Part shown: piece by piece, positions 1 through 64,000 of the stretch | Layout of the letters: each line of letters starts with the position of its first letter | Numbering within the stretch: position 1 is the first letter of the stretch | Origin: a virus | Lineage: Duplodnaviria; Caudoviricetes | Direction: 5' to 3' (one strand) | DNA length: 64,000 bases | IMG/VR virus record: IMGVR_UViG_3300025099_000016 | Span: 1-64,000 of that record | Translations under genes and position numbers: made by a program | The notes under the pieces: generated by a model | Databases searched by the model: none | The model's input: the letters and a program-made list of their open reading frames with translations, nothing else | What the model was told of the DNA's origin: nothing

Positions 1-3000
1 TCCTGCCAACCCCATGCACTATACCAATCAGCACCTGATTCATTCAAACTGTTAGGAAGTACATGTGTAGTTTCTAGTTCAAAAGTCCCTTCACTAGCAT
101 CATATTGCATACCAGTAACATATAGGTTAGCCTCTATACTCACGTTACCATTATATGAGTTAGCAATCTCCATTCGCCATATAGAACGCTGTGATCCAGA
201 AGTGTTAACAGTTTGCTGTAATTTATTCTTTACATCATTATAATACGTGAGCTCAAGTGGATCTGTGACACCATCAGGACCTAAATTAAAGAATATTTTT
301 ATATTTCCACCCCATGGATTGTTTACATCTTGAGGCTCCATAACGTATACATGTACATCGTGGTAAGACTCAGCTGGTCTATAAGGAGCATCAAATGCGT
401 TGGAAACAGCAACTGTTGGTAACCAATGATCTTTCACTACACCTTCAGTCATTGTCCCGTCTGGTCTTTCAAACTTTAACTTATTACCTACTGTTAAAGG
501 TATAGGTTCTACTTCTCCTATTTCTCTACCAATACCAATCACGTCTCTAGATAAAGTGTTCACGAAAACATCACCACCATCAACGTTTAAATAATTACTA
601 TAAATTTGTTCGTAAACGCTCCCACTTCCTTCTACTATAGAAAAAGGTTTCACCTTAGAGTATAGAGGTATGTAATTCTCTATAGTATCATCTTTCAACT
701 TCATAGGTATAGCATCTGATACTTCATAGTATAAGTCTAGTCCTACATCTTCTTTTGGTTCAGTTTCCCATATAGCATTACCACCGTTGTTATTACTTGG
801 TGTGTATTGACTAACATCCGTTATATTAACGAGCTCCACTTCTAAACTACTACTACCATCATGTTTTACTGCACTTCTAGGGTCCCAAATACTAGTATCT
901 AAGCCTACATAAGCATTGTTCACCTGTCTAAACAATATAGTAAATGTCTTTCTATAACACATGTTGCCACTCCCTGGCCAACACGCCTCACAAGAACCAT
1001 CAAAATTAGTATCAAAACCATCCCTACCTCTATAATTCTTTAAAGGGTACTCAATAGGGCTGTAACCCATAACTTCGTAAACTATAGGTTCACCATTCAA
1101 CCCAGGGTCGGCCTTGAATCTAAATCTCTGCCCTATAGTCCTTATAGAATCCATAAACTCTTGCATGTTTGAATCAAGATTACCGACATTTAAATTACTA
1201 AGTTGTATAGCGTTTTTTCCAGATGGAGATACTACATCAATACTGTCTATATTGTTATCAAGACCACTTAGTGTCCAACCATCGTTAGATAGAATAATTA
1301 AATCGGTTGGGGGTAGACTAAATAAACCCCTTTTCGAACCCATGCTAACTCCATTAAATGTCTCGTAAGCATAACCAGCGTTATCTATAAACCATCCATT
1401 ACCGTACGCGGAACTACCTCGAGCCTCCACCCAAAAATCCCGTAATACATTATAATCATATGACTCATAAGCTGTACCAGTTTGATACATAGGACTTATT
1501 TCCATACAAGCCATTTCACTATCCCCCATATGAGTGTACTGTAAAGGAACGTTGTTATTTCCAGATGTAAACCCACTAAGATTCCACATATAATCAGTAT
1601 GGTCGTTAACACCGTTATTAGGTTCCGGGATGTTAACGGTAGAATAATCACCCTTATACGAAGCGCTACCATCTGCTGGATTTTGTTGAGCGTTTGGTAA
1701 AGTGTTACTAGTACATATATGTCTTAAGCTAGTGGAGTGAGATACAGTGTAAACAAGGTCATCATTAGAACCAGGTATAGTCACTTGTTCTTCCAGTAAG
1801 CTATCTTTAAATATTTTGACAAAGAATTTACCATTAAACTCTGGTTTGTCTTCTATAACTAAATCTTTCACTTCTATAAAGTAATCAACACTGGCGGAAG
1901 CCCCAAACCCATAATCAGAGTTCATATCCGCAGTGGTACCCCAAGGTTCCGCCACAGTAATCACACCTGCTTCAGTTATGTTAGACACTCTAACCCAATC
2001 AGAGTAAAGTATACTAGATGGTGTAGCACCTATTGATTCACCTTTTATTCTCGCCCAAGCAACACCTTCAAATTTTTTAAGCCCCGTACTGTAAGGTCCT
2101 AAGCCACTGGACATCCAGTTACCATCAGAAGCTACAGCTGACATAGATTGGCTCAACGCAATACCACCAACTAAACTATCCATAGGTGCTACAGCTATTG
2201 TCTTGTGGGTGGTTTTTATTGTTTGAGGTGCCTCGCTCTTTATAGCTAAAACTTTGTATTTAGCATCCTCACTAAGCACAGCGTCTCCTGTTTTATGAGA
2301 TTTCTTTAATATTAAATATGTTTGCTCATCTATTTTATTTCTATCCGCTGATGAAAAAGAGATCCACAGAGTACCATCCTCATTGTCGTACCACTTATCC
2401 ATTACTAAATTGTAATATTCGTTGGAAGTTTCTTTTATGTAAAACTTGTAATAATCCATCCACGCTTCTGGAGCATTACCGCTCTTCCATTTAACCTTAG
2501 CTTTTATTTTATTTACGTTAATTGATTTGTCTTTCTTTACTTCAAAACTTTCATTAACGTAGTTCTCCGGGCTTAACGTAGACTCGCTAGTTTCTCCATC
2601 TACTTGAAATGTGTTAAACACGCCCCCGACTCCTACAACAGGTGTTTCTCTACCATACTCGTCTCCAAAAACAACACCCAACTTATACTTCCTCATGGAT
2701 TTTATCGATCTATAAGGTGATAAAGCTTGTGACTCATCTTCGATACTTGGATGTGGAGTTGTTATTAACGATGTATCTACAATTACATCACTTAAAATAT
2801 CGTAACCCTGCTCATAGTTACCATACACTATTCTGTTACCCGTGACCTCTTGAGCTTTAGCTGTTTTAGGGACGTTATCCCAAGATCTTAATATCTGAGA
2901 CGACTCCAAAGTTCTGTGTATCATGTCAGTAGTAATACTGACAACTCCTTTACCACCGCTACCTTTATGACCGGAAGAAACACTTAATGTATTATGCCAC

Positions 3001-4679
3001 TCGAAGTTCTTGTTTCTCTTTATAGTTTTAACGATATATACATTAGGCGATGATGTGTCCTTAAAAAGTATATCTATTTCCTTTACATCATCTGGTCTTG
3101 CAGCATACTCATTAACGAAATCTACTATGGTGAGATTTCTTAAATTATTCTGCATACCTAAATTATACCCTCTCTTTGCTGTATAATCATATTTACCAGG
3201 TAAAAACGCTAACTCTGACCAAGGTGAAAAAACTGAACATTCACCATCGTAATACTTGTACCTATAAGCAAACCTACCTATCTTATCTTTAAATATAGAA
3301 TCTGATTGAACTAACTGCACGTCATACTCTAGATATTGACCACTTGTCGCAAAGTTTAATTCCTCACTTATGGATTCTATAGACAAGCTATGAATACCGC
3401 CGGAAATATTTGACGTAACCACAGCTCTAACAGAAACATACTTGTTTGTTATAGGTGTAAAAATTAACACAGAGCCTTCTACAAAATCATTAGAGATATA
3501 AATTGATGGTATAGTATCTTGCTCTTGAACCCCGGAGAAATCAAATGTGGATGTAGCTCGAGTATCAACACCATTTATAGAGGTGCTAGAGTTACTCATT
3601 ATAAGTTTAGGAGAGGTTGTTGGGGATTTTTTTATAACTGTTATGTGCTCTCTCTTAATTTTATTATCTACGAGTGAGTGAACACTGTTAGGGTCTTCTA
3701 TTTCAGACAGAGTTACTAAACTGTTTGGGTTGTCACTATGGGGATCCCTAAATAGATTTAATGAGTGTTTGTGATATTGAGGCATATTATCACCTGTACC
3801 GTTTATTAACCTATCTATGTTTACTCTCTTTGGTTCACTTCTACCGTCTGTCCAAAATAGTAAATCACCTATTATGTTTGCACTAGAGATTCTGTAATCA
3901 AGATCTTCTTTTATACCTTCAGCAAACTGTAGTACAGGTTCAGGATGTATAAATCGCCATTTAACAACTCTACTAGCTAATAAATCACCGTTAGCTAGTT
4001 TATGGTTTAAATACTTATCAAGGTTTAATGTATTATTAAATATCGATATAATTTTCACGTCAGACGAACTACCGTCATAAACATCAAATGCTTGTAATAA
4101 GTTATTCCCATTTTCATCGATAGCCTGAACTATCATACCAGCTCTCAAAGATTCCAAATTTGTAACTTCCGACGCTGAAGCTGATACTGTGTTGAATTTA
4201 TTGGAGATGTCCTGGAAATGATTAGCTGGTAATTCTACATAAAAAATATCAGTAAAAACAGGGAATATTTTTTTTACTACACTATCGTATCTAACTATAA
4301 GATCTCTTCCAATAACAGGTTCCTCAATAGTGCCTGCGTTGAATTCACCACTCAAATACTCTAAACTTGGTGCGGTTATAAAAAAGTAAGAAGAGTTTGT
4401 TTTGTTATCTGATACGTTACCAATAACTTTGCCTGGAAAAACATCTTCACCATAATGTATCAACTCACCTGATACATTGCTGTTGCTGCTATCTAATATT
4501 GAATGAGATGTAGGTATTTTAACATTTCCAGAAATAGGTTTTACAACACCCACGCTGCTACCGTCAGATGTTGTTATTTCAACATTTAAAGCATCTCTAT
4601 ATTCTCCTTGTGGTATTAATCTCTCGTCGAGATCTTTATTCATTTTACCACCTTGAAAAGTTCTTCTTATTCTAGCCAT
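1..4679 (-). CDS. Large tail/stabilization protein, runs off the left edge (3' partial)
   Basis: Not in the ORF track because it has no stop in the window. ATG at 4679 gives MARIRRTFQGGKMNKDLDERLIPQGEYRDALNVEI, an N-terminus typical of crAss-like/flavophage tail stabilization proteins. Frame spot-checked as open at both ends only. Confidence 0.75.
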   Translation of the reverse strand, partial: MARIRRTFQGGKMNKDLDERLIPQGEYRDALNVEITTSDGSSVGVVKPISGNVKIPTSHSILDSSNSNVSGELIHYGEDVFPGKVIGNVSDNKTNSSYFFITAPSLEYLSGEFNAGTIEEPVIGRDLIVRYDSVVKKIFPVFTDIFYVELPANHFQDISNKFNTVSASASEVTNLESLRAGMIVQAIDENGNNLLQAFDVYDGSSSDVKIISIFNNTLNLDKYLNHKLANGDLLASRVVKWRFIHPEPVLQFAEGIKEDLDYRISSANIIGDLLFWTDGRSEPKRVNIDRLINGTGDNMPQYHKHSLNLFRDPHSDNPNSLVTLSEIEDPNSVHSLVDNKIKREHITVIKKSPTTSPKLIMSNSSTSINGVDTRATSTFDFSGVQEQDTIPSIYISNDFVEGSVLIFTPITNKYVSVRAVVTSNISGGIHSLSIESISEELNFATSGQYLEYDVQLVQSDSIFKDKIGRFAYRYKYYDGECSVFSPWSELAFLPGKYDYTAKRGYNLGMQNNLRNLTIVDFVNEYAARPDDVKEIDILFKDTSSPNVYIVKTIKRNKNFEWHNTLSVSSGHKGSGGKGVVSITTDMIHRTLESSQILRSWDNVPKTAKAQEVTGNRIVYGNYEQGYDILSDVIVDTSLITTPHPSIEDESQALSPYRSIKSMRKYKLGVVFGDEYGRETPVVGVGGVFNTFQVDGETSESTLSPENYVNESFEVKKDKSINVNKIKAKVKWKSGNAPEAWMDYYKFYIKETSNEYYNLVMDKWYDNEDGTLWISFSSADRNKIDEQTYLILKKSHKTGDAVLSEDAKYKVLAIKSEAPQTIKTTHKTIAVAPMDSLVGGIALSQSMSAVASDGNWMSSGLGPYSTGLKKFEGVAWARIKGESIGATPSSILYSDWVRVSNITEAGVITVAEPWGTTADMNSDYGFGASASVDYFIEVKDLVIEDKPEFNGKFFVKIFKDSLLEEQVTIPGSNDDLVYTVSHSTSLRHICTSNTLPNAQQNPADGSASYKGDYSTVNIPEPNNGVNDHTDYMWNLSGFTSGNNNVPLQYTHMGDSEMACMEISPMYQTGTAYESYDYNVLRDFWVEARGSSAYGNGWFIDNAGYAYETFNGVSMGSKRGLFSLPPTDLIILSNDGWTLSGLDNNIDSIDVVSPSGKNAIQLSNLNVGNLDSNMQEFMDSIRTIGQRFRFKADPGLNGEPIVYEVMGYSPIEYPLKNYRGRDGFDTNFDGSCEACWPGSGNMCYRKTFTILFRQVNNAYVGLDTSIWDPRSAVKHDGSSSLEVELVNITDVSQYTPSNNNGGNAIWETEPKEDVGLDLYYEVSDAIPMKLKDDTIENYIPLYSKVKPFSIVEGSGSVYEQIYSNYLNVDGGDVFVNTLSRDVIGIGREIGEVEPIPLTVGNKLKFERPDGTMTEGVVKDHWLPTVAVSNAFDAPYRPAESYHDVHVYVMEPQDVNNPWGGNIKIFFNLGPDGVTDPLELTYYNDVKNKLQQTVNTSGSQRSIWRMEIANSYNGNVSIEANLYVTGMQYDASEGTFELETTHVLPNSLNESGADWYSAWGWQ

Positions 4680-4685
4680 AGAATT

Positions 4686-5579
4686 TTACTTAATAATTTT
4701 ACCAATACCTTTTAGCACCTGAGTGAACTCTTCCATCTTAATATTGGAAAGTCTTATTTTAGCTTTTCTAGTTTCAGCAAATTTCTCTTTCTTAAACCTC
4801 TGTATAACGTGCTCTGGCATATTTGATCTACTTGAAACCAAACCATACATTATATGTTTGTATACTGCTTCTTCACAAAATTTATGAACCACCATTTCAG
4901 AATCAGTACCTAAACCATCACTAATATATTTAAATATTATAGTCTCACCAGCTAAGTCAGATCCAAAATGTATGAATCCAGTAGAGTTATCTATGTAAAA
5001 CGTACCGTTGATCTGAGCATGTTGAGGGTCTAAACCGTATCTACGACCTTGGTAATGCTCATCAATTAAATCTCCATCGTCATAGTCGTAATCTACGTTA
5101 TTAGCTTCTATCGTCTTAAATCTGCTACGTGTGTCTGATTCGTGAGGATCCGAAGCTGTAGTGTCACTTTGGCTATCCAGACTATTATCATCAAAAACGT
5201 AAGCATCTCCACTCTGTTTTATAGGAAAAGGATTAGATGTTCTACCTGTGGGGTATAAAGGTTTCTCTATACCTTTAGAGTCTACCCTAACTATTTTAGT
5301 ATAGTTGACATAATCTTGAGGTAAAGGCATGACTAAAGTAGATGGAACTTCCTGCTCGAGAGCTTTGTGAGAACGTAGTACGTCGTATGACAACTCTTGT
5401 ATTGCACGCATACCGTGGAATTGAACGTCTGTCCTGCTAACTTTACTTAGTATTTTGTTTTCACCAACATATACTACCATAAAAGAGCTTATGATGTCAT
5501 CAAGTGATACAAATTGATAGTCACCTTTATTGACACCATTGTAATATTCGCTCTGTGTTACTCCGTTTAATAGTCCCAT
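4686..5579 (-). CDS. Tail ring / head-tail adaptor protein
   Basis: 297-aa ORF in the structural operon downstream of the capsid gene; resembles ring proteins of Bacteroidota phages. Confidence 0.6.
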   Translation of the reverse strand: MGLLNGVTQSEYYNGVNKGDYQFVSLDDIISSFMVVYVGENKILSKVSRTDVQFHGMRAIQELSYDVLRSHKALEQEVPSTLVMPLPQDYVNYTKIVRVDSKGIEKPLYPTGRTSNPFPIKQSGDAYVFDDNSLDSQSDTTASDPHESDTRSRFKTIEANNVDYDYDDGDLIDEHYQGRRYGLDPQHAQINGTFYIDNSTGFIHFGSDLAGETIIFKYISDGLGTDSEMVVHKFCEEAVYKHIMYGLVSSRSNMPEHVIQRFKKEKFAETRKAKIRLSNIKMEEFTQVLKGIGKIIK

Positions 5580-5581
5580 AA

Positions 5582-6706
5582 TTATTTATTTTCTTGTGCT
5601 TTCCTAACAGCCTCATTTCTAAGCATCGATTCAGATAGAGTAGGGTCTTTAATAATAATACCAGCCAATTCTAGTATTTTGTTGGTTAATGTACTTTCCT
5701 CAGAGGCATGTAAATCAAAGTCTGTAGAGGTGTTTGCGTTGTATAAAGCTTTATTTGCAACCACAACGTAACCCCAATTTGGTGTTTCTGGTTTTTTAAT
5801 ATAATCGCATGATATAGTTGTAGTAGGTGTAGGATAAAGTAGAATCGAAGACTGAGTGTTTCTGCTGTAAACCGGTCTTGTAGACGTTGGTTTAATTTTT
5901 GAAGCACTCGTAACATATAACCAGTCCTCTCTATTTATCTCTTCGTAGACAGCCATGCTGGTAGCATCTTCAGTAGAAATTGTTGGAGTTGGATTGCCAC
6001 CTATCCAGTTATTAACTGTTTCTACATGTGTAGATTGTAACTCTGTTTTATAAGTTACTGTTACTTCACTTGTTACACTATTAAACGATGCAGTGTGGAA
6101 TGGTGAGTTGTTGTTTATAGCTTTAGTGATAGCCTCAGCAACACTGCTCGATGAAGCGGTTGTGGGTAGGGATAACACCGTACCTCCATTGAAGTCTGAT
6201 GTTAAATCAGAGTGAATATTCTCACCATCGCGATACAAGAATATTATCCAAGTATTTTCATGTTCATAACCCATACCCGCAGGATAAACCCCTTTTAGCC
6301 TTATCTGAGTAGCGTCTGTTTTTGCGCTTGGGTTAGAGGTTATATTATTACCAGCTTTTGGTGTGAACTTAACTGTTCTAACTGCATCGGTAGAGTCCTT
6401 GTACACGTTTTCTAACCAGTGAATGTTACCACCACCACCACCTAAAGTACCGTTAACAGCTACTGCACTACCTATAACTCTATGGATAGCTATTTTTTCT
6501 TTTAGCATATCCAAGTCATCTGTTACCACGTTTTTTCTACCAGCATTAATTAGAGCGGCTTGGTATTCGTGAAAATACATTTCAAAAATATCGTTTTGAG
6601 CTTTATCAGCTAGCAGGTTAAACTCTTGAGGAGTTATATAACCTCTCTGATCTTTATTAGCTATAGCTAAAACTTTTTGATAAACATTATTTATTGACAC
6701 AGCCAT
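5582..6706 (-). CDS. Tail tubular / ring protein with a central low-complexity insertion
   Basis: 374 aa; N-terminus MAVSINNVYQKVLAIANKDQRGYITPQEFN and C-terminus YIKKPETPNWGY...FDLHASEE are typical of ring proteins. Confidence 0.6.
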   Translation of the reverse strand: MAVSINNVYQKVLAIANKDQRGYITPQEFNLLADKAQNDIFEMYFHEYQAALINAGRKNVVTDDLDMLKEKIAIHRVIGSAVAVNGTLGGGGGNIHWLENVYKDSTDAVRTVKFTPKAGNNITSNPSAKTDATQIRLKGVYPAGMGYEHENTWIIFLYRDGENIHSDLTSDFNGGTVLSLPTTASSSSVAEAITKAINNNSPFHTASFNSVTSEVTVTYKTELQSTHVETVNNWIGGNPTPTISTEDATSMAVYEEINREDWLYVTSASKIKPTSTRPVYSRNTQSSILLYPTPTTTISCDYIKKPETPNWGYVVVANKALYNANTSTDFDLHASEESTLTNKILELAGIIIKDPTLSESMLRNEAVRKAQENK

Positions 6707-6707
6707 A

Positions 6708-6869
6708 TTAATCTTCTTTATAAGGGAATTGTTTGTTTAACCAAGCTTTTCTCTTGTTACACCCACAATCTTTTTTACCAACAAAACTAGTGGCTAAATG
6801 AGCTAAAGTTTTAATTCCAGTAAACTTTGTAAATTTTTCTATTGAGTCTCCTAATCCTTTTGATTTCAT
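6708..6869 (-). CDS. Small hypothetical protein (53 aa, DCGC motif)
   Basis: Translated by hand: MKSKGLGDSIEKFTKFTGIKTLAHLATSFVGKKDCGCNKRKAWLNKQFPYKED. Confidence 0.6.
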   Translation of the reverse strand: MKSKGLGDSIEKFTKFTGIKTLAHLATSFVGKKDCGCNKRKAWLNKQFPYKED

Positions 6870-6926
6870 AACATTCTTTTTTACTTTAATATAGTTACAT
6901 AGTATAGCGAGGAGTTAGTATAGGGT

Positions 6927-6958
6927 AAAAAAAATAGCCACCCGAAAGGATGGCTATT
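6927..6958 (-). terminator. Intrinsic terminator
   Basis: Minus strand ATAGCCATCC-TTTC-GGGTGGCTAT followed by a T run. Confidence 0.8.
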
Positions 6959-6978
6959 AATGTTTATTACTAAGCTAG

Positions 6979-7731
6979 TTACGATGCGTAATTAATAGAG
7001 CAACCAATAATACCTAAGCCAAATTGATCAACTATAGGTAGAGATGGTGAGTTAGCTACATCAGTAATAGTAATCAATTGACCACCATGAGGATGTGCAT
7101 TACAAGCCGCTTCTATCATTTTACATACGTCTTTATATTTACCAGCGTCATGTATTAACACCACGTTGTCATCTACTTGAGTACCTAATGCAGACTTAAA
7201 CGATATTCTAGTATTAGTATCACTAAGTGGGTCAATACCTGTAAGACCGGTAGTAGGTACTACTAGTCCATCGTGTTGATGTCCACTACCAGTCCCTACA
7301 TTATAATAAGCCCATACTTCAACAATGTCTCCAGCAGCCAAAGTATAACCATCGTTTCCAGTTCCATTATAAGCTTCTATAGTAATAATACCATTAGTAT
7401 CACCAATAGCATAACCACCAGTGATTAACTCTGTAGCTTCTCCAGCTGCAGCAGTTCCTTCTCCAGTTACATCATTAAAAACCGCTCCAGTATAATAGTC
7501 ATATTGATTTGCCGATGTATAAGCAGAGCCTCGGGTACCAGCATTACCAGCCGCTGTAACTACAACTTTAACATCTGTACCATCTGTACCTAATAAGGCA
7601 AATTCACCAAAGTTAAGTGCAGCTGCATTAGTCGCTGTGTCAGCTTTTGCAAGTTGAACTGTTTGGTCAGCACCTTGAGTTATCTTAGTATAACGATAAC
7701 CCATAAATCTTAAATAATTTGTTTTATTCAT
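6979..7731 (-). CDS. Virion accessory (decoration-like) protein
   Basis: 250 aa, Gly/Thr/Ala-rich; C-terminal part resembles the two upstream small ORFs. Confidence 0.5.
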   Translation of the reverse strand: MNKTNYLRFMGYRYTKITQGADQTVQLAKADTATNAAALNFGEFALLGTDGTDVKVVVTAAGNAGTRGSAYTSANQYDYYTGAVFNDVTGEGTAAAGEATELITGGYAIGDTNGIITIEAYNGTGNDGYTLAAGDIVEVWAYYNVGTGSGHQHDGLVVPTTGLTGIDPLSDTNTRISFKSALGTQVDDNVVLIHDAGKYKDVCKMIEAACNAHPHGGQLITITDVANSPSLPIVDQFGLGIIGCSINYAS

Positions 7732-7750
7732 CTTTTTGTTTTTTTACAGG

Positions 7751-8107
7751 TTATACTTCACTATTTATAACTACGTCTGAAATTAAAGAACTAGCATTAG
7801 GTATATCAGTTTGAAATCCATTATAGATGTTTACGAAACCATCAGATGCAGTGGAATTTATAGCTGAAACTAGATCATCACATAATTCTTTATATTTACC
7901 AGAAGTATGTGTAAACACTATAGTACCTCTTGTAGTACCAGTGTTAGCAAGTCCTTTAAAAAATAAAGTTGTTGTAGTTAAACCTGGAGTTAAAAGATTA
8001 CCAGGTACTATACTCAGCACGCTTGATGCTGGTATCATTACACACTCACTTGAATTGTTTGGTTCATCAGCAGGTCTGCTGATGAATAAATAATTTTCTC
8101 CTTTCAT
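7751..8107 (-). CDS. Virion accessory protein (paralog set)
   Basis: 118-aa ORF in the capsid operon. Confidence 0.5.
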   Translation of the reverse strand: MKGENYLFISRPADEPNNSSECVMIPASSVLSIVPGNLLTPGLTTTTLFFKGLANTGTTRGTIVFTHTSGKYKELCDDLVSAINSTASDGFVNIYNGFQTDIPNASSLISDVVINSEV

Positions 8108-8117
8108 AGTTTTATTT

Positions 8118-8471
8118 TTAAGCTGCTGTTGTTATTGCTATCCCTGAAACATGAGGATATATACTATCTGGTAAAGATCCATTATTACCAACGAAATCAC
8201 TGTGACACACTAACATACCACCATTAGTTCTAGTTAGAGCTGAAGCTAATGCTTTCATATAATCTCTAACCACACCTTCTGAGTTTAATGTTACTGCTAC
8301 AGTATCGTCTGTTAACGCACCATTTCTAGATTTAAAAGACAACGTAATAACATTGTCAGCTGTAAGGTCAGCACCTAAAAAATCCGAAGACTTGTACATT
8401 GCACCATCTCCAGTAGCGTTCGCTGCATCTGTTTGTTCGTTAAAGAACAGAAAATTTTCTCTGTAAGACAT
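8118..8471 (-). CDS. Virion accessory protein (paralog set)
   Basis: 117-aa ORF in the capsid operon. Confidence 0.5.
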   Translation of the reverse strand: MSYRENFLFFNEQTDAANATGDGAMYKSSDFLGADLTADNVITLSFKSRNGALTDDTVAVTLNSEGVVRDYMKALASALTRTNGGMLVCHSDFVGNNGSLPDSIYPHVSGIAITTAA

Positions 8472-8568
8472 TTGTTTTTTGTTTAATAATTAATAAATAA
8501 TTGTTTGTGAATTAAGGTTTAAAGTTTAAGGGTTAGGGTTTGCGCTTATTTAGTATTAAAAGAAACGG

Positions 8569-9414
8569 TTATGATAACCGCTTCTCTATATTAGTGTATA
8601 CTTCCATACCTTCATCAGTTTTAAACCACTGTGCAAGCGCGGAGTATGGGTGTTCGTCAAACGGAACTGTCATAAGTTTTCTATCGTTAGATCCCCACAT
8701 AAAGTGTCTTTGATCTGATGATAACTTTATAATGTTTAGTTCAGTCGCTTTAATACCAAAGTTCCTTAGTTGCACGTTATCGTCATTAACTAACTCTAAG
8801 AACAATTCAGGGTTTCTTTTAGCATATAATAATAAATCTCGTTTAAGTTCCTTAGAACTCATCTCAGATACCTTAGAGCCTAACTCAACACGCATAACAG
8901 CTTCAGCCATATCTATGTCTAGATTTTGAGCAGCGTTTAAAGCCTCAATCTCTAGTTCAATCAAAGCTACTTCGTTAGCTGCTTGTACTATAGGTTTATC
9001 CTCTTCGTATATAACATCTTTCATTGGGTGATAAAGAGATAATAACTTCTGTAGAACGGTTTTATTTTTAGGAACTACTAATGTTCCGTTTCTAAATATA
9101 ATATGTTCCAATCTTTGGTCACCAACCATCTCATCTACAAAGCATGTCCTTTGATTAGAGCAATACTTCAATTCTCTTTCGTAACCTTTTTCTTCATCAA
9201 AGTAATAAATATTACTACCTTTTATAAGACTAGATAGAGGTGTCTTACCTTTTAAGTGATAAACTCTATCTTTAATCTCCCATTTAGGAGTTTTAGGTTT
9301 TTTAGGAACTTCTACTTTAGGTGTTTCAACAATAGGTTGCTCCATTACTTCAATCACCTCTTGTTCTACTACAGTTTCTTTCACTGCAGCTTTCTTTGTT
9401 TGCTTTTTAGCCAT
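8569..9414 (-). CDS. Conserved hypothetical protein downstream of the major capsid gene
   Basis: 281-aa ORF with a K/E/P-rich N-terminal extension. Confidence 0.6.
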   Translation of the reverse strand: MAKKQTKKAAVKETVVEQEVIEVMEQPIVETPKVEVPKKPKTPKWEIKDRVYHLKGKTPLSSLIKGSNIYYFDEEKGYERELKYCSNQRTCFVDEMVGDQRLEHIIFRNGTLVVPKNKTVLQKLLSLYHPMKDVIYEEDKPIVQAANEVALIELEIEALNAAQNLDIDMAEAVMRVELGSKVSEMSSKELKRDLLLYAKRNPELFLELVNDDNVQLRNFGIKATELNIIKLSSDQRHFMWGSNDRKLMTVPFDEHPYSALAQWFKTDEGMEVYTNIEKRLS

Positions 9415-9434
9415 AATATAATATAATAAAAATT

Positions 9435-9468
9435 AAAAAAATAAGACCGAGGCCGAAGCCTCGATCTA
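9435..9468 (-). terminator. Intrinsic terminator after the major capsid gene
   Basis: Minus strand GATCGAGGC-TTCG-GCCTCGGTC followed by TTATTTTTTT; UUCG loop. Confidence 0.85.
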
Positions 9469-9476
9469 TATATTGC

Positions 9477-10928
9477 TTAGTTTAATAAGCAGAAGTTGTT
9501 AGCTCCTTGTACTACTAAACATCTCTCTGATAGGAAGTGCATTTCCATCGCATCTAAATCCGATGTAACAGCTCCAACAGAACCAGTAGTCCAAGTTTTC
9601 ATTTTACGAGATTCAGTCTTAGAAGCTCTGTAACGAACGTGTAAAAACGGACGCTTAAGATTCTTACCTAAGTTTTCATCGTAAACAGATGATACACCAG
9701 CTGGAACAACAACACCGCGAATAGCGCCTGCTGCGTTTCTAGCGTTAATACCACCACGAGTAGCCAGATCATTTAAGTATTTCCAGTCAGATTTGTAGAA
9801 GTCGTAAGAACCTCTTCTGAAACCAGAGAAACCTAAATTTAAAGCCATATCTTCGTCGTTGTCAAATACTCCGTAAGAAGTACCACCAGCTCCGTAAGAA
9901 TTCATAGAAGCAAGCATGTCATCCATAGCAAGAGCAGTAGCTCTGTTAACGAACATCATGTTCTCTTCAATAGCACCTTGCTTGTCGAACTCTGCTAATA
10001 AAGCATCAAATTCAGCTAAGTCAGTTGATGCGTTAACACCAGAGATACCAGTAGAAGTATTACCTCTAGCTTCTAAAGCTGCGAATAAACCTTCAGTACC
10101 TTGTAAATCATTCGCGTCGTTGGCACTACCAAAAATGATTGATGTAGTGTGAGCTTTTTCAGCTTCAACCATAGACATTTCACAATAATCTGAGAAACGA
10201 GATCTAGTATCGCCTTCAGCTTTTAAATACCAGTAATACCCGTTTTGACCGTCTTCACCAGAAACTTCAACCCAACCAATTTGAGCAGCGTCAGACCCAG
10301 AGATCTCATACTTATCTTTAAGGATTATAGGTTTGTTAGTAAATCTAGTGAAAGAAGGTTTGTTAGCACCAGCTCTACCTTCAGTACCTTTCTTATATTC
10401 AGAACCGTAAACCAATACTGTAACAGCATCGTCTGTTCCAAAACCAGCATCATCTAAGTGTTCTGCACCGTAAGGTATAGCTGTAATACAGTCTGTTGCA
10501 GTAGCACTTTGTGCACCAGTTGCTAAAACCGAATTAATTTGAGATACATAACACTTCTTAGTTAAAGCTGCAGATGCTACTATAATAGTATCACCAACTC
10601 TAACACCGTGAGTGGTACCAACATCTTTACCGTCAATATCTGTATCTAATTGAATTGTACTTACCGTGTGAGTACCAACAGAACCTTTGTACGATAAGTG
10701 TAATCTACCTTGCTCTGACCAAACAACTTGATCAGCAGCCATTGCTTCTTCAGCACCTACTTGAGCTAAGAAACCTGAGATAGTTCTCTTTCCGAAAACC
10801 TCAGCTTCTTTCTCCATTAAGTCTGGTAGGTACTGTTGTGCCCAACCACTTGAGAAGTCTAAATAATTGTCAGCTAATACTTGCTGAACTGCCCCAGCTC
10901 TCGACTGAGGCGCACCTGTTACTGCCAT
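9477..10928 (-). CDS. Major capsid protein
   Basis: 483 aa directly after the scaffold and portal genes and followed by a terminator; sequence style of Bacteroidota phage capsid proteins (FRRGSYDFYK, LSERCLVVQGANNF). Confidence 0.85.
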   Translation of the reverse strand: MAVTGAPQSRAGAVQQVLADNYLDFSSGWAQQYLPDLMEKEAEVFGKRTISGFLAQVGAEEAMAADQVVWSEQGRLHLSYKGSVGTHTVSTIQLDTDIDGKDVGTTHGVRVGDTIIVASAALTKKCYVSQINSVLATGAQSATATDCITAIPYGAEHLDDAGFGTDDAVTVLVYGSEYKKGTEGRAGANKPSFTRFTNKPIILKDKYEISGSDAAQIGWVEVSGEDGQNGYYWYLKAEGDTRSRFSDYCEMSMVEAEKAHTTSIIFGSANDANDLQGTEGLFAALEARGNTSTGISGVNASTDLAEFDALLAEFDKQGAIEENMMFVNRATALAMDDMLASMNSYGAGGTSYGVFDNDEDMALNLGFSGFRRGSYDFYKSDWKYLNDLATRGGINARNAAGAIRGVVVPAGVSSVYDENLGKNLKRPFLHVRYRASKTESRKMKTWTTGSVGAVTSDLDAMEMHFLSERCLVVQGANNFCLLN

Positions 10929-10950
10929 AATATTTTAATTTAAAAATTAA

Positions 10951-12144
10951 TTATTTTCTTTTCCTAATTTTGAATTTGAAATCATTTGAATCATCACCTA
11001 GTATTCTAACTTTCATCCCACTAGTTTGCTCACCTCCGTGAGTACCCCTTGGATTCACATCGATGTTCTTACCTTTAGCTACAGTATCTTTAATCGCATC
11101 AGCTTTACCTTGCTCGTAAAAATGTTGAGCTATAGCGTCAGCGTTCATTGCCGTAAATAAAGACTTGTGATAACCCTTAGTGTCCGTGACTTGACCGTTT
11201 TTATCTAGGTACTTCCCGATAAAATTATCTAGTTTACTTTGGGTCTGTTTAACATCTTGAGTGTTTTTAACATTAAACCTGTACTTCTTATCTCCGACAT
11301 TATATTCAAAACCTTTGAACTTGTCATTAAATAGATTATCAGTTTTATGTAAAAAATCTTTCGTGTTAGTCTCTGTGATCTTTCTAGTTCTCTCAGATTC
11401 CTTATTGTAACGATTGAAGAAATCAATTGCTTTCTGCTGCTCACCAGTGAGTTTACTTCCAGCTTTAATATCTTCGTAATATCTAGACTTTTGCCCGTCT
11501 AAGTAGGCTTTCGCTTCTGCAACTTGCTCTTTTAAAGCGATTTTCTTTGATCTTATTATACGCTCATCATCCATGTCTTCATCAAAACCGAACTTGTCTT
11601 CTAGTAAGAAATTTCGTTCGGCTGCGGTTAAATGAGATTTAGTAGCACGATAGTATTCGTCTAAAACTTCAGAGTCATCCAGCTCAGCCAGATCTCTATT
11701 TAATCTAACGTAATCATTTATATCCCCACCAGTCTCATCCATGAAGTCAACTAATTTCTGGATGTTCTCTGGTAGAGGTTTACCAGTTGTTTCAGATTCT
11801 GTTATAGCCTCAGCGACTTGTTCCTCTACTGCTTCGACCTCACCGTCTGTTAACTCCTCATTAGTTACTTCCTCTAATACTGGTAGTTCCTCTTCTTGTA
11901 CTTCTCCTTGCGGCTGTACCTCTTCTTGTTCTTCTGTGGATCCGGTGTCTTCATCGCGTCCCACCACTCCTGCTGTGTCAGCTTCTGTTTCTGTAGTTTC
12001 ATTAGTCTCTTGGGTTGGGGGTTTACTTAAATCTACTTTAATAACGCTATCATCTCCAGCGCTTTGGAATTTGGATTCGTTAATAGTATTATCAACGGGT
12101 TGATCTACAGTCTCTTCAACTGCGTCTTTCGTTTCTTCTGTCAT
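10951..12144 (-). CDS. Capsid scaffolding protein
   Basis: 397 aa with a very acidic N-terminal half, between portal and capsid genes. Confidence 0.7.
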   Translation of the reverse strand: MTEETKDAVEETVDQPVDNTINESKFQSAGDDSVIKVDLSKPPTQETNETTETEADTAGVVGRDEDTGSTEEQEEVQPQGEVQEEELPVLEEVTNEELTDGEVEAVEEQVAEAITESETTGKPLPENIQKLVDFMDETGGDINDYVRLNRDLAELDDSEVLDEYYRATKSHLTAAERNFLLEDKFGFDEDMDDERIIRSKKIALKEQVAEAKAYLDGQKSRYYEDIKAGSKLTGEQQKAIDFFNRYNKESERTRKITETNTKDFLHKTDNLFNDKFKGFEYNVGDKKYRFNVKNTQDVKQTQSKLDNFIGKYLDKNGQVTDTKGYHKSLFTAMNADAIAQHFYEQGKADAIKDTVAKGKNIDVNPRGTHGGEQTSGMKVRILGDDSNDFKFKIRKRK

Positions 12145-12165
12145 AATAAAATATTATATAATTAA

Positions 12166-14547
12166 TTATCTTGGGTCAAAGCTCTCTAAACCAAGACCTC
12201 CACCTATTACATCATTACCTGATGATTCAAACTTTTTAAGTGATTCGCCCTTGTTTTTTACTTCACCCTTTATTTTCTCACGCTTATCTAATCTATCTTC
12301 TTTAACTTTATCTCTAAGCGCAATGTTATTATTCTCTATACCACCAAGTTTCATGTTTATAAACATCTCGTGGTTCATAAGTTCTTTCTTAACCTCAGCT
12401 TCCCTATTTAGATACTGCATTTTCAAATCACTCTTCTGCTGCTCGAGTTGCATATCTATCTGAGCTTTAGCTTGATTTTTTTGCATTTCAGCTTGAGCGG
12501 CTGCTTGTTGAGCTTCTTGATTAGCTTTAGACTGAGCTTGAATGTTTTGCTCTTGTAGCTTTTGATCTCTCTCCTGCTTCTTTCTTCTTTTAATTTTTAG
12601 AAGTTGATTAGCTAGTTTTATATTTCTTATGTCTCTCAAGTCTATAGCATCGTCCAGCTCTATTAAACCTTGAGATAAAGCTTGTTGTATATTATTCTCA
12701 AGCATTTGTTTTTCTTCTTCATCAGGCATTAACTCTATAAATATACCAAAATCATAAAGATGTAACTCTGACATCTCCTCCAGTGTTGCTACATTATGGG
12801 CGCCTATAGATTGAATGAAAGCTTCTCTAGTTGGTGAGTATTCTATGATGTCAGATATTCTGAGCGATAAAGCTTCAGCGCTTTCTGATGCTAGCAGTAA
12901 CATTGACTGTAACACATGCCTAGTAGCTGTGTTAGAATTAGCTGCAGCCAACTTCTGTATACCAACCAAAGAATTCTTATCTGGAGTGGAAGCGTCTCTT
13001 GCTTCGTTCAAACCTGTCACGTCACGTATCATCTGTAGATAGTAATTATAAGTCTGTATTAGCGCTTGAAGTTTATTACCACCAGCGCCATTCTGAATTT
13101 GCTGAATAGGTATCTTACCAGGATTCTGATCTCCCTCAGAGGTAAATGATCTACCAATAACCGAACCTGTTTGGAAGAACATATTTAAAGCTTCTTGCGG
13201 ATTGTAGTTAGTACCGTTACCAAGGTCTATCTCAGCTAAACCATCAGCGTCTAAGTAAACACCATCAGGTACCATGCGAGACATGACTTGCTGCAACTTC
13301 AAGTGAGTTAACTGTATCATATCAGCGAACCCAGTTATTCTACTAACAACAGATTCGATTTTACCATTGTACATTCTAGGCGCAACAATACTATAGTTCA
13401 TTTTTACTTTGTCAAAATTAGATTTAGATCGCAACATATTCTTAGCCATCTCCCATTTCAACAACCTGTCTGTACCAAGTATTAAAACTCCTTCGTATAA
13501 ACACTCCATAACTCTTTCGAGTTTAGAAAAGTTACCCTCCATATCAGATGGTGGATTAAAAGTATCATCTTTCTCTATAACTTTCTCAGCACCGGTACCC
13601 ATCTCCTTTAGCTTATAAGTGTTATTTTTATGGGTTTTGTAGTTAAAGTAAAGTACATCTACTTTATTCTTATCTCTATTACTGTTGTTATTATAACTTT
13701 TTATAGAGCTTCTAGGTCCTTCAACTATGTCTTTAATATCTTCTTCCGTGAGCTCAGGGAATTGTTTAACTAACTCGTTTATTGGAACTTCCTTGACTTC
13801 ACCAACATAATATATATCATCGAAGTAAGGGGATTCAGTATAAGAGTAAACTAAATTAGCTGGGTCAACGTATTCAATCTTAGCTCCATCACTCCAATCA
13901 AACGTAGTTTTAACCGCTCCTATGCCGATGGTAGTTAAATCATATAAGCACCTTCTTTTTGTAAGATCAAATTTACTACCATCCATCAATATGTTTATAG
14001 CTTGCTCTTCCGCTAATTCAACAGCTTGCTTATAGTCTAATTGCATATGAAGTGTTAACTCCTCTTCAGTATCGGGTAGTTTTTCTACGTCATTCTCGTA
14101 CAGATCTATATTTAATCCAGCTTTTACCGTGTCGTTAAATTGCTTAGCTCTTATATCTTTTAATATAGACTCCATATACTCGGTTCTTTTACTAACACCG
14201 TAAGGGTCTTGTGAGTACGCTTTTACATCATACGACCTTTGAGCCATACCATTAACAACTATATCAACAAACTTAGGTACGATAGGTACTGGCTTCCAAT
14301 CTAAGTTCAAATAACTTAAGTCACCATTTATAGATAACTCGTCTTTGTATTTTTGTATAGGCTGCTCTCCTCTAGCATACAACCTGAGCTTGTGAAAACT
14401 GTTTTTAGTGTTAAGGTATTTGCTATTAGTACTGTTGAACCACTCATGCTCGATAGCTCTACCAATCTTCAACCCATACTCGTAGGTCATTTTTTCTAAA
14501 TCACTTACCGCTTGTGAAGGGAAGTTACTTATCGCAGACTCTGCCAT
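12166..14547 (-). CDS. Portal protein
   Basis: 793 aa directly after the terminase; LNLDWKPVPIVPKFVDIVVNG motif and a Q-rich coiled-coil C-terminus. Confidence 0.85.
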   Translation of the reverse strand: MAESAISNFPSQAVSDLEKMTYEYGLKIGRAIEHEWFNSTNSKYLNTKNSFHKLRLYARGEQPIQKYKDELSINGDLSYLNLDWKPVPIVPKFVDIVVNGMAQRSYDVKAYSQDPYGVSKRTEYMESILKDIRAKQFNDTVKAGLNIDLYENDVEKLPDTEEELTLHMQLDYKQAVELAEEQAINILMDGSKFDLTKRRCLYDLTTIGIGAVKTTFDWSDGAKIEYVDPANLVYSYTESPYFDDIYYVGEVKEVPINELVKQFPELTEEDIKDIVEGPRSSIKSYNNNSNRDKNKVDVLYFNYKTHKNNTYKLKEMGTGAEKVIEKDDTFNPPSDMEGNFSKLERVMECLYEGVLILGTDRLLKWEMAKNMLRSKSNFDKVKMNYSIVAPRMYNGKIESVVSRITGFADMIQLTHLKLQQVMSRMVPDGVYLDADGLAEIDLGNGTNYNPQEALNMFFQTGSVIGRSFTSEGDQNPGKIPIQQIQNGAGGNKLQALIQTYNYYLQMIRDVTGLNEARDASTPDKNSLVGIQKLAAANSNTATRHVLQSMLLLASESAEALSLRISDIIEYSPTREAFIQSIGAHNVATLEEMSELHLYDFGIFIELMPDEEEKQMLENNIQQALSQGLIELDDAIDLRDIRNIKLANQLLKIKRRKKQERDQKLQEQNIQAQSKANQEAQQAAAQAEMQKNQAKAQIDMQLEQQKSDLKMQYLNREAEVKKELMNHEMFINMKLGGIENNNIALRDKVKEDRLDKREKIKGEVKNKGESLKKFESSGNDVIGGGLGLESFDPR

Positions 14548-14550
14548 AGT

Positions 14551-16779
14551 TTACTTTTTTATTATTGTTGAATTAAAACCTGTATTTTTATATTTGGATA
14601 TTGTGAGGTTGATAGGTTCTTTTTTATAATCTGGGTTTGGTTTATACATATGTCTATTACAAGCCATTATTGCTAATCCACTACTAATGGAAGCATCATA
14701 CTTTGTTCTTTTAGTTATATCAAATCTACTCCAATCACTTAACGTTTCGTTGAAATACATAGTACCATAGGTACCATCCTGCAAATGACCTATGTGATCG
14801 TTAATATACATTTCAATAGCCGCAGCGTGAGCTTGTTTTATGTCCTCACTAGAGTTCGGTATGCCACCAACTTCTTTTTCTGCAACAGATAATTTATTCC
14901 ATACTTTATCAGGTCTGTTCATACTAAAACCTCTATATCCTCTACGCCTTAAATAGTACAATAGACGAGGTTTATTATTCTCTGCGAGTATTGGCATCCC
15001 GTAAAATACTAAAGCCATTAGAACGTCTTCAAAAAATATTTCAGCAGTTTGTGGTCTAGCTACGTATTCTAAGAAAAACGTATTAGCTGGTGCATCTTCC
15101 ATGCTAAACTTAGTTAACCCATGTAAAGCTCCTTTGGAACCCTTACCGTCTACAGTACCACTAATATCGTAACTATCACACCCAAAAGCACCCATATGTT
15201 CGTTACCTGGATATTTAATACCGTTCTTTAGTATTACATTGTTTTGCATCCTACCAGTAGGGACCCAACTAACTTTAAATCTACCATTGGGATCTGGATT
15301 GAAGCTCACTCTTGTATCTTTAACGCCGTTTTCCCATTGAAAATTTCCAGTAGTTAAAACTGAGGAATTTCTATTACCCTCATTATAATCTATTTGCTCA
15401 TAAATTTTAACGAGGTTGAATAATGAGTTTTTAGTCTCATCCCTAAACGCATGCTCTTCTGTTCTAGGAAATTGTCTATAAAACTCATTTAAAGCGTCTT
15501 GATCTCCTTTTAATCCATCAACTTCGTTTTCCCAATAGTCAACTACACCTATATCTATTAGTTCACCGTGAGGCCCGGACCTACCATTACTTGGTGTATC
15601 AAATACTGGAATTCCGTACTCATCAATAAATCCTTCATAGTTCCACTCCATTGGTATAAACAGAGAATATAAACCAGACTTTGTCTGTCCATTTCTATTT
15701 CTTCTATTGACATCTGAATCATTATACAATTTTTTAAAGTTATCACCACCCTTATCTAAAGCATTCGATGTTGACCCCATCATACATTTACCTACTATTC
15801 TACCACCTAACCTTAGACAAGTTTTTGTTACTCGCCAATTGTTTAGTATATTGTCAGGTCTTTCCCATTTACCACTTTCATCATGCACTAGTAACGCTAA
15901 CTTCTCACCATCATAACTGTTGTCACCGGTATTCTTCCAGTCAATAGTAGTGTCAAGACCTTGCATGTCATCCTGCTCTTCATGCACACCCATCTTTCTA
16001 CGGGTGAATTTTTTAGCTGGTACACGGTAAGCTAGCTCTGACTTTGGGCGATCCATACCATCTTGTATAGGCTTAAAGAAAAACGGATAGTTAATACTTA
16101 TAGGTACTATCTTATCCGTAAACATTTTCTTAGCATCGGCCCCACTTTTAGATAACACTCCAAATCTACTATCACCTGCAAGAGTGGCTAAGTTAACGGT
16201 TTCAGCTGAACTCATAAATGAAAAACCAGAACGTCTATTCTTTAAATAACACATCCCATAACATCTCTGATCAGCTTTACACGCTTCCCAAAATATAAAA
16301 AACAATCTATTTGCTTCTCTAAAATCTGGAGCACCAACATCAATCTTACTCCATTGCAGATACATATAGTAACTACCAGGTATGTAAGTTGGTACACCGT
16401 TATTCATAAACCAAAACCCATTCTCTCTCCTATCAAATTCTTGATCTATATATCCATAATGTGTTTCTTTAAACTCTTTAGGATAATCCGCCCAGTCAAA
16501 TCTTGTTTTGATTTTCTTGAACACCTCAGGAATGTCGAACTTCCTCCACTTCTGTTCAGACTTCTTATTAGAACAACTAAATACATCCTTAGGTGCTTTA
16601 GGTAAAGCTATCTTTAAACCTTGTATGTCTAGTACCTCACCTATTTGTCCAGACTTAGATATAACAACCACGTCCCCTTCCTTATCGTAACCATACTTCC
16701 ATTTCTTACCTTTGTTAAGTCTATTAACAGTAGTTAGCTTTAGTGGTTCAATTGTTTTATATAGAGATTGTTCGTACAT
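14551..16779 (-). CDS. terL: Terminase large subunit
   Basis: Walker A-like LKNRRSGFS, Walker B LLVHDESGK, coupling motif MGST, and RNase H-like nuclease motifs FGCDSYD and YDASISSGLA. Confidence 0.92.
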   Translation of the reverse strand: MYEQSLYKTIEPLKLTTVNRLNKGKKWKYGYDKEGDVVVISKSGQIGEVLDIQGLKIALPKAPKDVFSCSNKKSEQKWRKFDIPEVFKKIKTRFDWADYPKEFKETHYGYIDQEFDRRENGFWFMNNGVPTYIPGSYYMYLQWSKIDVGAPDFREANRLFFIFWEACKADQRCYGMCYLKNRRSGFSFMSSAETVNLATLAGDSRFGVLSKSGADAKKMFTDKIVPISINYPFFFKPIQDGMDRPKSELAYRVPAKKFTRRKMGVHEEQDDMQGLDTTIDWKNTGDNSYDGEKLALLVHDESGKWERPDNILNNWRVTKTCLRLGGRIVGKCMMGSTSNALDKGGDNFKKLYNDSDVNRRNRNGQTKSGLYSLFIPMEWNYEGFIDEYGIPVFDTPSNGRSGPHGELIDIGVVDYWENEVDGLKGDQDALNEFYRQFPRTEEHAFRDETKNSLFNLVKIYEQIDYNEGNRNSSVLTTGNFQWENGVKDTRVSFNPDPNGRFKVSWVPTGRMQNNVILKNGIKYPGNEHMGAFGCDSYDISGTVDGKGSKGALHGLTKFSMEDAPANTFFLEYVARPQTAEIFFEDVLMALVFYGMPILAENNKPRLLYYLRRRGYRGFSMNRPDKVWNKLSVAEKEVGGIPNSSEDIKQAHAAAIEMYINDHIGHLQDGTYGTMYFNETLSDWSRFDITKRTKYDASISSGLAIMACNRHMYKPNPDYKKEPINLTISKYKNTGFNSTIIKK

Positions 16780-17060
16780 TATTTACTTCTTCCTTCAGCG
16801 AAACCTTGGAATTTAGGTTTGCTATCTTTAGGTTTATCTAAATCATTTAATATCCTCTCCTCATCTTCGATCCTAGTGAGTATTTCAAAAGCATCGAATA
16901 TAGCTAGCTTCTTAGTGGCCGCTGCATTCTTCAGCCTATCTGCAGATATGTCATCGTCAGAATCTACTATAGGTTCTTCAGCTACTTTAATTAGCTCTTC
17001 CACTGCTTTCCGCCCAGCTTGGATTATATTCTTCTTCGTCTCCTTCGTGTTCATATTCAA
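16779..17060 (-). CDS. Putative terminase small subunit
   Basis: 93-aa helical protein directly upstream of terL; call is from synteny only. Confidence 0.5.
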   Translation of the reverse strand: MNMNTKETKKNIIQAGRKAVEELIKVAEEPIVDSDDDISADRLKNAAATKKLAIFDAFEILTRIEDEERILNDLDKPKDSKPKFQGFAEGRSK

Positions 17061-17589
17061 TTGTAATAAAATTATTCATAATTCTATACAGTCTCTCGCC
17101 ATCTATAATAAACTCATATTCACTGTTAGGCTTGAATCCTACCAACTGTGTAGGTAGAAACTCACCATCAGAGTATTTAACTATACCGATTAAAGGTCTT
17201 TCTGTTTCTACAGAAAAGTTGTCTGTATTTTTTAAAGGCTTAACGAAAGTATAACCATTAACACATTCCCAGCTCATAGTTTTATACATGTATATCTGAT
17301 CAGGGCTAGCAAGGTACTCATCCTCTTTTAAAAAACCTCTACTATTCTTCTCTCGCCCCTTAACGTCGTGCCATCTTCTAAATATATTATGGTGTACTAC
17401 AACTTCTTGACCTTTCTGTAGGTTATGTACATTGTCAATAGGAGTAGAGATAACAATAGCTTTACGATTAATATATCCATGATTAAATATCTCTGTATTT
17501 AATATTAAGCTTTTGCCATCATCTACACTTACTGAATTGTTATATCTACCACCTAAAGGTTTTACTACATAATCATATAGAGGATTCAT
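16987..17589 (-). CDS. Tandem GroES-like (double Cpn10-fold) protein
   Basis: Two GroES-like repeats: YDYVVKPL...VISTP...KGQEVVVHHN and GYTFVKPL...GIVKYS...EFIIDGERLYRI. Confidence 0.55.
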   Translation of the reverse strand: MNPLYDYVVKPLGGRYNNSVSVDDGKSLILNTEIFNHGYINRKAIVISTPIDNVHNLQKGQEVVVHHNIFRRWHDVKGREKNSRGFLKEDEYLASPDQIYMYKTMSWECVNGYTFVKPLKNTDNFSVETERPLIGIVKYSDGEFLPTQLVGFKPNSEYEFIIDGERLYRIMNNFITIEYEHEGDEEEYNPSWAESSGRAN

Positions 17590-17813
17590 TAGTAGTTTAA
17601 ATCATATTCAACCGATATAGCCATGTTCTTATTGAAATCCTTCCAAGGAATAACAATGTCTTTCTTCCTGATATAAATAGAGTACTTTTCTTCTTCCTCT
17701 AGTATATCACATATCGTATGACCACCGTAAACATCTTGACCAACAGAGTAATGCATTGCATCGTTCTTGTAATCTTTACCTACGGTGATTTTTCTAATCA
17801 CGTGACTTTCCAT
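17589..17813 (-). CDS. Hypothetical protein
   Basis: Likely start MESHVIRKITVGKDYK at 17813 within the track ORF. Confidence 0.65.
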   Translation of the reverse strand: MESHVIRKITVGKDYKNDAMHYSVGQDVYGGHTICDILEEEEKYSIYIRKKDIVIPWKDFNKNMAISVEYDLNY

Positions 17814-18081
17814 CTTCCGCTGGATAGTTAATAGTACCATCGTCTAGATTGACGTCAAAAGTACCGTACGATTCATTAAGATCGTTCTGAATTTTAATAA
17901 CCTGACCTTGCAGTTGAGAATGTTGGTGAAGCATCTCATGTTTTTGAGATTCTAATTGACCTATTCTAAACTGTGTAGCGTTTATTCTATTGACTACTTC
18001 TTGTAATGTTTTTAACTCTTCTTCAGTTACTTTTTCTGCTTTAGGCTTTAAGTCTATGACTTTTTCTCTCGTTGCTTCCAT
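17794..18081 (-). CDS. Hypothetical coiled-coil protein
   Basis: 95-aa ORF in the operon. Confidence 0.65.
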   Translation of the reverse strand: MEATREKVIDLKPKAEKVTEEELKTLQEVVNRINATQFRIGQLESQKHEMLHQHSQLQGQVIKIQNDLNESYGTFDVNLDDGTINYPAEDGKSRD

Positions 18082-18094
18082 AATAAAATTTAAT

Positions 18095-18487
18095 TTACTT
18101 TTTTGTTTTTTCTAGTGAACGTCCTCCGAAGTAGGCTCCTATCACTGTGATTAATACTAATTGTAACAGATCAGTCCACTTTGCTTCCACATTAAAAGCT
18201 ATAGCTCCAGCATCAATGAATATCATTAACACTGTCGATACAACTAGAAACATAAGAACTAGTGGTCTAACATTCTTTGATAACCAAGAATCAGACTTCA
18301 TATCAGCCTCCCATCTATTGGTTACTTGCTTTTGTAATTCTAACTCGTGGTTAGATATTAATTCTTTTATCTTCTGCTCAGCGGCTAGCTTTTCTTCCTT
18401 AGTTGTAGTCAAGTTGTCTAAAACCCCACCAACATCTTTTATAAGTTTACCAGCTCCGCTTGAAAATACTTTTTGTAATATACCCAT
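18095..18487 (-). CDS. Holin-like membrane protein (3TM holin family)
   Basis: Motif DMKSDSWLSKNVRP, two hydrophobic segments and GAYFGGRSLEK end. Confidence 0.7.
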   Translation of the reverse strand: MGILQKVFSSGAGKLIKDVGGVLDNLTTTKEEKLAAEQKIKELISNHELELQKQVTNRWEADMKSDSWLSKNVRPLVLMFLVVSTVLMIFIDAGAIAFNVEAKWTDLLQLVLITVIGAYFGGRSLEKTKK

Positions 18488-18819
18488 TACTCTTTGCTTT
18501 TAGCCTTCTTCTCCCAAGGTAATTTATTACTACCCTCTACACACCATTTCCCATTGTACTTTATTTTACCATTTTTTCTAAGGTATTTCTTACCTTGCCA
18601 TAAAACATGGTTGTCAGTGTAAGACAATTTACCGCTATCCATATCCTTCACGTGTTGCTTCTCATGCCTAACCACTTTTTTATACATAGGTGAGTCTGGA
18701 TCTAAAGACTTATCGATGTCTATAGTGCCATCTTTATTAGCCCTTCCTAATATACCATCTAGATCTTTCCTATGTATGGGGGTTTTCTTAAATGGATTTC
18801 TACCTTGTTTATATGCCAT
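18487..18819 (-). CDS. Small basic protein with HExxH motif
   Basis: VVRHEKQHVKDM; zincin-like motif. Confidence 0.55.
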   Translation of the reverse strand: MAYKQGRNPFKKTPIHRKDLDGILGRANKDGTIDIDKSLDPDSPMYKKVVRHEKQHVKDMDSGKLSYTDNHVLWQGKKYLRKNGKIKYNGKWCVEGSNKLPWEKKAKSKE

Positions 18820-19259
18820 TATCTTTCTTTATCTTTAATCATATCGTCTATAGACTTGTTCATGACTTTATCTGTATATGATTTGTTTTTATAATAAGGG
18901 TTTTTTATTGATATAGGTATATCTTCTTCACCTAGCAAAATTCTATATATTCTACTAATCATATGATTACACTTAAACGATGTTTTGTAAACAGCATATT
19001 TCATTGTTGTGCGATTTCTCTCTCTCCACACGTCTATCCAACCGTCTCTCCTCAATCTCTCCCATCTATGTTTATCCCAAGAGTAAGAATACATACCGTT
19101 TATAAATTCGTCACGTGTAAACCTGTTTAGACAGTTTAAGTATATCAATAACTCTAGGTCAGCATCATTTATCTTATTAGCTTTACATATCCATTTCCTA
19201 ACTATCCTGTAATACTTGAATAGTTGTATCTGCTTTATGTCATCAGCTGTTATCCTCAT
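18819..19259 (-). CDS. Hypothetical protein, possibly winged-helix
   Basis: 146-aa ORF in the operon. Confidence 0.6.
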   Translation of the reverse strand: MRITADDIKQIQLFKYYRIVRKWICKANKINDADLELLIYLNCLNRFTRDEFINGMYSYSWDKHRWERLRRDGWIDVWRERNRTTMKYAVYKTSFKCNHMISRIYRILLGEEDIPISIKNPYYKNKSYTDKVMNKSIDDMIKDKER

Positions 19260-19512
19260 CTACTAAAACTACATCTCTTAATCTAATAACTCTATACATC
19301 ACACTATCATAATCTATATCGTGGCCAGCGTGCTTATCGTACATCACAACCGTATTGACTTTTATGATGTCCGCTAAGTTACCAACAGATACTACCCTAG
19401 CTTTCTTATACCTATTATCTGTATCTGTGTCGTCAGTAAGTAAAAGACCACCCGAAGTAGTCTTCTGCTCTTTTATTCTTTCTACAACTATATAATCATT
19501 AACTGCCTTCAT
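19243..19512 (-). CDS. groES: Co-chaperonin GroES
   Basis: KAVNDYIVVER...TTSGGLLL...ARVVSVG...VMYDKHAG; adjacent to groEL. Confidence 0.9.
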   Translation of the reverse strand: MKAVNDYIVVERIKEQKTTSGGLLLTDDTDTDNRYKKARVVSVGNLADIIKVNTVVMYDKHAGHDIDYDSVMYRVIRLRDVVLVDEDNS

Positions 19513-21064
19513 TTACTCTTACATTTGAGATTACACAATCAGCTGACATTATTGTGAGCGCTACACTAACGGCATTCTTCAATGCTGTTTTAGTTACTAA
19601 CACTGGATCTATAATACCTGCTTTAACCATATCTACAGGTAAACCGCTTACAACGTCGATACCTCTTCCTAAGTCTTGAGTGTTAATCATGTCTTCATAA
19701 CCAGCATTGGATAATATAGTTTCGTAAGGAGCTCGGCACGCTAGAAGAAGTACATCTCCGGCTTGTCCGGAGAGAATTTTTTCTGAAGCGTTTAATAACG
19801 CAACGCCTCCACCTGGTACTATACCTTCTTTCAGAGCGGCTTTAGTAGCATATATAGCATCCTCAACTCTATCTTTCTTTTCTTTAAGTTCAATTTTAGA
19901 GTCAGCACCAACTTTAACGACACCAACACTACCTGATAAAGTAGCTAACCTCTGCTCAAGCTTCTTCTTTAAAAAATCGTTACCCTCTTCAGCTATCATA
20001 GCCTTAACTTCTACTATCCTTTCTAATACATCGTTAGTAGTAGCGTCCATAGTTATTGTAGTATTTCTATCATCAGTAACAGCGAAATCAACTTCACCTA
20101 AATGTTCAGGTGTAATTAGATCTAAGTCATCTCCTAGCTCCTCGTTTATCACGGTAGAACCAGTCAGTATGGATAAATCCTCTATTGCATCCATTCGTGT
20201 AGGACCAAAACCTGGTGGATCGACGATGTTTACCTTGATATTACCCTTAACCTTATTCATCAATAACGCTGATTTGACTTGTTGAGCAACTGGTGCTACA
20301 ATAAGCAAAGCTCTACCTTGCTTTATAACATGTTCTAATACTCCTTGTATTTTACGTATGTTAGGTATTTCAGAAGAAACCGTTAACACATAAGGGTTAT
20401 CTAGCTCGCATATATGTTTCTCCGTATTAGTAATGAAATGTGGGGAGGTTAAACCACAATCTATCTGCGCTCCATCAACTACTTCTACGTAAGTATCTTC
20501 AGTAGGGCTTTCCTCCAGTAAAACTACACCGTGTTTGCCTACTTTCTCGTATGCTTCAGCGATAATTGCACCTAATTCCTCGTCATTGTTACAGGAAATA
20601 GCAGCGACAGATTTAAGCATATCTCCCTCCACTTCTATAGCTGTTGAATCTAGGTACTCAATAACCTCAGCAAGGCATTGATTAACTCCATCTTTAATTT
20701 CTCTGATTGAAACGCCTGCAGCGACGGCAAAACGTATAGAATTTATAAGAGCTTCCACTAAAACTGTAGCGGTGGTTGTTCCATCACCAGCTTCTTTTAC
20801 AGTATTACGAGCAGCTTCTTTAACTAGGGTTGCACCCATGTTCTCGACCGGATCAAATAAGACTACGCTTTCCGCAACGGTTACACCATCTTTTGTTATG
20901 ACCGGTTTGCCTCGTCCATCTTCGTAAATAACGCACTTTCCCGATGCGCCTAATGTGGACTTAACGGCTCGTGCTAGCTTATTAACGCCAGCAATTACTC
21001 TATTCTCAGCTTCCTCGCCAAAGTTTAGATCTTTGACCAGTTCACTGGGTAAATTGTACTCCAT
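19499..21064 (-). CDS. groEL: Chaperonin GroEL
   Basis: ITKDGVTVA, AGDGTTTATVL, GIVPGGGVAL and GIIDPVLVTKTAL motifs; no C-terminal GGM tail. Confidence 0.97.
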   Translation of the reverse strand: MEYNLPSELVKDLNFGEEAENRVIAGVNKLARAVKSTLGASGKCVIYEDGRGKPVITKDGVTVAESVVLFDPVENMGATLVKEAARNTVKEAGDGTTTATVLVEALINSIRFAVAAGVSIREIKDGVNQCLAEVIEYLDSTAIEVEGDMLKSVAAISCNNDEELGAIIAEAYEKVGKHGVVLLEESPTEDTYVEVVDGAQIDCGLTSPHFITNTEKHICELDNPYVLTVSSEIPNIRKIQGVLEHVIKQGRALLIVAPVAQQVKSALLMNKVKGNIKVNIVDPPGFGPTRMDAIEDLSILTGSTVINEELGDDLDLITPEHLGEVDFAVTDDRNTTITMDATTNDVLERIVEVKAMIAEEGNDFLKKKLEQRLATLSGSVGVVKVGADSKIELKEKKDRVEDAIYATKAALKEGIVPGGGVALLNASEKILSGQAGDVLLLACRAPYETILSNAGYEDMINTQDLGRGIDVVSGLPVDMVKAGIIDPVLVTKTALKNAVSVALTIMSADCVISNVRVNEGS

Positions 21065-21101
21065 AATGTATTGAATTGAATTTAATTAAATTGTATAATG
21101 C

Positions 21102-21401
21102 TTAAGAATCGAAGGTTTTTACTACTTTTGGTCCGTTAAGGAACTCCAGTTTTTTACCAAAATGTTCGACACTGCCATCGATAGCAGCCTCAGCTCCATC
21201 GAGAGTCTCTCTACGCGTGATGTCAACCCATTTCTCTGCGTCGTTTGGGTTGTTAACTTCTGTTTGGTAGTACCCATTTGGTAGTTGTGTTATTCTCCAG
21301 TTCTTTTTATCAGCTAAGTGCTTCCACTCTTTGATTTTATCGTCTGATACTTGAGGTTGTCCAGTATTTATGGTACTGGTTTTGTAGTAATAATAGGTCA
21401 T
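21102..21401 (-). CDS. Hypothetical protein
   Basis: 99-aa ORF in the operon. Confidence 0.65.
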   Translation of the reverse strand: MTYYYYKTSTINTGQPQVSDDKIKEWKHLADKKNWRITQLPNGYYQTEVNNPNDAEKWVDITRRETLDGAEAAIDGSVEHFGKKLEFLNGPKVVKTFDS

Positions 21402-21437
21402 TTGTTTGATTTTTGGTTTATAATTGATTTATTTGCG

Positions 21438-22025
21438 TTACTTGTATTTATTTTTCTTAATCATTGGTGATCCAGCACCAGAGTATCTATCGTCAACCCT
21501 TGTTTTATCGCTAGCAGCGGTATAATTCCCCATGTATTTAGATGTATCACCTAGCATAGCGTCGTATTTCGAGGAATCATACTTAGGTTTAGACTTAGCT
21601 TTTGCTTTAGGTTTTGCTTTAGGTTTTGCTTTAGCCTTAGGCTTAGGCTTAGGCGTAGATTGTACCTTACGTTTAACCTCCATTTTTGGAGACTCACTAC
21701 CAACGCTCTTAACTTTCTTTGAATCTAGACTTATCTTTTTATCATCTTTCTTCTCGTCTCTAAGAGCTCTTTTACGGCGGTTTTCATCACGTTTAGCTAT
21801 AATCTCTTCTTCAGTAAACCTCTTCTTGCTAGGCTTATTCTTACCTTTAATTATACCTGATAGTTTAGACCCACCCGGTTTGGAGCCATAACTAGCTTTA
21901 CTTCTTCTACCTTTAGTACCGTAAGTACCTCTACTCTTATTGAATCTAGGTCTCTTCGCTAGAGGTGAATCCTCAGAACCATTAGTCCCTTCACCGAAAT
22001 TTATTGGGGTTTGTTTATATGCCAT
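21438..22025 (-). CDS. Lys-rich basic protein, possible internal DNA-binding virion protein
   Basis: PKPKPKAKAKPKAKPKAKAK repeat. Confidence 0.6.
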   Translation of the reverse strand: MAYKQTPINFGEGTNGSEDSPLAKRPRFNKSRGTYGTKGRRSKASYGSKPGGSKLSGIIKGKNKPSKKRFTEEEIIAKRDENRRKRALRDEKKDDKKISLDSKKVKSVGSESPKMEVKRKVQSTPKPKPKAKAKPKAKPKAKAKSKPKYDSSKYDAMLGDTSKYMGNYTAASDKTRVDDRYSGAGSPMIKKNKYK

Positions 22026-22120
22026 GACTTTGTTTTGGTTATGCTTTGTTAACGTCTGACTTCACAACTCCTCTACTGTCTTCTCTAGAGTTATATGCTA
22101 CAGCCTTTCTTCTTAGCTGG

Positions 22121-22579
22121 CTAATTATTTTTCTTCTTCTTTTGTCTTGCAGCTTTCTTAGCTCTTGCTTTAGCACCAGCATAATTAAGTCTTTTCTCTA
22201 ACTTACTAGTACCAGCTTGCGAAGCTATAGCTTTTTTCTTAGCTCTACGCTTATCTTGGCGTTTTATTTTACCAGTAGCTTCCATTTTAGTAGGTTTCAC
22301 AGCAGCTTTCTCAGGAGCTTTTACGCTCACAGGTTTGCTAGCTACACCTGGTTTAGAAACTTTACTTGATGTCTGCTCTTTCTTAGTACCAAAACTTTTA
22401 GCTTTAGCTGTAGGTTGAGTTGTACCGTATTTATTCTCATTATATCTTTCAGCAGCAGATTTAAAGGACTCGAAAGTTTTATATTTACTCTTGTCAGCAT
22501 CTTTATAAGCTTCCTTATAAGACTTTTTCATCGGTGACTCACCATGGTTACCAGAGTAACCTTTCATTTTAAAAGCCAT
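22121..22579 (-). CDS. Lys/Ala-rich basic protein, first gene of the left operon
   Basis: 152 aa, very K/A-rich. Confidence 0.6.
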   Translation of the reverse strand: MAFKMKGYSGNHGESPMKKSYKEAYKDADKSKYKTFESFKSAAERYNENKYGTTQPTAKAKSFGTKKEQTSSKVSKPGVASKPVSVKAPEKAAVKPTKMEATGKIKRQDKRRAKKKAIASQAGTSKLEKRLNYAGAKARAKKAARQKKKKNN

Positions 22580-22645
22580 AGTTATATTTTTAGATTAATT
22601 CAATGTCTTAACAGTATAATCACATTGTTATAGAATTATTTACAG

Positions 22646-22690
22646 TGTGACATTAGCTAGTTACTATTACCTTATATAGGCTATTGTCAT
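22646..22690. promoter_or_regulatory. TGTGACA dyad site A
   Basis: TGTGACA-TTAGCTAGTTACTATTACCTTATATAGGCTAT-TGTCAT; similar to sites at 24207 and 34364. Confidence 0.6.
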
Positions 22691-22739
22691 AGTTTCCCGT
22701 ATTGTAAATATTGGGGTTGGGTGTAGCCCCTCTCCTCTC

Positions 22740-23250
22740 AGCCCACCGCCCCCAATATCAAAGTCAAATCCTTTGACCCAGCCCCGTCTCATCAATCCCG
22801 ATCCGAACCCGTCCATCCAATCCGTCCCATACCCCCTACCCTACCCTACCCATACCCCACCCCTTACCCATCTCCCTCTTCCAGCTATCTAATTCTATCC
22901 ATCCATCTATCTATCCCAACCATCCAATCCACATCCCCGTCCATATCCACGTCCACAACCACATCTACATCCTCATCCATACCCTTATCCATATCCACAT
23001 CCTTATCTCTACCCAATCTCTGTCCGTATCCCTATCCTTGTCCTTATCTATACCCTGTCCATACCTCATCCATATCCATATCTATCCTCATCCCCATCCT
23101 ACGACCCATCCCCATCCTGACCTCCTCCCTGCCCCAATCCTATCCCTTTCCCCAACCATCCACATCCATATCTACGTCCTCATCTATGTCCCTATCCATC
23201 CTCCCACTGTCCTCCCTCCCTCTTCTCTACCCATCTACCTCTGCTCTTGA
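22740..23250. repeat. C-rich, G-poor degenerate hexamer tract (CCWYAT-like)
   Basis: 16 G in 22801-23220 (420 nt, hand count); run ccatat ccacgt ccacaa ccacat ctacat cctcat ccatac ccttat ccatat ccacat ccttat. Confidence 0.85.
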
Positions 23251-23333
23251 GCCAATTACAATTCTTATTCGGCTCAAATATACCCACTTTCTGAGCCGAT
23301 TAATAAATCTATTACCTCTTACGTATTATTTAT

Positions 23334-23365
23334 ACAAAGTTAATACGAAGTTAAATGGATAATAT
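23334..23365 (+). promoter_or_regulatory. Early promoter-like motif, copy 1
   Basis: ACAAAGTTAATACGA-N8-GGATAATAT. Confidence 0.8.
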
Positions 23366-23409
23366 ATATGTAAATCAATTAAACTATTAAACTTTAAATT
23401 CTAATTATT

Positions 23410-23649
23410 ATGCTTAAATCAAATTCAATTACTACTAAAAGATTCGTTATTCGTCAATCATTAATCGGCACTAACACTATCATTACATTCAAAACTAAGA
23501 AAGGCGATACAGTGTCATACAATCATGACAAAGTATATAATACTCACAAGTCTCGCTTCGATGCTATGAATTGTTTCGCTAAGTACAAATCGTATACTAA
23601 TTCAAATAACATTCCAGCATTCTGCCGTGACTTAGCAATACAAAGTTAA
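23410..23649 (+). CDS. Early hypothetical protein, paralog of 25264..25590
   Basis: Shares KRFV(I/V)RQSLIG.N...Y.HDK.Y...AMNC..KYKSYT..NNIP. Confidence 0.75.
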   Translation: MLKSNSITTKRFVIRQSLIGTNTIITFKTKKGDTVSYNHDKVYNTHKSRFDAMNCFAKYKSYTNSNNIPAFCRDLAIQS

Positions 23650-23671
23650 TACTATAGCAGTTGGATAATAT
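23640..23671 (+). promoter_or_regulatory. Early promoter-like motif, copy 2
   Basis: ACAAAGTTAATACTA-N8-GGATAATAT. Confidence 0.75.
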
Positions 23672-23707
23672 ACATGTAAACAAACTAAATAAACTAAATA
23701 AACTATT

Positions 23708-23857
23708 ATGATTAAGACTATTACTTTCCAAGTTGATGATAACAATGACATCTATGAAATTACTATCAATGGTATTACATATGACCTAGATACCATCTAT
23801 GATAGTCCATATGGAAAGCTCTTTGATGAATTAAACCTTGCAATTGATATAAACTAA
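23708..23857 (+). CDS. Small acidic early protein (49 aa)
   Basis: Translated by hand: MIKTITFQVDDNNDIYEITINGITYDLDTIYDSPYGKLFDELNLAIDIN; directly downstream of motif copy 2. Confidence 0.55.
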   Translation: MIKTITFQVDDNNDIYEITINGITYDLDTIYDSPYGKLFDELNLAIDIN

Positions 23858-23871
23858 ATTAAACTATTACT

Positions 23872-24030
23872 ATGAGAAAGATCTTATCTTACTTACCATT
23901 CGCTTCAGTACTATGTACTAATATCAGCTTACTATTCATGTTCGCTATAACTGGACAGCTAGGTTATCTGTCGCTACTAGTCGCAGCTGTTTTCGCCTTA
24001 GTTAATTCATTAAAACTAATTATAGAATAA
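23872..24030 (+). CDS. Small membrane protein (52 aa)
   Basis: Translated by hand: MRKILSYLPFASVLCTNISLLFMFAITGQLGYLSLLVAAVFALVNSLKLIIE. Confidence 0.5.
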   Translation: MRKILSYLPFASVLCTNISLLFMFAITGQLGYLSLLVAAVFALVNSLKLIIE

Positions 24031-24031
24031 C

Positions 24032-24211
24032 ATGCGAATAGATACTATCAACGATTGGACAATGGAAAACCTTACTAATGCCCAAGCTGCACTTACTAAG
24101 GTCTTTACCGACGAATTCTACTACAACCACGATCTAGCTATGCAAGCTAAGGAAATGGCGGATACTATGCAGGTAGCAATAGATCTTCTTGCTAAGGCGG
24201 AAAAACTGTGA
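24032..24211 (+). CDS. Small early protein, paralog of 24946..25167
   Basis: MENLTNAQAALTKVFTDEFYYNHDLA versus MKNLGDALTALSEVWTDELYYNVELA. Confidence 0.6.
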   Translation: MRIDTINDWTMENLTNAQAALTKVFTDEFYYNHDLAMQAKEMADTMQVAIDLLAKAEKL

Positions 24212-24254
24212 CATTTGCCTGTTACTATACCTAATCTAACTACCTATTGTCACA
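24207..24254. promoter_or_regulatory. TGTGACA dyad site B
   Basis: TGTGACA-N34-TGTCACA perfect inverted heptamers. Confidence 0.65.
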
Positions 24255-24265
24255 CTTTTCTACTA

Positions 24266-24338
24266 TGACAACTTGACATGACAGGTAGACAATTTGACAT
24301 GACAAAACTTCATGACAATATTTCATGACATACTGACA
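24266..24338 (+). repeat. Iteron-like cluster of TGACA direct repeats
   Basis: TGACA at 24266, 24274, 24279, 24295, 24300, 24313, 24326 and 24334, plus AGACA at 24287. Confidence 0.75.
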
Positions 24339-24392
24339 TGGTGGAATACCACGAAACTATTTTTTACTACTTAATAAATAATCCACTTTATT

Positions 24393-24424
24393 ACAAAGTT
24401 ATTACGACTTGATTTGGATAATAT
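24393..24424 (+). promoter_or_regulatory. Early promoter-like motif, copy 3
   Basis: ACAAAGTTATTACGA-N8-GGATAATAT. Confidence 0.75.
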
Positions 24425-24467
24425 ATACGTAACTAAAATAAATATAACAACTTAAAAATTAAACAAC

Positions 24468-24725
24468 ATGTCTACTATTATTAAAACTAACAATTCAACT
24501 AAAATTATAACTATTAATAACAATAAATATATTCCATTTCAACTTCATCAATTACCAAAAAATTATCAAGAAATCGAATTATCAAGTCAATTCAAACTAA
24601 ACGGTTTAATATATATTAATATAAATTCTTTAAAAAATCGTTTTAAAACTACTAAACAATTACTAAAAAATTATAATTCAACATTAACTTCAAATAAAAA
24701 TATTTCTTATACTAAATCAAGATAA
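24468..24725 (+). CDS. Early hypothetical protein, extremely G-poor coding sequence
   Basis: 85 aa; weak similarity to 26866..27072. Confidence 0.55.
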   Translation: MSTIIKTNNSTKIITINNNKYIPFQLHQLPKNYQEIELSSQFKLNGLIYININSLKNRFKTTKQLLKNYNSTLTSNKNISYTKSR

Positions 24726-24730
24726 TATTT

Positions 24731-24762
24731 ACAAAATAAATACGACTAAAGTTGGATAATAT
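24731..24762 (+). promoter_or_regulatory. Early promoter-like motif, copy 4
   Basis: ACAAAATAAATACGA-N8-GGATAATAT. Confidence 0.8.
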
Positions 24763-24796
24763 ATACGAAATTAAACTTTAAATAAAACTTAAAATT

Positions 24797-24940
24797 ATGA
24801 CTAATAAAAAATTAAAACTTGTCAAAAAACTTATAAACGAATTATACTTTGACGAATTAAATAACAAGTCAAACGACTTTGATAAAGTATTCGAAACTAT
24901 AACTGACGACTTAAAATTCATACTTAAAAATAAAATATAA
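24797..24940 (+). CDS. Small early protein (47 aa)
   Basis: Translated by hand: MTNKKLKLVKKLINELYFDELNNKSNDFDKVFETITDDLKFILKNKI. Confidence 0.5.
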   Translation: MTNKKLKLVKKLINELYFDELNNKSNDFDKVFETITDDLKFILKNKI

Positions 24941-24945
24941 TTATT

Positions 24946-25167
24946 ATGACTAAAGAAAATAAAAACTATATCTGTTGTCGAATACAACGAAATACTATGA
25001 AGAATCTTGGTGACGCACTCACGGCACTATCAGAAGTGTGGACTGACGAGTTATATTATAACGTAGAATTAGCGAACGCTTGTCACGAGTTAAGAATGAA
25101 GATAACTCCTATGATACACGAGTGTCACGAAGAATTAAATCGATTCAAGTCAATACTCGACGATTAA
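24946..25167 (+). CDS. Early hypothetical protein; start may be 24997
   Basis: Paralog of 24032..24211. Confidence 0.6.
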   Translation: MTKENKNYICCRIQRNTMKNLGDALTALSEVWTDELYYNVELANACHELRMKITPMIHECHEELNRFKSILDD

Positions 25168-25168
25168 T

Positions 25169-25200
25169 ACAAAATAAATACGATTACTATTGGATAATAT
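25169..25200 (+). promoter_or_regulatory. Early promoter-like motif, copy 5
   Basis: ACAAAATAAATACGA-N8-GGATAATAT. Confidence 0.8.
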
Positions 25201-25263
25201 ATATGTAACGAAACGAAATAAACAACTAAAATAAATTTTAAACTTAAACTAAATTAAATTACT

Positions 25264-25590
25264 ATGTCAAATTTACTTAAATCAAAAAGATTCGTCGTAA
25301 GACAATCACTAATCGGAAAAAATACTAATGTTGAAGTATCTTTCAAAAACGGAAAAACGATAACTTATTCGCACGATAAAGCGTATGAGATTATGAAAAC
25401 AGCTCTTGAAGCGATGAATTGCTGGGAAAAATACAAGTCGTATACTGCGACTAATAATATTCCGAAAGTTCTTCGAGAAACTGAAGCAGTTATCTCTTCT
25501 GAACAAACTGAAGTTGAAACTACTGACGAAGTAGTTGAAACAACAGAAGTTGAAGAAACTGAAACTGTAACTCCAGAAGTTGCATTCTAA
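25264..25590 (+). CDS. Early hypothetical protein with acidic E/T/V tail
   Basis: Paralog of 23410..23649. Confidence 0.75.
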   Translation: MSNLLKSKRFVVRQSLIGKNTNVEVSFKNGKTITYSHDKAYEIMKTALEAMNCWEKYKSYTATNNIPKVLRETEAVISSEQTEVETTDEVVETTEVEETETVTPEVAF

Positions 25591-25599
25591 ACTACGAAG

Positions 25600-25777
25600 T
25601 ATGAGTAGCCCAGTTAGTTCCACTTGTTTACTGGTAAAATCAAATATGAACAAGTCACACGAAAGTGTATTGGTTACCTAAATATAAATTATAGAGGTAT
25701 TCATGTTAGCGAGAGAAATCTTACGCTGCAGGTGAGCAGGAAGTTAACATAGTGGTTCGATTCCACTGCTTTCACTA
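25600..25777 (+). ncRNA. Candidate structured ncRNA with a tRNA-like 3' end
   Basis: GAAA-capped hairpins; perfect T-arm AGTGG-TTCGATT-CCACT at 25751-25767; ends in ACTA. Confidence 0.45.
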
Positions 25778-25955
25778 GAAATTATTAACAATTAAATTAA
25801 GAAATTATGCAAATACACTGCAAAGTATGTGGCAAAGATGTCACTATGGAAACTGAGTTCGAAACTCGTCGACCATACAGAATAATAAATAACCATAAAT
25901 GTGAAGTTAAATTAGCTCGAGCTAAAGCAAGAGCATTAGAAATGGGAATGATACT

Positions 25956-26225
25956 ATGAGAAAATCGTTATTAACTATAGCAATTTTCGCTACAGTTAGC
26001 GGATTTGCTCAAGAAAAACCAAAGTGTAGTGGTACAACTAAAGCTGGAAATCAGTGTAAAATAGTTGTGTGGAAAGAATCTTCACTATGTTGGAGACATA
26101 ATCCTAACTACGTTAAAGAAGTTATCACTCAGTCAACTACTTGTACGAGTAAAACTAAAACAGGTTTACCTTGCAAAATAAAAACTAGACACGAGAGCGG
26201 TATTTGTTATCACCACAGAGATTAA
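25956..26225 (+). CDS. Protein with N-terminal hydrophobic/signal segment and two CCCH zinc-finger-like repeats
   Basis: CSGTTKAGNQCKIVVWKESSLCWRH and CTSKTKTGLPCKIKTRHESGICYHH. Confidence 0.65.
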   Translation: MRKSLLTIAIFATVSGFAQEKPKCSGTTKAGNQCKIVVWKESSLCWRHNPNYVKEVITQSTTCTSKTKTGLPCKIKTRHESGICYHHRD

Positions 26226-26241
26226 TATTTAAAATAAAACT

Positions 26242-26466
26242 ATGAGAGGATTATTAGAAAATAAGAAAATCATGTTCCGTTACAGAGGAACAGGTAAATT
26301 CGCAGTAGCGAAAAAACGTCGTCAAGACGAAGCTATTGCTAGAAACGAAGGTTACCAGAAAATGGTAAGTACTAAAGCTGGTATCAGCGAGTATATTGCT
26401 AACACCAAGAATATTGGTAAAAAGCAGTTAGCTAAGTTGCAGTCTTTACTTAAAACTCGTAAGTAA
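26242..26466 (+). CDS. Basic hypothetical protein
   Basis: ORF track; co-oriented with the early region. Confidence 0.6.
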   Translation: MRGLLENKKIMFRYRGTGKFAVAKKRRQDEAIARNEGYQKMVSTKAGISEYIANTKNIGKKQLAKLQSLLKTRK

Positions 26467-26573
26467 TGGACTACAACGAGTTAAAAGAAGTTATGGTAGA
26501 TTTAATCGAAGCTGACGAAGTGTCAAAAACTCAGTTAAATTACATGCTGGAATTTATTCAAGGTAATGGTTAT

Positions 26574-26605
26574 ACAAACCAAATACGACGACTTATGGAT
26601 AATAT
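26574..26605 (+). promoter_or_regulatory. Early promoter-like motif, copy 6
   Basis: ACAAACCAAATACGA-N8-GGATAATAT. Confidence 0.75.
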
Positions 26606-26632
26606 AGATGAACGTTAAATAAATAAATAACT

Positions 26633-26863
26633 ATGACTAAAAAAATATTAAAAGACTACATGAAGTGTCACGAGATACAATTCATAGAGACTAACGAGAA
26701 CTTTTTGGTATGTCCAAACACTTCGTTACAACAAGAATATTTAGAGCGATGGAGTAATGAGTGGGATAGCGGACAATGTCATTTACCATTCGATAGAGAA
26801 ACTGGTAAAAACTACCTTGGAACTACTTGCTACATATTAATAATTGATAAAGTACAATTTTAA
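26633..26863 (+). CDS. Hypothetical protein
   Basis: ORF track; directly follows motif copy 6. Confidence 0.6.
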   Translation: MTKKILKDYMKCHEIQFIETNENFLVCPNTSLQQEYLERWSNEWDSGQCHLPFDRETGKNYLGTTCYILIIDKVQF

Positions 26864-26865
26864 AC

Positions 26866-27072
26866 ATGAAAATAATAAGAACAGTAAAAGAAGATAGTTG
26901 TATTTACATGCTTGAAGAGTTCGCAGGCACAACAATATCAACTAAATGGAGACCATATACTGTAGGTGATTTACCAAGTCGCTTCGGTTGTATTGATGAT
27001 GGTTCAGATAAAGGTGGATTATACGAATGGTTTAACTATAAAGGATATACTTATGTTAGAGACGAAAGATAG
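26866..27072 (+). CDS. Hypothetical protein
   Basis: ORF track. Confidence 0.6.
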   Translation: MKIIRTVKEDSCIYMLEEFAGTTISTKWRPYTVGDLPSRFGCIDDGSDKGGLYEWFNYKGYTYVRDER

Positions 27073-27206
27073 AAAGTTTACTCACGACCAAGTTATTGAA
27101 GTTGGAGGTGAATACCTAAGATGCAAAGAAACTGGTCAGTGGGTTAGTGAAAATAACGTAGAAAACTACGAAGTAGAAATGTTAAATATACAAATACAGC
27201 AATATT

Positions 27207-27524
27207 ATGAGCGAGAACAAGATAAACACTATTAACTGCGAAGACGAATTCGGAAGTGAAAAGCGAGTTCGTACGATCAAGAAATGTGAAACTAATAGAT
27301 TATTAGAAGTACTTGAGTCACAGTTGAAACACCATGATTGGTTTTACGAGTATTCTGATGACGCTAGATATTATAACTCAGGTTTACGTGAATTTACTCA
27401 GATATGGCAAACTATTGAGAAATTACAAGAGCTCGGTGAGAACGAATTTGACCAAGCTATATCTCTATACAAGCAGCATAAACCAGTAGTAAATACACCA
27501 CATGAGCGAGTTATTACAAAATAA
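27207..27524 (+). CDS. Hypothetical protein
   Basis: ORF track; LKHHDWFYEYSDD motif. Confidence 0.65.
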   Translation: MSENKINTINCEDEFGSEKRVRTIKKCETNRLLEVLESQLKHHDWFYEYSDDARYYNSGLREFTQIWQTIEKLQELGENEFDQAISLYKQHKPVVNTPHERVITK

Positions 27525-27547
27525 ATACGATTACTCGTGGATAATAT
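27516..27547 (+). promoter_or_regulatory. Early promoter-like motif, copy 7
   Basis: ACAAAATAAATACGA-N8-GGATAATAT; overlaps the upstream stop codon. Confidence 0.8.
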
Positions 27548-27562
27548 AATAAACGATACGAT

Positions 27563-27772
27563 ATGAAATGTAGATGCTCAGCAGAAATACCGCAAGGTAG
27601 ATTAAATCTTGGCTACAAGACATGTATTAACTGTTCGACAACAGCTAGATATGCCTGTGTACCAATCACAAACCACAAAACCGGTAATACAATACAGCTT
27701 GTCAGCCAAGACACTGCTGATGCTATTTACAAAGCAAGTCGTCGTAAAGGTTACGGCACTTGTTTACGATAA
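27563..27772 (+). CDS. C4 zinc-finger protein, DksA/TraR-like
   Basis: CRCSAEIPQGRLNLGYKTCINC matches the C..IP..RL....TC..C pattern. Confidence 0.55.
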   Translation: MKCRCSAEIPQGRLNLGYKTCINCSTTARYACVPITNHKTGNTIQLVSQDTADAIYKASRRKGYGTCLR

Positions 27773-27944
27773 TATTCTTGCTGAAACAGCGTTTTAACAG
27801 GAGAATAAGGCTAAAACACTCGCAGGTCTGGAACCACGCCGCTATATTCTAGTAAGCTAGATAAGTATAGTGGAACTAAGTGCAACTAGGAACCACGAAA
27901 TTTCCGCTGGAGATGGAGTTACTGACGAGTAACATAGCCGATTT

Positions 27945-28018
27945 GCCCGAGTAGCTCAACTGGATAGAGCAACGCCCTTCTAAGGCGTAGGTTATGAGTT
28001 CGAATCTCATCTCGGGTA
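27945..28018 (+). tRNA. tRNA-Arg(TCT)
   Basis: Full cloverleaf GCCCGAG-TA-GCTC..GAGC-A-ACGCC-CTTCTAA-GGCGT-AGGTT-ATGAG-TTCGAAT-CTCAT-CTCGGGT-A; followed by CTA, not CCA. Confidence 0.93.
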
Positions 28019-28034
28019 CTAAAAATTAAAGATT

Positions 28035-28229
28035 ATGAATAAACTAAACGAGTTAGCAAAAGAAATGTTTGCAGAATTTGGTTTCTGGACGTGTTCTACT
28101 GCTGAACAAGAAGAAATAGTTAAAGTTATAAAGAATGACTTACTATGGACTATTGAGGAGTTTGAGTTGGGAGGAGTAACTTCTTTTGACTGTATACAAC
28201 AAATCAAAGAAAAAGTTAAAGAATTATGA
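28035..28229 (+). CDS. Hypothetical protein
   Basis: ORF track. Confidence 0.55.
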   Translation: MNKLNELAKEMFAEFGFWTCSTAEQEEIVKVIKNDLLWTIEEFELGGVTSFDCIQQIKEKVKEL

Positions 28230-28381
28230 ATGAAAATTGGCAAGTAGTTTGTTACTCAAAAGAATCAGATTGGGAACAAGTGGTACGAAGAAACTTATCA
28301 GAGGAGAACGCTTATGAAATATTAGCAGAAATGAACTCTCAAGAAGCAAATGGTTACCAAGGTTTCTATGTGAATAGATGT

Positions 28382-28413
28382 ACAAACTAAATACGAACGC
28401 TCATGGATAATAT
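28382..28413 (+). promoter_or_regulatory. Early promoter-like motif, copy 8
   Basis: ACAAACTAAATACGA-N8-GGATAATAT. Confidence 0.8.
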
Positions 28414-28415
28414 CT

Positions 28416-28646
28416 ATGAACAAATTAATTAAAACTATGTATATAACAGTATTAGACTTCGAAGAAGGACGAGTACATCAGTATGATATTACTACTAATG
28501 ATACTCACCCTAATAGCAATAGAATAGATTGGCCAGATGCAGAAGCAATTGAAGACTTTCTAATCGGTGAAGGTCATCGTTTAGGTAATCTAGAGTGGAT
28601 GTCACACTCGGATGGTGAAATAATAACAGATAAAGCAGAGATATGA
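28416..28646 (+). CDS. Hypothetical protein
   Basis: ORF track. Confidence 0.6.
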   Translation: MNKLIKTMYITVLDFEEGRVHQYDITTNDTHPNSNRIDWPDAEAIEDFLIGEGHRLGNLEWMSHSDGEIITDKAEI

Positions 28647-29353
28647 GTAACAGATATTTAGATGAAGCTGGTGAAATAACTAGCAAGCAAATCGACACAA
28701 CTATAAAAGATCGTACTGATGCACTTGGTTTCTTTAAACTAATGGGTATCAAAGAGATAACTACTGCTCGTCAGAAGAAAAACGGTACAACAGTTTATGA
28801 GTTACCTATTCGTAAATTAAGCTATACAGGTAATTCTTATGCTTACAGATACGCTATTTATGACTCAGGTTACATACGAGATGTCAGTGAACACTGTAGT
28901 TCTCCGTGGTATATTAACAAAAGATACGAGACTAAAAGTAAATACTGGAATAGTTACTATAAAGAGTACTACACCTATACAGGTAGTAAACCAGTATTTA
29001 TAGATAATCTTGGTGACCAACTTGTTTACTTAGCTAATTATATACTTAAAAACCGCTATGGTAGTAAGTTATATAGCTGTTGTGACTGGAATGTTGAGCA
29101 GATTAGAGAGCAACGTGAGTTCATGCACAATGCTAAGTGGGAGGGTAATACGGTTACTATATCACGTGATGAGTATAACGAGTTGAGAAAAGCAAAACCG
29201 TTAGCTTTTACTGGAAACACAGTAAATATACCCACTAGTGAGTATGAAGCTATGTGTGCTAAGATTGACGCTGACGAGTTAGAAAAAATATCCGGTGGGG
29301 CACAAGACAAAGTAGAGGTATTTATTAATGGACATAGATATAATTTATCATGA
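28643..29353 (+). CDS. Hypothetical protein
   Basis: 236 aa, overlapping stop/start with both neighbours. Confidence 0.7.
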   Translation: MSNRYLDEAGEITSKQIDTTIKDRTDALGFFKLMGIKEITTARQKKNGTTVYELPIRKLSYTGNSYAYRYAIYDSGYIRDVSEHCSSPWYINKRYETKSKYWNSYYKEYYTYTGSKPVFIDNLGDQLVYLANYILKNRYGSKLYSCCDWNVEQIREQREFMHNAKWEGNTVTISRDEYNELRKAKPLAFTGNTVNIPTSEYEAMCAKIDADELEKISGGAQDKVEVFINGHRYNLS

Positions 29354-29565
29354 AATTAGAAGCAGAACACATAGAAGCAATAGCAAGTTACATGGCAGAT
29401 GACTTAGAAGATCACTTAGATATAGTATTCTGGGATGGTATAGCTCGTGTATTAGACGAGTTTAACATAGAATATGACGATATAGGTGAAATTTCTGACG
29501 AAGACTGTGACGCTATTGTAAACGAAACAAGATTAATGTTTGCACCTAAAAACGATTCACTATGA
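29350..29565 (+). CDS. Small acidic hypothetical protein
   Basis: ORF track; overlapping stop/start. Confidence 0.6.
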   Translation: MKLEAEHIEAIASYMADDLEDHLDIVFWDGIARVLDEFNIEYDDIGEISDEDCDAIVNETRLMFAPKNDSL

Positions 29566-29789
29566 AATTAACAGAAAAAGAGCTAGAAAGCGTTAAATGT
29601 ACACTAATAGATGAGACATCTGACTTTATATTAGCTAGAGTATGCGATGCAATGGTTGATAAACTAGTAGATGCAGGTAAATTATCTGAAGATGTTAGTG
29701 GTCACAACTTAGATATTGAGCAAATAGATGAGATAGTATGTAGTGTATTTAAAGGACTTTATTATGAAAAAGAGAAAACTGAACAGTAG
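29562..29789 (+). CDS. Small acidic hypothetical protein
   Basis: ORF track; overlapping stop/start. Confidence 0.6.
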   Translation: MKLTEKELESVKCTLIDETSDFILARVCDAMVDKLVDAGKLSEDVSGHNLDIEQIDEIVCSVFKGLYYEKEKTEQ

Positions 29790-29886
29790 AAACCCAAAGT
29801 ATAGACCAAAAACCACTAAAGTAGTGGAAAATAAGCGTCACGAGCTGATTTGTACAACAAAAAATGTGAAAGTATATGCTACTTTT

Positions 29887-29918
29887 ACAAACTAAATACG
29901 AACACTCATGGATAATAT
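29887..29918 (+). promoter_or_regulatory. Early promoter-like motif, copy 9
   Basis: ACAAACTAAATACGA-N8-GGATAATAT. Confidence 0.8.
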
Positions 29919-29934
29919 ATTAAATTAACAACAA

Positions 29935-30288
29935 ATGAACAGAGAAAATTTAGAAACTAGAATTAAAGAACTTGGAGTTCTTATCGAAGAGGCAAGCGGA
30001 AACGTTAAAAAATTAGTTGATGAGCAAAATACTTTGACTCAAGACTTAGAGGATTTAGATAAACCTAAGTTAACTGAAGATCAGTGGGATAAAGTAGACA
30101 ACGCAGTTACAATGGCTTGTGAAGCTTTTGATGTAGACATAGACGACTGTGAGTATGAGCTTGAACTTGATTACGATAATAGAATACAAATTAACCACTT
30201 CGATTGGAGTAGACAACAAGAAGATCTAGCTAACCACATCATGGAAAGACTCGGCGAGATGTTCGGTACAGTTAAAAACGAAGAATAA
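29935..30288 (+). CDS. Acidic coiled-coil hypothetical protein
   Basis: ORF track. Confidence 0.65.
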   Translation: MNRENLETRIKELGVLIEEASGNVKKLVDEQNTLTQDLEDLDKPKLTEDQWDKVDNAVTMACEAFDVDIDDCEYELELDYDNRIQINHFDWSRQQEDLANHIMERLGEMFGTVKNEE

Positions 30289-30289
30289 C

Positions 30290-30566
30290 TGTCGCTTTAA
30301 ACACTCAGGGAGGAGATATTAAAGCAGGTTATACGTAAGCAAACTTTAAGGTTCGACTGATTCTGGTCGCTAACGCGGAAATTAGATCCAGATAAGTGAG
30401 AAGGAATAAGGCTTACTTGTCAACTCATTAGGTTATGGGGAGTAATTCCCCGTGTAAAATTATGAAGCCTCTTTGAACGAGTTGACACCCAGCTAGGTGA
30501 TGGTCACAGGAAACACGGTTGCGCTCGTGTTGAAAACAATGAGGTTCGATTCCTCACTAGCTACTA
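30290..30566 (+). ncRNA. Candidate structured ncRNA ending in a tRNA-like domain
   Basis: 9-bp stem TGTCAACTC/GAGTTGACA; T-arm TGAGG-TTCGATT-CCTCA; AGCTAG/CTAGCT acceptor-like stem; ends in ACTA. Confidence 0.5.
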
Positions 30567-30698
30567 AATTACAAATATGAGAAGATTAATTTACGATATG
30601 TACTACGCTGAAGAGATTTCTTCTGACGCTTGCATAAAATTAATAGAAAAATTAGAACAAGTTTCTGAAAAGAGACGTAAAAAAAGAGGAAGATACTA

Positions 30699-30905
30699 AT
30701 GGCAGATATAACATTTGAAGAGATGAACGAAGCAATCAGAGAAGAGATTTATACTGATGTAATACAAGAGTTTGAATACTTGAATAGCTATATTCTCAAT
30801 GATACTGAAAAGCAAAATATTATATCAGATATAGTTGATTGCATTCTCAGAGAAAGACAGAGCCAACCTCCGTGTGAGTGTGCTGCATATGGTGGCACAA
30901 ACTAA
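30699..30905 (+). CDS. Hypothetical protein
   Basis: ORF track. Confidence 0.55.
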   Translation: MADITFEEMNEAIREEIYTDVIQEFEYLNSYILNDTEKQNIISDIVDCILRERQSQPPCECAAYGGTN

Positions 30906-30928
30906 ATACGATTAGTGTTGGATAATAT
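30897..30928 (+). promoter_or_regulatory. Early promoter-like motif, copy 10
   Basis: ACAAACTAAATACGA-N8-GGATAATAT. Confidence 0.8.
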
Positions 30929-30952
30929 TGTAAACAAATTAAATTAAACTAT

Positions 30953-31186
30953 ATGGAGAACTTATGGAAACGACTGAAACCAGCAGTTAAGACGAAAATT
31001 CTGGCAGAAAAAGATGAATATCCTTACTTAGTTAATGATGTTAAGACTCAATTAGAAAATAATAAATTCTGGACTGACTTGCCTATTGGTACAGCTAGAC
31101 AAGTTGTTAATTTTTCACACGATAGTGTGTTTGAGATTACAATGACTGACTTTATGTGGGGTGATTTATTCATTAAAAAAGCTTAA
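30953..31186 (+). CDS. Hypothetical protein
   Basis: ORF track. Confidence 0.6.
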   Translation: MENLWKRLKPAVKTKILAEKDEYPYLVNDVKTQLENNKFWTDLPIGTARQVVNFSHDSVFEITMTDFMWGDLFIKKA

Positions 31187-31188
31187 TT

Positions 31189-31470
31189 ATGACAAAAATT
31201 AAAGAACAAACAGTACCTAAATGGTTTGAAGGTGAGGTTTATGACGAAGGTGCAGTAGTCCAAAACCGATTTAGTGGCGAAGAATATGAACTTAATGCAC
31301 TTGAATTATCTATTTATGATATGATAATGGGTGCACAAATGTTTATCGAGATGAGATATAACGGTGATATGCTTGATCCTCGCACTGCAGACATGCAAAA
31401 AGATATGCGTAAAGGTTTGGATTGGTTCCGAACTCACAACGCTTCAGCTTACATGGTTCTGCTAGATTAA
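31189..31470 (+). CDS. Hypothetical protein
   Basis: ORF track. Confidence 0.65.
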   Translation: MTKIKEQTVPKWFEGEVYDEGAVVQNRFSGEEYELNALELSIYDMIMGAQMFIEMRYNGDMLDPRTADMQKDMRKGLDWFRTHNASAYMVLLD

Positions 31471-31552
31471 TGGATTGGCAAGTGTATGTTCATTTTGGCA
31501 TACTAGTATTGTGTGCATTTGAAACTAGAAAACAGACTAAATACAAAGAATA

Positions 31553-31876
31553 ATGACAACAAACGAAATTGAAAAGCAATTAAAACGCAAAGCAGAACAG
31601 CAAATACGTGAACATGTTAAAGTTATCGTTGATAATATGGCTGAATTTGCTAGAGAACATACTAATATTAACCGTAGTGGTTTGCGATGGTATAGTAATC
31701 GTGCAAAACCAGAACCTAGGTTCAACGGTGATGATGAACGACTAGATCCATTTAACCATTTTGATTGGAATGAGTTAGCTCAATTAATGAGAAGAAATAT
31801 GGAAGAAACCTTGTTAGAAACTATGGTTGAAAAGAAAACAAAAGAATTATTAAATAAAATGGACTTATTCGAATGA
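31553..31876 (+). CDS. Hypothetical protein
   Basis: ORF track. Confidence 0.65.
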   Translation: MTTNEIEKQLKRKAEQQIREHVKVIVDNMAEFAREHTNINRSGLRWYSNRAKPEPRFNGDDERLDPFNHFDWNELAQLMRRNMEETLLETMVEKKTKELLNKMDLFE

Positions 31877-32127
31877 AAGCATTTGCAATACATGAGTATA
31901 TTGTCAACGAGCTAGGTAAACAACCTAGACATAATGTATATTCTTTAGCTAGTGCTATAACGGATATAGCTGAAGAACAAGATTTAAACGAAGACAAGTT
32001 AATGAGATTACTTCTAGCTAATGAACCTATGGGTGTGTCGCACAGCTACGGGTTTCATACTAGATGGGGTAGATTTATTATTGAAGAAACACAAAACAGA
32101 TATTATGAGTATGAAGGAGAAATTTAG
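31873..32127 (+). CDS. Hypothetical protein
   Basis: ORF track; overlapping stop/start. Confidence 0.6.
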   Translation: MKAFAIHEYIVNELGKQPRHNVYSLASAITDIAEEQDLNEDKLMRLLLANEPMGVSHSYGFHTRWGRFIIEETQNRYYEYEGEI

Positions 32128-32213
32128 AGAATACGGATTCTATGCAGCTTGTACTGCTTATGTAGCACTTATAGGTAGTGTAGTAGTTAGTGCGATTTAT
32201 ATGCTTATGACTT

Positions 32214-32672
32214 ATGGCAACTAGAGCTATAGTAAGGTTCGCTACTCGCGAATCAGGTGTATCATTCAGTGAGCACCCGGATAAATGGCATGCGCAATTA
32301 TTTTGTAGATTAGACGGTCACCCTGAATCATTAGGTGTAGATATTGCTAATTCTATAGCTAACAGATGTTTTATACCACATAATTTAGAGATAGATAGTT
32401 TAGATACTAAACGCGGTGATCTAGATTATGTTTACTATGTATGGCAACATTTTGATAAATCTACATGGATTAGCATATTCGAAGCTACCGAAGCTTATTG
32501 TCCAACCTGTGGACACCGAGACCCAGATGGTGAAGAACGTATGTATGAGTGTATATTTGTAGGTGAACCTTATGATTTACAAAAGAAATTTAGAGATAAC
32601 AAACCAAGAGATTTTGATGGTAACTGGAATGGTGATAAAATCACTTGTGTAGATGTAGAAGGCACAAACTAA
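32214..32672 (+). CDS. Hypothetical protein
   Basis: 152 aa; one CPTC motif. Confidence 0.65.
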   Translation: MATRAIVRFATRESGVSFSEHPDKWHAQLFCRLDGHPESLGVDIANSIANRCFIPHNLEIDSLDTKRGDLDYVYYVWQHFDKSTWISIFEATEAYCPTCGHRDPDGEERMYECIFVGEPYDLQKKFRDNKPRDFDGNWNGDKITCVDVEGTN

Positions 32673-32695
32673 ATACGAACGCTAAAGGATAATAT
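32664..32695 (+). promoter_or_regulatory. Early promoter-like motif, copy 11
   Basis: ACAAACTAAATACGA-N8-GGATAATAT. Confidence 0.8.
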
Positions 32696-32699
32696 ATGT

Positions 32700-32957
32700 A
32701 TGACAAAAAACGAAATACAAAAATTAGGAATCAGTATTGCTGAAGAGTTAATCAAACTAGGTAGAGAATCAGGTGGTATAACTTACATAACTGAAGATGA
32801 TCTTGATCATGCAGTTGGTGAGTTAGCTAGATGCATGACTCTACTTAACTTATACGAAGAGCGCGAAGAATACGAAAAATGTGCAATTATGAAAATACAA
32901 ATTAAAAGATTGAAAGAACAAATAGGTGCAGAAGGAGGATTAGATGATGAGGTATAA
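32700..32957 (+). CDS. Hypothetical protein with UVR-like helical motif
   Basis: YEEREEYEKCAIMKIQIK. Confidence 0.55.
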   Translation: MTKNEIQKLGISIAEELIKLGRESGGITYITEDDLDHAVGELARCMTLLNLYEEREEYEKCAIMKIQIKRLKEQIGAEGGLDDEV

Positions 32958-33795
32958 ACCAATGCTGGCACACCCTGTCAGCGACCGACCAGTTGACTAC
33001 GATAATGGTCCTGTATTTATACAACCTAAGCTTGACGGCGTGCGTTGTCTAATACAGTATGACAATAGCAAGGTAACAGCGTACTCACGTACAGGTAAAG
33101 AATGGAAAAACATTGACCATATATTGTTCAATCTAAAACCATTCTTTCAACTAAATCCTGACGTAGTACTCGACGGCGAGTTATATAATCACGATCTAAA
33201 AGATGATTTTGAGAAGATTATCTCTTGCGTTCGTAAAACTAAACCTACAGATGAGCATAGAGCTGAGTCTGAACGACTAGTACAGTTTCACTGCTACGAC
33301 ATTATAAAACCTAGCCCACGTGGTATGAGTTTTAGTGTACGTGATGAATGGATACAGTTAAATGTACCACTAAACTTTTGTGTAAAACATGTGGATTCTA
33401 TCCCTGTACGTAGTGATGATGATGCTCTATGGCAGAATAGTAGAAGCTTAAAAGCGGGTTACGAAGGTTCTATACTTAGAACTAATGATATTTATCAACA
33501 CAAACGTTCACACAACTTACGCAAGTTCAAGCAGTTTCACGACGCTGAAGCTAAGATAATTGGCTGGGTTGCAGGTAAAGGTAAACGTACAGGTACTATT
33601 GGTAAGTTTATGGCAATGGACACTGATGGCGTAGAGTTCGGTATGCCTGTTATGGATAAGCAGAAATACCTAGAAGAAAACTTCGAAAAGATGCAAGGAT
33701 GGGTAGGTAAGATTGCTACGTTCAAATACTTCGAGCGTACAAAAGCTGGTAGTTACCGTCATCCTTTATTCAAATGTATACGCGACTACGAATAG
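32944..33795 (+). CDS. lig: ATP-dependent DNA ligase
   Basis: Motif I QPKLDGVR, LDGELY, YEGSILR, LRKFKQFHDAE and the OB-fold end RHPLF. Confidence 0.93.
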   Translation: MMRYKPMLAHPVSDRPVDYDNGPVFIQPKLDGVRCLIQYDNSKVTAYSRTGKEWKNIDHILFNLKPFFQLNPDVVLDGELYNHDLKDDFEKIISCVRKTKPTDEHRAESERLVQFHCYDIIKPSPRGMSFSVRDEWIQLNVPLNFCVKHVDSIPVRSDDDALWQNSRSLKAGYEGSILRTNDIYQHKRSHNLRKFKQFHDAEAKIIGWVAGKGKRTGTIGKFMAMDTDGVEFGMPVMDKQKYLEENFEKMQGWVGKIATFKYFERTKAGSYRHPLFKCIRDYE

Positions 33796-33796
33796 T

Positions 33797-34288
33797 ATGA
33801 ATATATTTTACTTAGATGAAGATCCTAAAAAAGCAGCTAAGCTACAATACAATAAACATGTAGTGAAGATGATACTAGAATCTGCCCAAATGTTGTGTAC
33901 TGCACACCATCATTATGACAATGGTGACAAAGTACCATACAAGAAAGCGCACTATAATCATCCTTCTACTATATGGGTACGTGAAAACGCTTACAATTAT
34001 ATGTGGCTTTACAGGCATATGCTAGCACTAGGTGATGAATATACTAGAAGGTATGGTAAACAGCATTTAACTATCACTAAATGTTATGATCCGCTGTTTA
34101 GATTACCGCCTGGTATACCTATACCTGACCCGTTAACTCACACACAACCTCCGCAGGCTATGCCTGATGAGTACAAGAATAAGTGTAGCGTTCAAGCTTA
34201 CTGGAATTATTATATTGGCGACAAAAGCCATATAGCTAATACTAAAACAGAAAAAATATATGAAGAAAGACCTAAAACAACGTATTGA
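33797..34288 (+). CDS. Pyrimidine-dimer DNA glycosylase / endonuclease V family
   Basis: MNIFYLDEDP...KHVVKMILESAQMLCTAH...HYNHPSTIWVR; likely start is the ATG at 33797. Confidence 0.8.
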   Translation: MNIFYLDEDPKKAAKLQYNKHVVKMILESAQMLCTAHHHYDNGDKVPYKKAHYNHPSTIWVRENAYNYMWLYRHMLALGDEYTRRYGKQHLTITKCYDPLFRLPPGIPIPDPLTHTQPPQAMPDEYKNKCSVQAYWNYYIGDKSHIANTKTEKIYEERPKTTY

Positions 34289-34363
34289 GGACTTTAACCG
34301 AATTAAATACACCAAAGATGATTCCAAAAGAATCATTATTGCAACATTAAATGCCGAGGGGAC

Positions 34364-34409
34364 TGTGACAACAGCCCCTATATATAAAGAATAACAGGCT
34401 TATGTCACA
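34364..34409. promoter_or_regulatory. TGTGACA dyad site C, overlapping the start of the HTH gene
   Basis: TGTGACA-N32-TGTCACA; reverse complement begins TGTGACATAAGCCTGTTATT, like sites A and B. Confidence 0.65.
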
Positions 34410-35022
34410 AACCACACGGAATTTAGATTACTTACATCGTCGTAGAATAGTATACCGACGTGACCCAATAGAACCACCTGATTATGAAAATAGTCAGTAC
34501 ATGTTCTTTGAAAACGGTACATACCAAGCTTACGATTTATTTAAAGGTAATGCTAAAATAAATACTTATAAAAGTCTTAAATGGCATTTACTAGTATTGT
34601 GGTATTTAAACCCAAAGCTAAACCCAGATGAGTTTAATAACTTAGCAGAGTTTATCGTAGATAAAGATAATGGCTTTACTACATTTAATATATCTAGTAC
34701 AGGTTTAGAAAGGATTATACATGATGTATACATGTCTGATCTTGATCGACCACCTACAAATAGATTACGTAAAGTTGTATTTAAAATGAGTAACGGGCTT
34801 GAGAAACATGAAAAGTTAAGCATCGTGGGTAAATTAATAGGTAGATCAAAACGGATCCATTCTGATGACATTTATCAATGCATGATAGATATGAACGATA
34901 TGGGAAAAAAGATCACGATACGACGTCTAGCAGGCTTATTAGACTGTTCAGCACGAACAATACATCGCAACATGTGTAATGAATTGAAACGTGAAAAAGA
35001 ATTATTAAATAGAAAAATATGA
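34402..35022 (+). CDS. DNA-binding protein with C-terminal HTH, possible replication initiator or regulator
   Basis: KITIRRLAGLLDCSARTIHRNM is an HTH pattern. Confidence 0.65.
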   Translation: MSQTTRNLDYLHRRRIVYRRDPIEPPDYENSQYMFFENGTYQAYDLFKGNAKINTYKSLKWHLLVLWYLNPKLNPDEFNNLAEFIVDKDNGFTTFNISSTGLERIIHDVYMSDLDRPPTNRLRKVVFKMSNGLEKHEKLSIVGKLIGRSKRIHSDDIYQCMIDMNDMGKKITIRRLAGLLDCSARTIHRNMCNELKREKELLNRKI

Positions 35023-35774
35023 AAAAATATAATGTACAGAATTATATTAGGTATAAAGAAGATGTAAAAGAAAGTATATCTAGGATAGAAGGTAAGTTCT
35101 GGAATGAATATACTAGAGAGGAATTAATAATAAAATTCTTACCACTAGTAGAAAATCTAGCTAGGAAATTTTCAACTTCTCAACAAGCATCTGGTGTAAT
35201 GACAATTAATGATCTAATACAAGAAGGTAGTGCAGGCTTGATAGCAGCGGTAGATAAGATAGTATGGCCAAATATTACTGAATCAGAAGATCCTGAGAAA
35301 ACTATTAAGTCTTTTTTCTCTAAACGCATACGTGGAGCAATACGTAGACGTATAGACATTAATAGAGGTAACATGCGTATACCTGAACATAAGCTGAATG
35401 AGATACGTAAAGATTTTGGTGAAGATAAAAAAGCTGTAGAGATGTTTTTTAATTCTGTATTTCTTAGTTTAGACACTCCATTTAATGAAGATGGTTCAAC
35501 CTATGATGTTCCAGACGAGTCTAAAGAATACAACTTAGACCTACTTGGTGCGTACATTAAAAGTTTAATGAATCAGTACTTAAACCACAAAGAATTTCAA
35601 GTGTTAAGACTGTCATTCGGTCTTGATTGTAAAAAACACTCAGCGAAAGAAATAGCATCTATTCTAGGTATGAAAGGTAATAGTTCTTATGTACGTGTTT
35701 CACAGTTAAAAAAGCAAGCAATAGGAAAATTAATAGACAACGTTCCTTACTCGCAAGTAGTTGATTATCTGTAG
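35019..35774 (+). CDS. RNA polymerase sigma-70 family factor
   Basis: Region 2 INDLIQEGSAGLIAAVDK and region 4 KEFQVLRLSFGL...SAKEIASILG...RVSQLKKQAIGKL. Confidence 0.9.
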   Translation: MKKYNVQNYIRYKEDVKESISRIEGKFWNEYTREELIIKFLPLVENLARKFSTSQQASGVMTINDLIQEGSAGLIAAVDKIVWPNITESEDPEKTIKSFFSKRIRGAIRRRIDINRGNMRIPEHKLNEIRKDFGEDKKAVEMFFNSVFLSLDTPFNEDGSTYDVPDESKEYNLDLLGAYIKSLMNQYLNHKEFQVLRLSFGLDCKKHSAKEIASILGMKGNSSYVRVSQLKKQAIGKLIDNVPYSQVVDYL

Positions 35775-35847
35775 TTTAAGCGTGAAATAAATGTTAAATT
35801 TGTGTATCTATCTGTAATTATATAGGTACCGATAAACCAATATACCA

Positions 35848-36399
35848 ATGGCAGAATTAACGAAAACATTAGCGGTCATTCAGACTGAGCTAAAGGCAAA
35901 AAAGTCTTCTTATAACGCCTTCGGAAAATACTATTTCCGTAAAGCAGAAGATATTCTTGAAGCGGCAAAACCGTTTCTAACAAAGCACAATGTATACGTC
36001 AAGGTTGATGAATCAATCATTAGCGTTGACCCTGTACCAATGATGCAATCCACCGCCACTATTTCTAACGGCAAAGAATCCATCACAGCAACAGCGATTG
36101 TAGGTGTAGACCTTAATCAAAAAGGTATGCAGACCTCACAACAGTTCGGTGCAGCTTCTACTTATGGTAAGAAGTACGCGCTAGGTAATCTATTTCTTAT
36201 TGATGACACTGAAGATGCAGACGCTACCAACAATCATGGTAAGACTACAGCTCCTGAGGTTACTAAGAAAAAGATAACTGCTGCTCAAATGAAAAAAGCC
36301 AAAGACTTTGTTAGTGGTGGTGGGGACATCAAGGCTATATTAGCTAAGTATACAATGTCACCAGCAGAATTAACTGAACTAAAGAAACTAGTTAAATAG
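35848..36399 (+). CDS. erf: ERF family single-strand annealing protein
   Basis: YNAFGKYYFRKAEDIL; QQFGAASTYGKKYALGNLFLID..DAD. Confidence 0.85.
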   Translation: MAELTKTLAVIQTELKAKKSSYNAFGKYYFRKAEDILEAAKPFLTKHNVYVKVDESIISVDPVPMMQSTATISNGKESITATAIVGVDLNQKGMQTSQQFGAASTYGKKYALGNLFLIDDTEDADATNNHGKTTAPEVTKKKITAAQMKKAKDFVSGGGDIKAILAKYTMSPAELTELKKLVK

Positions 36400-36400
36400 T

Positions 36401-37132
36401 ATGAAGGAAATACTCGAGAAATTAAGAGTAGATGAACATTATTACGGTGAATACGGTAACCAGTTCTTAAGTAACTCTAATATTAGTACATTACTTAAGG
36501 ACCCAGCTAAGCTACGCGATAAGAGGGCTCAAACCCCAGCGTTTTTAGTTGGAGGTTACTTTCACACCGCAATACTTGAGCCTGAAAAGCTTAAATCTTT
36601 TAGAATAGTTGAAGCATCAACTAGGAATACGAAGGTATATAAAGAATTGTCTGGAGGTGAAATGTGTTTGTTACAAAGTGAAGTTGATAAGATCGAACTC
36701 ATGACTCAAGCAATGATGGATAATGATGTATGTAGAGACCTTATAAAACCTGTATTAGCAGAAGTAGAATATGAAGAGCCACGTGTTGGCGAACTATTCG
36801 GTAATATGTGGAAGGGTAAAGCAGATGTTATTAACCATGGGGAAGAGCTTGTGATAGATCTTAAAACTACCTCTGATATAGATAAGTTTAGGTGGTCAGC
36901 ATCTAAATACAACTACGATAGTCAAGCATATATTTATAGTAAGTTATTCGGTTACGAGATGATATTTATAGTCATTGACAAGAATACTAACAGGATAGGT
37001 ATATATGATTGCTCGCCAGAGTTTTATAAACGAGGTGAGGAGAAAGTTAGGCAGGCTAGTGCTGCATATGATTTGTTCTACAAATCTGAAGACTATGACT
37101 TTAAACAGTATCTACATAATGAAACACTTTAA
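36401..37132 (+). CDS. PD-(D/E)xK exonuclease (RecE / Exo VIII-like)
   Basis: WKGKAD...VIDLKTT...YNYDSQAYIY; paired with ERF. Confidence 0.85.
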   Translation: MKEILEKLRVDEHYYGEYGNQFLSNSNISTLLKDPAKLRDKRAQTPAFLVGGYFHTAILEPEKLKSFRIVEASTRNTKVYKELSGGEMCLLQSEVDKIELMTQAMMDNDVCRDLIKPVLAEVEYEEPRVGELFGNMWKGKADVINHGEELVIDLKTTSDIDKFRWSASKYNYDSQAYIYSKLFGYEMIFIVIDKNTNRIGIYDCSPEFYKRGEEKVRQASAAYDLFYKSEDYDFKQYLHNETL

Positions 37133-37133
37133 T

Positions 37134-37165
37134 ACAAACTAAATACGACTACTAACGGATAATAT
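37134..37165 (+). promoter_or_regulatory. Early promoter-like motif, copy 12
   Basis: ACAAACTAAATACGA-N8-GGATAATAT; upstream of the SSB/primase operon. Confidence 0.8.
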
Positions 37166-37167
37166 CA

Positions 37168-37398
37168 ATGATTAAATCAATAATTAATTACTTAAAACCA
37201 AAAACCATGGCAAGAAGAAAAATGAAAATGTGTACAATTTCTGGAAGAAAATTTACAGCAAACACTAAAAACTTTTATGTAAATCATAACACTTCTGATG
37301 GGTTACATCCATATCATAAAAGCTTCGATAATTTCCGTCGGACTACTGGAGCTACAGTATCGCAAGTTCGACAATTAGTTAACTTAATAAACGGATAA
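37168..37398 (+). CDS. Hypothetical protein
   Basis: ORF track; degenerate zinc-ribbon-like pattern. Confidence 0.6.
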   Translation: MIKSIINYLKPKTMARRKMKMCTISGRKFTANTKNFYVNHNTSDGLHPYHKSFDNFRRTTGATVSQVRQLVNLING

Positions 37399-37400
37399 GT

Positions 37401-37712
37401 ATGGCAAGTATTATTAAAACAAGTATCAACTTAAACGAGATACCAAAAGACAAAATCTTTAAAGGTAAGAAAGGGCAGTATCTGCCAATAACAATTACCC
37501 TTAACGATGAGGTTGATCAATTCGGTAATCAAGGACCAGTGTGTGTTGAACAGTCTAAAGAAGAACGCGATGCAAAAACGCCTAAAGTTTATTTAGGTAA
37601 TTGCCGTGTAGTATGGACTAACGGCGATAACGTCGACACAGCACCACGTGATAATGCACCTCAGCAAGCTACCCCACAGCCTGCTACAATGGATGATGAC
37701 TTACCATTTTAA
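37401..37712 (+). CDS. Putative single-stranded DNA-binding protein
   Basis: Beta-rich body with acidic DDDLPF tail, directly before the primase-helicase. Confidence 0.65.
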   Translation: MASIIKTSINLNEIPKDKIFKGKKGQYLPITITLNDEVDQFGNQGPVCVEQSKEERDAKTPKVYLGNCRVVWTNGDNVDTAPRDNAPQQATPQPATMDDDLPF

Positions 37713-37718
37713 TAAGAC

Positions 37719-39431
37719 TTGATGGAGACAGTAGAGATCAATGGATTTTTGATTGACGAGTTCAATCAACATAGCTTGGAAGAAGGAAAAACGCAGGGGA
37801 CTTGTCCCCTGTGTTCGTCTTCTAGGAAACCTGAGAATAGGAAAGCTAAATGTGCTTCTTATGATTGGGAACGTGGTCTCGGTACCTGTCATAACTGCGA
37901 CACTAGTTTTCAGTTACATACATACAAACGTAAAGGTGAATCAACACGTGAATATGTGAAACCAGAAACGGAGGGCTACGTTGTATCAGAAAAGATTACA
38001 AAGTGGTTCGATGAACGAGGTATATCTGAGCAAACCCTTATCGATCTTAAAGTTCGTGAAGGTAAAGAGTTCATGCCTCAAACTGGTAAACTTGAAAATG
38101 CTATACAGTTTAATTATTATATGGGTATGGATCTCATTAATATTAAGTATAGAGACGGTCGTAAGAATTTTAAGTTATACAAAGGTGCAGAGAAGATATT
38201 CTACAATATCAACAGTGTTGTAGGATATGACTGGTGTGTTATCGTTGAGGGTGAGATGGATGTATTAGCATTCCATGAAGCTGGTGTTAAAAATGTAATA
38301 TCAGTACCAAACGGTGCAACACTTAACAGTAACAATTTAGATTATCTAGATAACTGTATTGATTACTTAGATGGTAAAGAGAAAATTATATTAGCAGTTG
38401 ACGCAGATGAGCCTGGTCAAGCATTAAAACACGAGTTTATTCGTAGGCTCGGTGCTGAAGTTTGCTACCTAGTAGACTTTGGTAATGTTAAAGATGCTAA
38501 TGATTTCCTACTACATTATGGTCCAGAAGAACTAAGAAACGTTATTACATATGCGTCTCAAGTTCCTCTTGAAGGTGTATCTACATTACGTGATGTTGAA
38601 GGTGAGTTGTTAGACTTTGTTCATAATGGTTTTAAACCTGGCTTTCAAGTTGGTTTAGAAAACTTTGATAAAATATTCTCTACGTATACTTCCCAGTTTA
38701 TAACTGTAACGGGTATACCATCATCTGGTAAGTCGGACTTTGTAGATCAGATGTGTATAGGTTATAATAAAAACTACGGTTGGAAAACAGCTTATGCGTC
38801 TCCTGAGAATAAACCTAACTATTTACATGCGCATAAATTAATGCGTAAGACTTGGGAAGGTATGCCTACGAAAGCTGATGTCGGTACTAGTAAATGGAAT
38901 CAGGTTACTGATCATGTTAACGACAACTATTTCTTTATAGATATGGATAGGTACACACTAGATGAAGTTTTAACTAAAGGCGGTGAACTAGTTAAACGTA
39001 AAGGTATTAAATGCCTTGTTATCGATCCATATAATAAAGTTAGAGATACAAACTGTAAAACAGAAGATGTTAACAGGTACACTATGGAGTATTTAACTAA
39101 GATAGAAGTATTTGCTAAGAAGTTTGATGTATTAGTTATTGTAGTAGCTCATCCTACTAAGATGTACAAAGACAAGGACGGTAAGATTGAAGAACCTACT
39201 ATGTACAATATCAAAGGTGGTGGTGAATGGTACGATGCTAGTTATCATGGACTACTTATTCATAGAGACTATGAAGCTAAGACTGTAAAAGCAAAAGTGC
39301 TAAAGGTTAAGTTTCAGAATCTAGGTGAGAATGGTGCTGAAGCACATTTCAACTGGGAACCTAAGTCTGGAAGTTACATACCTTTAGCTACTGATACTAT
39401 GCAAGACGAGCCAATGCCCTGGGAGAAATAA
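37719..39431 (+). CDS. Primase-helicase (T7 gp4 / Twinkle-like)
   Basis: Zinc finger CPLC..CHNC, Toprim IVEGEMD and VDADEPG, Walker A TGIPSSGKS, and LVIDPYN. Confidence 0.93.
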   Translation: MMETVEINGFLIDEFNQHSLEEGKTQGTCPLCSSSRKPENRKAKCASYDWERGLGTCHNCDTSFQLHTYKRKGESTREYVKPETEGYVVSEKITKWFDERGISEQTLIDLKVREGKEFMPQTGKLENAIQFNYYMGMDLINIKYRDGRKNFKLYKGAEKIFYNINSVVGYDWCVIVEGEMDVLAFHEAGVKNVISVPNGATLNSNNLDYLDNCIDYLDGKEKIILAVDADEPGQALKHEFIRRLGAEVCYLVDFGNVKDANDFLLHYGPEELRNVITYASQVPLEGVSTLRDVEGELLDFVHNGFKPGFQVGLENFDKIFSTYTSQFITVTGIPSSGKSDFVDQMCIGYNKNYGWKTAYASPENKPNYLHAHKLMRKTWEGMPTKADVGTSKWNQVTDHVNDNYFFIDMDRYTLDEVLTKGGELVKRKGIKCLVIDPYNKVRDTNCKTEDVNRYTMEYLTKIEVFAKKFDVLVIVVAHPTKMYKDKDGKIEEPTMYNIKGGGEWYDASYHGLLIHRDYEAKTVKAKVLKVKFQNLGENGAEAHFNWEPKSGSYIPLATDTMQDEPMPWEK

Positions 39432-39697
39432 TGTTTAAGAAGAAGAAAGCACCCTCCCGAAAAGCACCATTTTTACACCCATCTAAAGAGCAGTATACTG
39501 CTTGGGCTTGGTGTGTAAATAATAATATAAGTATATGTGTATTACCCGACTGGAGTAATTCTGGTAAGTGGTTAGTTGAAATAACCATGAACGAAAAGGT
39601 TACGGTAGATCCTAATACTTATAACGGTGTAGAGGCTTTAACTAAGATGTACGAATACTGTAAATACTATAAAGACAAATATGAAAATACACTTTGA
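39431..39697 (+). CDS. Hypothetical protein
   Basis: ORF track. Confidence 0.6.
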   Translation: MFKKKKAPSRKAPFLHPSKEQYTAWAWCVNNNISICVLPDWSNSGKWLVEITMNEKVTVDPNTYNGVEALTKMYEYCKYYKDKYENTL

Positions 39698-40322
39698 AAA
39701 TGCAAATGAAGCTTACGAATACTACCATGATCGTATATTACAACATGGCATATCATTTGGTGATACAAAAGCCCTATTCAATATAGGGTTTTATTTAACG
39801 AACCCATCCCTAAGGCAGATAACAAACCCTGAGCGTAAATGGAGTTTTGATTACGCTGAAGCTGAATGGCAATGGTATTTATCTGGCGACCCCAATATAA
39901 GCAAGTTAGGTGAGATATATGGTAAAGTACCAGCTATATGGGAACGTATGGCAGATCAAAATGGTTATGTTAACTCTAACTATGGTCATCAGTGGATGCG
40001 TCATGCACAGCTTGGTAATGTTATTAATATTCTTAGAGACAAGATGGAAACAAGACAAGCTGCTATAAGTATATACGATGGTAAAGAGATACATAAATAC
40101 GAGAATGACACACCATGTACATATGCAATACAGTTCACTATAATTGGTGGTAAGCTATGTATGTCAGTATATATGCGATCTAACGATTTGTGGTATGGCT
40201 TTTGTAATGATCAATACCAGTTTTCGCAACTACAAGAGTTGGTTGCATCAATGCTAGGTATTGAGATAGGTTGGTACTATCACCATGCGCACAACTTACA
40301 TTTATATAACGATAAGATATGA
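39681..40322 (+). CDS. Thymidylate synthase-fold enzyme, likely dCMP hydroxymethylase/methylase
   Basis: NSNYG, catalytic TPCT, and MRSNDLWYGFCND with Asp at the E. coli ThyA N177 position. Confidence 0.75.
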   Translation: MKIHFENANEAYEYYHDRILQHGISFGDTKALFNIGFYLTNPSLRQITNPERKWSFDYAEAEWQWYLSGDPNISKLGEIYGKVPAIWERMADQNGYVNSNYGHQWMRHAQLGNVINILRDKMETRQAAISIYDGKEIHKYENDTPCTYAIQFTIIGGKLCMSVYMRSNDLWYGFCNDQYQFSQLQELVASMLGIEIGWYYHHAHNLHLYNDKI

Positions 40323-41107
40323 AATATAAATTATACCACATACCCGGTAAGAAGATCGGTGTAACTCTCGACCCTAAACATAGGGTGGAGACTCAGCAGG
40401 GTTACGGTCCTGGTGAGTATGAAATACTAGAAGAATCTAACGATATAGATTATATATCGCATCGTGAGATTGAACTACAGAGAAGTCACGGTTATCGTGT
40501 AGACGAAACCCTTTATAAACAATTAAACCCTAATAAAGATCATATGAGAATAAATATAACAGAGCAGACTACAACATTTCCAGTACCTTTAAACAAGTTA
40601 AAAGGTCGACTTATGGATAATATAGGTATGGTTATACAAACTGGCTTTAATCGCCATGAGTTAGACACTGATTTAGTAGACTGGATAATGAAACACGCTG
40701 TTACATCTCAGTTTAACGAAGATCGTTGCTATGTATATAACAAAGCAATGTCCAACTTTAGATCAGCTACATTAGATAATACACACCATAATGGTGCTAC
40801 ATATATAGCGGCTGATATGTTTACTAAGATTAGACGTTGGGCATACGAACGTGGTATATACGATCATGGTGATTCTAAAACGCAGTATGTTAAGTTAATG
40901 GAAGAAGCTGGTGAATTAGCTGAAGCATTACTTAAGAACGATAAACCAGAGATTATAGATGCAATTGGTGATATGGTTGTTGTATTAACTAATCTAGCTA
41001 AATTAGAAAAGTTAGATATAGAAGATTGTATAGAGAACGCTTATGAAACTATATCAAAGAGAACAGGTAAAATGATGAATGGAACTTTTGTAAAAAACAC
41101 ATTATAA
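40319..41107 (+). CDS. MazG-like NTP pyrophosphohydrolase with N-terminal extra domain
   Basis: C-terminal KLMEEAGELAEAL...DAIGDMVVVL; N-terminal YKLYHIPGKKIGVT resembles GIY-YIG. Confidence 0.8.
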   Translation: MKYKLYHIPGKKIGVTLDPKHRVETQQGYGPGEYEILEESNDIDYISHREIELQRSHGYRVDETLYKQLNPNKDHMRINITEQTTTFPVPLNKLKGRLMDNIGMVIQTGFNRHELDTDLVDWIMKHAVTSQFNEDRCYVYNKAMSNFRSATLDNTHHNGATYIAADMFTKIRRWAYERGIYDHGDSKTQYVKLMEEAGELAEALLKNDKPEIIDAIGDMVVVLTNLAKLEKLDIEDCIENAYETISKRTGKMMNGTFVKNTL

Positions 41108-41449
41108 ATGAGCAGTAGAGAAATTATGGATTCTAAAAACGGGGTATCAACTAGAAGTATGCAGTTTAGAGACCCTATAGTAGAGAATGTTTGCGATAAA
41201 TTCTTACGTCGATCAGACATGGGTTATGAAAAGTATGGTCGTACATTACACAACGAACGTACCGGTAAACATAAAGACTTACTAGGTTATCTAAATGATA
41301 TACAAGAAGAACTAATGGACGCGATACTTTATATTCAAACGGCTCGTGAAGAGATGATGGAGCAAATGCAAAATCAACGTATGAATGTGATAGGGCAGAA
41401 TGGAAATGACGGAGAGCATTATGAAAACACGCCGGACTCGGACTACTAA
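41108..41449 (+). CDS. Helical nucleotide-diphosphohydrolase-like protein
   Basis: RSDMGYEKYG...DIQEELMDAILY, an EExxD acidic motif. Confidence 0.5.
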   Translation: MSSREIMDSKNGVSTRSMQFRDPIVENVCDKFLRRSDMGYEKYGRTLHNERTGKHKDLLGYLNDIQEELMDAILYIQTAREEMMEQMQNQRMNVIGQNGNDGEHYENTPDSDY

Positions 41450-41882
41450 AAATAGAGGCCCGGTAAGATCAAAGAAGGTGACCTATGATGGGATCACCTT
41501 CGCCTCCGGGCTTGAAAAGTATATGTATAAAGCTCTTAAAGAAGCTAAAGTTAAAGCCAAGTACGAAGGAGAGACTTTTGTTTTACTAGATGGTTTTTAT
41601 TTTGAAAACGAAGTATACGAAAGACAATCCAATGGAAAGGGTGAATTAGTTAACAGAGGTTGTAAACGTATACTACCTATTAAATACACTCCTGATTTTA
41701 TTGGTACAGATTTCATAATAGAAACAAAAGGTAGGGCAAACGAAAGTTTCCCTATGCGGTGGAAATTATTCAAGAGATTAGTTATGAATCAATTTCCTAA
41801 TGTAACCTTATACAAGCCACAAAATCAGAAAGAGTGTGATAAAGTAATTGAAATAATTTTAGAAAAAAGAAAAAGCAAATGA
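41421..41882 (+). CDS. Endonuclease I / Holliday junction resolvase (T7 gp3-like)
   Basis: FASGLE...KYTPDF...IIETKG. Confidence 0.8.
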   Translation: MKTRRTRTTKNRGPVRSKKVTYDGITFASGLEKYMYKALKEAKVKAKYEGETFVLLDGFYFENEVYERQSNGKGELVNRGCKRILPIKYTPDFIGTDFIIETKGRANESFPMRWKLFKRLVMNQFPNVTLYKPQNQKECDKVIEIILEKRKSK

Positions 41883-42031
41883 TAACAGGTTGGGAAATAA
41901 GTTTAGGATTATATCCAGGTGTACTACTTGGGTTTAGATCGTACATAGAAAAAAGTATAGAGAATCACGTTTTATATATACCGTTTATAGATATATGTTT
42001 AACTATAGAACGTGAATTTGATGAAGAGTAA
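41879..42031 (+). CDS. Small hypothetical protein (50 aa)
   Basis: Translated by hand: MITGWEISLGLYPGVLLGFRSY...EFDEE. Confidence 0.5.
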   Translation: MITGWEISLGLYPGVLLGFRSYIEKSIENHVLYIPFIDICLTIEREFDEE

Positions 42032-43001
42032 TATATTTGAGAAAAGGGTTAACATACTACCGTATCAATACCCACAGCTACTAGACTATAAGGATGCCAT
42101 TCGGCATTCTTATTGGATAGATACTGAGTTTAATTTTACCGATGATATACAAGACTTCAAGGTAAACATTAGTGATAAAGAGAGAGATATAATCAAGAAG
42201 ACTATGTTATCGATAGCTCAAATAGAGGTAAGTGTTAAAACTTTCTGGGCTGATATGTACAAGCGAATGCCTATAACTGAAATTGGTGATGTAGGTATGA
42301 CGTTTGCTGAGTCTGAGGTAAGACATAAAGATGCATATGCTAGACTGCTACGTATTCTTGGTCTTGAGAAAGAGTTTGAAACTGTAGTGGGAGTACCAGC
42401 AATTGATAAACGAATAAAGTATCTGACTAAATACTTGGATGGCACACGATCTAAAGATAATAAGATGTATACTAAATCAGTATTATTATTTTCATTATTT
42501 ATAGAGCACGTTAGTCTGTTTAGTCAATTCCTAATAATGATGTCTTTCAACAAGAACAATAACGTACTCAAAGGCATATCCAATGTCGTTGAAGCAACAT
42601 CTAAAGAGGAAGAGATACACGGTAATTTCGGAGTTGAGATTATCAACATCATCAAGAAAGAAAACCCTGAGTGGTTCGATGATGAGTTTCAAGAGTTAAT
42701 TAATTCAGCGTGCTTAAAGGCTTATAAAGCTGAGTGTGGAGTTTTAGACTGGATATTCGAAACTGGTGAATTAGACTTCTTAACTAAAGAAACGATACAA
42801 GAATTCATCAAGAACAGATTTAATAATTCACTAAACAAAATAGGGTATGAGTCTATATTCGAAATCGAGGAAGGGCTCCTCGCTAGTACCAAATGGTTTG
42901 ATGTTGAAATTACAGCTACAAAAGAAGGTGATTTCTTCTATAAAAAATCAATTGATTACAATAAGAAAAGTAAAAGTATAACTGTAGATGATTTGTTTTA
43001 A
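42021..43001 (+). CDS. nrdB: Class I ribonucleotide reductase small subunit
   Basis: Di-iron ligands in ESEVRHKDAY, FIEHVSLF and KEEEIHG; likely ATG at 42021. Confidence 0.93.
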   Translation: MKSNIFEKRVNILPYQYPQLLDYKDAIRHSYWIDTEFNFTDDIQDFKVNISDKERDIIKKTMLSIAQIEVSVKTFWADMYKRMPITEIGDVGMTFAESEVRHKDAYARLLRILGLEKEFETVVGVPAIDKRIKYLTKYLDGTRSKDNKMYTKSVLLFSLFIEHVSLFSQFLIMMSFNKNNNVLKGISNVVEATSKEEEIHGNFGVEIINIIKKENPEWFDDEFQELINSACLKAYKAECGVLDWIFETGELDFLTKETIQEFIKNRFNNSLNKIGYESIFEIEEGLLASTKWFDVEITATKEGDFFYKKSIDYNKKSKSITVDDLF

Positions 43002-44626
43002 TGGAGTATAAAAAATATTATTGGCTCAATAAAGAGTCTAGGTTGTTTCTGTCTAGAGGTTATATTACAGAAACACCCGAACAAAGAATAAAGGATATAG
43101 CTAACACAGCGGAAAAGTATTTAAAGATCGAAGGCTTTGCTCAGAAATTTGAAGACTACATGGCAAGGGGTTTTTACTCCTTGTCCACCCCGGTGTGGAT
43201 AAACTTCGGTAAAAATAAAGGTCTACCGATTAGTTGTTATGGTTCGAACATCGATGATAACCTAGATTCAATTTTAAATGCGTCTAGGGAGATCGGTATG
43301 ATGTCGAAATACGGAGGAGGAACATCAGCATACCTCGGGAATATAAGACCACGAGGAACGTCGATTTCAACTGGTGGTAAAGCTGACGGTCCGGTACATT
43401 ATGCACGTATGTATGATACCACTGTCGATGTCTGTAAACAAGCTGAAGCTAGGCGTGGAGCTTGTGCTGTATACTTGCCTATAGAGCATGATGATGTAAA
43501 CGAGTTTCTAGATATTGGTACTGAAGGTAATCCTATTCAGAATTTGCAGTACGGTATTACTATTACTGATGACTGGATGAAGAGTATGATAAGTGGCGCT
43601 AAACGTAAACGCGAGACTTGGGCTAAAGTTATACAAAGAAGATCTGAGTTTGGTTTTCCTTATATAATGTTTAAAGATAACTCCAACAATAATACACCTT
43701 ACAAAGAGTTAGGTTTGAATATTACAGCATCAAACTTATGCTCTGAAATTCAATTGCCAACCGACAGTTATAACTCATTTGTTTGTTGCTTAGGTTCGAT
43801 TAACTTGTTACACTGGGAAGAGATAAAACATACTGACGCTATAGAAACGTACGCACATTTCTTGAATGCGGTAATGGATGAGTTTATAAATAAGTCTTCA
43901 ATACTACCTGGTCTTGCTCGCGCACACAGATTTGCTGAGCAACACAGAGCAATTGGCATTGGTGTTATGGGTTATCATTCCTTATTACAATCTAAACTGT
44001 TAGAGTTTGATTCTCTGGCTTCAAAAGGTTTGAACAACGAAATATTCAAGACAATAAAACAACGATCAGAGGATGCATCTAAATGGCTACACGATTATAA
44101 AGGCTATAATAGTCTACGGGAAGGATTTGCTAACACAACTCTTATGGCTATTGCACCAACAAAATCTAGTTCCTTTATTCATGGTGCTGTCAGTATGGGG
44201 ATCGAGCCTATTAAATCTAATTACTTTATTAAAGATTTGGCTAAAACGAAAACTGTCTACAAAAACCCGTTCTTAGAAGCTGAATTAGAAGAGTATGATT
44301 TGAATACTGAAGAAGTTTGGGAAGGGATATTAAAGAAGGATGGGTCAGTGCAACATTTAGATTTCCCTACTAAAGAAGTGTTTAAGTCTTTTGTGGAAAT
44401 AGCACCAAAGGAATTAGTGTTACAGGCCGCACAACGACAAAAGTACATAGATCAATCACAGAGTTTAAACCTTATGATTGATCCTAGTATACCTGCGAAG
44501 GATATTAATCAATTATATATTTATGCTTGGAAAGAGGGCGTGAAAACTTTGTACTATCAATTCAGTCAAAGTTCAGCTCAAGCATTCAGTAGAAATATAT
44601 TAGAATGCTCTTCATGTGAAGGTTAA
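43001..44626 (+). CDS. nrdA: Class I ribonucleotide reductase large subunit, no ATP cone
   Basis: PISC, ASNLCSEI, AIAPTKSSS, KTLYY and C-terminal CSSCEG. Confidence 0.95.
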   Translation: MEYKKYYWLNKESRLFLSRGYITETPEQRIKDIANTAEKYLKIEGFAQKFEDYMARGFYSLSTPVWINFGKNKGLPISCYGSNIDDNLDSILNASREIGMMSKYGGGTSAYLGNIRPRGTSISTGGKADGPVHYARMYDTTVDVCKQAEARRGACAVYLPIEHDDVNEFLDIGTEGNPIQNLQYGITITDDWMKSMISGAKRKRETWAKVIQRRSEFGFPYIMFKDNSNNNTPYKELGLNITASNLCSEIQLPTDSYNSFVCCLGSINLLHWEEIKHTDAIETYAHFLNAVMDEFINKSSILPGLARAHRFAEQHRAIGIGVMGYHSLLQSKLLEFDSLASKGLNNEIFKTIKQRSEDASKWLHDYKGYNSLREGFANTTLMAIAPTKSSSFIHGAVSMGIEPIKSNYFIKDLAKTKTVYKNPFLEAELEEYDLNTEEVWEGILKKDGSVQHLDFPTKEVFKSFVEIAPKELVLQAAQRQKYIDQSQSLNLMIDPSIPAKDINQLYIYAWKEGVKTLYYQFSQSSAQAFSRNILECSSCEG

Positions 44627-44759
44627 ACGGCTACCACAAAAACGGTAACCATTATAAGTATATATAGTATCTTGCTTATCTCAATTCTCATAACAGTATA
44701 ATTACTTTAGTATATAAAGAATTACTTATTATGATATTAAGATATTGTTAAGAAATTGT

Positions 44760-44790
44760 AAGGGGATAGCTAAATAGTTATCCCCTTTTT
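44760..44790. terminator. Terminator hairpin at the convergence of the two blocks
   Basis: AAGGGGATAGCT-AAAT-AGTTATCCCCTTTTTT. Confidence 0.8.
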
Positions 44791-44791
44791 A

Positions 44792-45163
44792 TTATGATCT
44801 ACTAAAGTATGCGTACTCTAACACACACGCTGAACCTGTGGCTTTAGCTTTTAAACCTGTAGCACCTTTTAATGGTATAAACAGAAATTCACCTGGGTTT
44901 AAATCCGCGAAAGCTGTGCCACCGTGTACTGACACTGTAACCACATTAGTTCCATCCGTATTCTTTAAGTAAACATAAGTTATAGCTGATTGAGAAGTTG
45001 TTAAATCAGCTGATATTTCTTGTATATCAGTTCCTACTGAAATCCTTGAAACACCTGAAAAAGGTGTTGTACAGCCTAGTGAATCATCTACTGATAAATT
45101 TACAGAAGATCCAAAGTGTGCTGCTGTTCCTGATAATGTTAATCTAGGTGTTAATGTTGCCAT
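44792..45163 (-). CDS. Hypothetical structural protein
   Basis: 123-aa beta-rich ORF. Confidence 0.6.
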   Translation of the reverse strand: MATLTPRLTLSGTAAHFGSSVNLSVDDSLGCTTPFSGVSRISVGTDIQEISADLTTSQSAITYVYLKNTDGTNVVTVSVHGGTAFADLNPGEFLFIPLKGATGLKAKATGSACVLEYAYFSRS

Positions 45164-45173
45164 GTTTTTTTAT

Positions 45174-45830
45174 TTAATAACCTGTTAATAATTTTAATAC
45201 GTCGTCTATTGCTTTATGTCTATGATTGTCTTCTAATACAACTTTATACACATATTTACTTTGTTCCATTTTAGCTATATCATCTATAGCAGAATTGAAT
45301 GAATCTTTGAGGTCCACTTGTTGGTTGTCCCCACAGAATATCATTACAGAGTTTTTACCTAATCTACCTAATGCCATGCGTAATTGTGCTTTAGTAAGAT
45401 TTTGAAATTCATCTACTATAACTACAGCACTATCAAATGTTCTACCTCTAAAATGAGTTAGCGAAACTAACTCTACTTCTTCTGAGTCTAACATCGTTTT
45501 AATCTTCTCAGGTTTGTTATAAACCTTTCTCATGTTAGACATAATAGGTACGAGCCAAGGTTCTAACTTCTCTTTCTCTGTACCAGGTAGAAAACCATTA
45601 TCCTCTGTTGAGACTGTTGGTCTAGTAATAACTATTTTATTGTACTGTCTTTTGAAGTACATATCTAACCCGATCTGAACCGCTAGTAACGTTTTACCAC
45701 TACCGGCTTTACCAACAACAAAGTTGTAAGCGTGTTTTATTATTTGTTCCTTAGCTCTCTTCTGTTCTTCAGATAAAGTTATATTAAATTTAATATTACC
45801 TTTCGGTGGTTTTTTATTTTTATTTTCCAT
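45174..45830 (-). CDS. phoH: PhoH family ATPase
   Basis: GKAGSGKT, ITRP, GFLPG, RGRTF, IVDEFQN and GDNQQVD. Confidence 0.93.
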   Translation of the reverse strand: MENKNKKPPKGNIKFNITLSEEQKRAKEQIIKHAYNFVVGKAGSGKTLLAVQIGLDMYFKRQYNKIVITRPTVSTEDNGFLPGTEKEKLEPWLVPIMSNMRKVYNKPEKIKTMLDSEEVELVSLTHFRGRTFDSAVVIVDEFQNLTKAQLRMALGRLGKNSVMIFCGDNQQVDLKDSFNSAIDDIAKMEQSKYVYKVVLEDNHRHKAIDDVLKLLTGY

Positions 45831-45839
45831 AAAATATAA

Positions 45840-46295
45840 TTATACATCAGCTATTTTATATGCTGTATCTCCATCGTTATCTTTGTAAGCTTCAAGTACT
45901 TGCTTCCTGTTATTCTTTTCTTTTAAAGATATATGTATCCAAGCGAAGTCGAACTCGTTAATCATTTGATCAAACTCTATCCCTTCTTTTATAACCCAGT
46001 CGTAGATTTCTTTATTACACATTTCACCCTTTTTCCAGAATTGTAGATCCAACGCCTGACCTTTACAGTGTTGGCTCTTAGTAGATCCGCCAATGGCACG
46101 ATTAAGTGACGGGGAGCGGTAACCACTACTAATCCTAATAGGACCAAGAGCGTCACGCATAGGCTGTATAAGATCTCTAATAAGGATTTGCATATTATTA
46201 AGGTGTTCTTGATTCGGCGCATTGTCTATTCCTAATCTTTTAGCTGTGTTACTTTTTACTATTTCTGATAATGTAAAGTTTCTACTTAATCTCAT
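45840..46295 (-). CDS. Peptidase M15 family endolysin
   Basis: ISSGYRS...SQHCKGQALD...WIHIS. Confidence 0.88.
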   Translation of the reverse strand: MRLSRNFTLSEIVKSNTAKRLGIDNAPNQEHLNNMQILIRDLIQPMRDALGPIRISSGYRSPSLNRAIGGSTKSQHCKGQALDLQFWKKGEMCNKEIYDWVIKEGIEFDQMINEFDFAWIHISLKEKNNRKQVLEAYKDNDGDTAYKIADV

Positions 46296-46636
46296 GTATC
46301 TATTCTTATTGTTAGTTTAGGTGTCGTACCAGTGTTATTGATCTTTAAATCATGTGTAAATACGTTCATAGAGAATGAATCATCTAATATTAAACTAACG
46401 CCGGGAGGTATAATAACTAAACCACTGATGTAATAATCATCATAAGTTACACCATCAACCGTTTTACCGTCTAGTAATACCTCTATTCTAGCCTCATTAG
46501 TACTATAATTAGTTATCAAAATCTTATTTACTTTAAACACATGTGTGCCAATGATGCTATTAGCACTGTTAGTAACATAATCAGTTTCTGATAATAACTT
46601 TATATTTGAGGCTTCAAGTTTAATAAGTTTTGCCAT
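46292..46636 (-). CDS. Hypothetical protein
   Basis: ORF track. Confidence 0.6.
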   Translation of the reverse strand: MAKLIKLEASNIKLLSETDYVTNSANSIIGTHVFKVNKILITNYSTNEARIEVLLDGKTVDGVTYDDYYISGLVIIPPGVSLILDDSFSMNVFTHDLKINNTGTTPKLTIRIDT

Positions 46637-46645
46637 ATCACTGTT

Positions 46646-47206
46646 TTATACTCCTATTACTTTTTCTATACTTGCTGTTGCCACTCCGTTTACTTTACCT
46701 ATATTTCCAGTTACCACACCTACAACGTTGTTTGCGTAACCTGAAGGTGCAGCAGTATAGTCAATAGTGACGAATAACTCCTTCGCGGTTATGCCTTGTG
46801 TGTTTGGTGCTATCTTAACGCTGCAATTGTTTATGTATGTAAACGTTAAAGCAGAAGAACCATCTTGTTGTGTAGTTCTAGCTGTAGTTGTTTGAGTGGT
46901 TGTACCAGATCCAAAACTTTCAGACTCTGCCGCAAACTCCCCATCAGAGGAATGAATTAACGACATTTGGACAGAAGACGCTCCTGACCTACCTGGTGCA
47001 CCAGTTAAAGATATAGTGAAATTATTTATTGTTGCTCCACTTAGTGAACCACTTAGATCACTTAACGTACCTGTGAAATTACACGTTACGTTATTTTGTG
47101 CTACACTAGTACTAGTATTATTATCACCTATAATAGTATGAACATTTGAAGATGCCCATCCTGTTTGTGCTGTTGTTGAGTCTGGTCTTAATACTACTGT
47201 TGGCAT
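46646..47206 (-). CDS. Putative tail-associated protein
   Basis: Thr/Ser-rich beta protein ending in GKVNGVATASIEKVIGV. Confidence 0.55.
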   Translation of the reverse strand: MPTVVLRPDSTTAQTGWASSNVHTIIGDNNTSTSVAQNNVTCNFTGTLSDLSGSLSGATINNFTISLTGAPGRSGASSVQMSLIHSSDGEFAAESESFGSGTTTQTTTARTTQQDGSSALTFTYINNCSVKIAPNTQGITAKELFVTIDYTAAPSGYANNVVGVVTGNIGKVNGVATASIEKVIGV

Positions 47207-47207
47207 A

Positions 47208-48569
47208 CTACGCTATTTCTACCCAAGTGTTATCAGGATTAAAATACATTATACCATGGTCATCACTTAGGCAATAACCAACCACCCTTACAAAATCACC
47301 ACTTCCACTTGGTGCAACATGGGTCATACCTCCAGCAACAGTTTTAACATAGACAGGGTTTCCAACATCGCCTAAATCATAATCCATAGTTATTATACCT
47401 CTAATAAGCATACCATTTATATCTGGGTCTGTTCCTAAAGCTATAGCTAGCATTCCCATAGCATCTCTATCTGCGTCATCTCCTGTTGCTGCACCACTAG
47501 CATGCGCCTGACCCCAAGACCCATCTTCTTTTAAGTAACAAAGGTCTCCTTGAGTTGTGCTTCCGCTTCCAAAATAAAGCACGTCCCCTTCTACTTCAAA
47601 ATGAGCTGAAGAGTCTGTTCTAACAAACTTTCTTCTAGGTGAAGAAAACTCTGTTGTTACAGTTAAACCTCCTGTTATAGTTTTATTACCAGATGTTAAA
47701 GCATCTGCTGTCGCAGCATTACCTGTACAAGAAGCAGATGAACCCGTAGTATTTTGGTTCAGCGTGGGTATATTAGTAGAGTTTACAGTTCCAGCGCTAG
47801 CCGCCGTCCAGTCTATGTGTTTATTACCACTAGAGTTGGCTAACGAATCGTGATCTATAGTCCCTTGTGTGGCGACTTGAATAACACCGCTGTTGTTTGC
47901 GAACAAGGTACTACCCATAGTGAGTGTGCCAGTTAAAGTAGTTGATGAGGTAGAACCATACCCTATATTTACATCGACTTCATTGTCAGTACTATGACCT
48001 ATTAATTCCAAACCTGTTCTTAAAGCACTTAAATTTCCATCACTTGCCGCGACACGAAATTCAAACTTACCAGCCTCATCTGTATCTAATGCGGTGTTAA
48101 CCCTACCACTAATTCTACAAAAATCTACTTGCTCTTGAGCTGAGTTATCACCTGTGAAAGTTACATGACCTATACCATCACTATCTGCCCCGGGTCCACC
48201 CTTGTCTGATACAAAGTTAAAGTAGCTACCTTTATTATCGTTTGTAGTACTCTTTAGAACAAATTCTGGCTTCATACTTGTAGAAGATGAAACAGTTGCA
48301 GTATCACCTTCGAACTTAAAGTTAGCTTCAGACGTCACAGTACCATCACCATCATCAGTTAATAATTGATTAGCGGCACCATTCACCCCAGCTCCATGTA
48401 AGTCTGTTACACCAGTATCGCTTTCCTTAACTAACTTATTGTTAGAATCTAAACCTAAGTTTTTACCTGAAGCTATAGTACCATCAGGCACAGCTTCAAA
48501 ATAAACGTCACCGCGAAACCTAGATATAAAATCCCATATATGTTGACCTATCCATTTCATACTCTGCAT
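47208..48569 (-). CDS. Tail fibre / spike protein
   Basis: 453 aa, Gly/Thr/Ser-rich fibre-like repeats. Confidence 0.6.
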   Translation of the reverse strand: MQSMKWIGQHIWDFISRFRGDVYFEAVPDGTIASGKNLGLDSNNKLVKESDTGVTDLHGAGVNGAANQLLTDDGDGTVTSEANFKFEGDTATVSSSTSMKPEFVLKSTTNDNKGSYFNFVSDKGGPGADSDGIGHVTFTGDNSAQEQVDFCRISGRVNTALDTDEAGKFEFRVAASDGNLSALRTGLELIGHSTDNEVDVNIGYGSTSSTTLTGTLTMGSTLFANNSGVIQVATQGTIDHDSLANSSGNKHIDWTAASAGTVNSTNIPTLNQNTTGSSASCTGNAATADALTSGNKTITGGLTVTTEFSSPRRKFVRTDSSAHFEVEGDVLYFGSGSTTQGDLCYLKEDGSWGQAHASGAATGDDADRDAMGMLAIALGTDPDINGMLIRGIITMDYDLGDVGNPVYVKTVAGGMTHVAPSGSGDFVRVVGYCLSDDHGIMYFNPDNTWVEIA

Positions 48570-48696
48570 TGTAAGCTAGCCTCACTAATATCTTTCTGTA
48601 AAACAATGTACTCACCAATTAATAAAAATAAAAAAGCACAAACACTAAACAACATCTTTAAACTAACGCTAAATGTAGTGTCTTGTATTTCTTTAC

Positions 48697-48939
48697 TCAT
48701 TTTTCTTTTATTTGATTAGAGGCTAATAACAATTCTATCGCGTGTAATCTAGCTGATATTTCAACTAGTGTGGTTTTTAAGTCTGTGTCGGACTTTTCTA
48801 GTTGATACACTCTAGATTTTAACTTAGTGTATTCGTTATTTAAATTAATCCACAAACCTAATGCGGTAGCTAGAATTGCAGCCACACTTATAATTAATTC
48901 TACTACTCCTATTGGCATCATATTATTTTTTATTAGCAA
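48697..48939 (-). CDS. Small membrane-anchored coiled-coil protein, lysis-associated
   Basis: N-terminal transmembrane segment followed by a coiled coil. Confidence 0.5.
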   Translation of the reverse strand: MLIKNNMMPIGVVELIISVAAILATALGLWINLNNEYTKLKSRVYQLEKSDTDLKTTLVEISARLHAIELLLASNQIKEK

Positions 48940-49138
48940 ATTTTTCTACACCTGACACACCAAACGAACCAAGTACAACCCATACAAAAGAATCGTACAC
49001 AAACTCGTTTATTATTAAGTCTGTTCCTACCCATCCAGTAACAAGATCAGCAACCATTATAAGGCACATTATAGCAAACGCTATAAACCCTACTATAGCT
49101 TTCTCGTTCCAGCTATTATCGTTTTTAAATATTTCCAT
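48923..49138 (-). CDS. Two-TM holin-like membrane protein
   Basis: Two hydrophobic segments and a basic C-terminus. Confidence 0.5.
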   Translation of the reverse strand: MEIFKNDNSWNEKAIVGFIAFAIMCLIMVADLVTGWVGTDLIINEFVYDSFVWVVLGSFGVSGVEKFANKK

Positions 49139-49470
49139 TACGAAACTTTAACTGTACCTCTATCGTTCCAAAGTTTACCCGTAGATCTAGGATCAGAAGT
49201 AGGTAAGCTAGCAATACTATTAGAATCTAAAGTAACAGCATCATCACTACTATTCTGAACTGACTTCACTAATATATGCATAAAAGCTCTAAGTTTGTCA
49301 GCCGTTATACTTTTGTTACCGTCTTGAAAAAGATCTTCTATCATATCTAATAGTTCTGCTCTTTCTCTTTTTTCGTCAGAAGAAACAGTTATCTTAGTGT
49401 CTGTATTTGTACTAACTAGAGCTTTGTATCTAGTCTTCCTTGTTGAATCTGTGTAATCACCTTTTGCCAT
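49138..49470 (-). CDS. Hypothetical virion protein
   Basis: Ends with SLPTSDPRSTGKLWNDRGTVKVS, a motif typical of phage fibre-associated proteins. Confidence 0.55.
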   Translation of the reverse strand: MAKGDYTDSTRKTRYKALVSTNTDTKITVSSDEKRERAELLDMIEDLFQDGNKSITADKLRAFMHILVKSVQNSSDDAVTLDSNSIASLPTSDPRSTGKLWNDRGTVKVS

Positions 49471-49483
49471 TTTATTTATTTAT

Positions 49484-52342
49484 TTATATGAAACTTGAAT
49501 CAAAATCATCTGACCAGTTAGATACTGTATTGTTTTTATGTTGAGATTTTGTTGCTTTATAATTCTTTTTTATTTCACTCAATTCTAATGGTCTGTTGTA
49601 CCATTTCACATCATCCACGATAGAAGAAGATCTGTAACCTGTATTTAATTCGTAATTATCACCAATATGCAAATCGCGAGTTTCATCAACAGTTCCATCC
49701 GGTGTAACACTACTTATTAAATTTTCGTTAATATATAATTTAAGACTAGTATCTAATGCGTAAGTAACAGTCACATACAGCCAATCATTTTCAACTATAG
49801 CTTCTGTGGTGTGTACTTGATACCTATTCACATCAGTGTTAATACTTGCATATACTCTTGGATAAAGACCGTCTGGTTTAAATATAGTTGTACCAAAACC
49901 TTTGTCTGATGCGTGATTATTAACTGCAGTCCCCTTAGTAACTAACCATTGTCGTGTATTTACATCTCTACAATTAACCCAAAAACTAGTACTAAAACCA
50001 CTAGACATATTAAAGTCATTATCATCATCAACAGTAACGTAGCTATCTCCGTCAAAGTTTAAACCTTTCTGTCTAACCTTATTCATAGGTAAACCGAAAG
50101 TATCCTTCTTAAAGTAAGGAACCTCTTGAAGCTGTATTGTTGTTGGCGAACCATTGACAGTACCATCATTTCCGTATGGTGATAGATCAACCCAAGTGTC
50201 AACACCGTTATTTCTCCAGTAACCGTTCAACTGTACTTCTCTTAATGAAAGGTTATCTATCGAAAACTCAGAAGCATTAACACCATACATGTAAACTTGA
50301 ATATCATCACCTAGTGCTACAACTCTATAATTGTATACACCATTTTCACTAAAGTTGTCAAGATTATCACTAGTTCCTGCAATATTAAACTGGTTAAAAC
50401 CAAATTGAAAAGCACCTTTGACGTAGTCGCTAATCTCAAAGGTTAAATCATATATCTTACCTTGTGTGACGCTTAGTACTTGTCTGAGTGCGGTATCAGT
50501 AGCGTTTACAGAGGCTTTACCACCACTAACAGTCCATCCTGTATTAGGGCTCCATTTGTTAGCGTCATCAAACCCTCCGTCGTTAACTATCTCACTACCT
50601 AAGAAAGCACTATGGTCTCTACAATCTAAAGCCATACCAGCGTTGAATATCTCTTGGACTTCGGTCACGGATAACACCTTCTTAAATACAGAGATCTCAT
50701 CTCCAAATCCATCAAAGTCTTTCATGAATCTCAAAGTGTCATCACAGGTTGTGTCAACACCATCAGCATCACTAATATCCTTTTCGTCAACTAGCACTCC
50801 GTCTAAGTAAAGCTTAAAACCTGTTGATGTAGATTTATCTATAGTTGCAACCACGTGATACAATTGTCCTACGTCAAGAGTTGGGGTTGGAATATTTACA
50901 GACGAACCCCAATCAAACAAAGCTTGCATGGTACCATTAGCCATCATCCTAAACTCAAAACCTTCTTCGGGGGAAGTATTATTTCTTAAATCAAACAGGT
51001 TTTTGTAATCTTCAAATGTGTTAACAGAGAACCAGCATGAGACTGTAAAGCCATCATCTAAGACATCATTAAGACCTGTCCCACAATCAACGTATTCATC
51101 AGCCGCACCATCGAACAATGCTTTCTTAGAATAAGATGACATAGCATATTGTGGGATATATGGTTGAGCTGTTTTCCAGTTATCAGAAACCCAAGAAGCT
51201 TGGATATGGGAATTAGATAGGGATATTTCCTGCAACTTCAACGTTGTTATTGTAGTTGTTCCAGCACTATTATTTTTTAAATAAGTTTGGACGTGAGTAG
51301 CTTTAAAAACAAAAGTAGAAGAGAACTCTCCATCCGAGGAAATAGTGTGGTAAACATCGCTGTTACTCGCGTTCCTAAATTCAAGACCATTTCCAGACGA
51401 AGTACTAACAGTACCTGCGATGGTAACTTTATAAGTGGAACCAACAGTAACATTACTCTTATAAATACCACTAGCCTGATATGTAGTAAAAGTGTTAGCA
51501 TCATCTGCCTTTGTATCATCAAGTATTTGCCACTCATTTTTAAAGTGGTAATCTTTAGTTAAATCCTCTCCTAAAACTGGGGCTGCGTTATACACTCTAT
51601 CTCCAGCACCTTCGTTTAATCTATATAAAGCTTTACAGTCTGTTGTTTCAATACTACTGTTAGAATTATCAAATACATCTTTATCAGGGTTATTGTAGTC
51701 ATAAGTAACATCTGAAGCTGTCCAAGCTTTATCGTAGATTTGGAAGTCTGACAACTTGCCATACCAAATGCTACTAGCAACATCACCCTGAGAGCCAATG
51801 TACACGCCATTATCATCTAGAGTAAAACTACTCGTAGCCGTCTTACTGAAAACAAATTCACCATTAAGATATACACTACAAGTTAAACCATCAACTACCG
51901 CTACAGCTCTATACCAAGTGTCATTTGCTACTGAAGGTAGAGCCCCGGATGTTACGTCATCCCCCCATTCAGAATCGTTCCAACCTAAGTCTAATTTAGC
52001 ACTCTTAGTAGCAAGGTAGAACCAATCGGCAGTAATCGCTGTTCCAAATATAAAACCTCCGTAACCAACATCCTCAGAATTAAACCACACAGCAAAAGTT
52101 GCCTTAGTGCTAACACTTATAGCTTCAGATTTCCAATAATCTATATCTATGTAGTCATTAGCTTGAGCAAAATGAAGTGCTTTACCAGAATATAAAACAC
52201 CGTCGTTTGTATTAGGAGAAAAGTCTTTAACCCCCCCTAAAGGAGCTTGAGTCTCGTCAGCTTTATACCAAGCTTGTAGACCTCTACGAACGACATTAGC
52301 AACTTTGCTACCTGCCGTAACCATGTTACCAATACCTAGCAT
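49484..52342 (-). CDS. LamG / concanavalin A-like multi-domain receptor-binding protein
   Basis: Three LamG-like repeats: WYRAVAVVDG..VYLNG, YHVVATID..LYLDG and WLYVTVTY..LYINE. Confidence 0.8.
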   Translation of the reverse strand: MLGIGNMVTAGSKVANVVRRGLQAWYKADETQAPLGGVKDFSPNTNDGVLYSGKALHFAQANDYIDIDYWKSEAISVSTKATFAVWFNSEDVGYGGFIFGTAITADWFYLATKSAKLDLGWNDSEWGDDVTSGALPSVANDTWYRAVAVVDGLTCSVYLNGEFVFSKTATSSFTLDDNGVYIGSQGDVASSIWYGKLSDFQIYDKAWTASDVTYDYNNPDKDVFDNSNSSIETTDCKALYRLNEGAGDRVYNAAPVLGEDLTKDYHFKNEWQILDDTKADDANTFTTYQASGIYKSNVTVGSTYKVTIAGTVSTSSGNGLEFRNASNSDVYHTISSDGEFSSTFVFKATHVQTYLKNNSAGTTTITTLKLQEISLSNSHIQASWVSDNWKTAQPYIPQYAMSSYSKKALFDGAADEYVDCGTGLNDVLDDGFTVSCWFSVNTFEDYKNLFDLRNNTSPEEGFEFRMMANGTMQALFDWGSSVNIPTPTLDVGQLYHVVATIDKSTSTGFKLYLDGVLVDEKDISDADGVDTTCDDTLRFMKDFDGFGDEISVFKKVLSVTEVQEIFNAGMALDCRDHSAFLGSEIVNDGGFDDANKWSPNTGWTVSGGKASVNATDTALRQVLSVTQGKIYDLTFEISDYVKGAFQFGFNQFNIAGTSDNLDNFSENGVYNYRVVALGDDIQVYMYGVNASEFSIDNLSLREVQLNGYWRNNGVDTWVDLSPYGNDGTVNGSPTTIQLQEVPYFKKDTFGLPMNKVRQKGLNFDGDSYVTVDDDNDFNMSSGFSTSFWVNCRDVNTRQWLVTKGTAVNNHASDKGFGTTIFKPDGLYPRVYASINTDVNRYQVHTTEAIVENDWLYVTVTYALDTSLKLYINENLISSVTPDGTVDETRDLHIGDNYELNTGYRSSSIVDDVKWYNRPLELSEIKKNYKATKSQHKNNTVSNWSDDFDSSFI

Positions 52343-52669
52343 TTAGTCTCCTATATAAGCTATTACTTTCCCATCAGCTAAGTTTACAGATGTCCATCTA
52401 CCGTAAACAGTAAGTCCAGCTTGAAATGAAACTGTATTAGGTATTGCATCACCACCGTTTGAACTGTAGGAAGCTGATGTACCTATATACTCTAAACCAG
52501 AACCAGCCGTATCATTATCAGCTGTTAACCCTTGAAACTTAGCGTCTTCAAGTATAGTTATAGCTACAAATACTTTTCCAGCCGGCGGTGTCGCTTCATT
52601 AGTGTCAGCTAGATACAATGATCCTAATTGACCAAATGAATATGCTGTTTGAGTGTTATTGATTCCCAT
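52343..52669 (-). CDS. Hypothetical structural protein
   Basis: 108 aa ending in YGRWTSVNLADGKVIAYIG. Confidence 0.6.
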   Translation of the reverse strand: MGINNTQTAYSFGQLGSLYLADTNEATPPAGKVFVAITILEDAKFQGLTADNDTAGSGLEYIGTSASYSSNGGDAIPNTVSFQAGLTVYGRWTSVNLADGKVIAYIGD

Positions 52670-52722
52670 AATTTTATTTGTTAATTATTCATACTTATAA
52701 TATTACATGCTACGTAAACAGT

Positions 52723-55700
52723 TTACTGGTGTGCGTAACATCTTTTGTTTTTCCTTTCCGTTATGTTCTTACACCGAGGACCTTTACCGCCTCTAGTATT
52801 TGCTTTACATCTATATTCTTTTTTACCGTCACCATCTAAATCGTCTCCATCTTTCCTGTTTTTCTCTGCCTCAGCTCTCTTTCTTTTGTTCTCTTTCTTT
52901 TTATCTTCACTTTCAGCTTTCTTCTTACCCGCTCTCTCTTGCTTAACTTTAGCTTTAGCCTCCTCTAGCTCCTTGTCTTTAACATCTAAACTCCACTTAT
53001 CCCAACCAGCTATTAAAGCTACTCGTTTCCAAGTCTCGTGGTTACTATTTATAGCTTCCTCTAAGTTCTGAGCTTTCCTAACAACTCTGGCTAAAGGAAC
53101 GTTTGTTGTGGCTTCAACAAGGTTACCGATAACGTTTAGTATAGGATTATCTATATCTAACCCCATTTTTTCTGGCACATCTTTGTTATACTCATAACTA
53201 TATATGGCAGACATTATTTTCCTAAGTTTACTACCTATAGGTGGGGATAATTGTACTGCTTCAATTGCTACTTTAGATAATTCTCTCTTACCGTAAGGCT
53301 TGTCTCTTTCTTCTAAATACTTCATGATAGTATTCTTAAGAGTGGAAGCCATAGCACCATACACGCCAGTACCTCTTAACAAAGTATCTAAAGCTCCATT
53401 AGCTACACGTGTTGTTTTAGTTTTAGTCTTTTCTTCATCTTCATCTCCACCGAACAATAAAAACGCTAAACCAGTTTGTAAGCTACCGAATATAACATTC
53501 TGCATAGCACCATAATATAATATCCTAGACACATGAGACTTCCAGTCACCCCTACCATTAACTAAATCTGATATTGCTTTCTTAGTTAGTCTAGTATATT
53601 GCATCGGAGTGTTTTGCCAAGCTAATACTAATCTACCTAACGTCCCAGCTTGTTGCTGAGATATAAGGTCAGGTCTAGAAGATTGTTGTGTTTCTTCTGC
53701 GATCTCTTGGAATTGATCGAAAGCTTTTGTTTCAGCCTCTTTCTGACTTAATCCTTCTTTAATATATTTGTTTATCTTATTTCTGTAATAAGTCGCGCCA
53801 CCAGATGCTATAGCGAAACTATCCGCGATCTGTGTAGGTGTGAAACCTATCTGAAGCAAATATCTAACAGCGGCTTTGTATTTATCTTTCGCACCACTCT
53901 TAGCTACAGTATTACTTAGCTCCGATAAGTTTACATCAATAGACATACCAGACCTACGCTGTTTTAACATGTCTGAATTAAACAACGTTATAAAATCTTT
54001 CCAATATTGAGGTTGGTTAGCGAAAGCTTTAGCCGCTTGGAATATATTATTATCTCCCCAATCTATAAAGTTAACCGTGGATAGGGTTTGAAGCATCGCT
54101 GATCTAGTGTTAAAGAACATAACAGCACCAACAGACCCGTTGATCCAGTCCATAAAGCCATTTACTACTTTATCTTTTTTACCAGTAACTCTGTTACTAC
54201 CAGTTTCCATACGGTATAACATATTCTCTAAAGCATCTCTAAAGTCTGTACCATAAACAGCCTCTATCTTATTCATGTTTTCAGGTGAAAATATAATGTC
54301 TACATTATCTTTCCATTCAGACAAGAACTCAGCTCTATTGGTCTGGCTAGATTGCCCAAATAAATCTGAAGCTATATTCCCAACAACCCAATTTTCGTCA
54401 GGTGTCACGTAACCGTCCTTAGCTCTAGATATTATACCTAAAGTATCAGCAAATGCTTTTGTTTTAGGATCGTTATTAACGTGGTCAGACAATAGTTCAA
54501 TTTCGTTTTCTGATATACCTGGTATATCTATACCACTCTTGCTCCACAAGTAAACTCTTATCGCATCATTAACAGTGAAGTCAGTTCCAGACACGTTTTT
54601 ATTGAGATTTTTGATAACCGTTGGCATCTCTTTTTTCAAAGTTTTAAACTCTTCAGAAGTTCTTTGCTTAGCAAAGTTCATATCTCTAATACCCTTAGCG
54701 AATGGATCTAATAAATGTTCTTTAAAGAAAGCCATGTCGGCATCACCTTGTTTACCCTTGCCCAGGAAGTTGTAAAGTAAACCTTTAAAATCCTCAGCTG
54801 ATGGTGGAACGAAGAATTTCTTTAAAATACCACCATCTACCTTCTTACCTCTTAATCTAGCTTGAGCATCGGAGAACACTTTACCTATAGGTACACCAGA
54901 GCTTCTTTCAAGTATATTATTGAAGTTAGCCGCACCATCTTGACTGAACTTAAGTTTAGCTTGTACTACTTTAGATTTAATATCTAATTGATCTAGTACA
55001 TCTTTAACAGCTTTAACGTTTGGCAAAGCATCATCAACAAAGTACATGTCGTTATAACCCTCAGCAAATTTCTGTAACATCCATTGACCCTTAGCTTCAC
55101 CTTCACTCTTGCCTAAGCCAGTTATATTTCTCAAAGGTAAATCTACACCTTGTGTTTTCAACCACTGCTGTATAGGCCCAGCTGAAGCTTGTTGTCTAGC
55201 TGTAAGTATGAATACATTTTTATTACCGTACTTAGCTATTTGATTTTTTAGTTTCTGAAGTAGAGGACCTTCCTTTCCACCACGAACATTTGCAAAATCA
55301 GAGAAATCGAACTCATACCCAGCGGCTGCATATTCAGGACCTTCGATCGGCCATTCTTCAGACGTTATCTTAACCTGTTGTTTAGTAACTGGGTCTGTAG
55401 CGACAACGAAGTTTTCACCACCAATAATAAGTGTTTCGTCAAAGTCAAATGTAGACATACCTTTTGAGTTGGCATTATCAAATCTAACTTCACTAAACTT
55501 GTCTATTTTGCCAATAAAATTTCTTGGTAAAGGTTGATCTTGCTTTAGATTATCAGTGTTTATTTCAACAAAGTTTACGCCTAACTCTTTAAATCTTTTT
55601 TTATTCGCTTGAATAGATTTATAACTATTCTTCACAGCGGTATTAGTTAGAATTCTTTCAGGTCTAGCTTTATTTCTAGCTAAAGCAGTTTCTAAAGAAG

Positions 55701-58700
55701 AGTCAACAAATATAATTTGAACATCATATCCAGCTTGCTTGAACTCTCTAACAGATCTTTCTACACCAGCCTTTTGAGCTCCGGTACTATGTGTGACAAT
55801 GCTCTTACCAGTTTCTCGTTGTTTTGCTTTAAGCTTATCAAGATCTGCACTAGAGTCATATTGTAAATTCCAAAATTTTTCCGACTGCTCTCTAGTGAAC
55901 TCATTCATATCTTTTGGTAACCCGGCTTTTTTAATACCTTTTTCTAAAGCGATATCAGGATTCATTACTTCAAACCCTTGATCTTTTAAACCAAGTTTTT
56001 TAATTATAGTGGACTTACCAGATCCTGAAGCACCAACAACTAATATAGCTTTTCTATCTGGTACTATTCTTTGGATATTACCATCGGTGCTATTTCTAAC
56101 GACTTCTCTAGCTTTTCTAGTGTTGTCTAAGTTCTTGATGTCAGCTTCATTAGCTATTAATCCAACTTCGCTTATAGCGTCTACATATTCAGATGCCTGC
56201 TCTCTAGTTATCTTACCGGTTAATATCTCTGATATTAAATTATTCTGTACATCGACTAATGCCCTAACTTTAGTCTTGCTCATACCTTTAGTATCTATAC
56301 CTACCTTAAAGTATTCAGGTATAGTCATGTTCTTAGATGGTAAGAAATAGTTATTTAAGTTTATACCACCCTTAGCGTATCTTATCATCGACGCCATACC
56401 AAGGTCTAACCAAGGTAGTTTATCATCTAATATAGCGGGTACTACCTCTTCCCAGAATTCATTAGGCATTGAGTCAACTAAGCTTTCTCTAAGTATATTC
56501 CCATCCTTATCTTTAATAGCTTTTAGCATGTTATCATCAACTTGAGTTAATGACAACTGAACAAACGCTGCTTTAGCAACTTTCAATACATTATCTATAG
56601 GTGTTTGATTTATTGCTGCACTTAAAAACATTGTGCCGATATTGTTTTGGGGCATAGAATGCTCCTCCCTCATCTCAACATCATAATGCAACTTACCATC
56701 CTTATAGTACACACCGACTAGAGAAGCTGAAGTTCTAAATATGGCATCACCATTACTACTAGCGTTAGTAACAAATCTAGCAAAGAACCAAGCATCATCT
56801 GGATTATTCTTTAAATGTTTCTGCACGTCAGTAAACATTTTAGCTAGGAAGTCTATTTTTTGTTGTTCAAACTCGAAAAATTCTTTCCCACTTAACTCTT
56901 GCTTACCAACGATAAACTTAACCTCACCGTTCTTTTTAACTACTCTTTTAGGATCAAGTTTTTGTGTACTGTGAAATCTGAATCTCTTTAAGAAGTTTGG
57001 CAACTCGTACCTTCTCATCCCAGCTAGTTCGTCAAAAACATCCTTAACACCAAACATACTTTTCCCTCGCCCGTTAGACATACCAACTCTAAATAGAGTA
57101 GCATAGACAGGATCAAGATCAGCCATTGTTTTAATTATTCTAGATGTTTCTTCACCTAAAGTTTTATCTCTACCTACTTCTCTACCTATCTGTACTAGTG
57201 ATTCAAAATTAATTAAAGTTACAGGTACTTCTCCTCTAGTTCTACTAACCTTAGTGCTGACTATTTTAGCTACCTTGCTCAATAATGGATCAGTTATACC
57301 AGCATCTTTAAGTATATGCCTAGACTCCATATTAGCATACTTCTTAAGTTCTCTAGAAACACTAACAGCATCTTCACTAAACATAACAGGTGACTTACCA
57401 CTAGCCATTTGTTGTACAGTTGTGGCTTGAGTATCATCTTGCATTAGAACCTCTCTAATGGCTTGATTTGACATAGCCCTATCTAACTGTTTAGCTAAAG
57501 CTAAAACCCTCGAGGATGTGTTCCTATCGTCTCTCTGTGGCTTACCATCTATAATACCGAATACCTCTAAAAACTCTGTTCTAGTTATATTAGGTTTTTT
57601 AGATTGAGCAGTCAAACCAGCTTTGGTTTTCTCTCTCTTAGATTTTTTATTATAGAACTTATCTAATAAAACTTTTTGAACACCTGTCGCTGTACCATCT
57701 TCAGTCGCACCTTCAGGTAACATTGATTGTAGCATGTCAGCGTTCTTAGCTATAAACATCTGAGCGTTAGCTAACTCTGGTTTACTAAGATTAGCATTAC
57801 TAGTTATTTTCTTGGAAGGTATACTCATTAACTCACCAACAGTCTCAGTAGCTATGTTAGGTGTTTTCTTATATGTAGTACCTGTAAGGTCGTTGTCTTT
57901 AACGTACTGCTTAGCTTTAGGTGCTATCTTATCTCTAACCTTTAATCTGTCAGCTAGAACAATACCTTTTCTTTTAGGACCAGATTGTTTAATACCTTCT
58001 TCAGTGGTAACGCTTTCAGCTTGTTTTGCTATACCTTCGTCAGTCATTGACTTGGTGGCAGTGTCTTGAACCCCTCTTTTAGCCATCACCTCTTTTGCTC
58101 TTTGAGGTAAGAACTGATTAATGTAGGCTGCAACGTTTTGATACTTGTGTTTTGCTGGATTAAAATCTTTAACTAATCCTAATACAGTTCTAGCTTTTGC
58201 TTTATCGGTACCGGGATCATATAGTATGTCAGCTATTATATCTTCTTTATTATCTAGTAAGTCATTTCTAATATCTTCTGTCTGTGCATTAGCTAAGGCT
58301 CTACTAAATATATTCTCAGCCATACCTCTATACTCCATAGCTATAACTCCAGAAATATCATCTTTCATTCTAGCCATCATCTTTAAATCAGCTTCAGTCT
58401 TTATTTCTTTATTTTGAATATCAAGTATGGGTTTATATAAATCTTGCACCCTCTCTGAAGCTTCAACGTCTATAGATTCTTTTGGCTCCACTGTGGTATC
58501 AGTATCTTCAGTCACACCAGCCGTTAATTCTCTACCTATTTTTATACCTTCTAACGATGCTTTTGTAAACGCTTTATTTCTACCAAACATGTTGCTCTTA
58601 GCATTCATATCAGTTATAAAGTTTAAAACATCTTCAGCCGTGTTAAGCTCTACGTTTTTCATACCTGACGCTTGTAGTATTCTACGTATAGGTGATTTAA

Positions 58701-61700
58701 GTTTAGCACCCAAGCTAGTATTGATCTTAATATCACCACTCTTCAAAGCATCCATTAACAAGGTTACTTTCTCCTCAGCTCTAACAGACTCAGGCTTATT
58801 AATATAAGCTGTTAATCTACTAGACATTTCAGATTGAGCTACAGCATCTGGATCTAAATCACTTAGTATATCATCAACAGCATTACCCAAAGCAATAGCA
58901 GCTCTAGGATTATCCGCTAAAGTATTCTTTAACAACTGATGCATCATCTCATGTTGTACTACGTTCGTAGCGCCTCTCTCGGCAGCAAACTCAGGGTTCA
59001 CTAATATCATATCTGCATGTATAGCAGAAGCACCGTGGCTGTTATTAAACGTTTCCTCAGTTAAAGCCTTCACACTAGCCTTATCCTCTTGTAACTGCTT
59101 TATCTCTTCTTTGATCTTAGTTTTAGATTCTTCGTCAGCAGTTTTTAAATCTTCCTTCTTCTTCTTTATTTTCTTATCAACAGCTTCTACCTCAGCTTTC
59201 TTATAAGTCTTTAACTGTTCACTTATGTTTTCACTATCAATCTTTACAACACTTATAGGTTTACCAAACATCTTGGTAGCTTTTCTTTCAAGCTCCTTAG
59301 TATCTCTTTCTACTCTACCTAAGTTTTCACTTTTGTTAGCGTTAGCTATTGTTTGATTTTTTAAAGCTGTTAAGTTAGCTATCTGAGCGTTGTTATCTTT
59401 TACTTGAGACTCTATTTGTTCTGGAGTTAAACCAAATTCACCTCTAATGCTTTTGTTATTAGCTTTTAAAGCAGCTATAGTTACGTCTACATCTATTAAA
59501 GCTTGCTTCTCTTGCGGTGTCATTTTATCTATGTTAGAAACAGTCTCATCCATTAGCTGTGAATGTTGACCCACTAACATACCTATATCCGACTCTATAG
59601 CTTTTCTATTTTCTGGAGACAGTTCTACCTCACTAAGTATTCTACTTTTTTGTTGTATCTTTTCACTTATACTTTGTAACTCAGCTGTAGCATCTGTAGA
59701 TTGAAAAGCTTTAGCTACATTCTTACCTATTAAAGGAGACTTGTATACGAGCCCACTCATAAATACACCACTAATGAAACTTTCGGTTGCACCTTCTAAT
59801 AGTGATTTACTCTCATCTCCTAATATAAATCTATCAGTAGCATTGGAAGCTAATTGAGCTAAAACCTCTGTACCACCTTCCTCTATAGGGTCGTATAAAT
59901 TCTCGTATAAACCTTTTCTAGTAAAAAAGTTTCGCTTCATAGTATTAGCAAAACCTCTCTTAGCTGCGGGGTTAGCTTTGAGTAGTGCTTTAACTTTATT
60001 GGCTTGACCAAGTGTAACCTTCTCAGATAGTCCCTCCGCTAAACCAGTTAGTATAGCAGTGGAATACTTTTGAGCAAATGTATAATTTTTCCCTGTATCT
60101 CTTTCCTCTCTATCTATATCCTTAAACTTCTGACCAGCAGAAGAAGCTCCTAATATAAAAAGACTCGCACCGCCAGTAGTAAACGTAACAGCTGTATTAG
60201 CTGCTTGAGACGTAACTAAATGACCAAACCACTCTCCAAGCTCCTCTCCATTACTAATATCTTTAAACTCTCCAGGTTTTTCTAAACCATTTAGTAAGTC
60301 TTCGTTAACTTTATCTATAGCGTCTATTCCTTCCCTAATAAGAGGAGTAGCTTTCATCATTCCCGATGCTACTGGACCCATTAGCGGTGCAATCCACTCT
60401 GGCATATCTAATTCTTTAGGTATTTCCAAAGCTTTCTGACCAACCTCTAATACTCCAGAACCTAATGTCATAGCACCAGAAGCTAGTTGACCACTCAAGT
60501 TAGCAGCCCAACCATAGTTCCTACCAACAGCATCTAAGTAACCAGTTAATTCCTCTTCCTTCTCAACTAGACCAGAACCTTCTTTCTGAGCGTTATCAAA
60601 ACCTTTTAAGTTCTTGTCTCTAAAGTCTATTAATTCCTCGTATGTTAAACCACCACCACTATCATAGTCTGTATTTAATTTATCAAACTGCAACCTTAAA
60701 CTAGCTAACTGCTTGTTAGCATCATCAACCTCTTCTTGAGTTTTATATTCCGCTGAGTTTATTTTATTCGCTTGAGCATTTATATCTCCTAGCTTTGTTT
60801 GAAGATTCTTTAAGTCATTGAATTTAGATTCTACACTCTCTAAGTTTGATATAAACTGTTTAGACCTCTTAACATTACTTTGAATCTCATTGTTTAGCTT
60901 CTTAGCGGACTCACTGGTTTCTTGTTCTAAATCTTTTTGATATGAACTTTTTTTAGAGCCAGCTGCTAATATCGAAAATGGATTCTCAACGGAAGATAAC
61001 TCTTCCATTGCTTCTTCAAAGTTATCCTCAAACTCTTGTTGCTCTATGTTTTTAGATCTTGCTTTAAGCATTTCAGTGTTGATAGACTCTTGAGGAATGT
61101 TTTTAATAAAATCCTCGTACTTCTCCGTGCCGGGCTCTAGTTTTTCGCCTGTAGTAGAATAATGAGATCTAAGAATATTTCTAGTAGCTTCCTCTTTCAA
61201 GCTATTCAATTCTCTATTAGCTTCAACCTGCTTATTTCTAGCTTGTTGATACTCTGCGTTAGAACCAGAGAAAGCTCCCGCTGTGGAATACTTAGAGGTA
61301 AAAGCATTATGTTTTACTACATTTTTAGGAGGTAACTCTGCTTGAGAAATTTGATTTAATAAGTCTATCTGCCCTTGAGCTTCTGACTGTATCTCAAGTA
61401 GTCTCTCTTCTTTAGGTTTGAAAGCTCTAAATTTATCTAGAGTACTATCTACTGATTCCGAAGAAGTACCTTCCGAAGGTGATTCCGTATTTGTTGTTTG
61501 ATTTACTTGAGGTGGATTTACCTCTTGAGTCTGTGCTGCAGTTTCCGATCCCGCAGTCGCACTTGTTGCAGGATCTTTCTGGTTTCCCTGATCTTGTGAT
61601 ACAGGTGATTTACCTTGAGATTTCATCGTTGATAAAAACTCTTCTTCTCTATGTGGAGCGACCTCATAAGGTTTACCATCCACTAAATAAACTTTGTTCA

Positions 61701-61701
61701 T
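52723..61701 (-). CDS. Giant polyvalent internal virion protein (HExxH domain, P-loop kinase, HAD phosphatase, C-terminal zinc finger)
   Basis: 2992 aa; HEMMH, GASGSGKST, FDFDETL..LTAR..FVDD and CKANTRGGKGPRCKNITERKNKRCYAH. Confidence 0.75.
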   Translation of the reverse strand: MNKVYLVDGKPYEVAPHREEEFLSTMKSQGKSPVSQDQGNQKDPATSATAGSETAAQTQEVNPPQVNQTTNTESPSEGTSSESVDSTLDKFRAFKPKEERLLEIQSEAQGQIDLLNQISQAELPPKNVVKHNAFTSKYSTAGAFSGSNAEYQQARNKQVEANRELNSLKEEATRNILRSHYSTTGEKLEPGTEKYEDFIKNIPQESINTEMLKARSKNIEQQEFEDNFEEAMEELSSVENPFSILAAGSKKSSYQKDLEQETSESAKKLNNEIQSNVKRSKQFISNLESVESKFNDLKNLQTKLGDINAQANKINSAEYKTQEEVDDANKQLASLRLQFDKLNTDYDSGGGLTYEELIDFRDKNLKGFDNAQKEGSGLVEKEEELTGYLDAVGRNYGWAANLSGQLASGAMTLGSGVLEVGQKALEIPKELDMPEWIAPLMGPVASGMMKATPLIREGIDAIDKVNEDLLNGLEKPGEFKDISNGEELGEWFGHLVTSQAANTAVTFTTGGASLFILGASSAGQKFKDIDREERDTGKNYTFAQKYSTAILTGLAEGLSEKVTLGQANKVKALLKANPAAKRGFANTMKRNFFTRKGLYENLYDPIEEGGTEVLAQLASNATDRFILGDESKSLLEGATESFISGVFMSGLVYKSPLIGKNVAKAFQSTDATAELQSISEKIQQKSRILSEVELSPENRKAIESDIGMLVGQHSQLMDETVSNIDKMTPQEKQALIDVDVTIAALKANNKSIRGEFGLTPEQIESQVKDNNAQIANLTALKNQTIANANKSENLGRVERDTKELERKATKMFGKPISVVKIDSENISEQLKTYKKAEVEAVDKKIKKKKEDLKTADEESKTKIKEEIKQLQEDKASVKALTEETFNNSHGASAIHADMILVNPEFAAERGATNVVQHEMMHQLLKNTLADNPRAAIALGNAVDDILSDLDPDAVAQSEMSSRLTAYINKPESVRAEEKVTLLMDALKSGDIKINTSLGAKLKSPIRRILQASGMKNVELNTAEDVLNFITDMNAKSNMFGRNKAFTKASLEGIKIGRELTAGVTEDTDTTVEPKESIDVEASERVQDLYKPILDIQNKEIKTEADLKMMARMKDDISGVIAMEYRGMAENIFSRALANAQTEDIRNDLLDNKEDIIADILYDPGTDKAKARTVLGLVKDFNPAKHKYQNVAAYINQFLPQRAKEVMAKRGVQDTATKSMTDEGIAKQAESVTTEEGIKQSGPKRKGIVLADRLKVRDKIAPKAKQYVKDNDLTGTTYKKTPNIATETVGELMSIPSKKITSNANLSKPELANAQMFIAKNADMLQSMLPEGATEDGTATGVQKVLLDKFYNKKSKREKTKAGLTAQSKKPNITRTEFLEVFGIIDGKPQRDDRNTSSRVLALAKQLDRAMSNQAIREVLMQDDTQATTVQQMASGKSPVMFSEDAVSVSRELKKYANMESRHILKDAGITDPLLSKVAKIVSTKVSRTRGEVPVTLINFESLVQIGREVGRDKTLGEETSRIIKTMADLDPVYATLFRVGMSNGRGKSMFGVKDVFDELAGMRRYELPNFLKRFRFHSTQKLDPKRVVKKNGEVKFIVGKQELSGKEFFEFEQQKIDFLAKMFTDVQKHLKNNPDDAWFFARFVTNASSNGDAIFRTSASLVGVYYKDGKLHYDVEMREEHSMPQNNIGTMFLSAAINQTPIDNVLKVAKAAFVQLSLTQVDDNMLKAIKDKDGNILRESLVDSMPNEFWEEVVPAILDDKLPWLDLGMASMIRYAKGGINLNNYFLPSKNMTIPEYFKVGIDTKGMSKTKVRALVDVQNNLISEILTGKITREQASEYVDAISEVGLIANEADIKNLDNTRKAREVVRNSTDGNIQRIVPDRKAILVVGASGSGKSTIIKKLGLKDQGFEVMNPDIALEKGIKKAGLPKDMNEFTREQSEKFWNLQYDSSADLDKLKAKQRETGKSIVTHSTGAQKAGVERSVREFKQAGYDVQIIFVDSSLETALARNKARPERILTNTAVKNSYKSIQANKKRFKELGVNFVEINTDNLKQDQPLPRNFIGKIDKFSEVRFDNANSKGMSTFDFDETLIIGGENFVVATDPVTKQQVKITSEEWPIEGPEYAAAGYEFDFSDFANVRGGKEGPLLQKLKNQIAKYGNKNVFILTARQQASAGPIQQWLKTQGVDLPLRNITGLGKSEGEAKGQWMLQKFAEGYNDMYFVDDALPNVKAVKDVLDQLDIKSKVVQAKLKFSQDGAANFNNILERSSGVPIGKVFSDAQARLRGKKVDGGILKKFFVPPSAEDFKGLLYNFLGKGKQGDADMAFFKEHLLDPFAKGIRDMNFAKQRTSEEFKTLKKEMPTVIKNLNKNVSGTDFTVNDAIRVYLWSKSGIDIPGISENEIELLSDHVNNDPKTKAFADTLGIISRAKDGYVTPDENWVVGNIASDLFGQSSQTNRAEFLSEWKDNVDIIFSPENMNKIEAVYGTDFRDALENMLYRMETGSNRVTGKKDKVVNGFMDWINGSVGAVMFFNTRSAMLQTLSTVNFIDWGDNNIFQAAKAFANQPQYWKDFITLFNSDMLKQRRSGMSIDVNLSELSNTVAKSGAKDKYKAAVRYLLQIGFTPTQIADSFAIASGGATYYRNKINKYIKEGLSQKEAETKAFDQFQEIAEETQQSSRPDLISQQQAGTLGRLVLAWQNTPMQYTRLTKKAISDLVNGRGDWKSHVSRILYYGAMQNVIFGSLQTGLAFLLFGGDEDEEKTKTKTTRVANGALDTLLRGTGVYGAMASTLKNTIMKYLEERDKPYGKRELSKVAIEAVQLSPPIGSKLRKIMSAIYSYEYNKDVPEKMGLDIDNPILNVIGNLVEATTNVPLARVVRKAQNLEEAINSNHETWKRVALIAGWDKWSLDVKDKELEEAKAKVKQERAGKKKAESEDKKKENKRKRAEAEKNRKDGDDLDGDGKKEYRCKANTRGGKGPRCKNITERKNKRCYAHQ

Positions 61702-61721
61702 ACTGTCTCGTTAGTTACCCG

Positions 61722-62984
61722 TTATTGTGCCCAATCTTGGTTGGGGTTCATTTGTTTTTCTTCTTGCTTTCCTTTCCAAGCCGTCTCTGCTAACCGCTGG
61801 AGTTCAACCTCAGATAACGTAGGTGACATCTGAGGTGGGTTATTTTGGTTGTAAACATCCACGTGAACTTTATGCTGCTTATCCCACCCCTGCTTGACAA
61901 ACTGTGTGTAGTAATCGACTAACAGCTCATCTCTTTCGCTCTTCATATTGGGATCTTTAATAAAAGCATTTATTATAGATCTTTGATCATCTTCACTTAA
62001 TCCATCACCTTTTAAGTCAACCATATTGTTATCGTCTCCAGCTGGTGGATCTATGCCTAAGCTCTCATAGCTTATAGCGCTTAAATAACCAGAATTAAGT
62101 AGATCATCTTTAAAAGATTTCTGTCTAACTAAAGGATCATGCATTAGTGATATTTGCTTACCGTTTTTAACCAAACGTCTAACGGCATTTTTAGTTTCAT
62201 CAGCGTTAAACACGGATTGGTGATTACCTTTCTTTGCTTCTTTAGCTGATATTTCTTTTAATTCCATTATACCTTTAGCACTAGCTGCGTCGACTTGAAA
62301 CTTACTAGACAACTGTTGAGCGTCATTAATTGACATCATAGTACCATCTTCATTTTTAAAACCGGCTTCAACACCTACCATGTTACCGTCTTTGTCAAGA
62401 ACCTCTATAACACCTAAAGCATCGTCTCCATTGTGATTGCCAAGCATAGCTCTAGCTTCCTCATCGTCTTGCAAACCCAAAGAGTAACCTGCTGGATCAA
62501 AAGCCCCATCACTAAGATTCTGCTTAGACCATAGAGCTGCATTGGTTTTACGTTGTGCTTTGAACCCGTTAACTTGGTTGTTTAGTCTTTGTACATTATT
62601 TAAAGCTTCCGCTTGTTGACCTTTATCTCCGTTTAAGAATAATTGTTGCATTTGAGGGTGCTCCTCTAAAACGCTTCTTAGTTGCCTATGATTATTAGTT
62701 GATAGTTCTCCATTATCTCCTAGTATAGAATTAGCTTTGTCGTAAGTATTTTTATCCCAAGCTTTTTGCTTAGCTTGCCTTTCAGCTTTGATACCTTCTT
62801 CTCTTTGCTGCCACTCTAGCTCAGCTTGTTCTTTAGCTGCTTTTTTTCTTTCAGCTATATCGTTAACAGTTTCGTTTAGTGTATTCTGCAACTCCATGCT
62901 AGCTTTATCTCTAGCTTTCATTTGCTCACTATACCTAGTAACGTTATAAGCTCCTTTAATTAACTCTGGATAGTAAGCTCCCAT
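61722..62984 (-). CDS. Putative internal virion (ejection) protein
   Basis: 420 aa, helical, between the giant protein and the Q/A-rich protein. Confidence 0.55.
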   Translation of the reverse strand: MGAYYPELIKGAYNVTRYSEQMKARDKASMELQNTLNETVNDIAERKKAAKEQAELEWQQREEGIKAERQAKQKAWDKNTYDKANSILGDNGELSTNNHRQLRSVLEEHPQMQQLFLNGDKGQQAEALNNVQRLNNQVNGFKAQRKTNAALWSKQNLSDGAFDPAGYSLGLQDDEEARAMLGNHNGDDALGVIEVLDKDGNMVGVEAGFKNEDGTMMSINDAQQLSSKFQVDAASAKGIMELKEISAKEAKKGNHQSVFNADETKNAVRRLVKNGKQISLMHDPLVRQKSFKDDLLNSGYLSAISYESLGIDPPAGDDNNMVDLKGDGLSEDDQRSIINAFIKDPNMKSERDELLVDYYTQFVKQGWDKQHKVHVDVYNQNNPPQMSPTLSEVELQRLAETAWKGKQEEKQMNPNQDWAQ

Positions 62985-64000
62985 TATATAATTCTTTTAA
63001 ATTGTACATCTAAGTTAGAGTAGTCAACTGTTTCAAAGCCACTACCGTGAACGTGAGATGCTTGAGGAACTTCGTCAGACATAACACCTTGATAAACTCC
63101 TTCGCCAAACGATTTGTCTATATACTCGAAAGTATATATGTTTAAACCACTAGGTGAAGTACCTATTTTATTAATATTCTTTTTTAATCTTCTATCAGAG
63201 AATATACTACCTATACCACTAACCATGCCACTGATAGCACTACTCTGTTGTGCTTGACCTGCAGCAACCTGCTCTTGATAGCCAGCCATTTGTTGTTGAG
63301 ACATACCCATCAAAGTAGCCGCCTGATCCATCTGCATTTGGCTAGACCACTGCTGACCCTGAGCTACCTGGCTCTGTATGTCCATACCTGCACCAGCTTC
63401 TGCCATAAGTGCTTGTCCTCCAAAACCCGCTTGCTGCATTTGTAAGTTGGTAGCCCCCTGAGCTTCTTGAGTTTGAAGTTGGTTTGCCATTTGAGCTTGT
63501 GCCATTTGTAAGTTTGAGCCCTCACCGGCTTGCGCCATTTGTAATTGACTACCTTGTTGAGCAGCCGCCATTTGTAGGCTAGCCGCTTGTTGAGCTTCTG
63601 CGCTTTGTAATCTACTAGCCTCACCCTTCTGCAATCCCTGTATTCTAGCAGCTTCTTGAGCTTTAGCTCTTTCGTTAGCAGACTCCTGTTGACCAATACT
63701 AGCAGAGGCTTGTTGTGAAGCTAGCTGACCCGATTGAGCCATTTGTTGTGCTAACGCTGCTACACCGCTGCCACCGGCTGATTGTTTCATGTTAGCCATT
63801 ATGTTAGCCCTCTGTTGTTGACCTTGCTGCGCTTCGAATTGAGCTTGCTTTTGATCAACTGTTAAGTCTTCCATAGTATTCTCCATGCCTTCATACATAT
63901 TCTTCTGGTTAGACATAGTATTAGTTAATCCAGCCATAGTATTCTCTAAACCAGCGTACTGATTTTGTAGACCACTCATAGTATTCTGCATGCCAGCATA
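62984..64000 (-). CDS. Q/A/M-rich virion protein with C-terminal peptidase S74-like chaperone domain (5' partial)
   Basis: Frame is open to the window edge (YAG-MQNT); C-terminal IFSDRRLKKNI..IYTFEY..YQGVMSDEV..VDYSNLDV. Confidence 0.7.
   Translation of the reverse strand, partial: YAGMQNTMSGLQNQYAGLENTMAGLTNTMSNQKNMYEGMENTMEDLTVDQKQAQFEAQQGQQQRANIMANMKQSAGGSGVAALAQQMAQSGQLASQQASASIGQQESANERAKAQEAARIQGLQKGEASRLQSAEAQQAASLQMAAAQQGSQLQMAQAGEGSNLQMAQAQMANQLQTQEAQGATNLQMQQAGFGGQALMAEAGAGMDIQSQVAQGQQWSSQMQMDQAATLMGMSQQQMAGYQEQVAAGQAQQSSAISGMVSGIGSIFSDRRLKKNINKIGTSPSGLNIYTFEYIDKSFGEGVYQGVMSDEVPQASHVHGSGFETVDYSNLDVQFKRII

What the first reader, a model, noticed from the sequence alone, without database searches (positions are those of the whole stretch)
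23400..25000. First early genes are purged of G on the coding strand, so the template strand is nearly C-free
24481-24720 has 6 G in 240 nt (hand count), and neighbouring genes are also G-poor. The 24468 protein (KYIPFQLHQLPKNY..FKLNGLIYI) looks like a G-avoiding version of the 26866 protein (KWRPYTVGDLPSRF..FNYKGYTYV). This is more than AT richness, because C persists while G vanishes. Given the predicted cytosine-modifying enzyme at 39681, one hypothesis is selection for a template strand without modified C. That would let unmodified host RNAP read the first genes, or keep the first-entering DNA free of targets. Strand-biased mutation is an alternative.
Basis: partly seen in the sequence, partly recalled or inferred. 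Interest (0 to 1): 0.7.

Follow-up and report, generated by a model that had tools for sequence, protein, structure and literature searches.

The report
Guanine-poor first early phage genes
The first 2 kb of the early gene block of an uncultured marine phage is written with about half the usual guanine (one gene with almost none), relatives share this, and selection seems to keep it so, but the proposed link to modified cytosine is not supported.

Summary
24481-24720 has exactly 6 G in 240 nt, the lowest of any 240-nt stretch in the window. The zone 23300-25263 has 11.2% G, against 17.9-22.0% in every same-size stretch of the later early region. C is normal at 16.0%.

The depletion is patchy. 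Five of the seven genes are G-poor (3-14.5% G) and two are normal (about 20%). It affects all three codon positions and the non-coding leaders.

Profile comparison and a joint alignment confirm that the 24468 protein is a paralog of the 26866 protein. At 49 shared columns its family has 4.6% G, against 18.9% in the 26866 family, with C unchanged.

About 20 related marine phage contigs show the same dip in the first ~1 kb after their first early promoter. Strongly G-poor genes of several unrelated families occur only there (14/128 against 0/219).

The 39681 enzyme does look cytosine-specific. However, every informative relative carries it, so the proposed comparison cannot be made. The patchiness and the normal-G genes behind the same promoter type argue against a "modified-C-free template".

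My best reading, at modest confidence, is selection on the immediate-early messages themselves. Earlier notes of this scan, which I did not verify, report similar letter-depleted early genes in other phages.

The parts
22780..23260 (.). C-rich, nearly G-free degenerate hexamer tract at the divergence point, upstream of the first early promoter. It is adjacent to the finding and probably a separate feature.
   Evidence: Per 100 nt over 22801-23300, C is 39-51 and G is 2-9. TRF finds a period-6 ATCCAT array and a CCCTA array. In relatives, tract strength does not correlate with cassette G-desert length (Spearman 0.09).
23334..23365 (+). Promoter-like motif P1 (ACAAAnnnAATACGA-N8-GGATAATAT)
   Evidence: The motif is conserved in about 40 related contigs.
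23410..23649 (+). First early gene (79 aa, basic), G 12.1%. It is a paralog of 25264-25590.
   Evidence: BLASTP to the 25264 protein gives E 9e-29 and 54% identity. On the window's lineage it lost 9 G and gained 2, and lost 4 C and gained 14.
23640..23671 (+). Promoter-like motif P2
23708..23857 (+). Small early gene (49 aa), G 13.3%, third-position G 0.06
23872..24030 (+). Small hydrophobic early gene (52 aa), G 14.5%
   Evidence: Homologs occur in L001, L005 and L008.
24032..24211 (+). Early gene with normal G (20.6%) inside the zone. It is a paralog of 24946-25167.
24207..24350 (.). Inverted repeat plus an array of CATGACA-like repeats between the second and third units
   Evidence: Sequence read. 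TRF finds a period-13 array at 24298-24330. Function not tested.
24393..24424 (+). Promoter-like motif P3
24468..24725 (+). Nearly G-free gene (85 aa, very basic): G 3.1%, C 14.0%. None of its 25 A/G-ending twofold codons ends in G.
   Evidence: The open frame of 89 codons is reached by 3 of 5000 shuffles. Homologs in L001, L056, L076 and L057 have 3.9-5.9% G, and L071 has 11.7%. It is a paralog of the 26866 family.
24731..24762 (+). Promoter-like motif P4
   Evidence: The promoter and leader are 80% identical to the P3 region.
24797..24940 (+). Small early gene (47 aa), G 8.3%, C 12.5%
   Evidence: The only homolog found is in L009.
24946..25167 (+). Early gene with normal G (19.4%) in this phage. 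Its homologs in L005 and L007 are G-poor (13.4% and 12.7%).
25169..25200 (+). Promoter-like motif P5. The G-poor zone ends here.
25264..25590 (+). Normal-G paralog (17.7%) of the first early gene
26866..27072 (+). Normal-G (22.2%), acidic paralog of the nearly G-free 24468 gene
39681..40322 (+). ThyA-superfamily enzyme of the cytosine-specific (hydroxymethylase-like) kind
   Evidence: Pfam PF00303 E 6.5e-25. It scores below every NCBIfam thymidylate-synthase cut-off. Best PDB match is MilA, E 1.7e-25. Asp at the specificity position is invariant in 8 homologs.
40319..41107 (+). MazG-domain nucleotide pyrophosphohydrolase next to the ThyA-like gene
   Evidence: Pfam PF03819 E 5.3e-8

Best explanation
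The G-poor stretch is a position-specific property of the sense strand of the immediate-early cassette, and selection maintains it. The cassette is a 1.9-kb, promoter-dense block of small genes whose content varies between relatives. It heads the early operon of a clade of marine phages, probably of Flavobacteriia.

I propose that the message or its synthesis is what selection acts on. I do not think it is the protein, a regional mutation bias, or the modified-cytosine content of the template. Transcripts that are G-poor, A-rich and keep their C barely fold and are poor at forming stable RNA-DNA hybrids. In a host that starts translation on unstructured A-rich leaders without a Shine-Dalgarno sequence, such messages could be translated at once, while host messages still compete.

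**Shown:** the depletion, its position, its conservation, its spread over unrelated gene families, its presence at synonymous, non-synonymous and non-coding sites, and the weak predicted folding.

**Inferred:** that RNA is the target of selection, and what the benefit is.
For: 1. **Nucleotide-level, not protein-level.** In the five G-poor genes G falls at every codon position: G1 .169 against .309, G2 .068 against .155, G3 .046 against .147. It also falls in non-coding DNA, 7.7% against 17.7%. C is unchanged.
2. **Controlled paralog test.** At 49 aligned columns the 24468 family has 4.6% G (.068/.048/.024 by codon position). The 26866 family has 18.9% (.262/.200/.104). C is 16.9% against 15.1%.
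3. **Maintained across lineages.** Homologs only 37-45% identical keep 3-6% G. Synonymous G is 8/136 at A/G sites and 1/126 at fourfold sites, while C at C/T sites is 32%.
4. **Positional and multi-family.**
   - In 21 relatives, G is 13-16% for the first ~1 kb after the first promoter. It then plateaus at 19-20%, with C flat at 14-15%.
   - Genes with G more than 3 sd below their own genome's background number 14/128 inside 2 kb and 0/219 beyond (Fisher p 5e-7). By inspection they come from at least seven gene families.
   - 100-nt windows with at most 8 G cover 295 nt of the first 2 kb, against 6 nt of the next 2 kb.
5. **Gene-by-gene mosaic.** Genes of normal G sit inside the same presumed units. 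In L056 the 5.9%-G gene is flanked by genes with 17% G.
6. **Predicted folding.** MFE per 120 nt is -11.4 kcal/mol in the cassette against -19.2 later (p 4e-5). It is -3.6 to -5.0 over 24380-24740.
7. **Translation context.** Only 8 of 85 genes have an SD-like 4-mer, and A is 45-68% at most positions from -14 to -3.
Against: - No expression data exist, so 'immediate-early' and 'highly expressed' are inferred from position and promoter density.
- Weak folding follows automatically from low G, so it is not independent evidence.
- The genome-wide 5' ramp of low G covers only about 10 codons. Start-site accessibility alone does not explain whole genes being G-poor.
- Leader length does not predict G, whereas distance from the first promoter does.
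- In relatives taken as a whole, the depletion lies at codon positions 1 and 2 and not at position 3. That also fits a change in amino-acid composition.
- On the window's lineage the first gene both lost G and gained C. A purely 'unstructured RNA' model does not predict the C gain.
Confidence: 0.35

Rival explanations
1. A strand-asymmetric mutation process has eroded G on the sense strand. It would be tied to very heavy early transcription, or to a replication origin next to the cassette.
For: - Non-coding, synonymous and non-synonymous sites are all affected.
- The cumulative GC-skew minimum lies near 25000, not at the transcription switch near 23300.
- On the window's lineage the first gene shows G>A 6 and T>C 9, against A>G 1 and C>T 4.
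- An AT-rich stretch and a repeat array at 24207-24350 could be origin-like.
Against: - Genes 24032 and 24946 inside the zone have normal third-position G, 26/130 against 14/307 in the five poor genes.
- Boundaries are sharp between neighbouring genes.
- Elsewhere in the genome third-position G and C are nearly equal on both arms (.147/.135 and .146/.127). The genome's skew therefore comes from coding, not from replication-linked mutation.
- The control gene 25264 also shows G>A 9 against A>G 4, so part of the trend is lineage-wide.
Confidence: 0.2
2. The C-over-G composition makes the first transcripts loading sites for the termination factor Rho. Early expression would then depend on translation, or on a phage anti-terminator. 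This may include a leader read through the C-rich tract.
For: - Rut sites are unstructured and sometimes C-rich (PMC2988021).
- The zone has C>G throughout, and no intrinsic terminator is predicted on the + strand.
- G loss came with C gain on the window's lineage.
- Within two presumed units the promoter-proximal genes are G-poor and the distal gene is normal.
Against: - C in 24400-25000 is only 9-16% per 100 nt, so the stretch is G-poor rather than C-rich.
- The stretch is coding and would be covered by ribosomes.
- The proximal-to-distal trend is not seen in relatives.
- No promoter is shown upstream of the C-rich tract.
- The host and its Rho are unknown.
Confidence: 0.12
3. A DNA-level defence reading: the zone keeps one strand nearly free of (modified) cytosine. 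Nucleases that need G and C, or modified C, on both strands would then find no target before the phage's own protection is made.
For: - The - strand has 6 C in 240 nt at 24471-24710 and 2-5 per 100 nt across most of the C-rich tract.
- The phage probably hydroxymethylates cytosine.
- The five clustered promoters at the head of the early block resemble, from my own knowledge, the layout at the leading end of T7.
Against: - The depletion is incomplete. G is 11-23 per 100 nt over 23500-24300.
- The + strand keeps 14-20% C.
- Nothing shows that this DNA enters first. The record is a circular assembly opened inside a tail gene.
Confidence: 0.1
4. One reading: a template strand without modified cytosine lets the unmodified host RNA polymerase read the first genes.
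For: - The enzyme at 39681 is of the cytosine-specific kind, and 11 relatives carry it or a close homolog.
- The template strand of 24400-25000 has only 37 C in 600 nt.
Against: - Most of the zone still has 11-21% G.
- Seven later copies of the same promoter motif drive genes with normal G.
- T4 early genes are read by the host polymerase from fully modified DNA (PMC2988021).
- The promoters are not of the host's Bacteroidota type.
- No relative lacking the enzyme was available for comparison.
Confidence: 0.07
5. It is a by-product. These are short, fast-evolving accessory genes for basic, Asn/Lys/Ile/Thr-rich proteins, and low G simply reflects their amino-acid make-up and high-expression codon choice.
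For: - In relatives as a whole the deficit is at codon positions 1 and 2, not position 3.
- Gly, Ala, Val, Asp and Glu make up 17% of residues, against 31% elsewhere.
- By my count from the sequences, the 24468 and 23410 proteins are strongly basic.
- Presumed abundant late structural genes also have low third-position G.05-.12.
- Gene content of the zone varies between close relatives.
Against: - Non-coding DNA in the zone is equally G-poor.
- Synonymous G in the 24468 family is 3-4 times below background, while synonymous C is not.
- At least seven unrelated families show the effect, and only in this position.
- Other equally short early genes further on have normal G.
Confidence: 0.1

Closest known systems
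PeSL (promoter-early stem-loop) cassettes in the hyperplastic regions of T4-type phages (PMC2839356, PMC4122927)
   Same: Repeated copies of an early promoter motif flank small early genes of unknown function, and gene content differs between close relatives. Here there are five motif copies in 1.9 kb. The P3 and P4 promoter-leader regions are 80% identical, and genes are gained or lost between relatives.
   Different: The promoter sequence is different, and no stem-loop terminator is predicted on the + strand. I know of no report of letter depletion in PeSL cassettes. Modular shuffling at these motifs was not demonstrated here.
Rho utilisation (rut) regions, such as those between immediate-early and delayed-early genes of T4 and at lambda tR1
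   Same: The RNA is G-poor, has C over G, is unstructured, and lies at the head of an early operon.
   Different: Here the stretch is mostly protein-coding and A-rich rather than C-rich. No Rho dependence or termination point is known.
Transcription-linked strand asymmetry (Szybalski's purine rule; GC skew that follows gene direction in phages)
   Same: This is a compositional asymmetry between sense and template strands. The rest of this genome follows the rule, with sense-strand skew mostly +0.1 to +0.4.
   Different: In the cassette the sign for G is reversed (skew -0.07 to -0.64), while A stays high. The effect extends to synonymous and non-coding sites, where the rest of the genome shows almost no skew.
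Cytosine hydroxymethylases of the ThyA superfamily (T4 gp42 dCMP hydroxymethylase; Streptomyces MilA CMP hydroxymethylase)
   Same: The 39681 protein has the ThyA fold signature and aligns best to MilA. It has Asp where dUMP-specific enzymes have Asn.
   Different: It is short, at 213 aa. The substrate (dCMP or CMP) and any actual DNA modification are untested. Its relation to the G-poor zone is only a conjecture.
Letter-depleted ('three-letter') early genes and leaders noted earlier in this scan in other phages (e1-5973913, e1-5726458, e1-4858148, e1-371045)
   Same: These are small early phage genes or leaders, several from marine or Flavobacterium-type phages. One base is nearly absent from the message strand, and the notes report that relatives share this.
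   Different: These are AI notes that I did not verify. Some of those cases lack C rather than G. The genomes are unrelated to this one, as no look-alike stretch was found.

Membership tests
Cytosine-specific hydroxymethylase branch of the ThyA superfamily (for 39681-40322) | Thymidylate-synthase fold signature | tested here: met
   Pfam PF00303 E 6.5e-25, 88 bits against a cut-off of 24.3. PHROG thymidylate synthase families reach E 1.5e-39.
Cytosine-specific hydroxymethylase branch of the ThyA superfamily (for 39681-40322) | Asp instead of Asn at the base-specificity position (E. coli ThyA Asn177, T4 gp42 Asp179: established knowledge) | tested here: met
   In the motif MRSNDLWYGFCND, the final Asp aligns with the Asp in MilA's YMRANDAFRGAVSD. 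It is invariant in the window protein and 7 relatives.
Cytosine-specific hydroxymethylase branch of the ThyA superfamily (for 39681-40322) | Closer to known cytosine hydroxymethylases than to canonical thymidylate synthases | tested here: met
   MilA E 1.7e-25; best ThyA 1.2e-16; T4 dCMP hydroxymethylase 7.9e-11. It scores far below all NCBIfam ThyA equivalog cut-offs.
Cytosine-specific hydroxymethylase branch of the ThyA superfamily (for 39681-40322) | Hydroxymethylation of dCMP, and replacement of C in virion DNA | not testable with these tools
   This needs an enzyme assay and nucleoside LC-MS of virion DNA.
Rho-dependent terminator / rut region | A stretch of about 80 nt or more of unstructured RNA with C over G | tested here: met
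   Sense-strand C exceeds G in six of the seven cassette genes, and the seventh is near parity. MFE is -3.6 to -5.0 kcal/mol per 120 nt at 24380-24740.
Rho-dependent terminator / rut region | Rho-dependent release at a downstream pause, in RNA free of ribosomes | not testable with these tools
   The stretch is mostly coding. The host and its Rho are unknown.
Bidirectional replication origin (as the cause of the skew switch) | A mutational GC skew at synonymous sites that changes sign at the origin | tested here: not met
   Third-position G and C are nearly equal on both arms outside the cassette.147/.135 for + strand genes and .146/.127 for - strand genes. The cumulative-skew minimum near 25000 therefore reflects coding, not replication.
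PeSL-type mobile early cassettes | Repeated early promoter motif flanking small variable early genes | tested here: met
   Five motif copies lie in 1.9 kb. Gene content varies between relatives.
PeSL-type mobile early cassettes | Stem-loop terminator paired with each promoter | tested here: not met
   No terminator-like hairpin is predicted on the + strand in 23300-25300.
Paralogy of the 24468 and 26866 proteins | Significant profile-profile similarity and shared conserved residues | tested here: met
   hhalign gives probability 96% and E 2.9e-9 over 51 columns. In the 20-sequence joint alignment, Gly and Tyr are invariant and Pro, Leu, Pro and Phe nearly so. Pairwise BLASTP is negative.

The most novel reading that the evidence does not exclude
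Immediate-early phage genes written with as little of one base as their proteins allow are an adaptation to a base-specific threat or shortage at the onset of infection. For example, the threat could be a guanine-dependent ribonuclease, the shortage could be of GTP, or a nuclease could need modified cytosine on both strands. This clade would then be the G-avoiding counterpart of the C-free early genes that this scan has noted in other marine phages.
Probability: 0.15. Interest if true: 0.8.

Novelty: new variant of a known kind. Interest (0 to 1): 0.55.

Why it matters
Strand asymmetry in phage genomes is usually explained by transcription direction, replication or plain AT richness. Here a small, defined block at the start of infection runs against the genome's own rule. 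A protein has been rewritten in a near three-letter alphabet, and that state has been kept in lineages that are now only about 40% identical.

If selection on the message or template is confirmed, sequence alone would give a readable signature of what a phage faces in its first minute in the cell. Candidates are competition for ribosomes, termination factors, ribonucleases, nucleotide pools or nucleases. The signature would apply to an abundant, uncultured group of marine phages, and it would give concrete genes to recode and test. It also shows that the presence of a cytosine-modifying enzyme does not by itself explain such skews.

Tried and rejected
- **DNA search of phage records** (blastn, 5 kb of the zone): no match. 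The phage has no close cultured relative, and its GroEL is under 60% identical to any phage record.
- **Cellulophaga phage phi38:1 as a possible identity:** its published early genes do not fit this genome.
- **Families for the cassette proteins:** Pfam and PHROGs gave nothing significant. The ESM Atlas gave no usable hit.
- **Structure of the 24468 protein:** the AlphaFold model built on the 20-sequence alignment is a small four-strand-plus-helix domain with mean pLDDT 68.6. Foldseek found no PDB match at E <= 0.001. The function stays unknown.
- **Comparison with relatives lacking the cytosine-type enzyme:**
  - Eleven records have a match.
  - No tested record without a match has any ThyA-family gene.
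  - The one such record rated 100% complete (G004) is in fact cut 2.7 kb into the early region.
The test could not be made.
- **General low-G ramp at gene starts:** it covers only about 10 codons.
- **Leader length as a predictor of gene G:** it is not one, whereas distance from the first promoter is.
- **Common cause for the C-rich tract and the G-poor cassette:** there is no correlation across relatives.
- **C-poor mirror genes in this clade:** only a mild, composition-driven case follows the 24468 homolog in L056 and L076.
Full report
**What the window is**

The window is the first 64 kb of a 72,097-bp virus record. The two ends of the record overlap by about 766 bp at 94-97% identity. The record is therefore a circular assembly opened at an arbitrary point inside a tail-type gene.

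Late genes lie on the - strand at 1-22579 and 44792-72097. They include the portal, large terminase, a capsid-type virion structural protein, GroEL and a 2992-aa giant protein. Early and replication genes lie on the + strand at 23410-44626. They include a ligase, a sigma factor, a primase-helicase, a ThyA-like enzyme, a MazG-domain protein and ribonucleotide reductase.

Only 8 of 85 genes have a Shine-Dalgarno-like 4-mer, and the start regions are A-rich. Phage records with a related GroEL include many Flavobacterium and some Cellulophaga phages, all below 60% identity. Established knowledge of Bacteroidota translation initiation makes a Flavobacteriia host likely, but this is not proven. No cultured phage is close.

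**The observation**

The hand count is exact: 24481-24720 holds 6 G, 34 C, 119 A and 81 T. No other 240-nt stretch of the window has so few G.

The zone 23300-25263 has 11.2% G and 16.0% C. Every same-size stretch of the later + strand region has 17.9-22.0% G and 13.0-17.6% C.

Sense-strand G per gene is .121.133.145.206.031.083 and .194 for the seven genes from 23410 to 24946. Nearly all other credible genes in the genome have about .165-.25.

G falls at all three codon positions. In the five poor genes G1, G2 and G3 are .169.068 and .046, against .309.155 and .147 elsewhere. It also falls in the non-coding DNA of the zone, 7.7% against 17.7%, while C does not move. So the effect is more than AT richness.

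Several caveats apply.
- The depletion is patchy, and two genes (24032 and 24946) are normal.
- Only about 0.6 kb is nearly G-free.
- The poorest gene is the fifth, not the first.
- In the window's copy of 24468, third-position C is also low. There, C persists only through Thr, Ser, Gln, Leu, Pro and His codons.

The 24468 frame is a real gene. Its 89-codon open run is reached by 3 of 5000 shuffles. Its length is conserved in the closest relative, and the two copies differ at 9 codons synonymously and at 11 non-synonymously.

**The paralog claim**

Pairwise BLASTP sees nothing between the 24468 and 26866 proteins. Profiles built from six and seventeen homologs found in related contigs align with probability 96% and E 2.9e-9.

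A joint 20-sequence alignment shows an invariant Gly and Tyr, and nearly invariant Pro, Leu, Pro and Phe. Members such as L060 and L068 look intermediate between the two groups.

At the 49 columns shared by both families:
- G is 4.6% in the 24468 family and 18.9% in the 26866 family.
- The drop is about fourfold at each codon position.
- C is 16.9% against 15.1%.

In the window's 24468 gene, seven of the eight G sit in codons that cannot avoid G: Met, Gly, two Glu and two Arg.

A second paralog pair, 23410 and 25264 (E 9e-29), shows a weaker version of the same effect. Of 21 genomes with both copies, the copy nearer the first promoter is the G-poorer one in 17 (mean difference -0.023). C and third-position G are unchanged. 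These pairs are not phylogenetically independent.

**Surroundings**

Five near-identical copies of a promoter-like motif lie at 23334-25200. A looser search finds 12 copies of ACAAAnnnAATACGA-N8-GGATAATAT on the + strand from 23334 to 37165, each just upstream of a gene; two further GGATAATAT sites, at 19709 and 40615, lack the upstream half. The motif is conserved in about 40 related contigs.

It is not the Bacteroidota housekeeping type. No TAnnTTTG box lies on the + strand in 22400-26000. The G-poor zone coincides with the five densely packed copies, which have long A-rich leaders. Genes behind the seven later copies have normal G.

No intrinsic terminator is predicted on the + strand in the zone.

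Upstream lies a 480-bp C-rich, nearly G-free hexamer tract.

**Relatives**

GroEL anchored 80 loci from IMG/VR at 69-92% identity. In the 21 loci that cover the junction:
- Mean G is 12.3% in the 250 nt before the first promoter.
- It is 13.1, 14.9, 16.0 and 16.5% in the next four 250-nt bins.
- It then plateaus near 19%, with C flat at 14-15%.

A meta-profile around 188 motif copies shows that the dip belongs to the first three promoters, not to transcript starts in general.

Genes whose G lies more than 3 sd below their own genome's background number 14 of 128 within 2 kb of the first promoter and 0 of 219 beyond it (Fisher p 5e-7). By inspection they come from at least seven families.

Windows of 100 nt with at most 8 G cover 295 nt of the first 2 kb, on average, against 6 nt of the next 2 kb.

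The 24468 family keeps 3-6% G in five of six members that are only 37-45% identical. Synonymous G is 8/136 at A/G sites and 1/126 at fourfold sites, but synonymous C is normal. At that divergence synonymous sites should be largely saturated, so the state must be actively maintained.

The strength of the upstream C-rich tract does not predict the length of the G-poor stretch in the cassette (Spearman 0.09). I therefore treat them as separate features.

**The cytosine-modification premise**

The 39681 protein matches the thymidylate-synthase family but falls far below every curated ThyA cut-off. Its best solved relative is the CMP hydroxymethylase MilA (E 1.7e-25). Canonical ThyA scores 1e-16 to 1e-14, and T4 dCMP hydroxymethylase 8e-11. 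Asp occupies the position where dUMP-specific enzymes have Asn, and it is invariant in eight homologs. A MazG-domain protein follows. A cytosine hydroxymethylase is a reasonable call. Whether the DNA is modified is untested.

**The proposed link**

Eleven relatives have the enzyme or a close homolog. None of the five no-match records I scanned has any ThyA-family gene. The one no-match record rated complete is in fact cut 2.7 kb into the early region.

Indirect evidence goes against the 'polymerase needs a C-free template' version.
- The zone is a mosaic.
- Most of it still has 11-21% G.
- Genes behind the same promoter type further on are normal.
- T4 shows that a host polymerase reads fully modified DNA (PMC2988021).

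The 'target-free first-entering DNA' version needs a genome end near 23 kb.

**Mutation or selection**

A regional mutation bias is weakened by three points.
- Normal-G genes sit inside the zone: third-position G is 26/130 in them, against 14/307 in the poor genes.
- Boundaries are sharp in relatives. In L056, genes with 17% G flank the 5.9% gene.
- Synonymous skew is nearly absent elsewhere in the genome.

Mutation bias is not excluded, however. On the window's lineage the first gene lost 9 G and gained 2, and lost 4 C and gained 14. G>A and T>C were the commonest changes. The control gene also shows more G>A than A>G.

A protein-only explanation fails on the non-coding and synonymous evidence. 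It may still account for much of the weaker effect seen across relatives, where third-position G is not reduced.

**Best reading**

I think selection acts on the immediate-early messages or their synthesis.

Such RNA is predicted to be almost unfolded. MFE is -3.6 to -5.0 kcal/mol per 120 nt at 24380-24740, against about -19 later. The host appears to start translation on A-rich, unstructured leaders.

I put this at 0.35, because weak folding follows automatically from low G and no expression data exist.

The rivals are:
- strand-biased mutation (0.20);
- Rho loading (0.12);
- a DNA-level defence reading (0.10);
- a by-product of protein make-up (0.10);

**Relation to what is known**

The architecture resembles the PeSL cassettes of T4-type phages (PMC2839356, PMC4122927), but without the stem-loop. 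The composition resembles rut regions. The sign of the skew is opposite to the usual purine rule that the rest of this genome obeys.

Earlier notes of this scan report C-free or G-poor early genes and leaders in other phages. I did not check them. If they hold, this clade is one more case of a wider, undescribed habit of early phage genes. I found no published description of a nearly G-free protein-coding early gene kept by selection, though my literature search was limited.

**Verdict**

I rate it a new variant of a known kind, with interest 0.55.

Noticed in passing
window 1-805 and G000 71332-72097; - strand ORF 3-4685: The two ends of the record overlap at only 94-97% identity. A - strand ORF of more than 1561 aa runs off the left end, and by homology it continues into the 1026-aa ORF at 68916-71996. 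The record seems to be a circular assembly opened inside one tail-type gene of roughly 2.3 kaa, with two population variants co-assembled.
   Followed up: partly
window 23334-37165, + strand: Twelve copies of ACAAAnnnAATACGA-N8-GGATAATAT are conserved across about 40 related contigs. The spacing (ATACGA, 8 nt, GGA) recalls T7-class promoters. Several later copies sit only 2-15 nt before the start codon (for example 28405 before 28416), which suggests near-leaderless messages. What reads them is unknown. No single-subunit polymerase gene was seen among the early genes.
   Followed up: partly
window 23275-23282, - strand: A perfect Bacteroidota-type -7 box (TATATTTG) points leftward into the C-rich tract. 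A leftward transcript from it would be a G-rich repeat RNA running ahead of the late genes. No well-spaced -33 TTG was found.
   Followed up: no
window 27945-28019, + strand: A tRNA-Arg (anticodon TCT) gene lies among the early genes.
   Followed up: no
window 52723-61701, - strand: The 2992-aa protein matches an ATPase and a polynucleotide kinase PHROG family at residues 1882-2083. This fits an earlier scan note of an RNA-repair-type module in a giant virion protein. No match to a virion RNA polymerase family was found.
   Followed up: partly
loci L001-L080 (contig ends relative to GroEL): Twenty-seven of the 80 related contigs end 2.0-3.5 kb beyond GroEL, which is inside the junction and early cassette. 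Metagenome assemblies seem to break there. The cause could be hypervariable gene content, the C-rich repeats, or a physical genome end.
   Followed up: no
L056 (- strand) about 6370-6565 and L076 (- strand) about 4989-5205: In two relatives the gene right after the 6%-G gene encodes an acidic protein and is C-poor (6-7% C, 2.6-3.4 sd below background). Neighbouring early genes can therefore be depleted in opposite letters.
   Followed up: partly
window 24207-24350: An inverted repeat with TGTGACA-like arms is followed by about six CATGACA-like repeats, between the second and third early units. An earlier scan note links similar arms at 22646-22690 and 34364-34409 to a possible repressor. I did not test this.
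   Followed up: no

Follow-up and report, generated by a model that had tools for sequence, protein, structure and literature searches.

A predicted dCMP 5-hydroxymethylase adjoining a MazG-domain protein gene in a Flavobacteriia-type podophage

Introduction

Does a short gene for a relative of thymidylate synthase (TS; ThyA in E. coli), followed by a gene for a MazG-type pyrophosphohydrolase, indicate that a phage carries modified cytosine in its DNA? This question is raised by an uncultured marine phage known from the virus record IMGVR_UViG_3300025099_000016 (Duplodnaviria; Caudoviricetes), whose positions 1 to 64,000 are referred to here as the window. An earlier note, made from the letters of the window alone, had read positions 39,681 to 41,449 as a cytosine-modification pathway composed of a dCMP-type ThyA homologue and nucleotide pyrophosphatases, and had predicted that the genome contains 5mC or 5hmC.

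Several residue rules for this enzyme family have been published. N177D leads to cytosine specificity, L143D/E to a hydroxymethyl product, and D169N to a 5-hydroxy product (PMC13326640), with the Asp177 rule being stated in both PMC8670742 and PMC13326640. Residues 177 and 147 were most strongly associated with cytosine-modified contigs, the N177D mutation was demonstrated to make ThyA a dCMP methylase, and Asp177 TS homologues were found by metavirome selection mostly on contigs with selection-resistant cytosines (PMC8670742). For the T4 enzyme, Asp145 is essential for hydroxymethylation (D145N is inactive), and a hydroxymethylase signature consisting of Asp145, Ser94, and Tyr96, together with an absent C-terminal tail, was proposed (PMC6400193). 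Deoxyribose preference is marked by Ser167 and Arg126 (PMC5175136). Genes for TS, dCMP deaminase, and PRA-PH were also reported to be co-localised on cytosine-modified metavirome contigs (bioRxiv 10.1101/2024.12.05.627091), and E. coli expressing TS homologues without the cognate kinase showed only trace incorporation (PMC13326640). Asp177 TS homologues adjoining PRA-PH/MazG genes on cytosine-modified contigs are already published, and modification of cytosine is a known phage strategy.

Results

The gene at 39,681–40,322 (plus strand) encodes a 213-aa protein of the TS fold, which scored 88 bits against PF00303 (Pfam cut-off 24.3 bits) and matched 117 TS-family sequences in the PDB. Its solved relatives ranked in the order of MilA (93 bits, spanning residues 28–211), E. 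coli ThyA (56 bits), and T4 gp42 (45 bits), and the dUMP hydroxymethylases of ViI, phiW-14, and SPO1 scored 59–62 bits by phmmer, higher than gp42. The source databases label relatives of the protein as 'thymidylate synthase'; against the NCBIfam ThyA equivalogs, however, it reached 43–70 bits where the cut-offs are 108–427, which is 4–6 fold lower. The family comprises more than 550 IMG/VR contigs and more than 8,000 database proteins, and the 213-aa protein, with its activity as predicted, is shorter than any other natural TS-fold hydroxymethylase in this analysis.

In the HMMER alignment, the residue numbering of the protein equals that of E. coli-type ThyA from residue 143 on. The base-specificity position, which is Asn177 in E. 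coli ThyA and Asp179 in T4 gp42, is occupied by Asp177 (codon GAT, 40,209–40,211), as the earlier note had stated; it lies in the stretch RSNDLWYGFCND, which begins at residue 166 (nt 40,176), and the corresponding region of T4 gp42 reads RSNDVVFGFRND. Also confirmed were the NSNYG motif, which starts at residue 98, and the catalytic Cys, which the motif PCTY (from residue 145) places at residue 146. Within the former, Ser99-Asn-Tyr101 (39,975–39,983) is identical to Ser94-Asn-Tyr96 of T4. The latter closes Asp143-Thr-Pro-Cys146 (40,107–40,118), in which the predicted water-activating Asp stands three residues ahead of the Cys; position 143 is Leu in E. coli ThyA and Asn in the XP12 enzyme. 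Cys146, Glu62, His207, and Tyr209 align with the catalytic Cys, the general-base Glu, and the sugar-binding His and Tyr of the T4 and E. coli enzymes. The protein ends with Y209-N-D-K-I, 4 residues past Tyr209, with no tail sealing the active site.

These features are conserved. Among 81 relatives of 65–88% identity, E62, S99, Y101, R125, D143, C146, T147, R166, S167, D169, D177 (81 of 81), H207, and Y209 are invariant with the single exception of one R166S, and all of the relatives likewise stop within a few residues of Tyr209. The combination D143/T147/D169/D177 was common to 105 of 119 cluster representatives. We also constructed the phylogeny with gp42 and ThyA that had been proposed in the earlier note (FastTree, SH-like support). 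The hydroxymethylases and the hydroxylase were split from the XP12 methylase and ThyA at 97%, and the dUMP hydroxymethylases formed a clade of their own, also at 97%. The grouping with gp42 was weak: the protein and gp42 shared a group of 32 rows that had 84% support, in a region of long branches that include gp42 itself.

The start of the next gene (40,319–41,107, plus strand) overlaps the stop of the ThyA-like gene in the sequence ATGA. According to Pfam, homologue conservation, and the predicted structure, its 262-aa product is a fusion of a putative GIY-YIG-clan (T5orf172-like) domain, a middle domain, and a C-terminal MazG domain (aa 165–260; 40,811–41,098). The MazG domain scored 33.5 bits against PF03819 (cut-off 22), and the PRA-PH profile was also above its cut-off at 30.9 bits, which bears out the MazG-type pyrophosphohydrolase that the earlier note had seen here. 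The acidic metal-binding motif EExxE...ExxD is intact (E195, E196, E199, E211, D214, and D218); across 17 homologues, all six residues are invariant save E211, which is kept in at least 90%. In fold searches, residues 160–262 matched MazG of M. tuberculosis, S. solfataricus, and E. coli, MazZ of phage S-2L, and mouse dCTPase with Z 9–10. Because mouse dCTPase and S-2L MazZ matched at similar Z, a specificity is not assignable from the fold, and dCTP may be proposed as the substrate by analogy with gp56. The sequence of a MazG domain does not reveal its substrate either, and MazG is common in phages without a TS homologue.

The N-terminal domain of the fusion was not mentioned in the earlier note. 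All profile scores for it are sub-threshold, with four homologues giving 13–19 bits for T5orf172 (cut-off 20) and 20.3 bits for MUG113 (cut-off 22.3), while the invariant residues Y6, K12, G14, R22, and E50 and the predicted topology fit the beta-beta-alpha-beta-alpha core of GIY-YIG with its Tyr, Arg, and Glu. Among the Atlas neighbours, T5orf172 was carried by 11–48% of members. Fold searches with the model of the whole fusion chiefly retrieved matches to its MazG domain.

Downstream of the MazG gene lies an ORF (41,108–41,449, plus strand) for a conserved helical protein of 113 aa, whose core comprises R35 and S36, K42 and Y43, Q66, E67, and E68, and D71. The earlier note had taken it for a second nucleotide pyrophosphatase of the EExxD type. 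The sequence QEELMDA is indeed present, yet no relationship to pyrophosphatases was found by Pfam, PDB, profile-profile, or fold searches, and the assignment is not supported. The protein had no match in Pfam or NCBIfam, and 22 homologues had none in Pfam; PDB phmmer and ESM Atlas searches gave no pyrophosphatase link; hhalign of the family against the neighbouring MazG family returned a probability of 0.4%; and Foldseek found nothing with the AlphaFold model, which is of low confidence (pLDDT 63). Alignment by hhalign to DUF6378 proteins from relatives shared only an E-x-L-x-D-A-x-x-Y motif (probability 2.8%).

Linkage of the genes was observed across related phages and on other backbones. 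The ThyA-like and MazG genes are adjacent in 75 of 80 syntenic loci, and 68 of 80 related loci have the gene for the 113-aa protein downstream of that for MazG. In the neighbourhoods of distant relatives taken from IMG/VR, the ThyA-like gene stands beside a stand-alone MazG gene of about 100 aa (L099, L109, and L121-L125) in three gene contexts, on unrelated phage backbones without the primase-helicase of this phage. On these other backbones, the pair is neighboured by genes for a PLP-dependent enzyme, a SAM methyltransferase, or a dCMP deaminase, none of which is present in the 72-kb genome analysed here. Further downstream in the window are genes for a DUF1064/resolvase-like nuclease (41,400–41,882, plus strand; PF06356 37 bits, phrog_190) and, as context for dNDP supply, for the small and large subunits of a class I ribonucleotide reductase (42,012–44,626, plus strand; PF00268 194 bits and PF02867 324 bits).

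The genome is complete at 72 kb. In it, we recognised no DNA polymerase A or B, no DHFR, no sugar-nucleotide genes, and no glycosyltransferase; the earlier note had likewise seen no glycosyltransferase in the window, and this absence held for the approximately 55 ORFs scanned. A Walker-A scan of the complete genome yielded no candidate dNMP kinase. P-loops were confined to the primase-helicase, PhoH, and one domain of a giant 2992-aa virion protein; this domain is a generic AAA_33/zeta-type kinase, with a sub-threshold match to 5-hmdU DNA kinase (16 bits versus 27). The earlier note had not remarked that neither a dNMP kinase nor a DNA polymerase is recognisable, so that the steps linking hmdCMP to DNA are left uncovered. 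The site GGCC is approximately two-fold depleted (17 observed, 36 expected), which would be unexpected, though possible, were every C protected. The palindrome statistics are compatible with either modified or unmodified DNA.

A megablast comparison of the 36–45 kb region with 50,697 phage records produced no match. By terminase or primase, the nearest cultured relatives are the Flavobacterium elemo phages and Cellulophaga phi10:1, and the closest terminase is that of an uncultured podovirus genome from Manatee Spring; a TS homologue was found in none of these three records. A limited search of the literature turned up no study of modified cytosine in this lineage.

Discussion

From the fold and conserved signature residues of the ThyA-like protein, the fold and motif of its MazG neighbour, and the linkage of their genes across backbones, we infer that the ORF at 39,681–40,322 is likely, although not assuredly, a folate-dependent dCMP 5-hydroxymethylase to which the MazG protein supplies dCMP, with the virion DNA carrying 5hmC or a derivative. 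The DNA of this phage probably holds modified cytosine, because the ThyA relative has all of the published hallmarks of the T4 enzyme and adjoins a MazG gene. In the proposed reaction, Cys146 would attack C6 of dCMP while Asp177 contacts the N3/N4 face of cytosine, and C5 would receive the methylene of 5,10-CH2-THF. Because there is no C-terminal lid and Asp143 is accompanied by Ser99 and Tyr101, the exocyclic methylene would be quenched by water rather than by hydride, which would give 5-hydroxymethyl-dCMP and THF; with THF as the product, DHFR would not be needed. The translationally coupled MazG protein may hydrolyse dCTP to dCMP, and perhaps draw on dCDP-derived pools as well, so that the hydroxymethylase is fed while the competing canonical nucleotide is removed, as gp56 does for gp42 and MazZ for PurZ. 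Host kinases would then produce hmdCTP, the host replisome would incorporate it, and 5hmC or a derivative would replace some or all of the cytosine in virion DNA. Since no polymerase, dNMP kinase, DHFR, or glycosyltransferase is recognisable, this route from hmdCMP into DNA is one that we infer. Of the two bases named in the earlier note, 5hmC (or a derivative) is more likely than 5mC, because the residues speak for hydroxymethylation rather than methylation.

The likeness to gp42 on which the earlier note had relied was upheld. T4 gp42 (EC 2.1.2.8; PDB 1B5E, 6A9B) has the TS fold and the missing C-terminal lid in common with the phage protein, and the two agree at all of the diagnostic positions (Glu, Ser-Asn-Tyr, Arg, Asp-x-x-Cys-Thr, Arg-Ser-Asn-Asp, Asp177, His, and Tyr), with Asp177 indicating a cytosine-type enzyme. 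Both T4 and this cassette pair the enzyme with an all-alpha NTP pyrophosphatase. However, overall similarity to gp42 is low (45 bits), the phage protein has 213 rather than 246 aa, and Gln or His stands in place of Arg127. The pyrophosphatase is a MazG domain fused to a putative GIY-YIG-clan domain and is apparently not a homologue of gp56. T4 is a myovirus, whereas this virus is a Flavobacteriia-type podophage, and it has no gp1-type dNMP kinase, DNA polymerase of its own, or glucosyltransferases. In T4, phosphorylation of hmdCMP requires gp1. A parallel for the MazG protein is S-2L MazZ (PDB 7ODY; Z 9.1), a phage protein of the same fold that converts (d)NTP to the monophosphate for a neighbouring base-modifying enzyme; MazZ, however, stands alone and serves a purine (2-aminoadenine) pathway, and its specificity was established by experiment, whereas that of the present MazG domain is predicted.

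Other substrates and products were weighed against the same residues. A dUMP-specific enzyme, whether a thymidylate synthase or a dUMP hydroxymethylase, would leave cytosine unmodified, and both the database names and the scores of the ViI, phiW-14, and SPO1 enzymes above gp42 point in that direction. In these three enzymes, however, Asn177 is paired with Asn147, and in ThyA with His147, whereas Asp177 and Thr147 are invariant here; with the scores far under the ThyA equivalog cut-offs and the dUMP hydroxymethylases in a separate clade, we consider this explanation very improbable. The same low standing is given to a flavin-dependent 5-hydroxy-dCMP synthase of the RB69 gp48/DLP3 gp80 type or a CMP hydroxymethylase of the MilA/BcmA type. 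Asp177 and an acidic residue 143 are common to both types, and MilA (mildiomycin CMP 5-hydroxymethylase; PDB 5B6D, 5JNH), which shares Asp143 and Asp177, is the top-scoring solved relative. Because Asp169 is kept, 5-hydroxycytosine would be excluded: the D169N change is absent, with RB69 gp48 showing N169 in the same alignment. MilA, an enzyme of bacterial antibiotic synthesis with approximately 110 more residues, carries Ala176 and Lys133 at the ribose-selecting positions; the phage protein has Ser167 and Arg125 as in deoxyribo enzymes, so a deoxyribonucleotide is the predicted substrate. Nor were glycosyltransferase or sugar-nucleotide genes found. The dCMP methyltransferase of XP12, which acts on dCMP before replication, is also an Asp177 TS homologue with the Ser-x-Tyr motif, and N177D alone makes ThyA a dCMP methylase (PMC8670742), so that a phage carrying 5-methylcytosine could be envisaged. 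We regard this as distinctly unlikely, in that XP12 has Asn143 and Pro147 in place of Asp and Thr, a long C-terminus where the lidless phage protein has nothing to exclude water, and a separate branch at 97% support. In XP12, furthermore, a DHFR gene lies two genes downstream of the methylase gene, after that for dCMP deaminase, whereas this genome has no DHFR to recycle the dihydrofolate formed by reductive methylation. The Asp177 TS homologues from MetaGPA (PMC8670742, bioRxiv 10.1101/2024.12.05.627091) likewise come from environmental, including coastal, contigs with PRA-PH/MazG-clan neighbours and have a residue other than His at 147, and dCMP deaminase stands beside some relatives of the present protein (L099). 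The MetaGPA homologues that were assayed, which are linked to dCMP deaminase, produced 5mdC (five confirmed; bioRxiv 10.1101/2024.12.05.627091), whereas the phage protein has the hydroxymethylase signature.

It is also conceivable, although on balance unlikely, that hmdCMP is produced but does not replace cytosine in bulk, and that it instead gives partial substitution, reshapes or depletes the host pyrimidine pool, or feeds further modification by small unannotated genes such as that for the 113-aa protein. Searches for a dNMP kinase, a DNA polymerase, and a glycosyltransferase were negative, GGCC depletion persists, the 113-aa protein is kept in the cassettes of relatives, and the PLP enzyme, SAM methyltransferase, or dCMP deaminase on other backbones hints at downstream chemistry in some lineages. 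These three neighbours are, however, missing from this genome, and contigs with Asp177 TS homologues were mostly selection-resistant, pointing to genome-wide modification (PMC8670742).

Returning to a hydroxymethylase supplied by MazG and serving virion DNA, the finding would represent a new lineage and not a new mechanism, because the route from an Asp177 TS homologue and a pyrophosphatase to modified cytosine is already established. A bolder proposal, which we hold to be unlikely, is that a highly abundant lineage of marine Flavobacteriia-type podophages replaces cytosine with 5hmC or a derivative not yet described, through the host replisome and without a polymerase or kinase of its own, and that the unexplained parts of the cassette supply functions of a new kind. 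Possible candidates are the GIY-YIG-like and middle domains and the 113-aa protein, which may reject or degrade unmodified DNA, or phosphorylate or further modify hmdCMP. The ThyA-like protein is itself a compact candidate for producing 5hm-dCMP. If the prediction is true, ocean viromes would often contain modified cytosine, which would bias virome studies based on restriction, bisulfite, tagmentation, or nanopore methods, and would affect escape from restriction and CRISPR in marine Bacteroidota.

Thymidylate Synthase Homologue

The thymidylate synthase (TS) homologue encoded at 39681-40322 on the plus strand is best read, from its residues and gene neighborhood, as a predicted dCMP 5-hydroxymethylase working with a predicted MazG dCTP/dNTP pyrophosphatase. 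The earlier note had described a dCMP-type ThyA homolog, and all its sequence statements on this gene were borne out: the product is 213 aa long (RSNDLWYGFCND starts at residue 166), with NSNYG from residue 98, Cys at residue 146, and Asp at residue 177 (codon GAT, 40209-40211). From residue 143 on, residue numbers are the same as in E. coli ThyA. The Pfam Thymidylat_synt model matches the protein with 88 bits, and the NCBI ThyA equivalog models give just 43-70 bits, against model cut-offs of 108-427.

Four published residue rules were applied to an alignment that set the query beside enzymes whose type is known from experiment, all drawn from public phage records. The panel comprised one dCMP hydroxymethylase (T4 gp42), one 5-hydroxy-dCMP synthase (RB69 gp48), one dCMP methylase (from XP12), three dUMP hydroxymethylases (from SPO1, ViI, and phiW-14), and one ThyA (RB69 Td). 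At position 177, Asn indicates dUMP and Asp indicates dCMP as substrate (PMC8670742, PMC13326640). Bulky hydrophobic residues at position 143 accompany methyl products, and Asp or Glu there accompanies hydroxymethyl products (PMC13326640); the equivalent residue of T4, Asp145, activates the water substrate, and the D145N mutant lacks activity (PMC6400193). A hydroxymethylase signature has been proposed that comprises, in T4 numbering, Asp145, Ser94-x-Tyr96, and an absent C-terminal tail (PMC6400193). The query carries Asp143 and Ser99-Asn-Tyr101, and its chain ends four residues past Tyr209. Asn at position 169 marks flavin-dependent 5-hydroxy-dCMP synthases (PMC13326640), whereas the query retains Asp. 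Deoxyribo-substrates are marked by Ser167 and Arg126, in place of which MilA has Ala and Lys (PMC5175136); the query has Ser167 and Arg125 at the sugar-selecting positions. At position 147, which ranks second among the modification-associated residues of the MetaGPA metavirome selection work (PMC8670742), our alignment shows Thr in both the query and gp42; the dUMP hydroxymethylases have Asn there, XP12 has Pro, and ThyA has His. T4 gp42 has the same residue as the query at all 14 tabulated positions except Arg127, which is Gln in the query.

The TS family is very common: candidates scored in the 90% clusters number at least 8,000, with Tara and other marine sampling contributing many of them, and 558 IMG/VR stretches carry a member. 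Across 81 relatives sharing 65-88% identity, the diagnostic residues did not vary, apart from Ser at 166 in one sequence. The short C-terminus is also retained across these relatives, and the truncation is therefore native rather than the mark of a broken gene. Of the 150 best 50%-cluster representatives, 119 were full-length, and 105 of these had D143/T147/D169/D177 in common. In a FastTree phylogeny, the XP12 methylase and ThyA were split off from the hydroxymethylases and the hydroxylase (97% support), and a separate clade held the dUMP hydroxymethylases (97%); grouping of the query with gp42 was weakly supported (84%). Bacteroides phage BF503P2, a cultured gut phage, encodes two TS-fold paralogues (locus positions 5121-5927 and 8001-8681) as well as a dUTPase; both paralogues have Asp177, Asp143, and Thr147, and one is 44% identical to the query.

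MazG Fusion Protein and the 113-aa ORF

The start of the next gene (40319-41107, plus strand, 262 aa) overlaps the TS stop (ATGA), and its product has three predicted domains (residues 1-60, 75-150, and 165-260). The GIY-YIG-clan-like N-terminal domain and the middle domain together occupy 40319-40768 (aa 1-150). The predicted topology of residues 1-60 is beta-beta-alpha-beta-alpha, and Y6, K12, G14, R22, and E50 are invariant there; this unit gave repeated but weak T5orf172/MUG113 (GIY-YIG clan) matches, all sub-threshold. The MazG domain scores above the cut-offs of both its own Pfam model and the PRA-PH model. It has an intact acidic motif (E195, E196, E199, D214, and D218 invariant; E211 in at least 90% of homologues), and fold matches with Z of 9-10 were to solved MazG proteins, S-2L MazZ, and mouse dCTPase, among others.

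The following 113-aa ORF (41108-41449, plus strand) is conserved in 68 of 80 loci with an invariant core. Sequence, profile, and fold searches detected no relation to MazG or to any other family, so its earlier designation as a second pyrophosphatase is unsupported. On each of the three alternative backbones described below, a DUF6378 protein is encoded close to the TS-MazG pair (L124:2035-2301, L109:2641-2910, L099:1709-1993); it shares with the 113-aa ORF an R..YG ... E-x-L-x-D-A-x-x-Y pattern, a likeness at motif level.

Linkage of TS and MazG across Backbones

The whole module is syntenic within the query lineage (75 of 80 loci), but such synteny by itself proves little about functional pairing, and other contexts are more telling. 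The TS homologue adjoins MazG again in three IMG/VR contexts without the query-type primase-helicase (L099, L109, and L121-L125), where MazG is a stand-alone protein of about 100 aa rather than a fusion. On L099, a dCMP deaminase (L099:2874-3290) sits between the two genes; on L109, a SAM-dependent methyltransferase (L109:2913-3701) lies two ORFs upstream of MazG. On L124, a PLP-dependent (PALP family) enzyme (L124:4108-5001) immediately precedes the Asp177 TS homologue and MazG, and two unannotated ORFs of about 300 aa (L124:2291-4121) also lie upstream; together these genes are a candidate hypermodification cluster. TS, dCMP-deaminase, and PRA-PH domains were co-localized on cytosine-modified contigs in MetaGPA (bioRxiv 10.1101/2024.12.05.627091).

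Genome Setting and Missing Functions

The window covers the initial 64 kb of an IMG/VR virus record of 72,097 bp (CheckV 100% complete). Judged by its genes, the virus is a podophage whose hosts are of a marine Flavobacteriia type: its terminase is 47% identical to those of Flavobacterium elemo phages and 65% to that of an uncultured podovirus, and its primase-helicase is 42% identical to the Cellulophaga phage phi10:1 counterpart. The TS homologue lies in a plus-strand replication and nucleotide-metabolism module, ordered DNA ligase, DenV-like glycosylase, sigma factor, Erf, exonuclease, SSB-like protein, primase-helicase, TS homologue, MazG fusion, 113-aa ORF, DUF1064 protein, and class I RNR. 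The DenV-like pyrimidine-dimer DNA glycosylase domain (T4 DenV type; 33713-34288, plus strand; PF03013, 27.5 bits) probably belongs to an ORF that truly starts near 33797, because the called start overlaps the ligase gene. On the minus strand are a GroEL-type chaperonin amid structural and packaging genes (19499-21064; phrog_5725, 458 bits) and a PhoH-like P-loop ATPase (45174-45830; phrog_170, 215 bits) adjoined by an endolysin (45840-46295).

Primase-helicase, ligase, Erf, exonuclease, RNR, and sigma factor genes are present, but neither DNA polymerase A nor B was found in the 72,097-bp genome, PHROG scans included, and the host polymerase presumably replicates the phage DNA. Neither a dNMP kinase (Walker-A scan) nor a glycosyltransferase was found in the genome. 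DHFR was likewise not found there, whereas XP12 has DHFR and dCMP deaminase beside its methylase; reductive methylation in XP12 uses up THF. T4 requires gp1 for hmdCMP. In the query phage, host enzymes would phosphorylate hmdCMP and incorporate it. When E. coli expressed TS homologues but no cognate kinase, incorporation did not exceed trace levels (PMC13326640). Given this result, the T4 need for gp1, and the lack of a phage kinase and polymerase, phosphorylation and incorporation by the host are the weakest steps of the proposed pathway.

The recognized Walker-A proteins of the genome are three: the primase-helicase, PhoH, and a 2992-aa giant virion protein (ORF 52723-61701); one more match to the motif, in Erf, appears fortuitous. 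The virion protein contains a P-loop kinase domain (54952-56154, minus strand; AAA_33 43 bits, Zeta_toxin 35 bits), whose match to the 5-hmdU DNA kinase was sub-threshold (16 bits vs. a cut-off of 27).

Genome-wide, GGCC falls about two-fold short of expectation (17 observed vs. 36 expected, maximal-order Markov model), with GCGC, CATG, and GATC at 0.75-0.80. GGCC depletion is compatible with modified cytosine but lends it no support. Either 5hmC or a derivative of it is probably present in the phage DNA, which would make this a known strategy in a new lineage.
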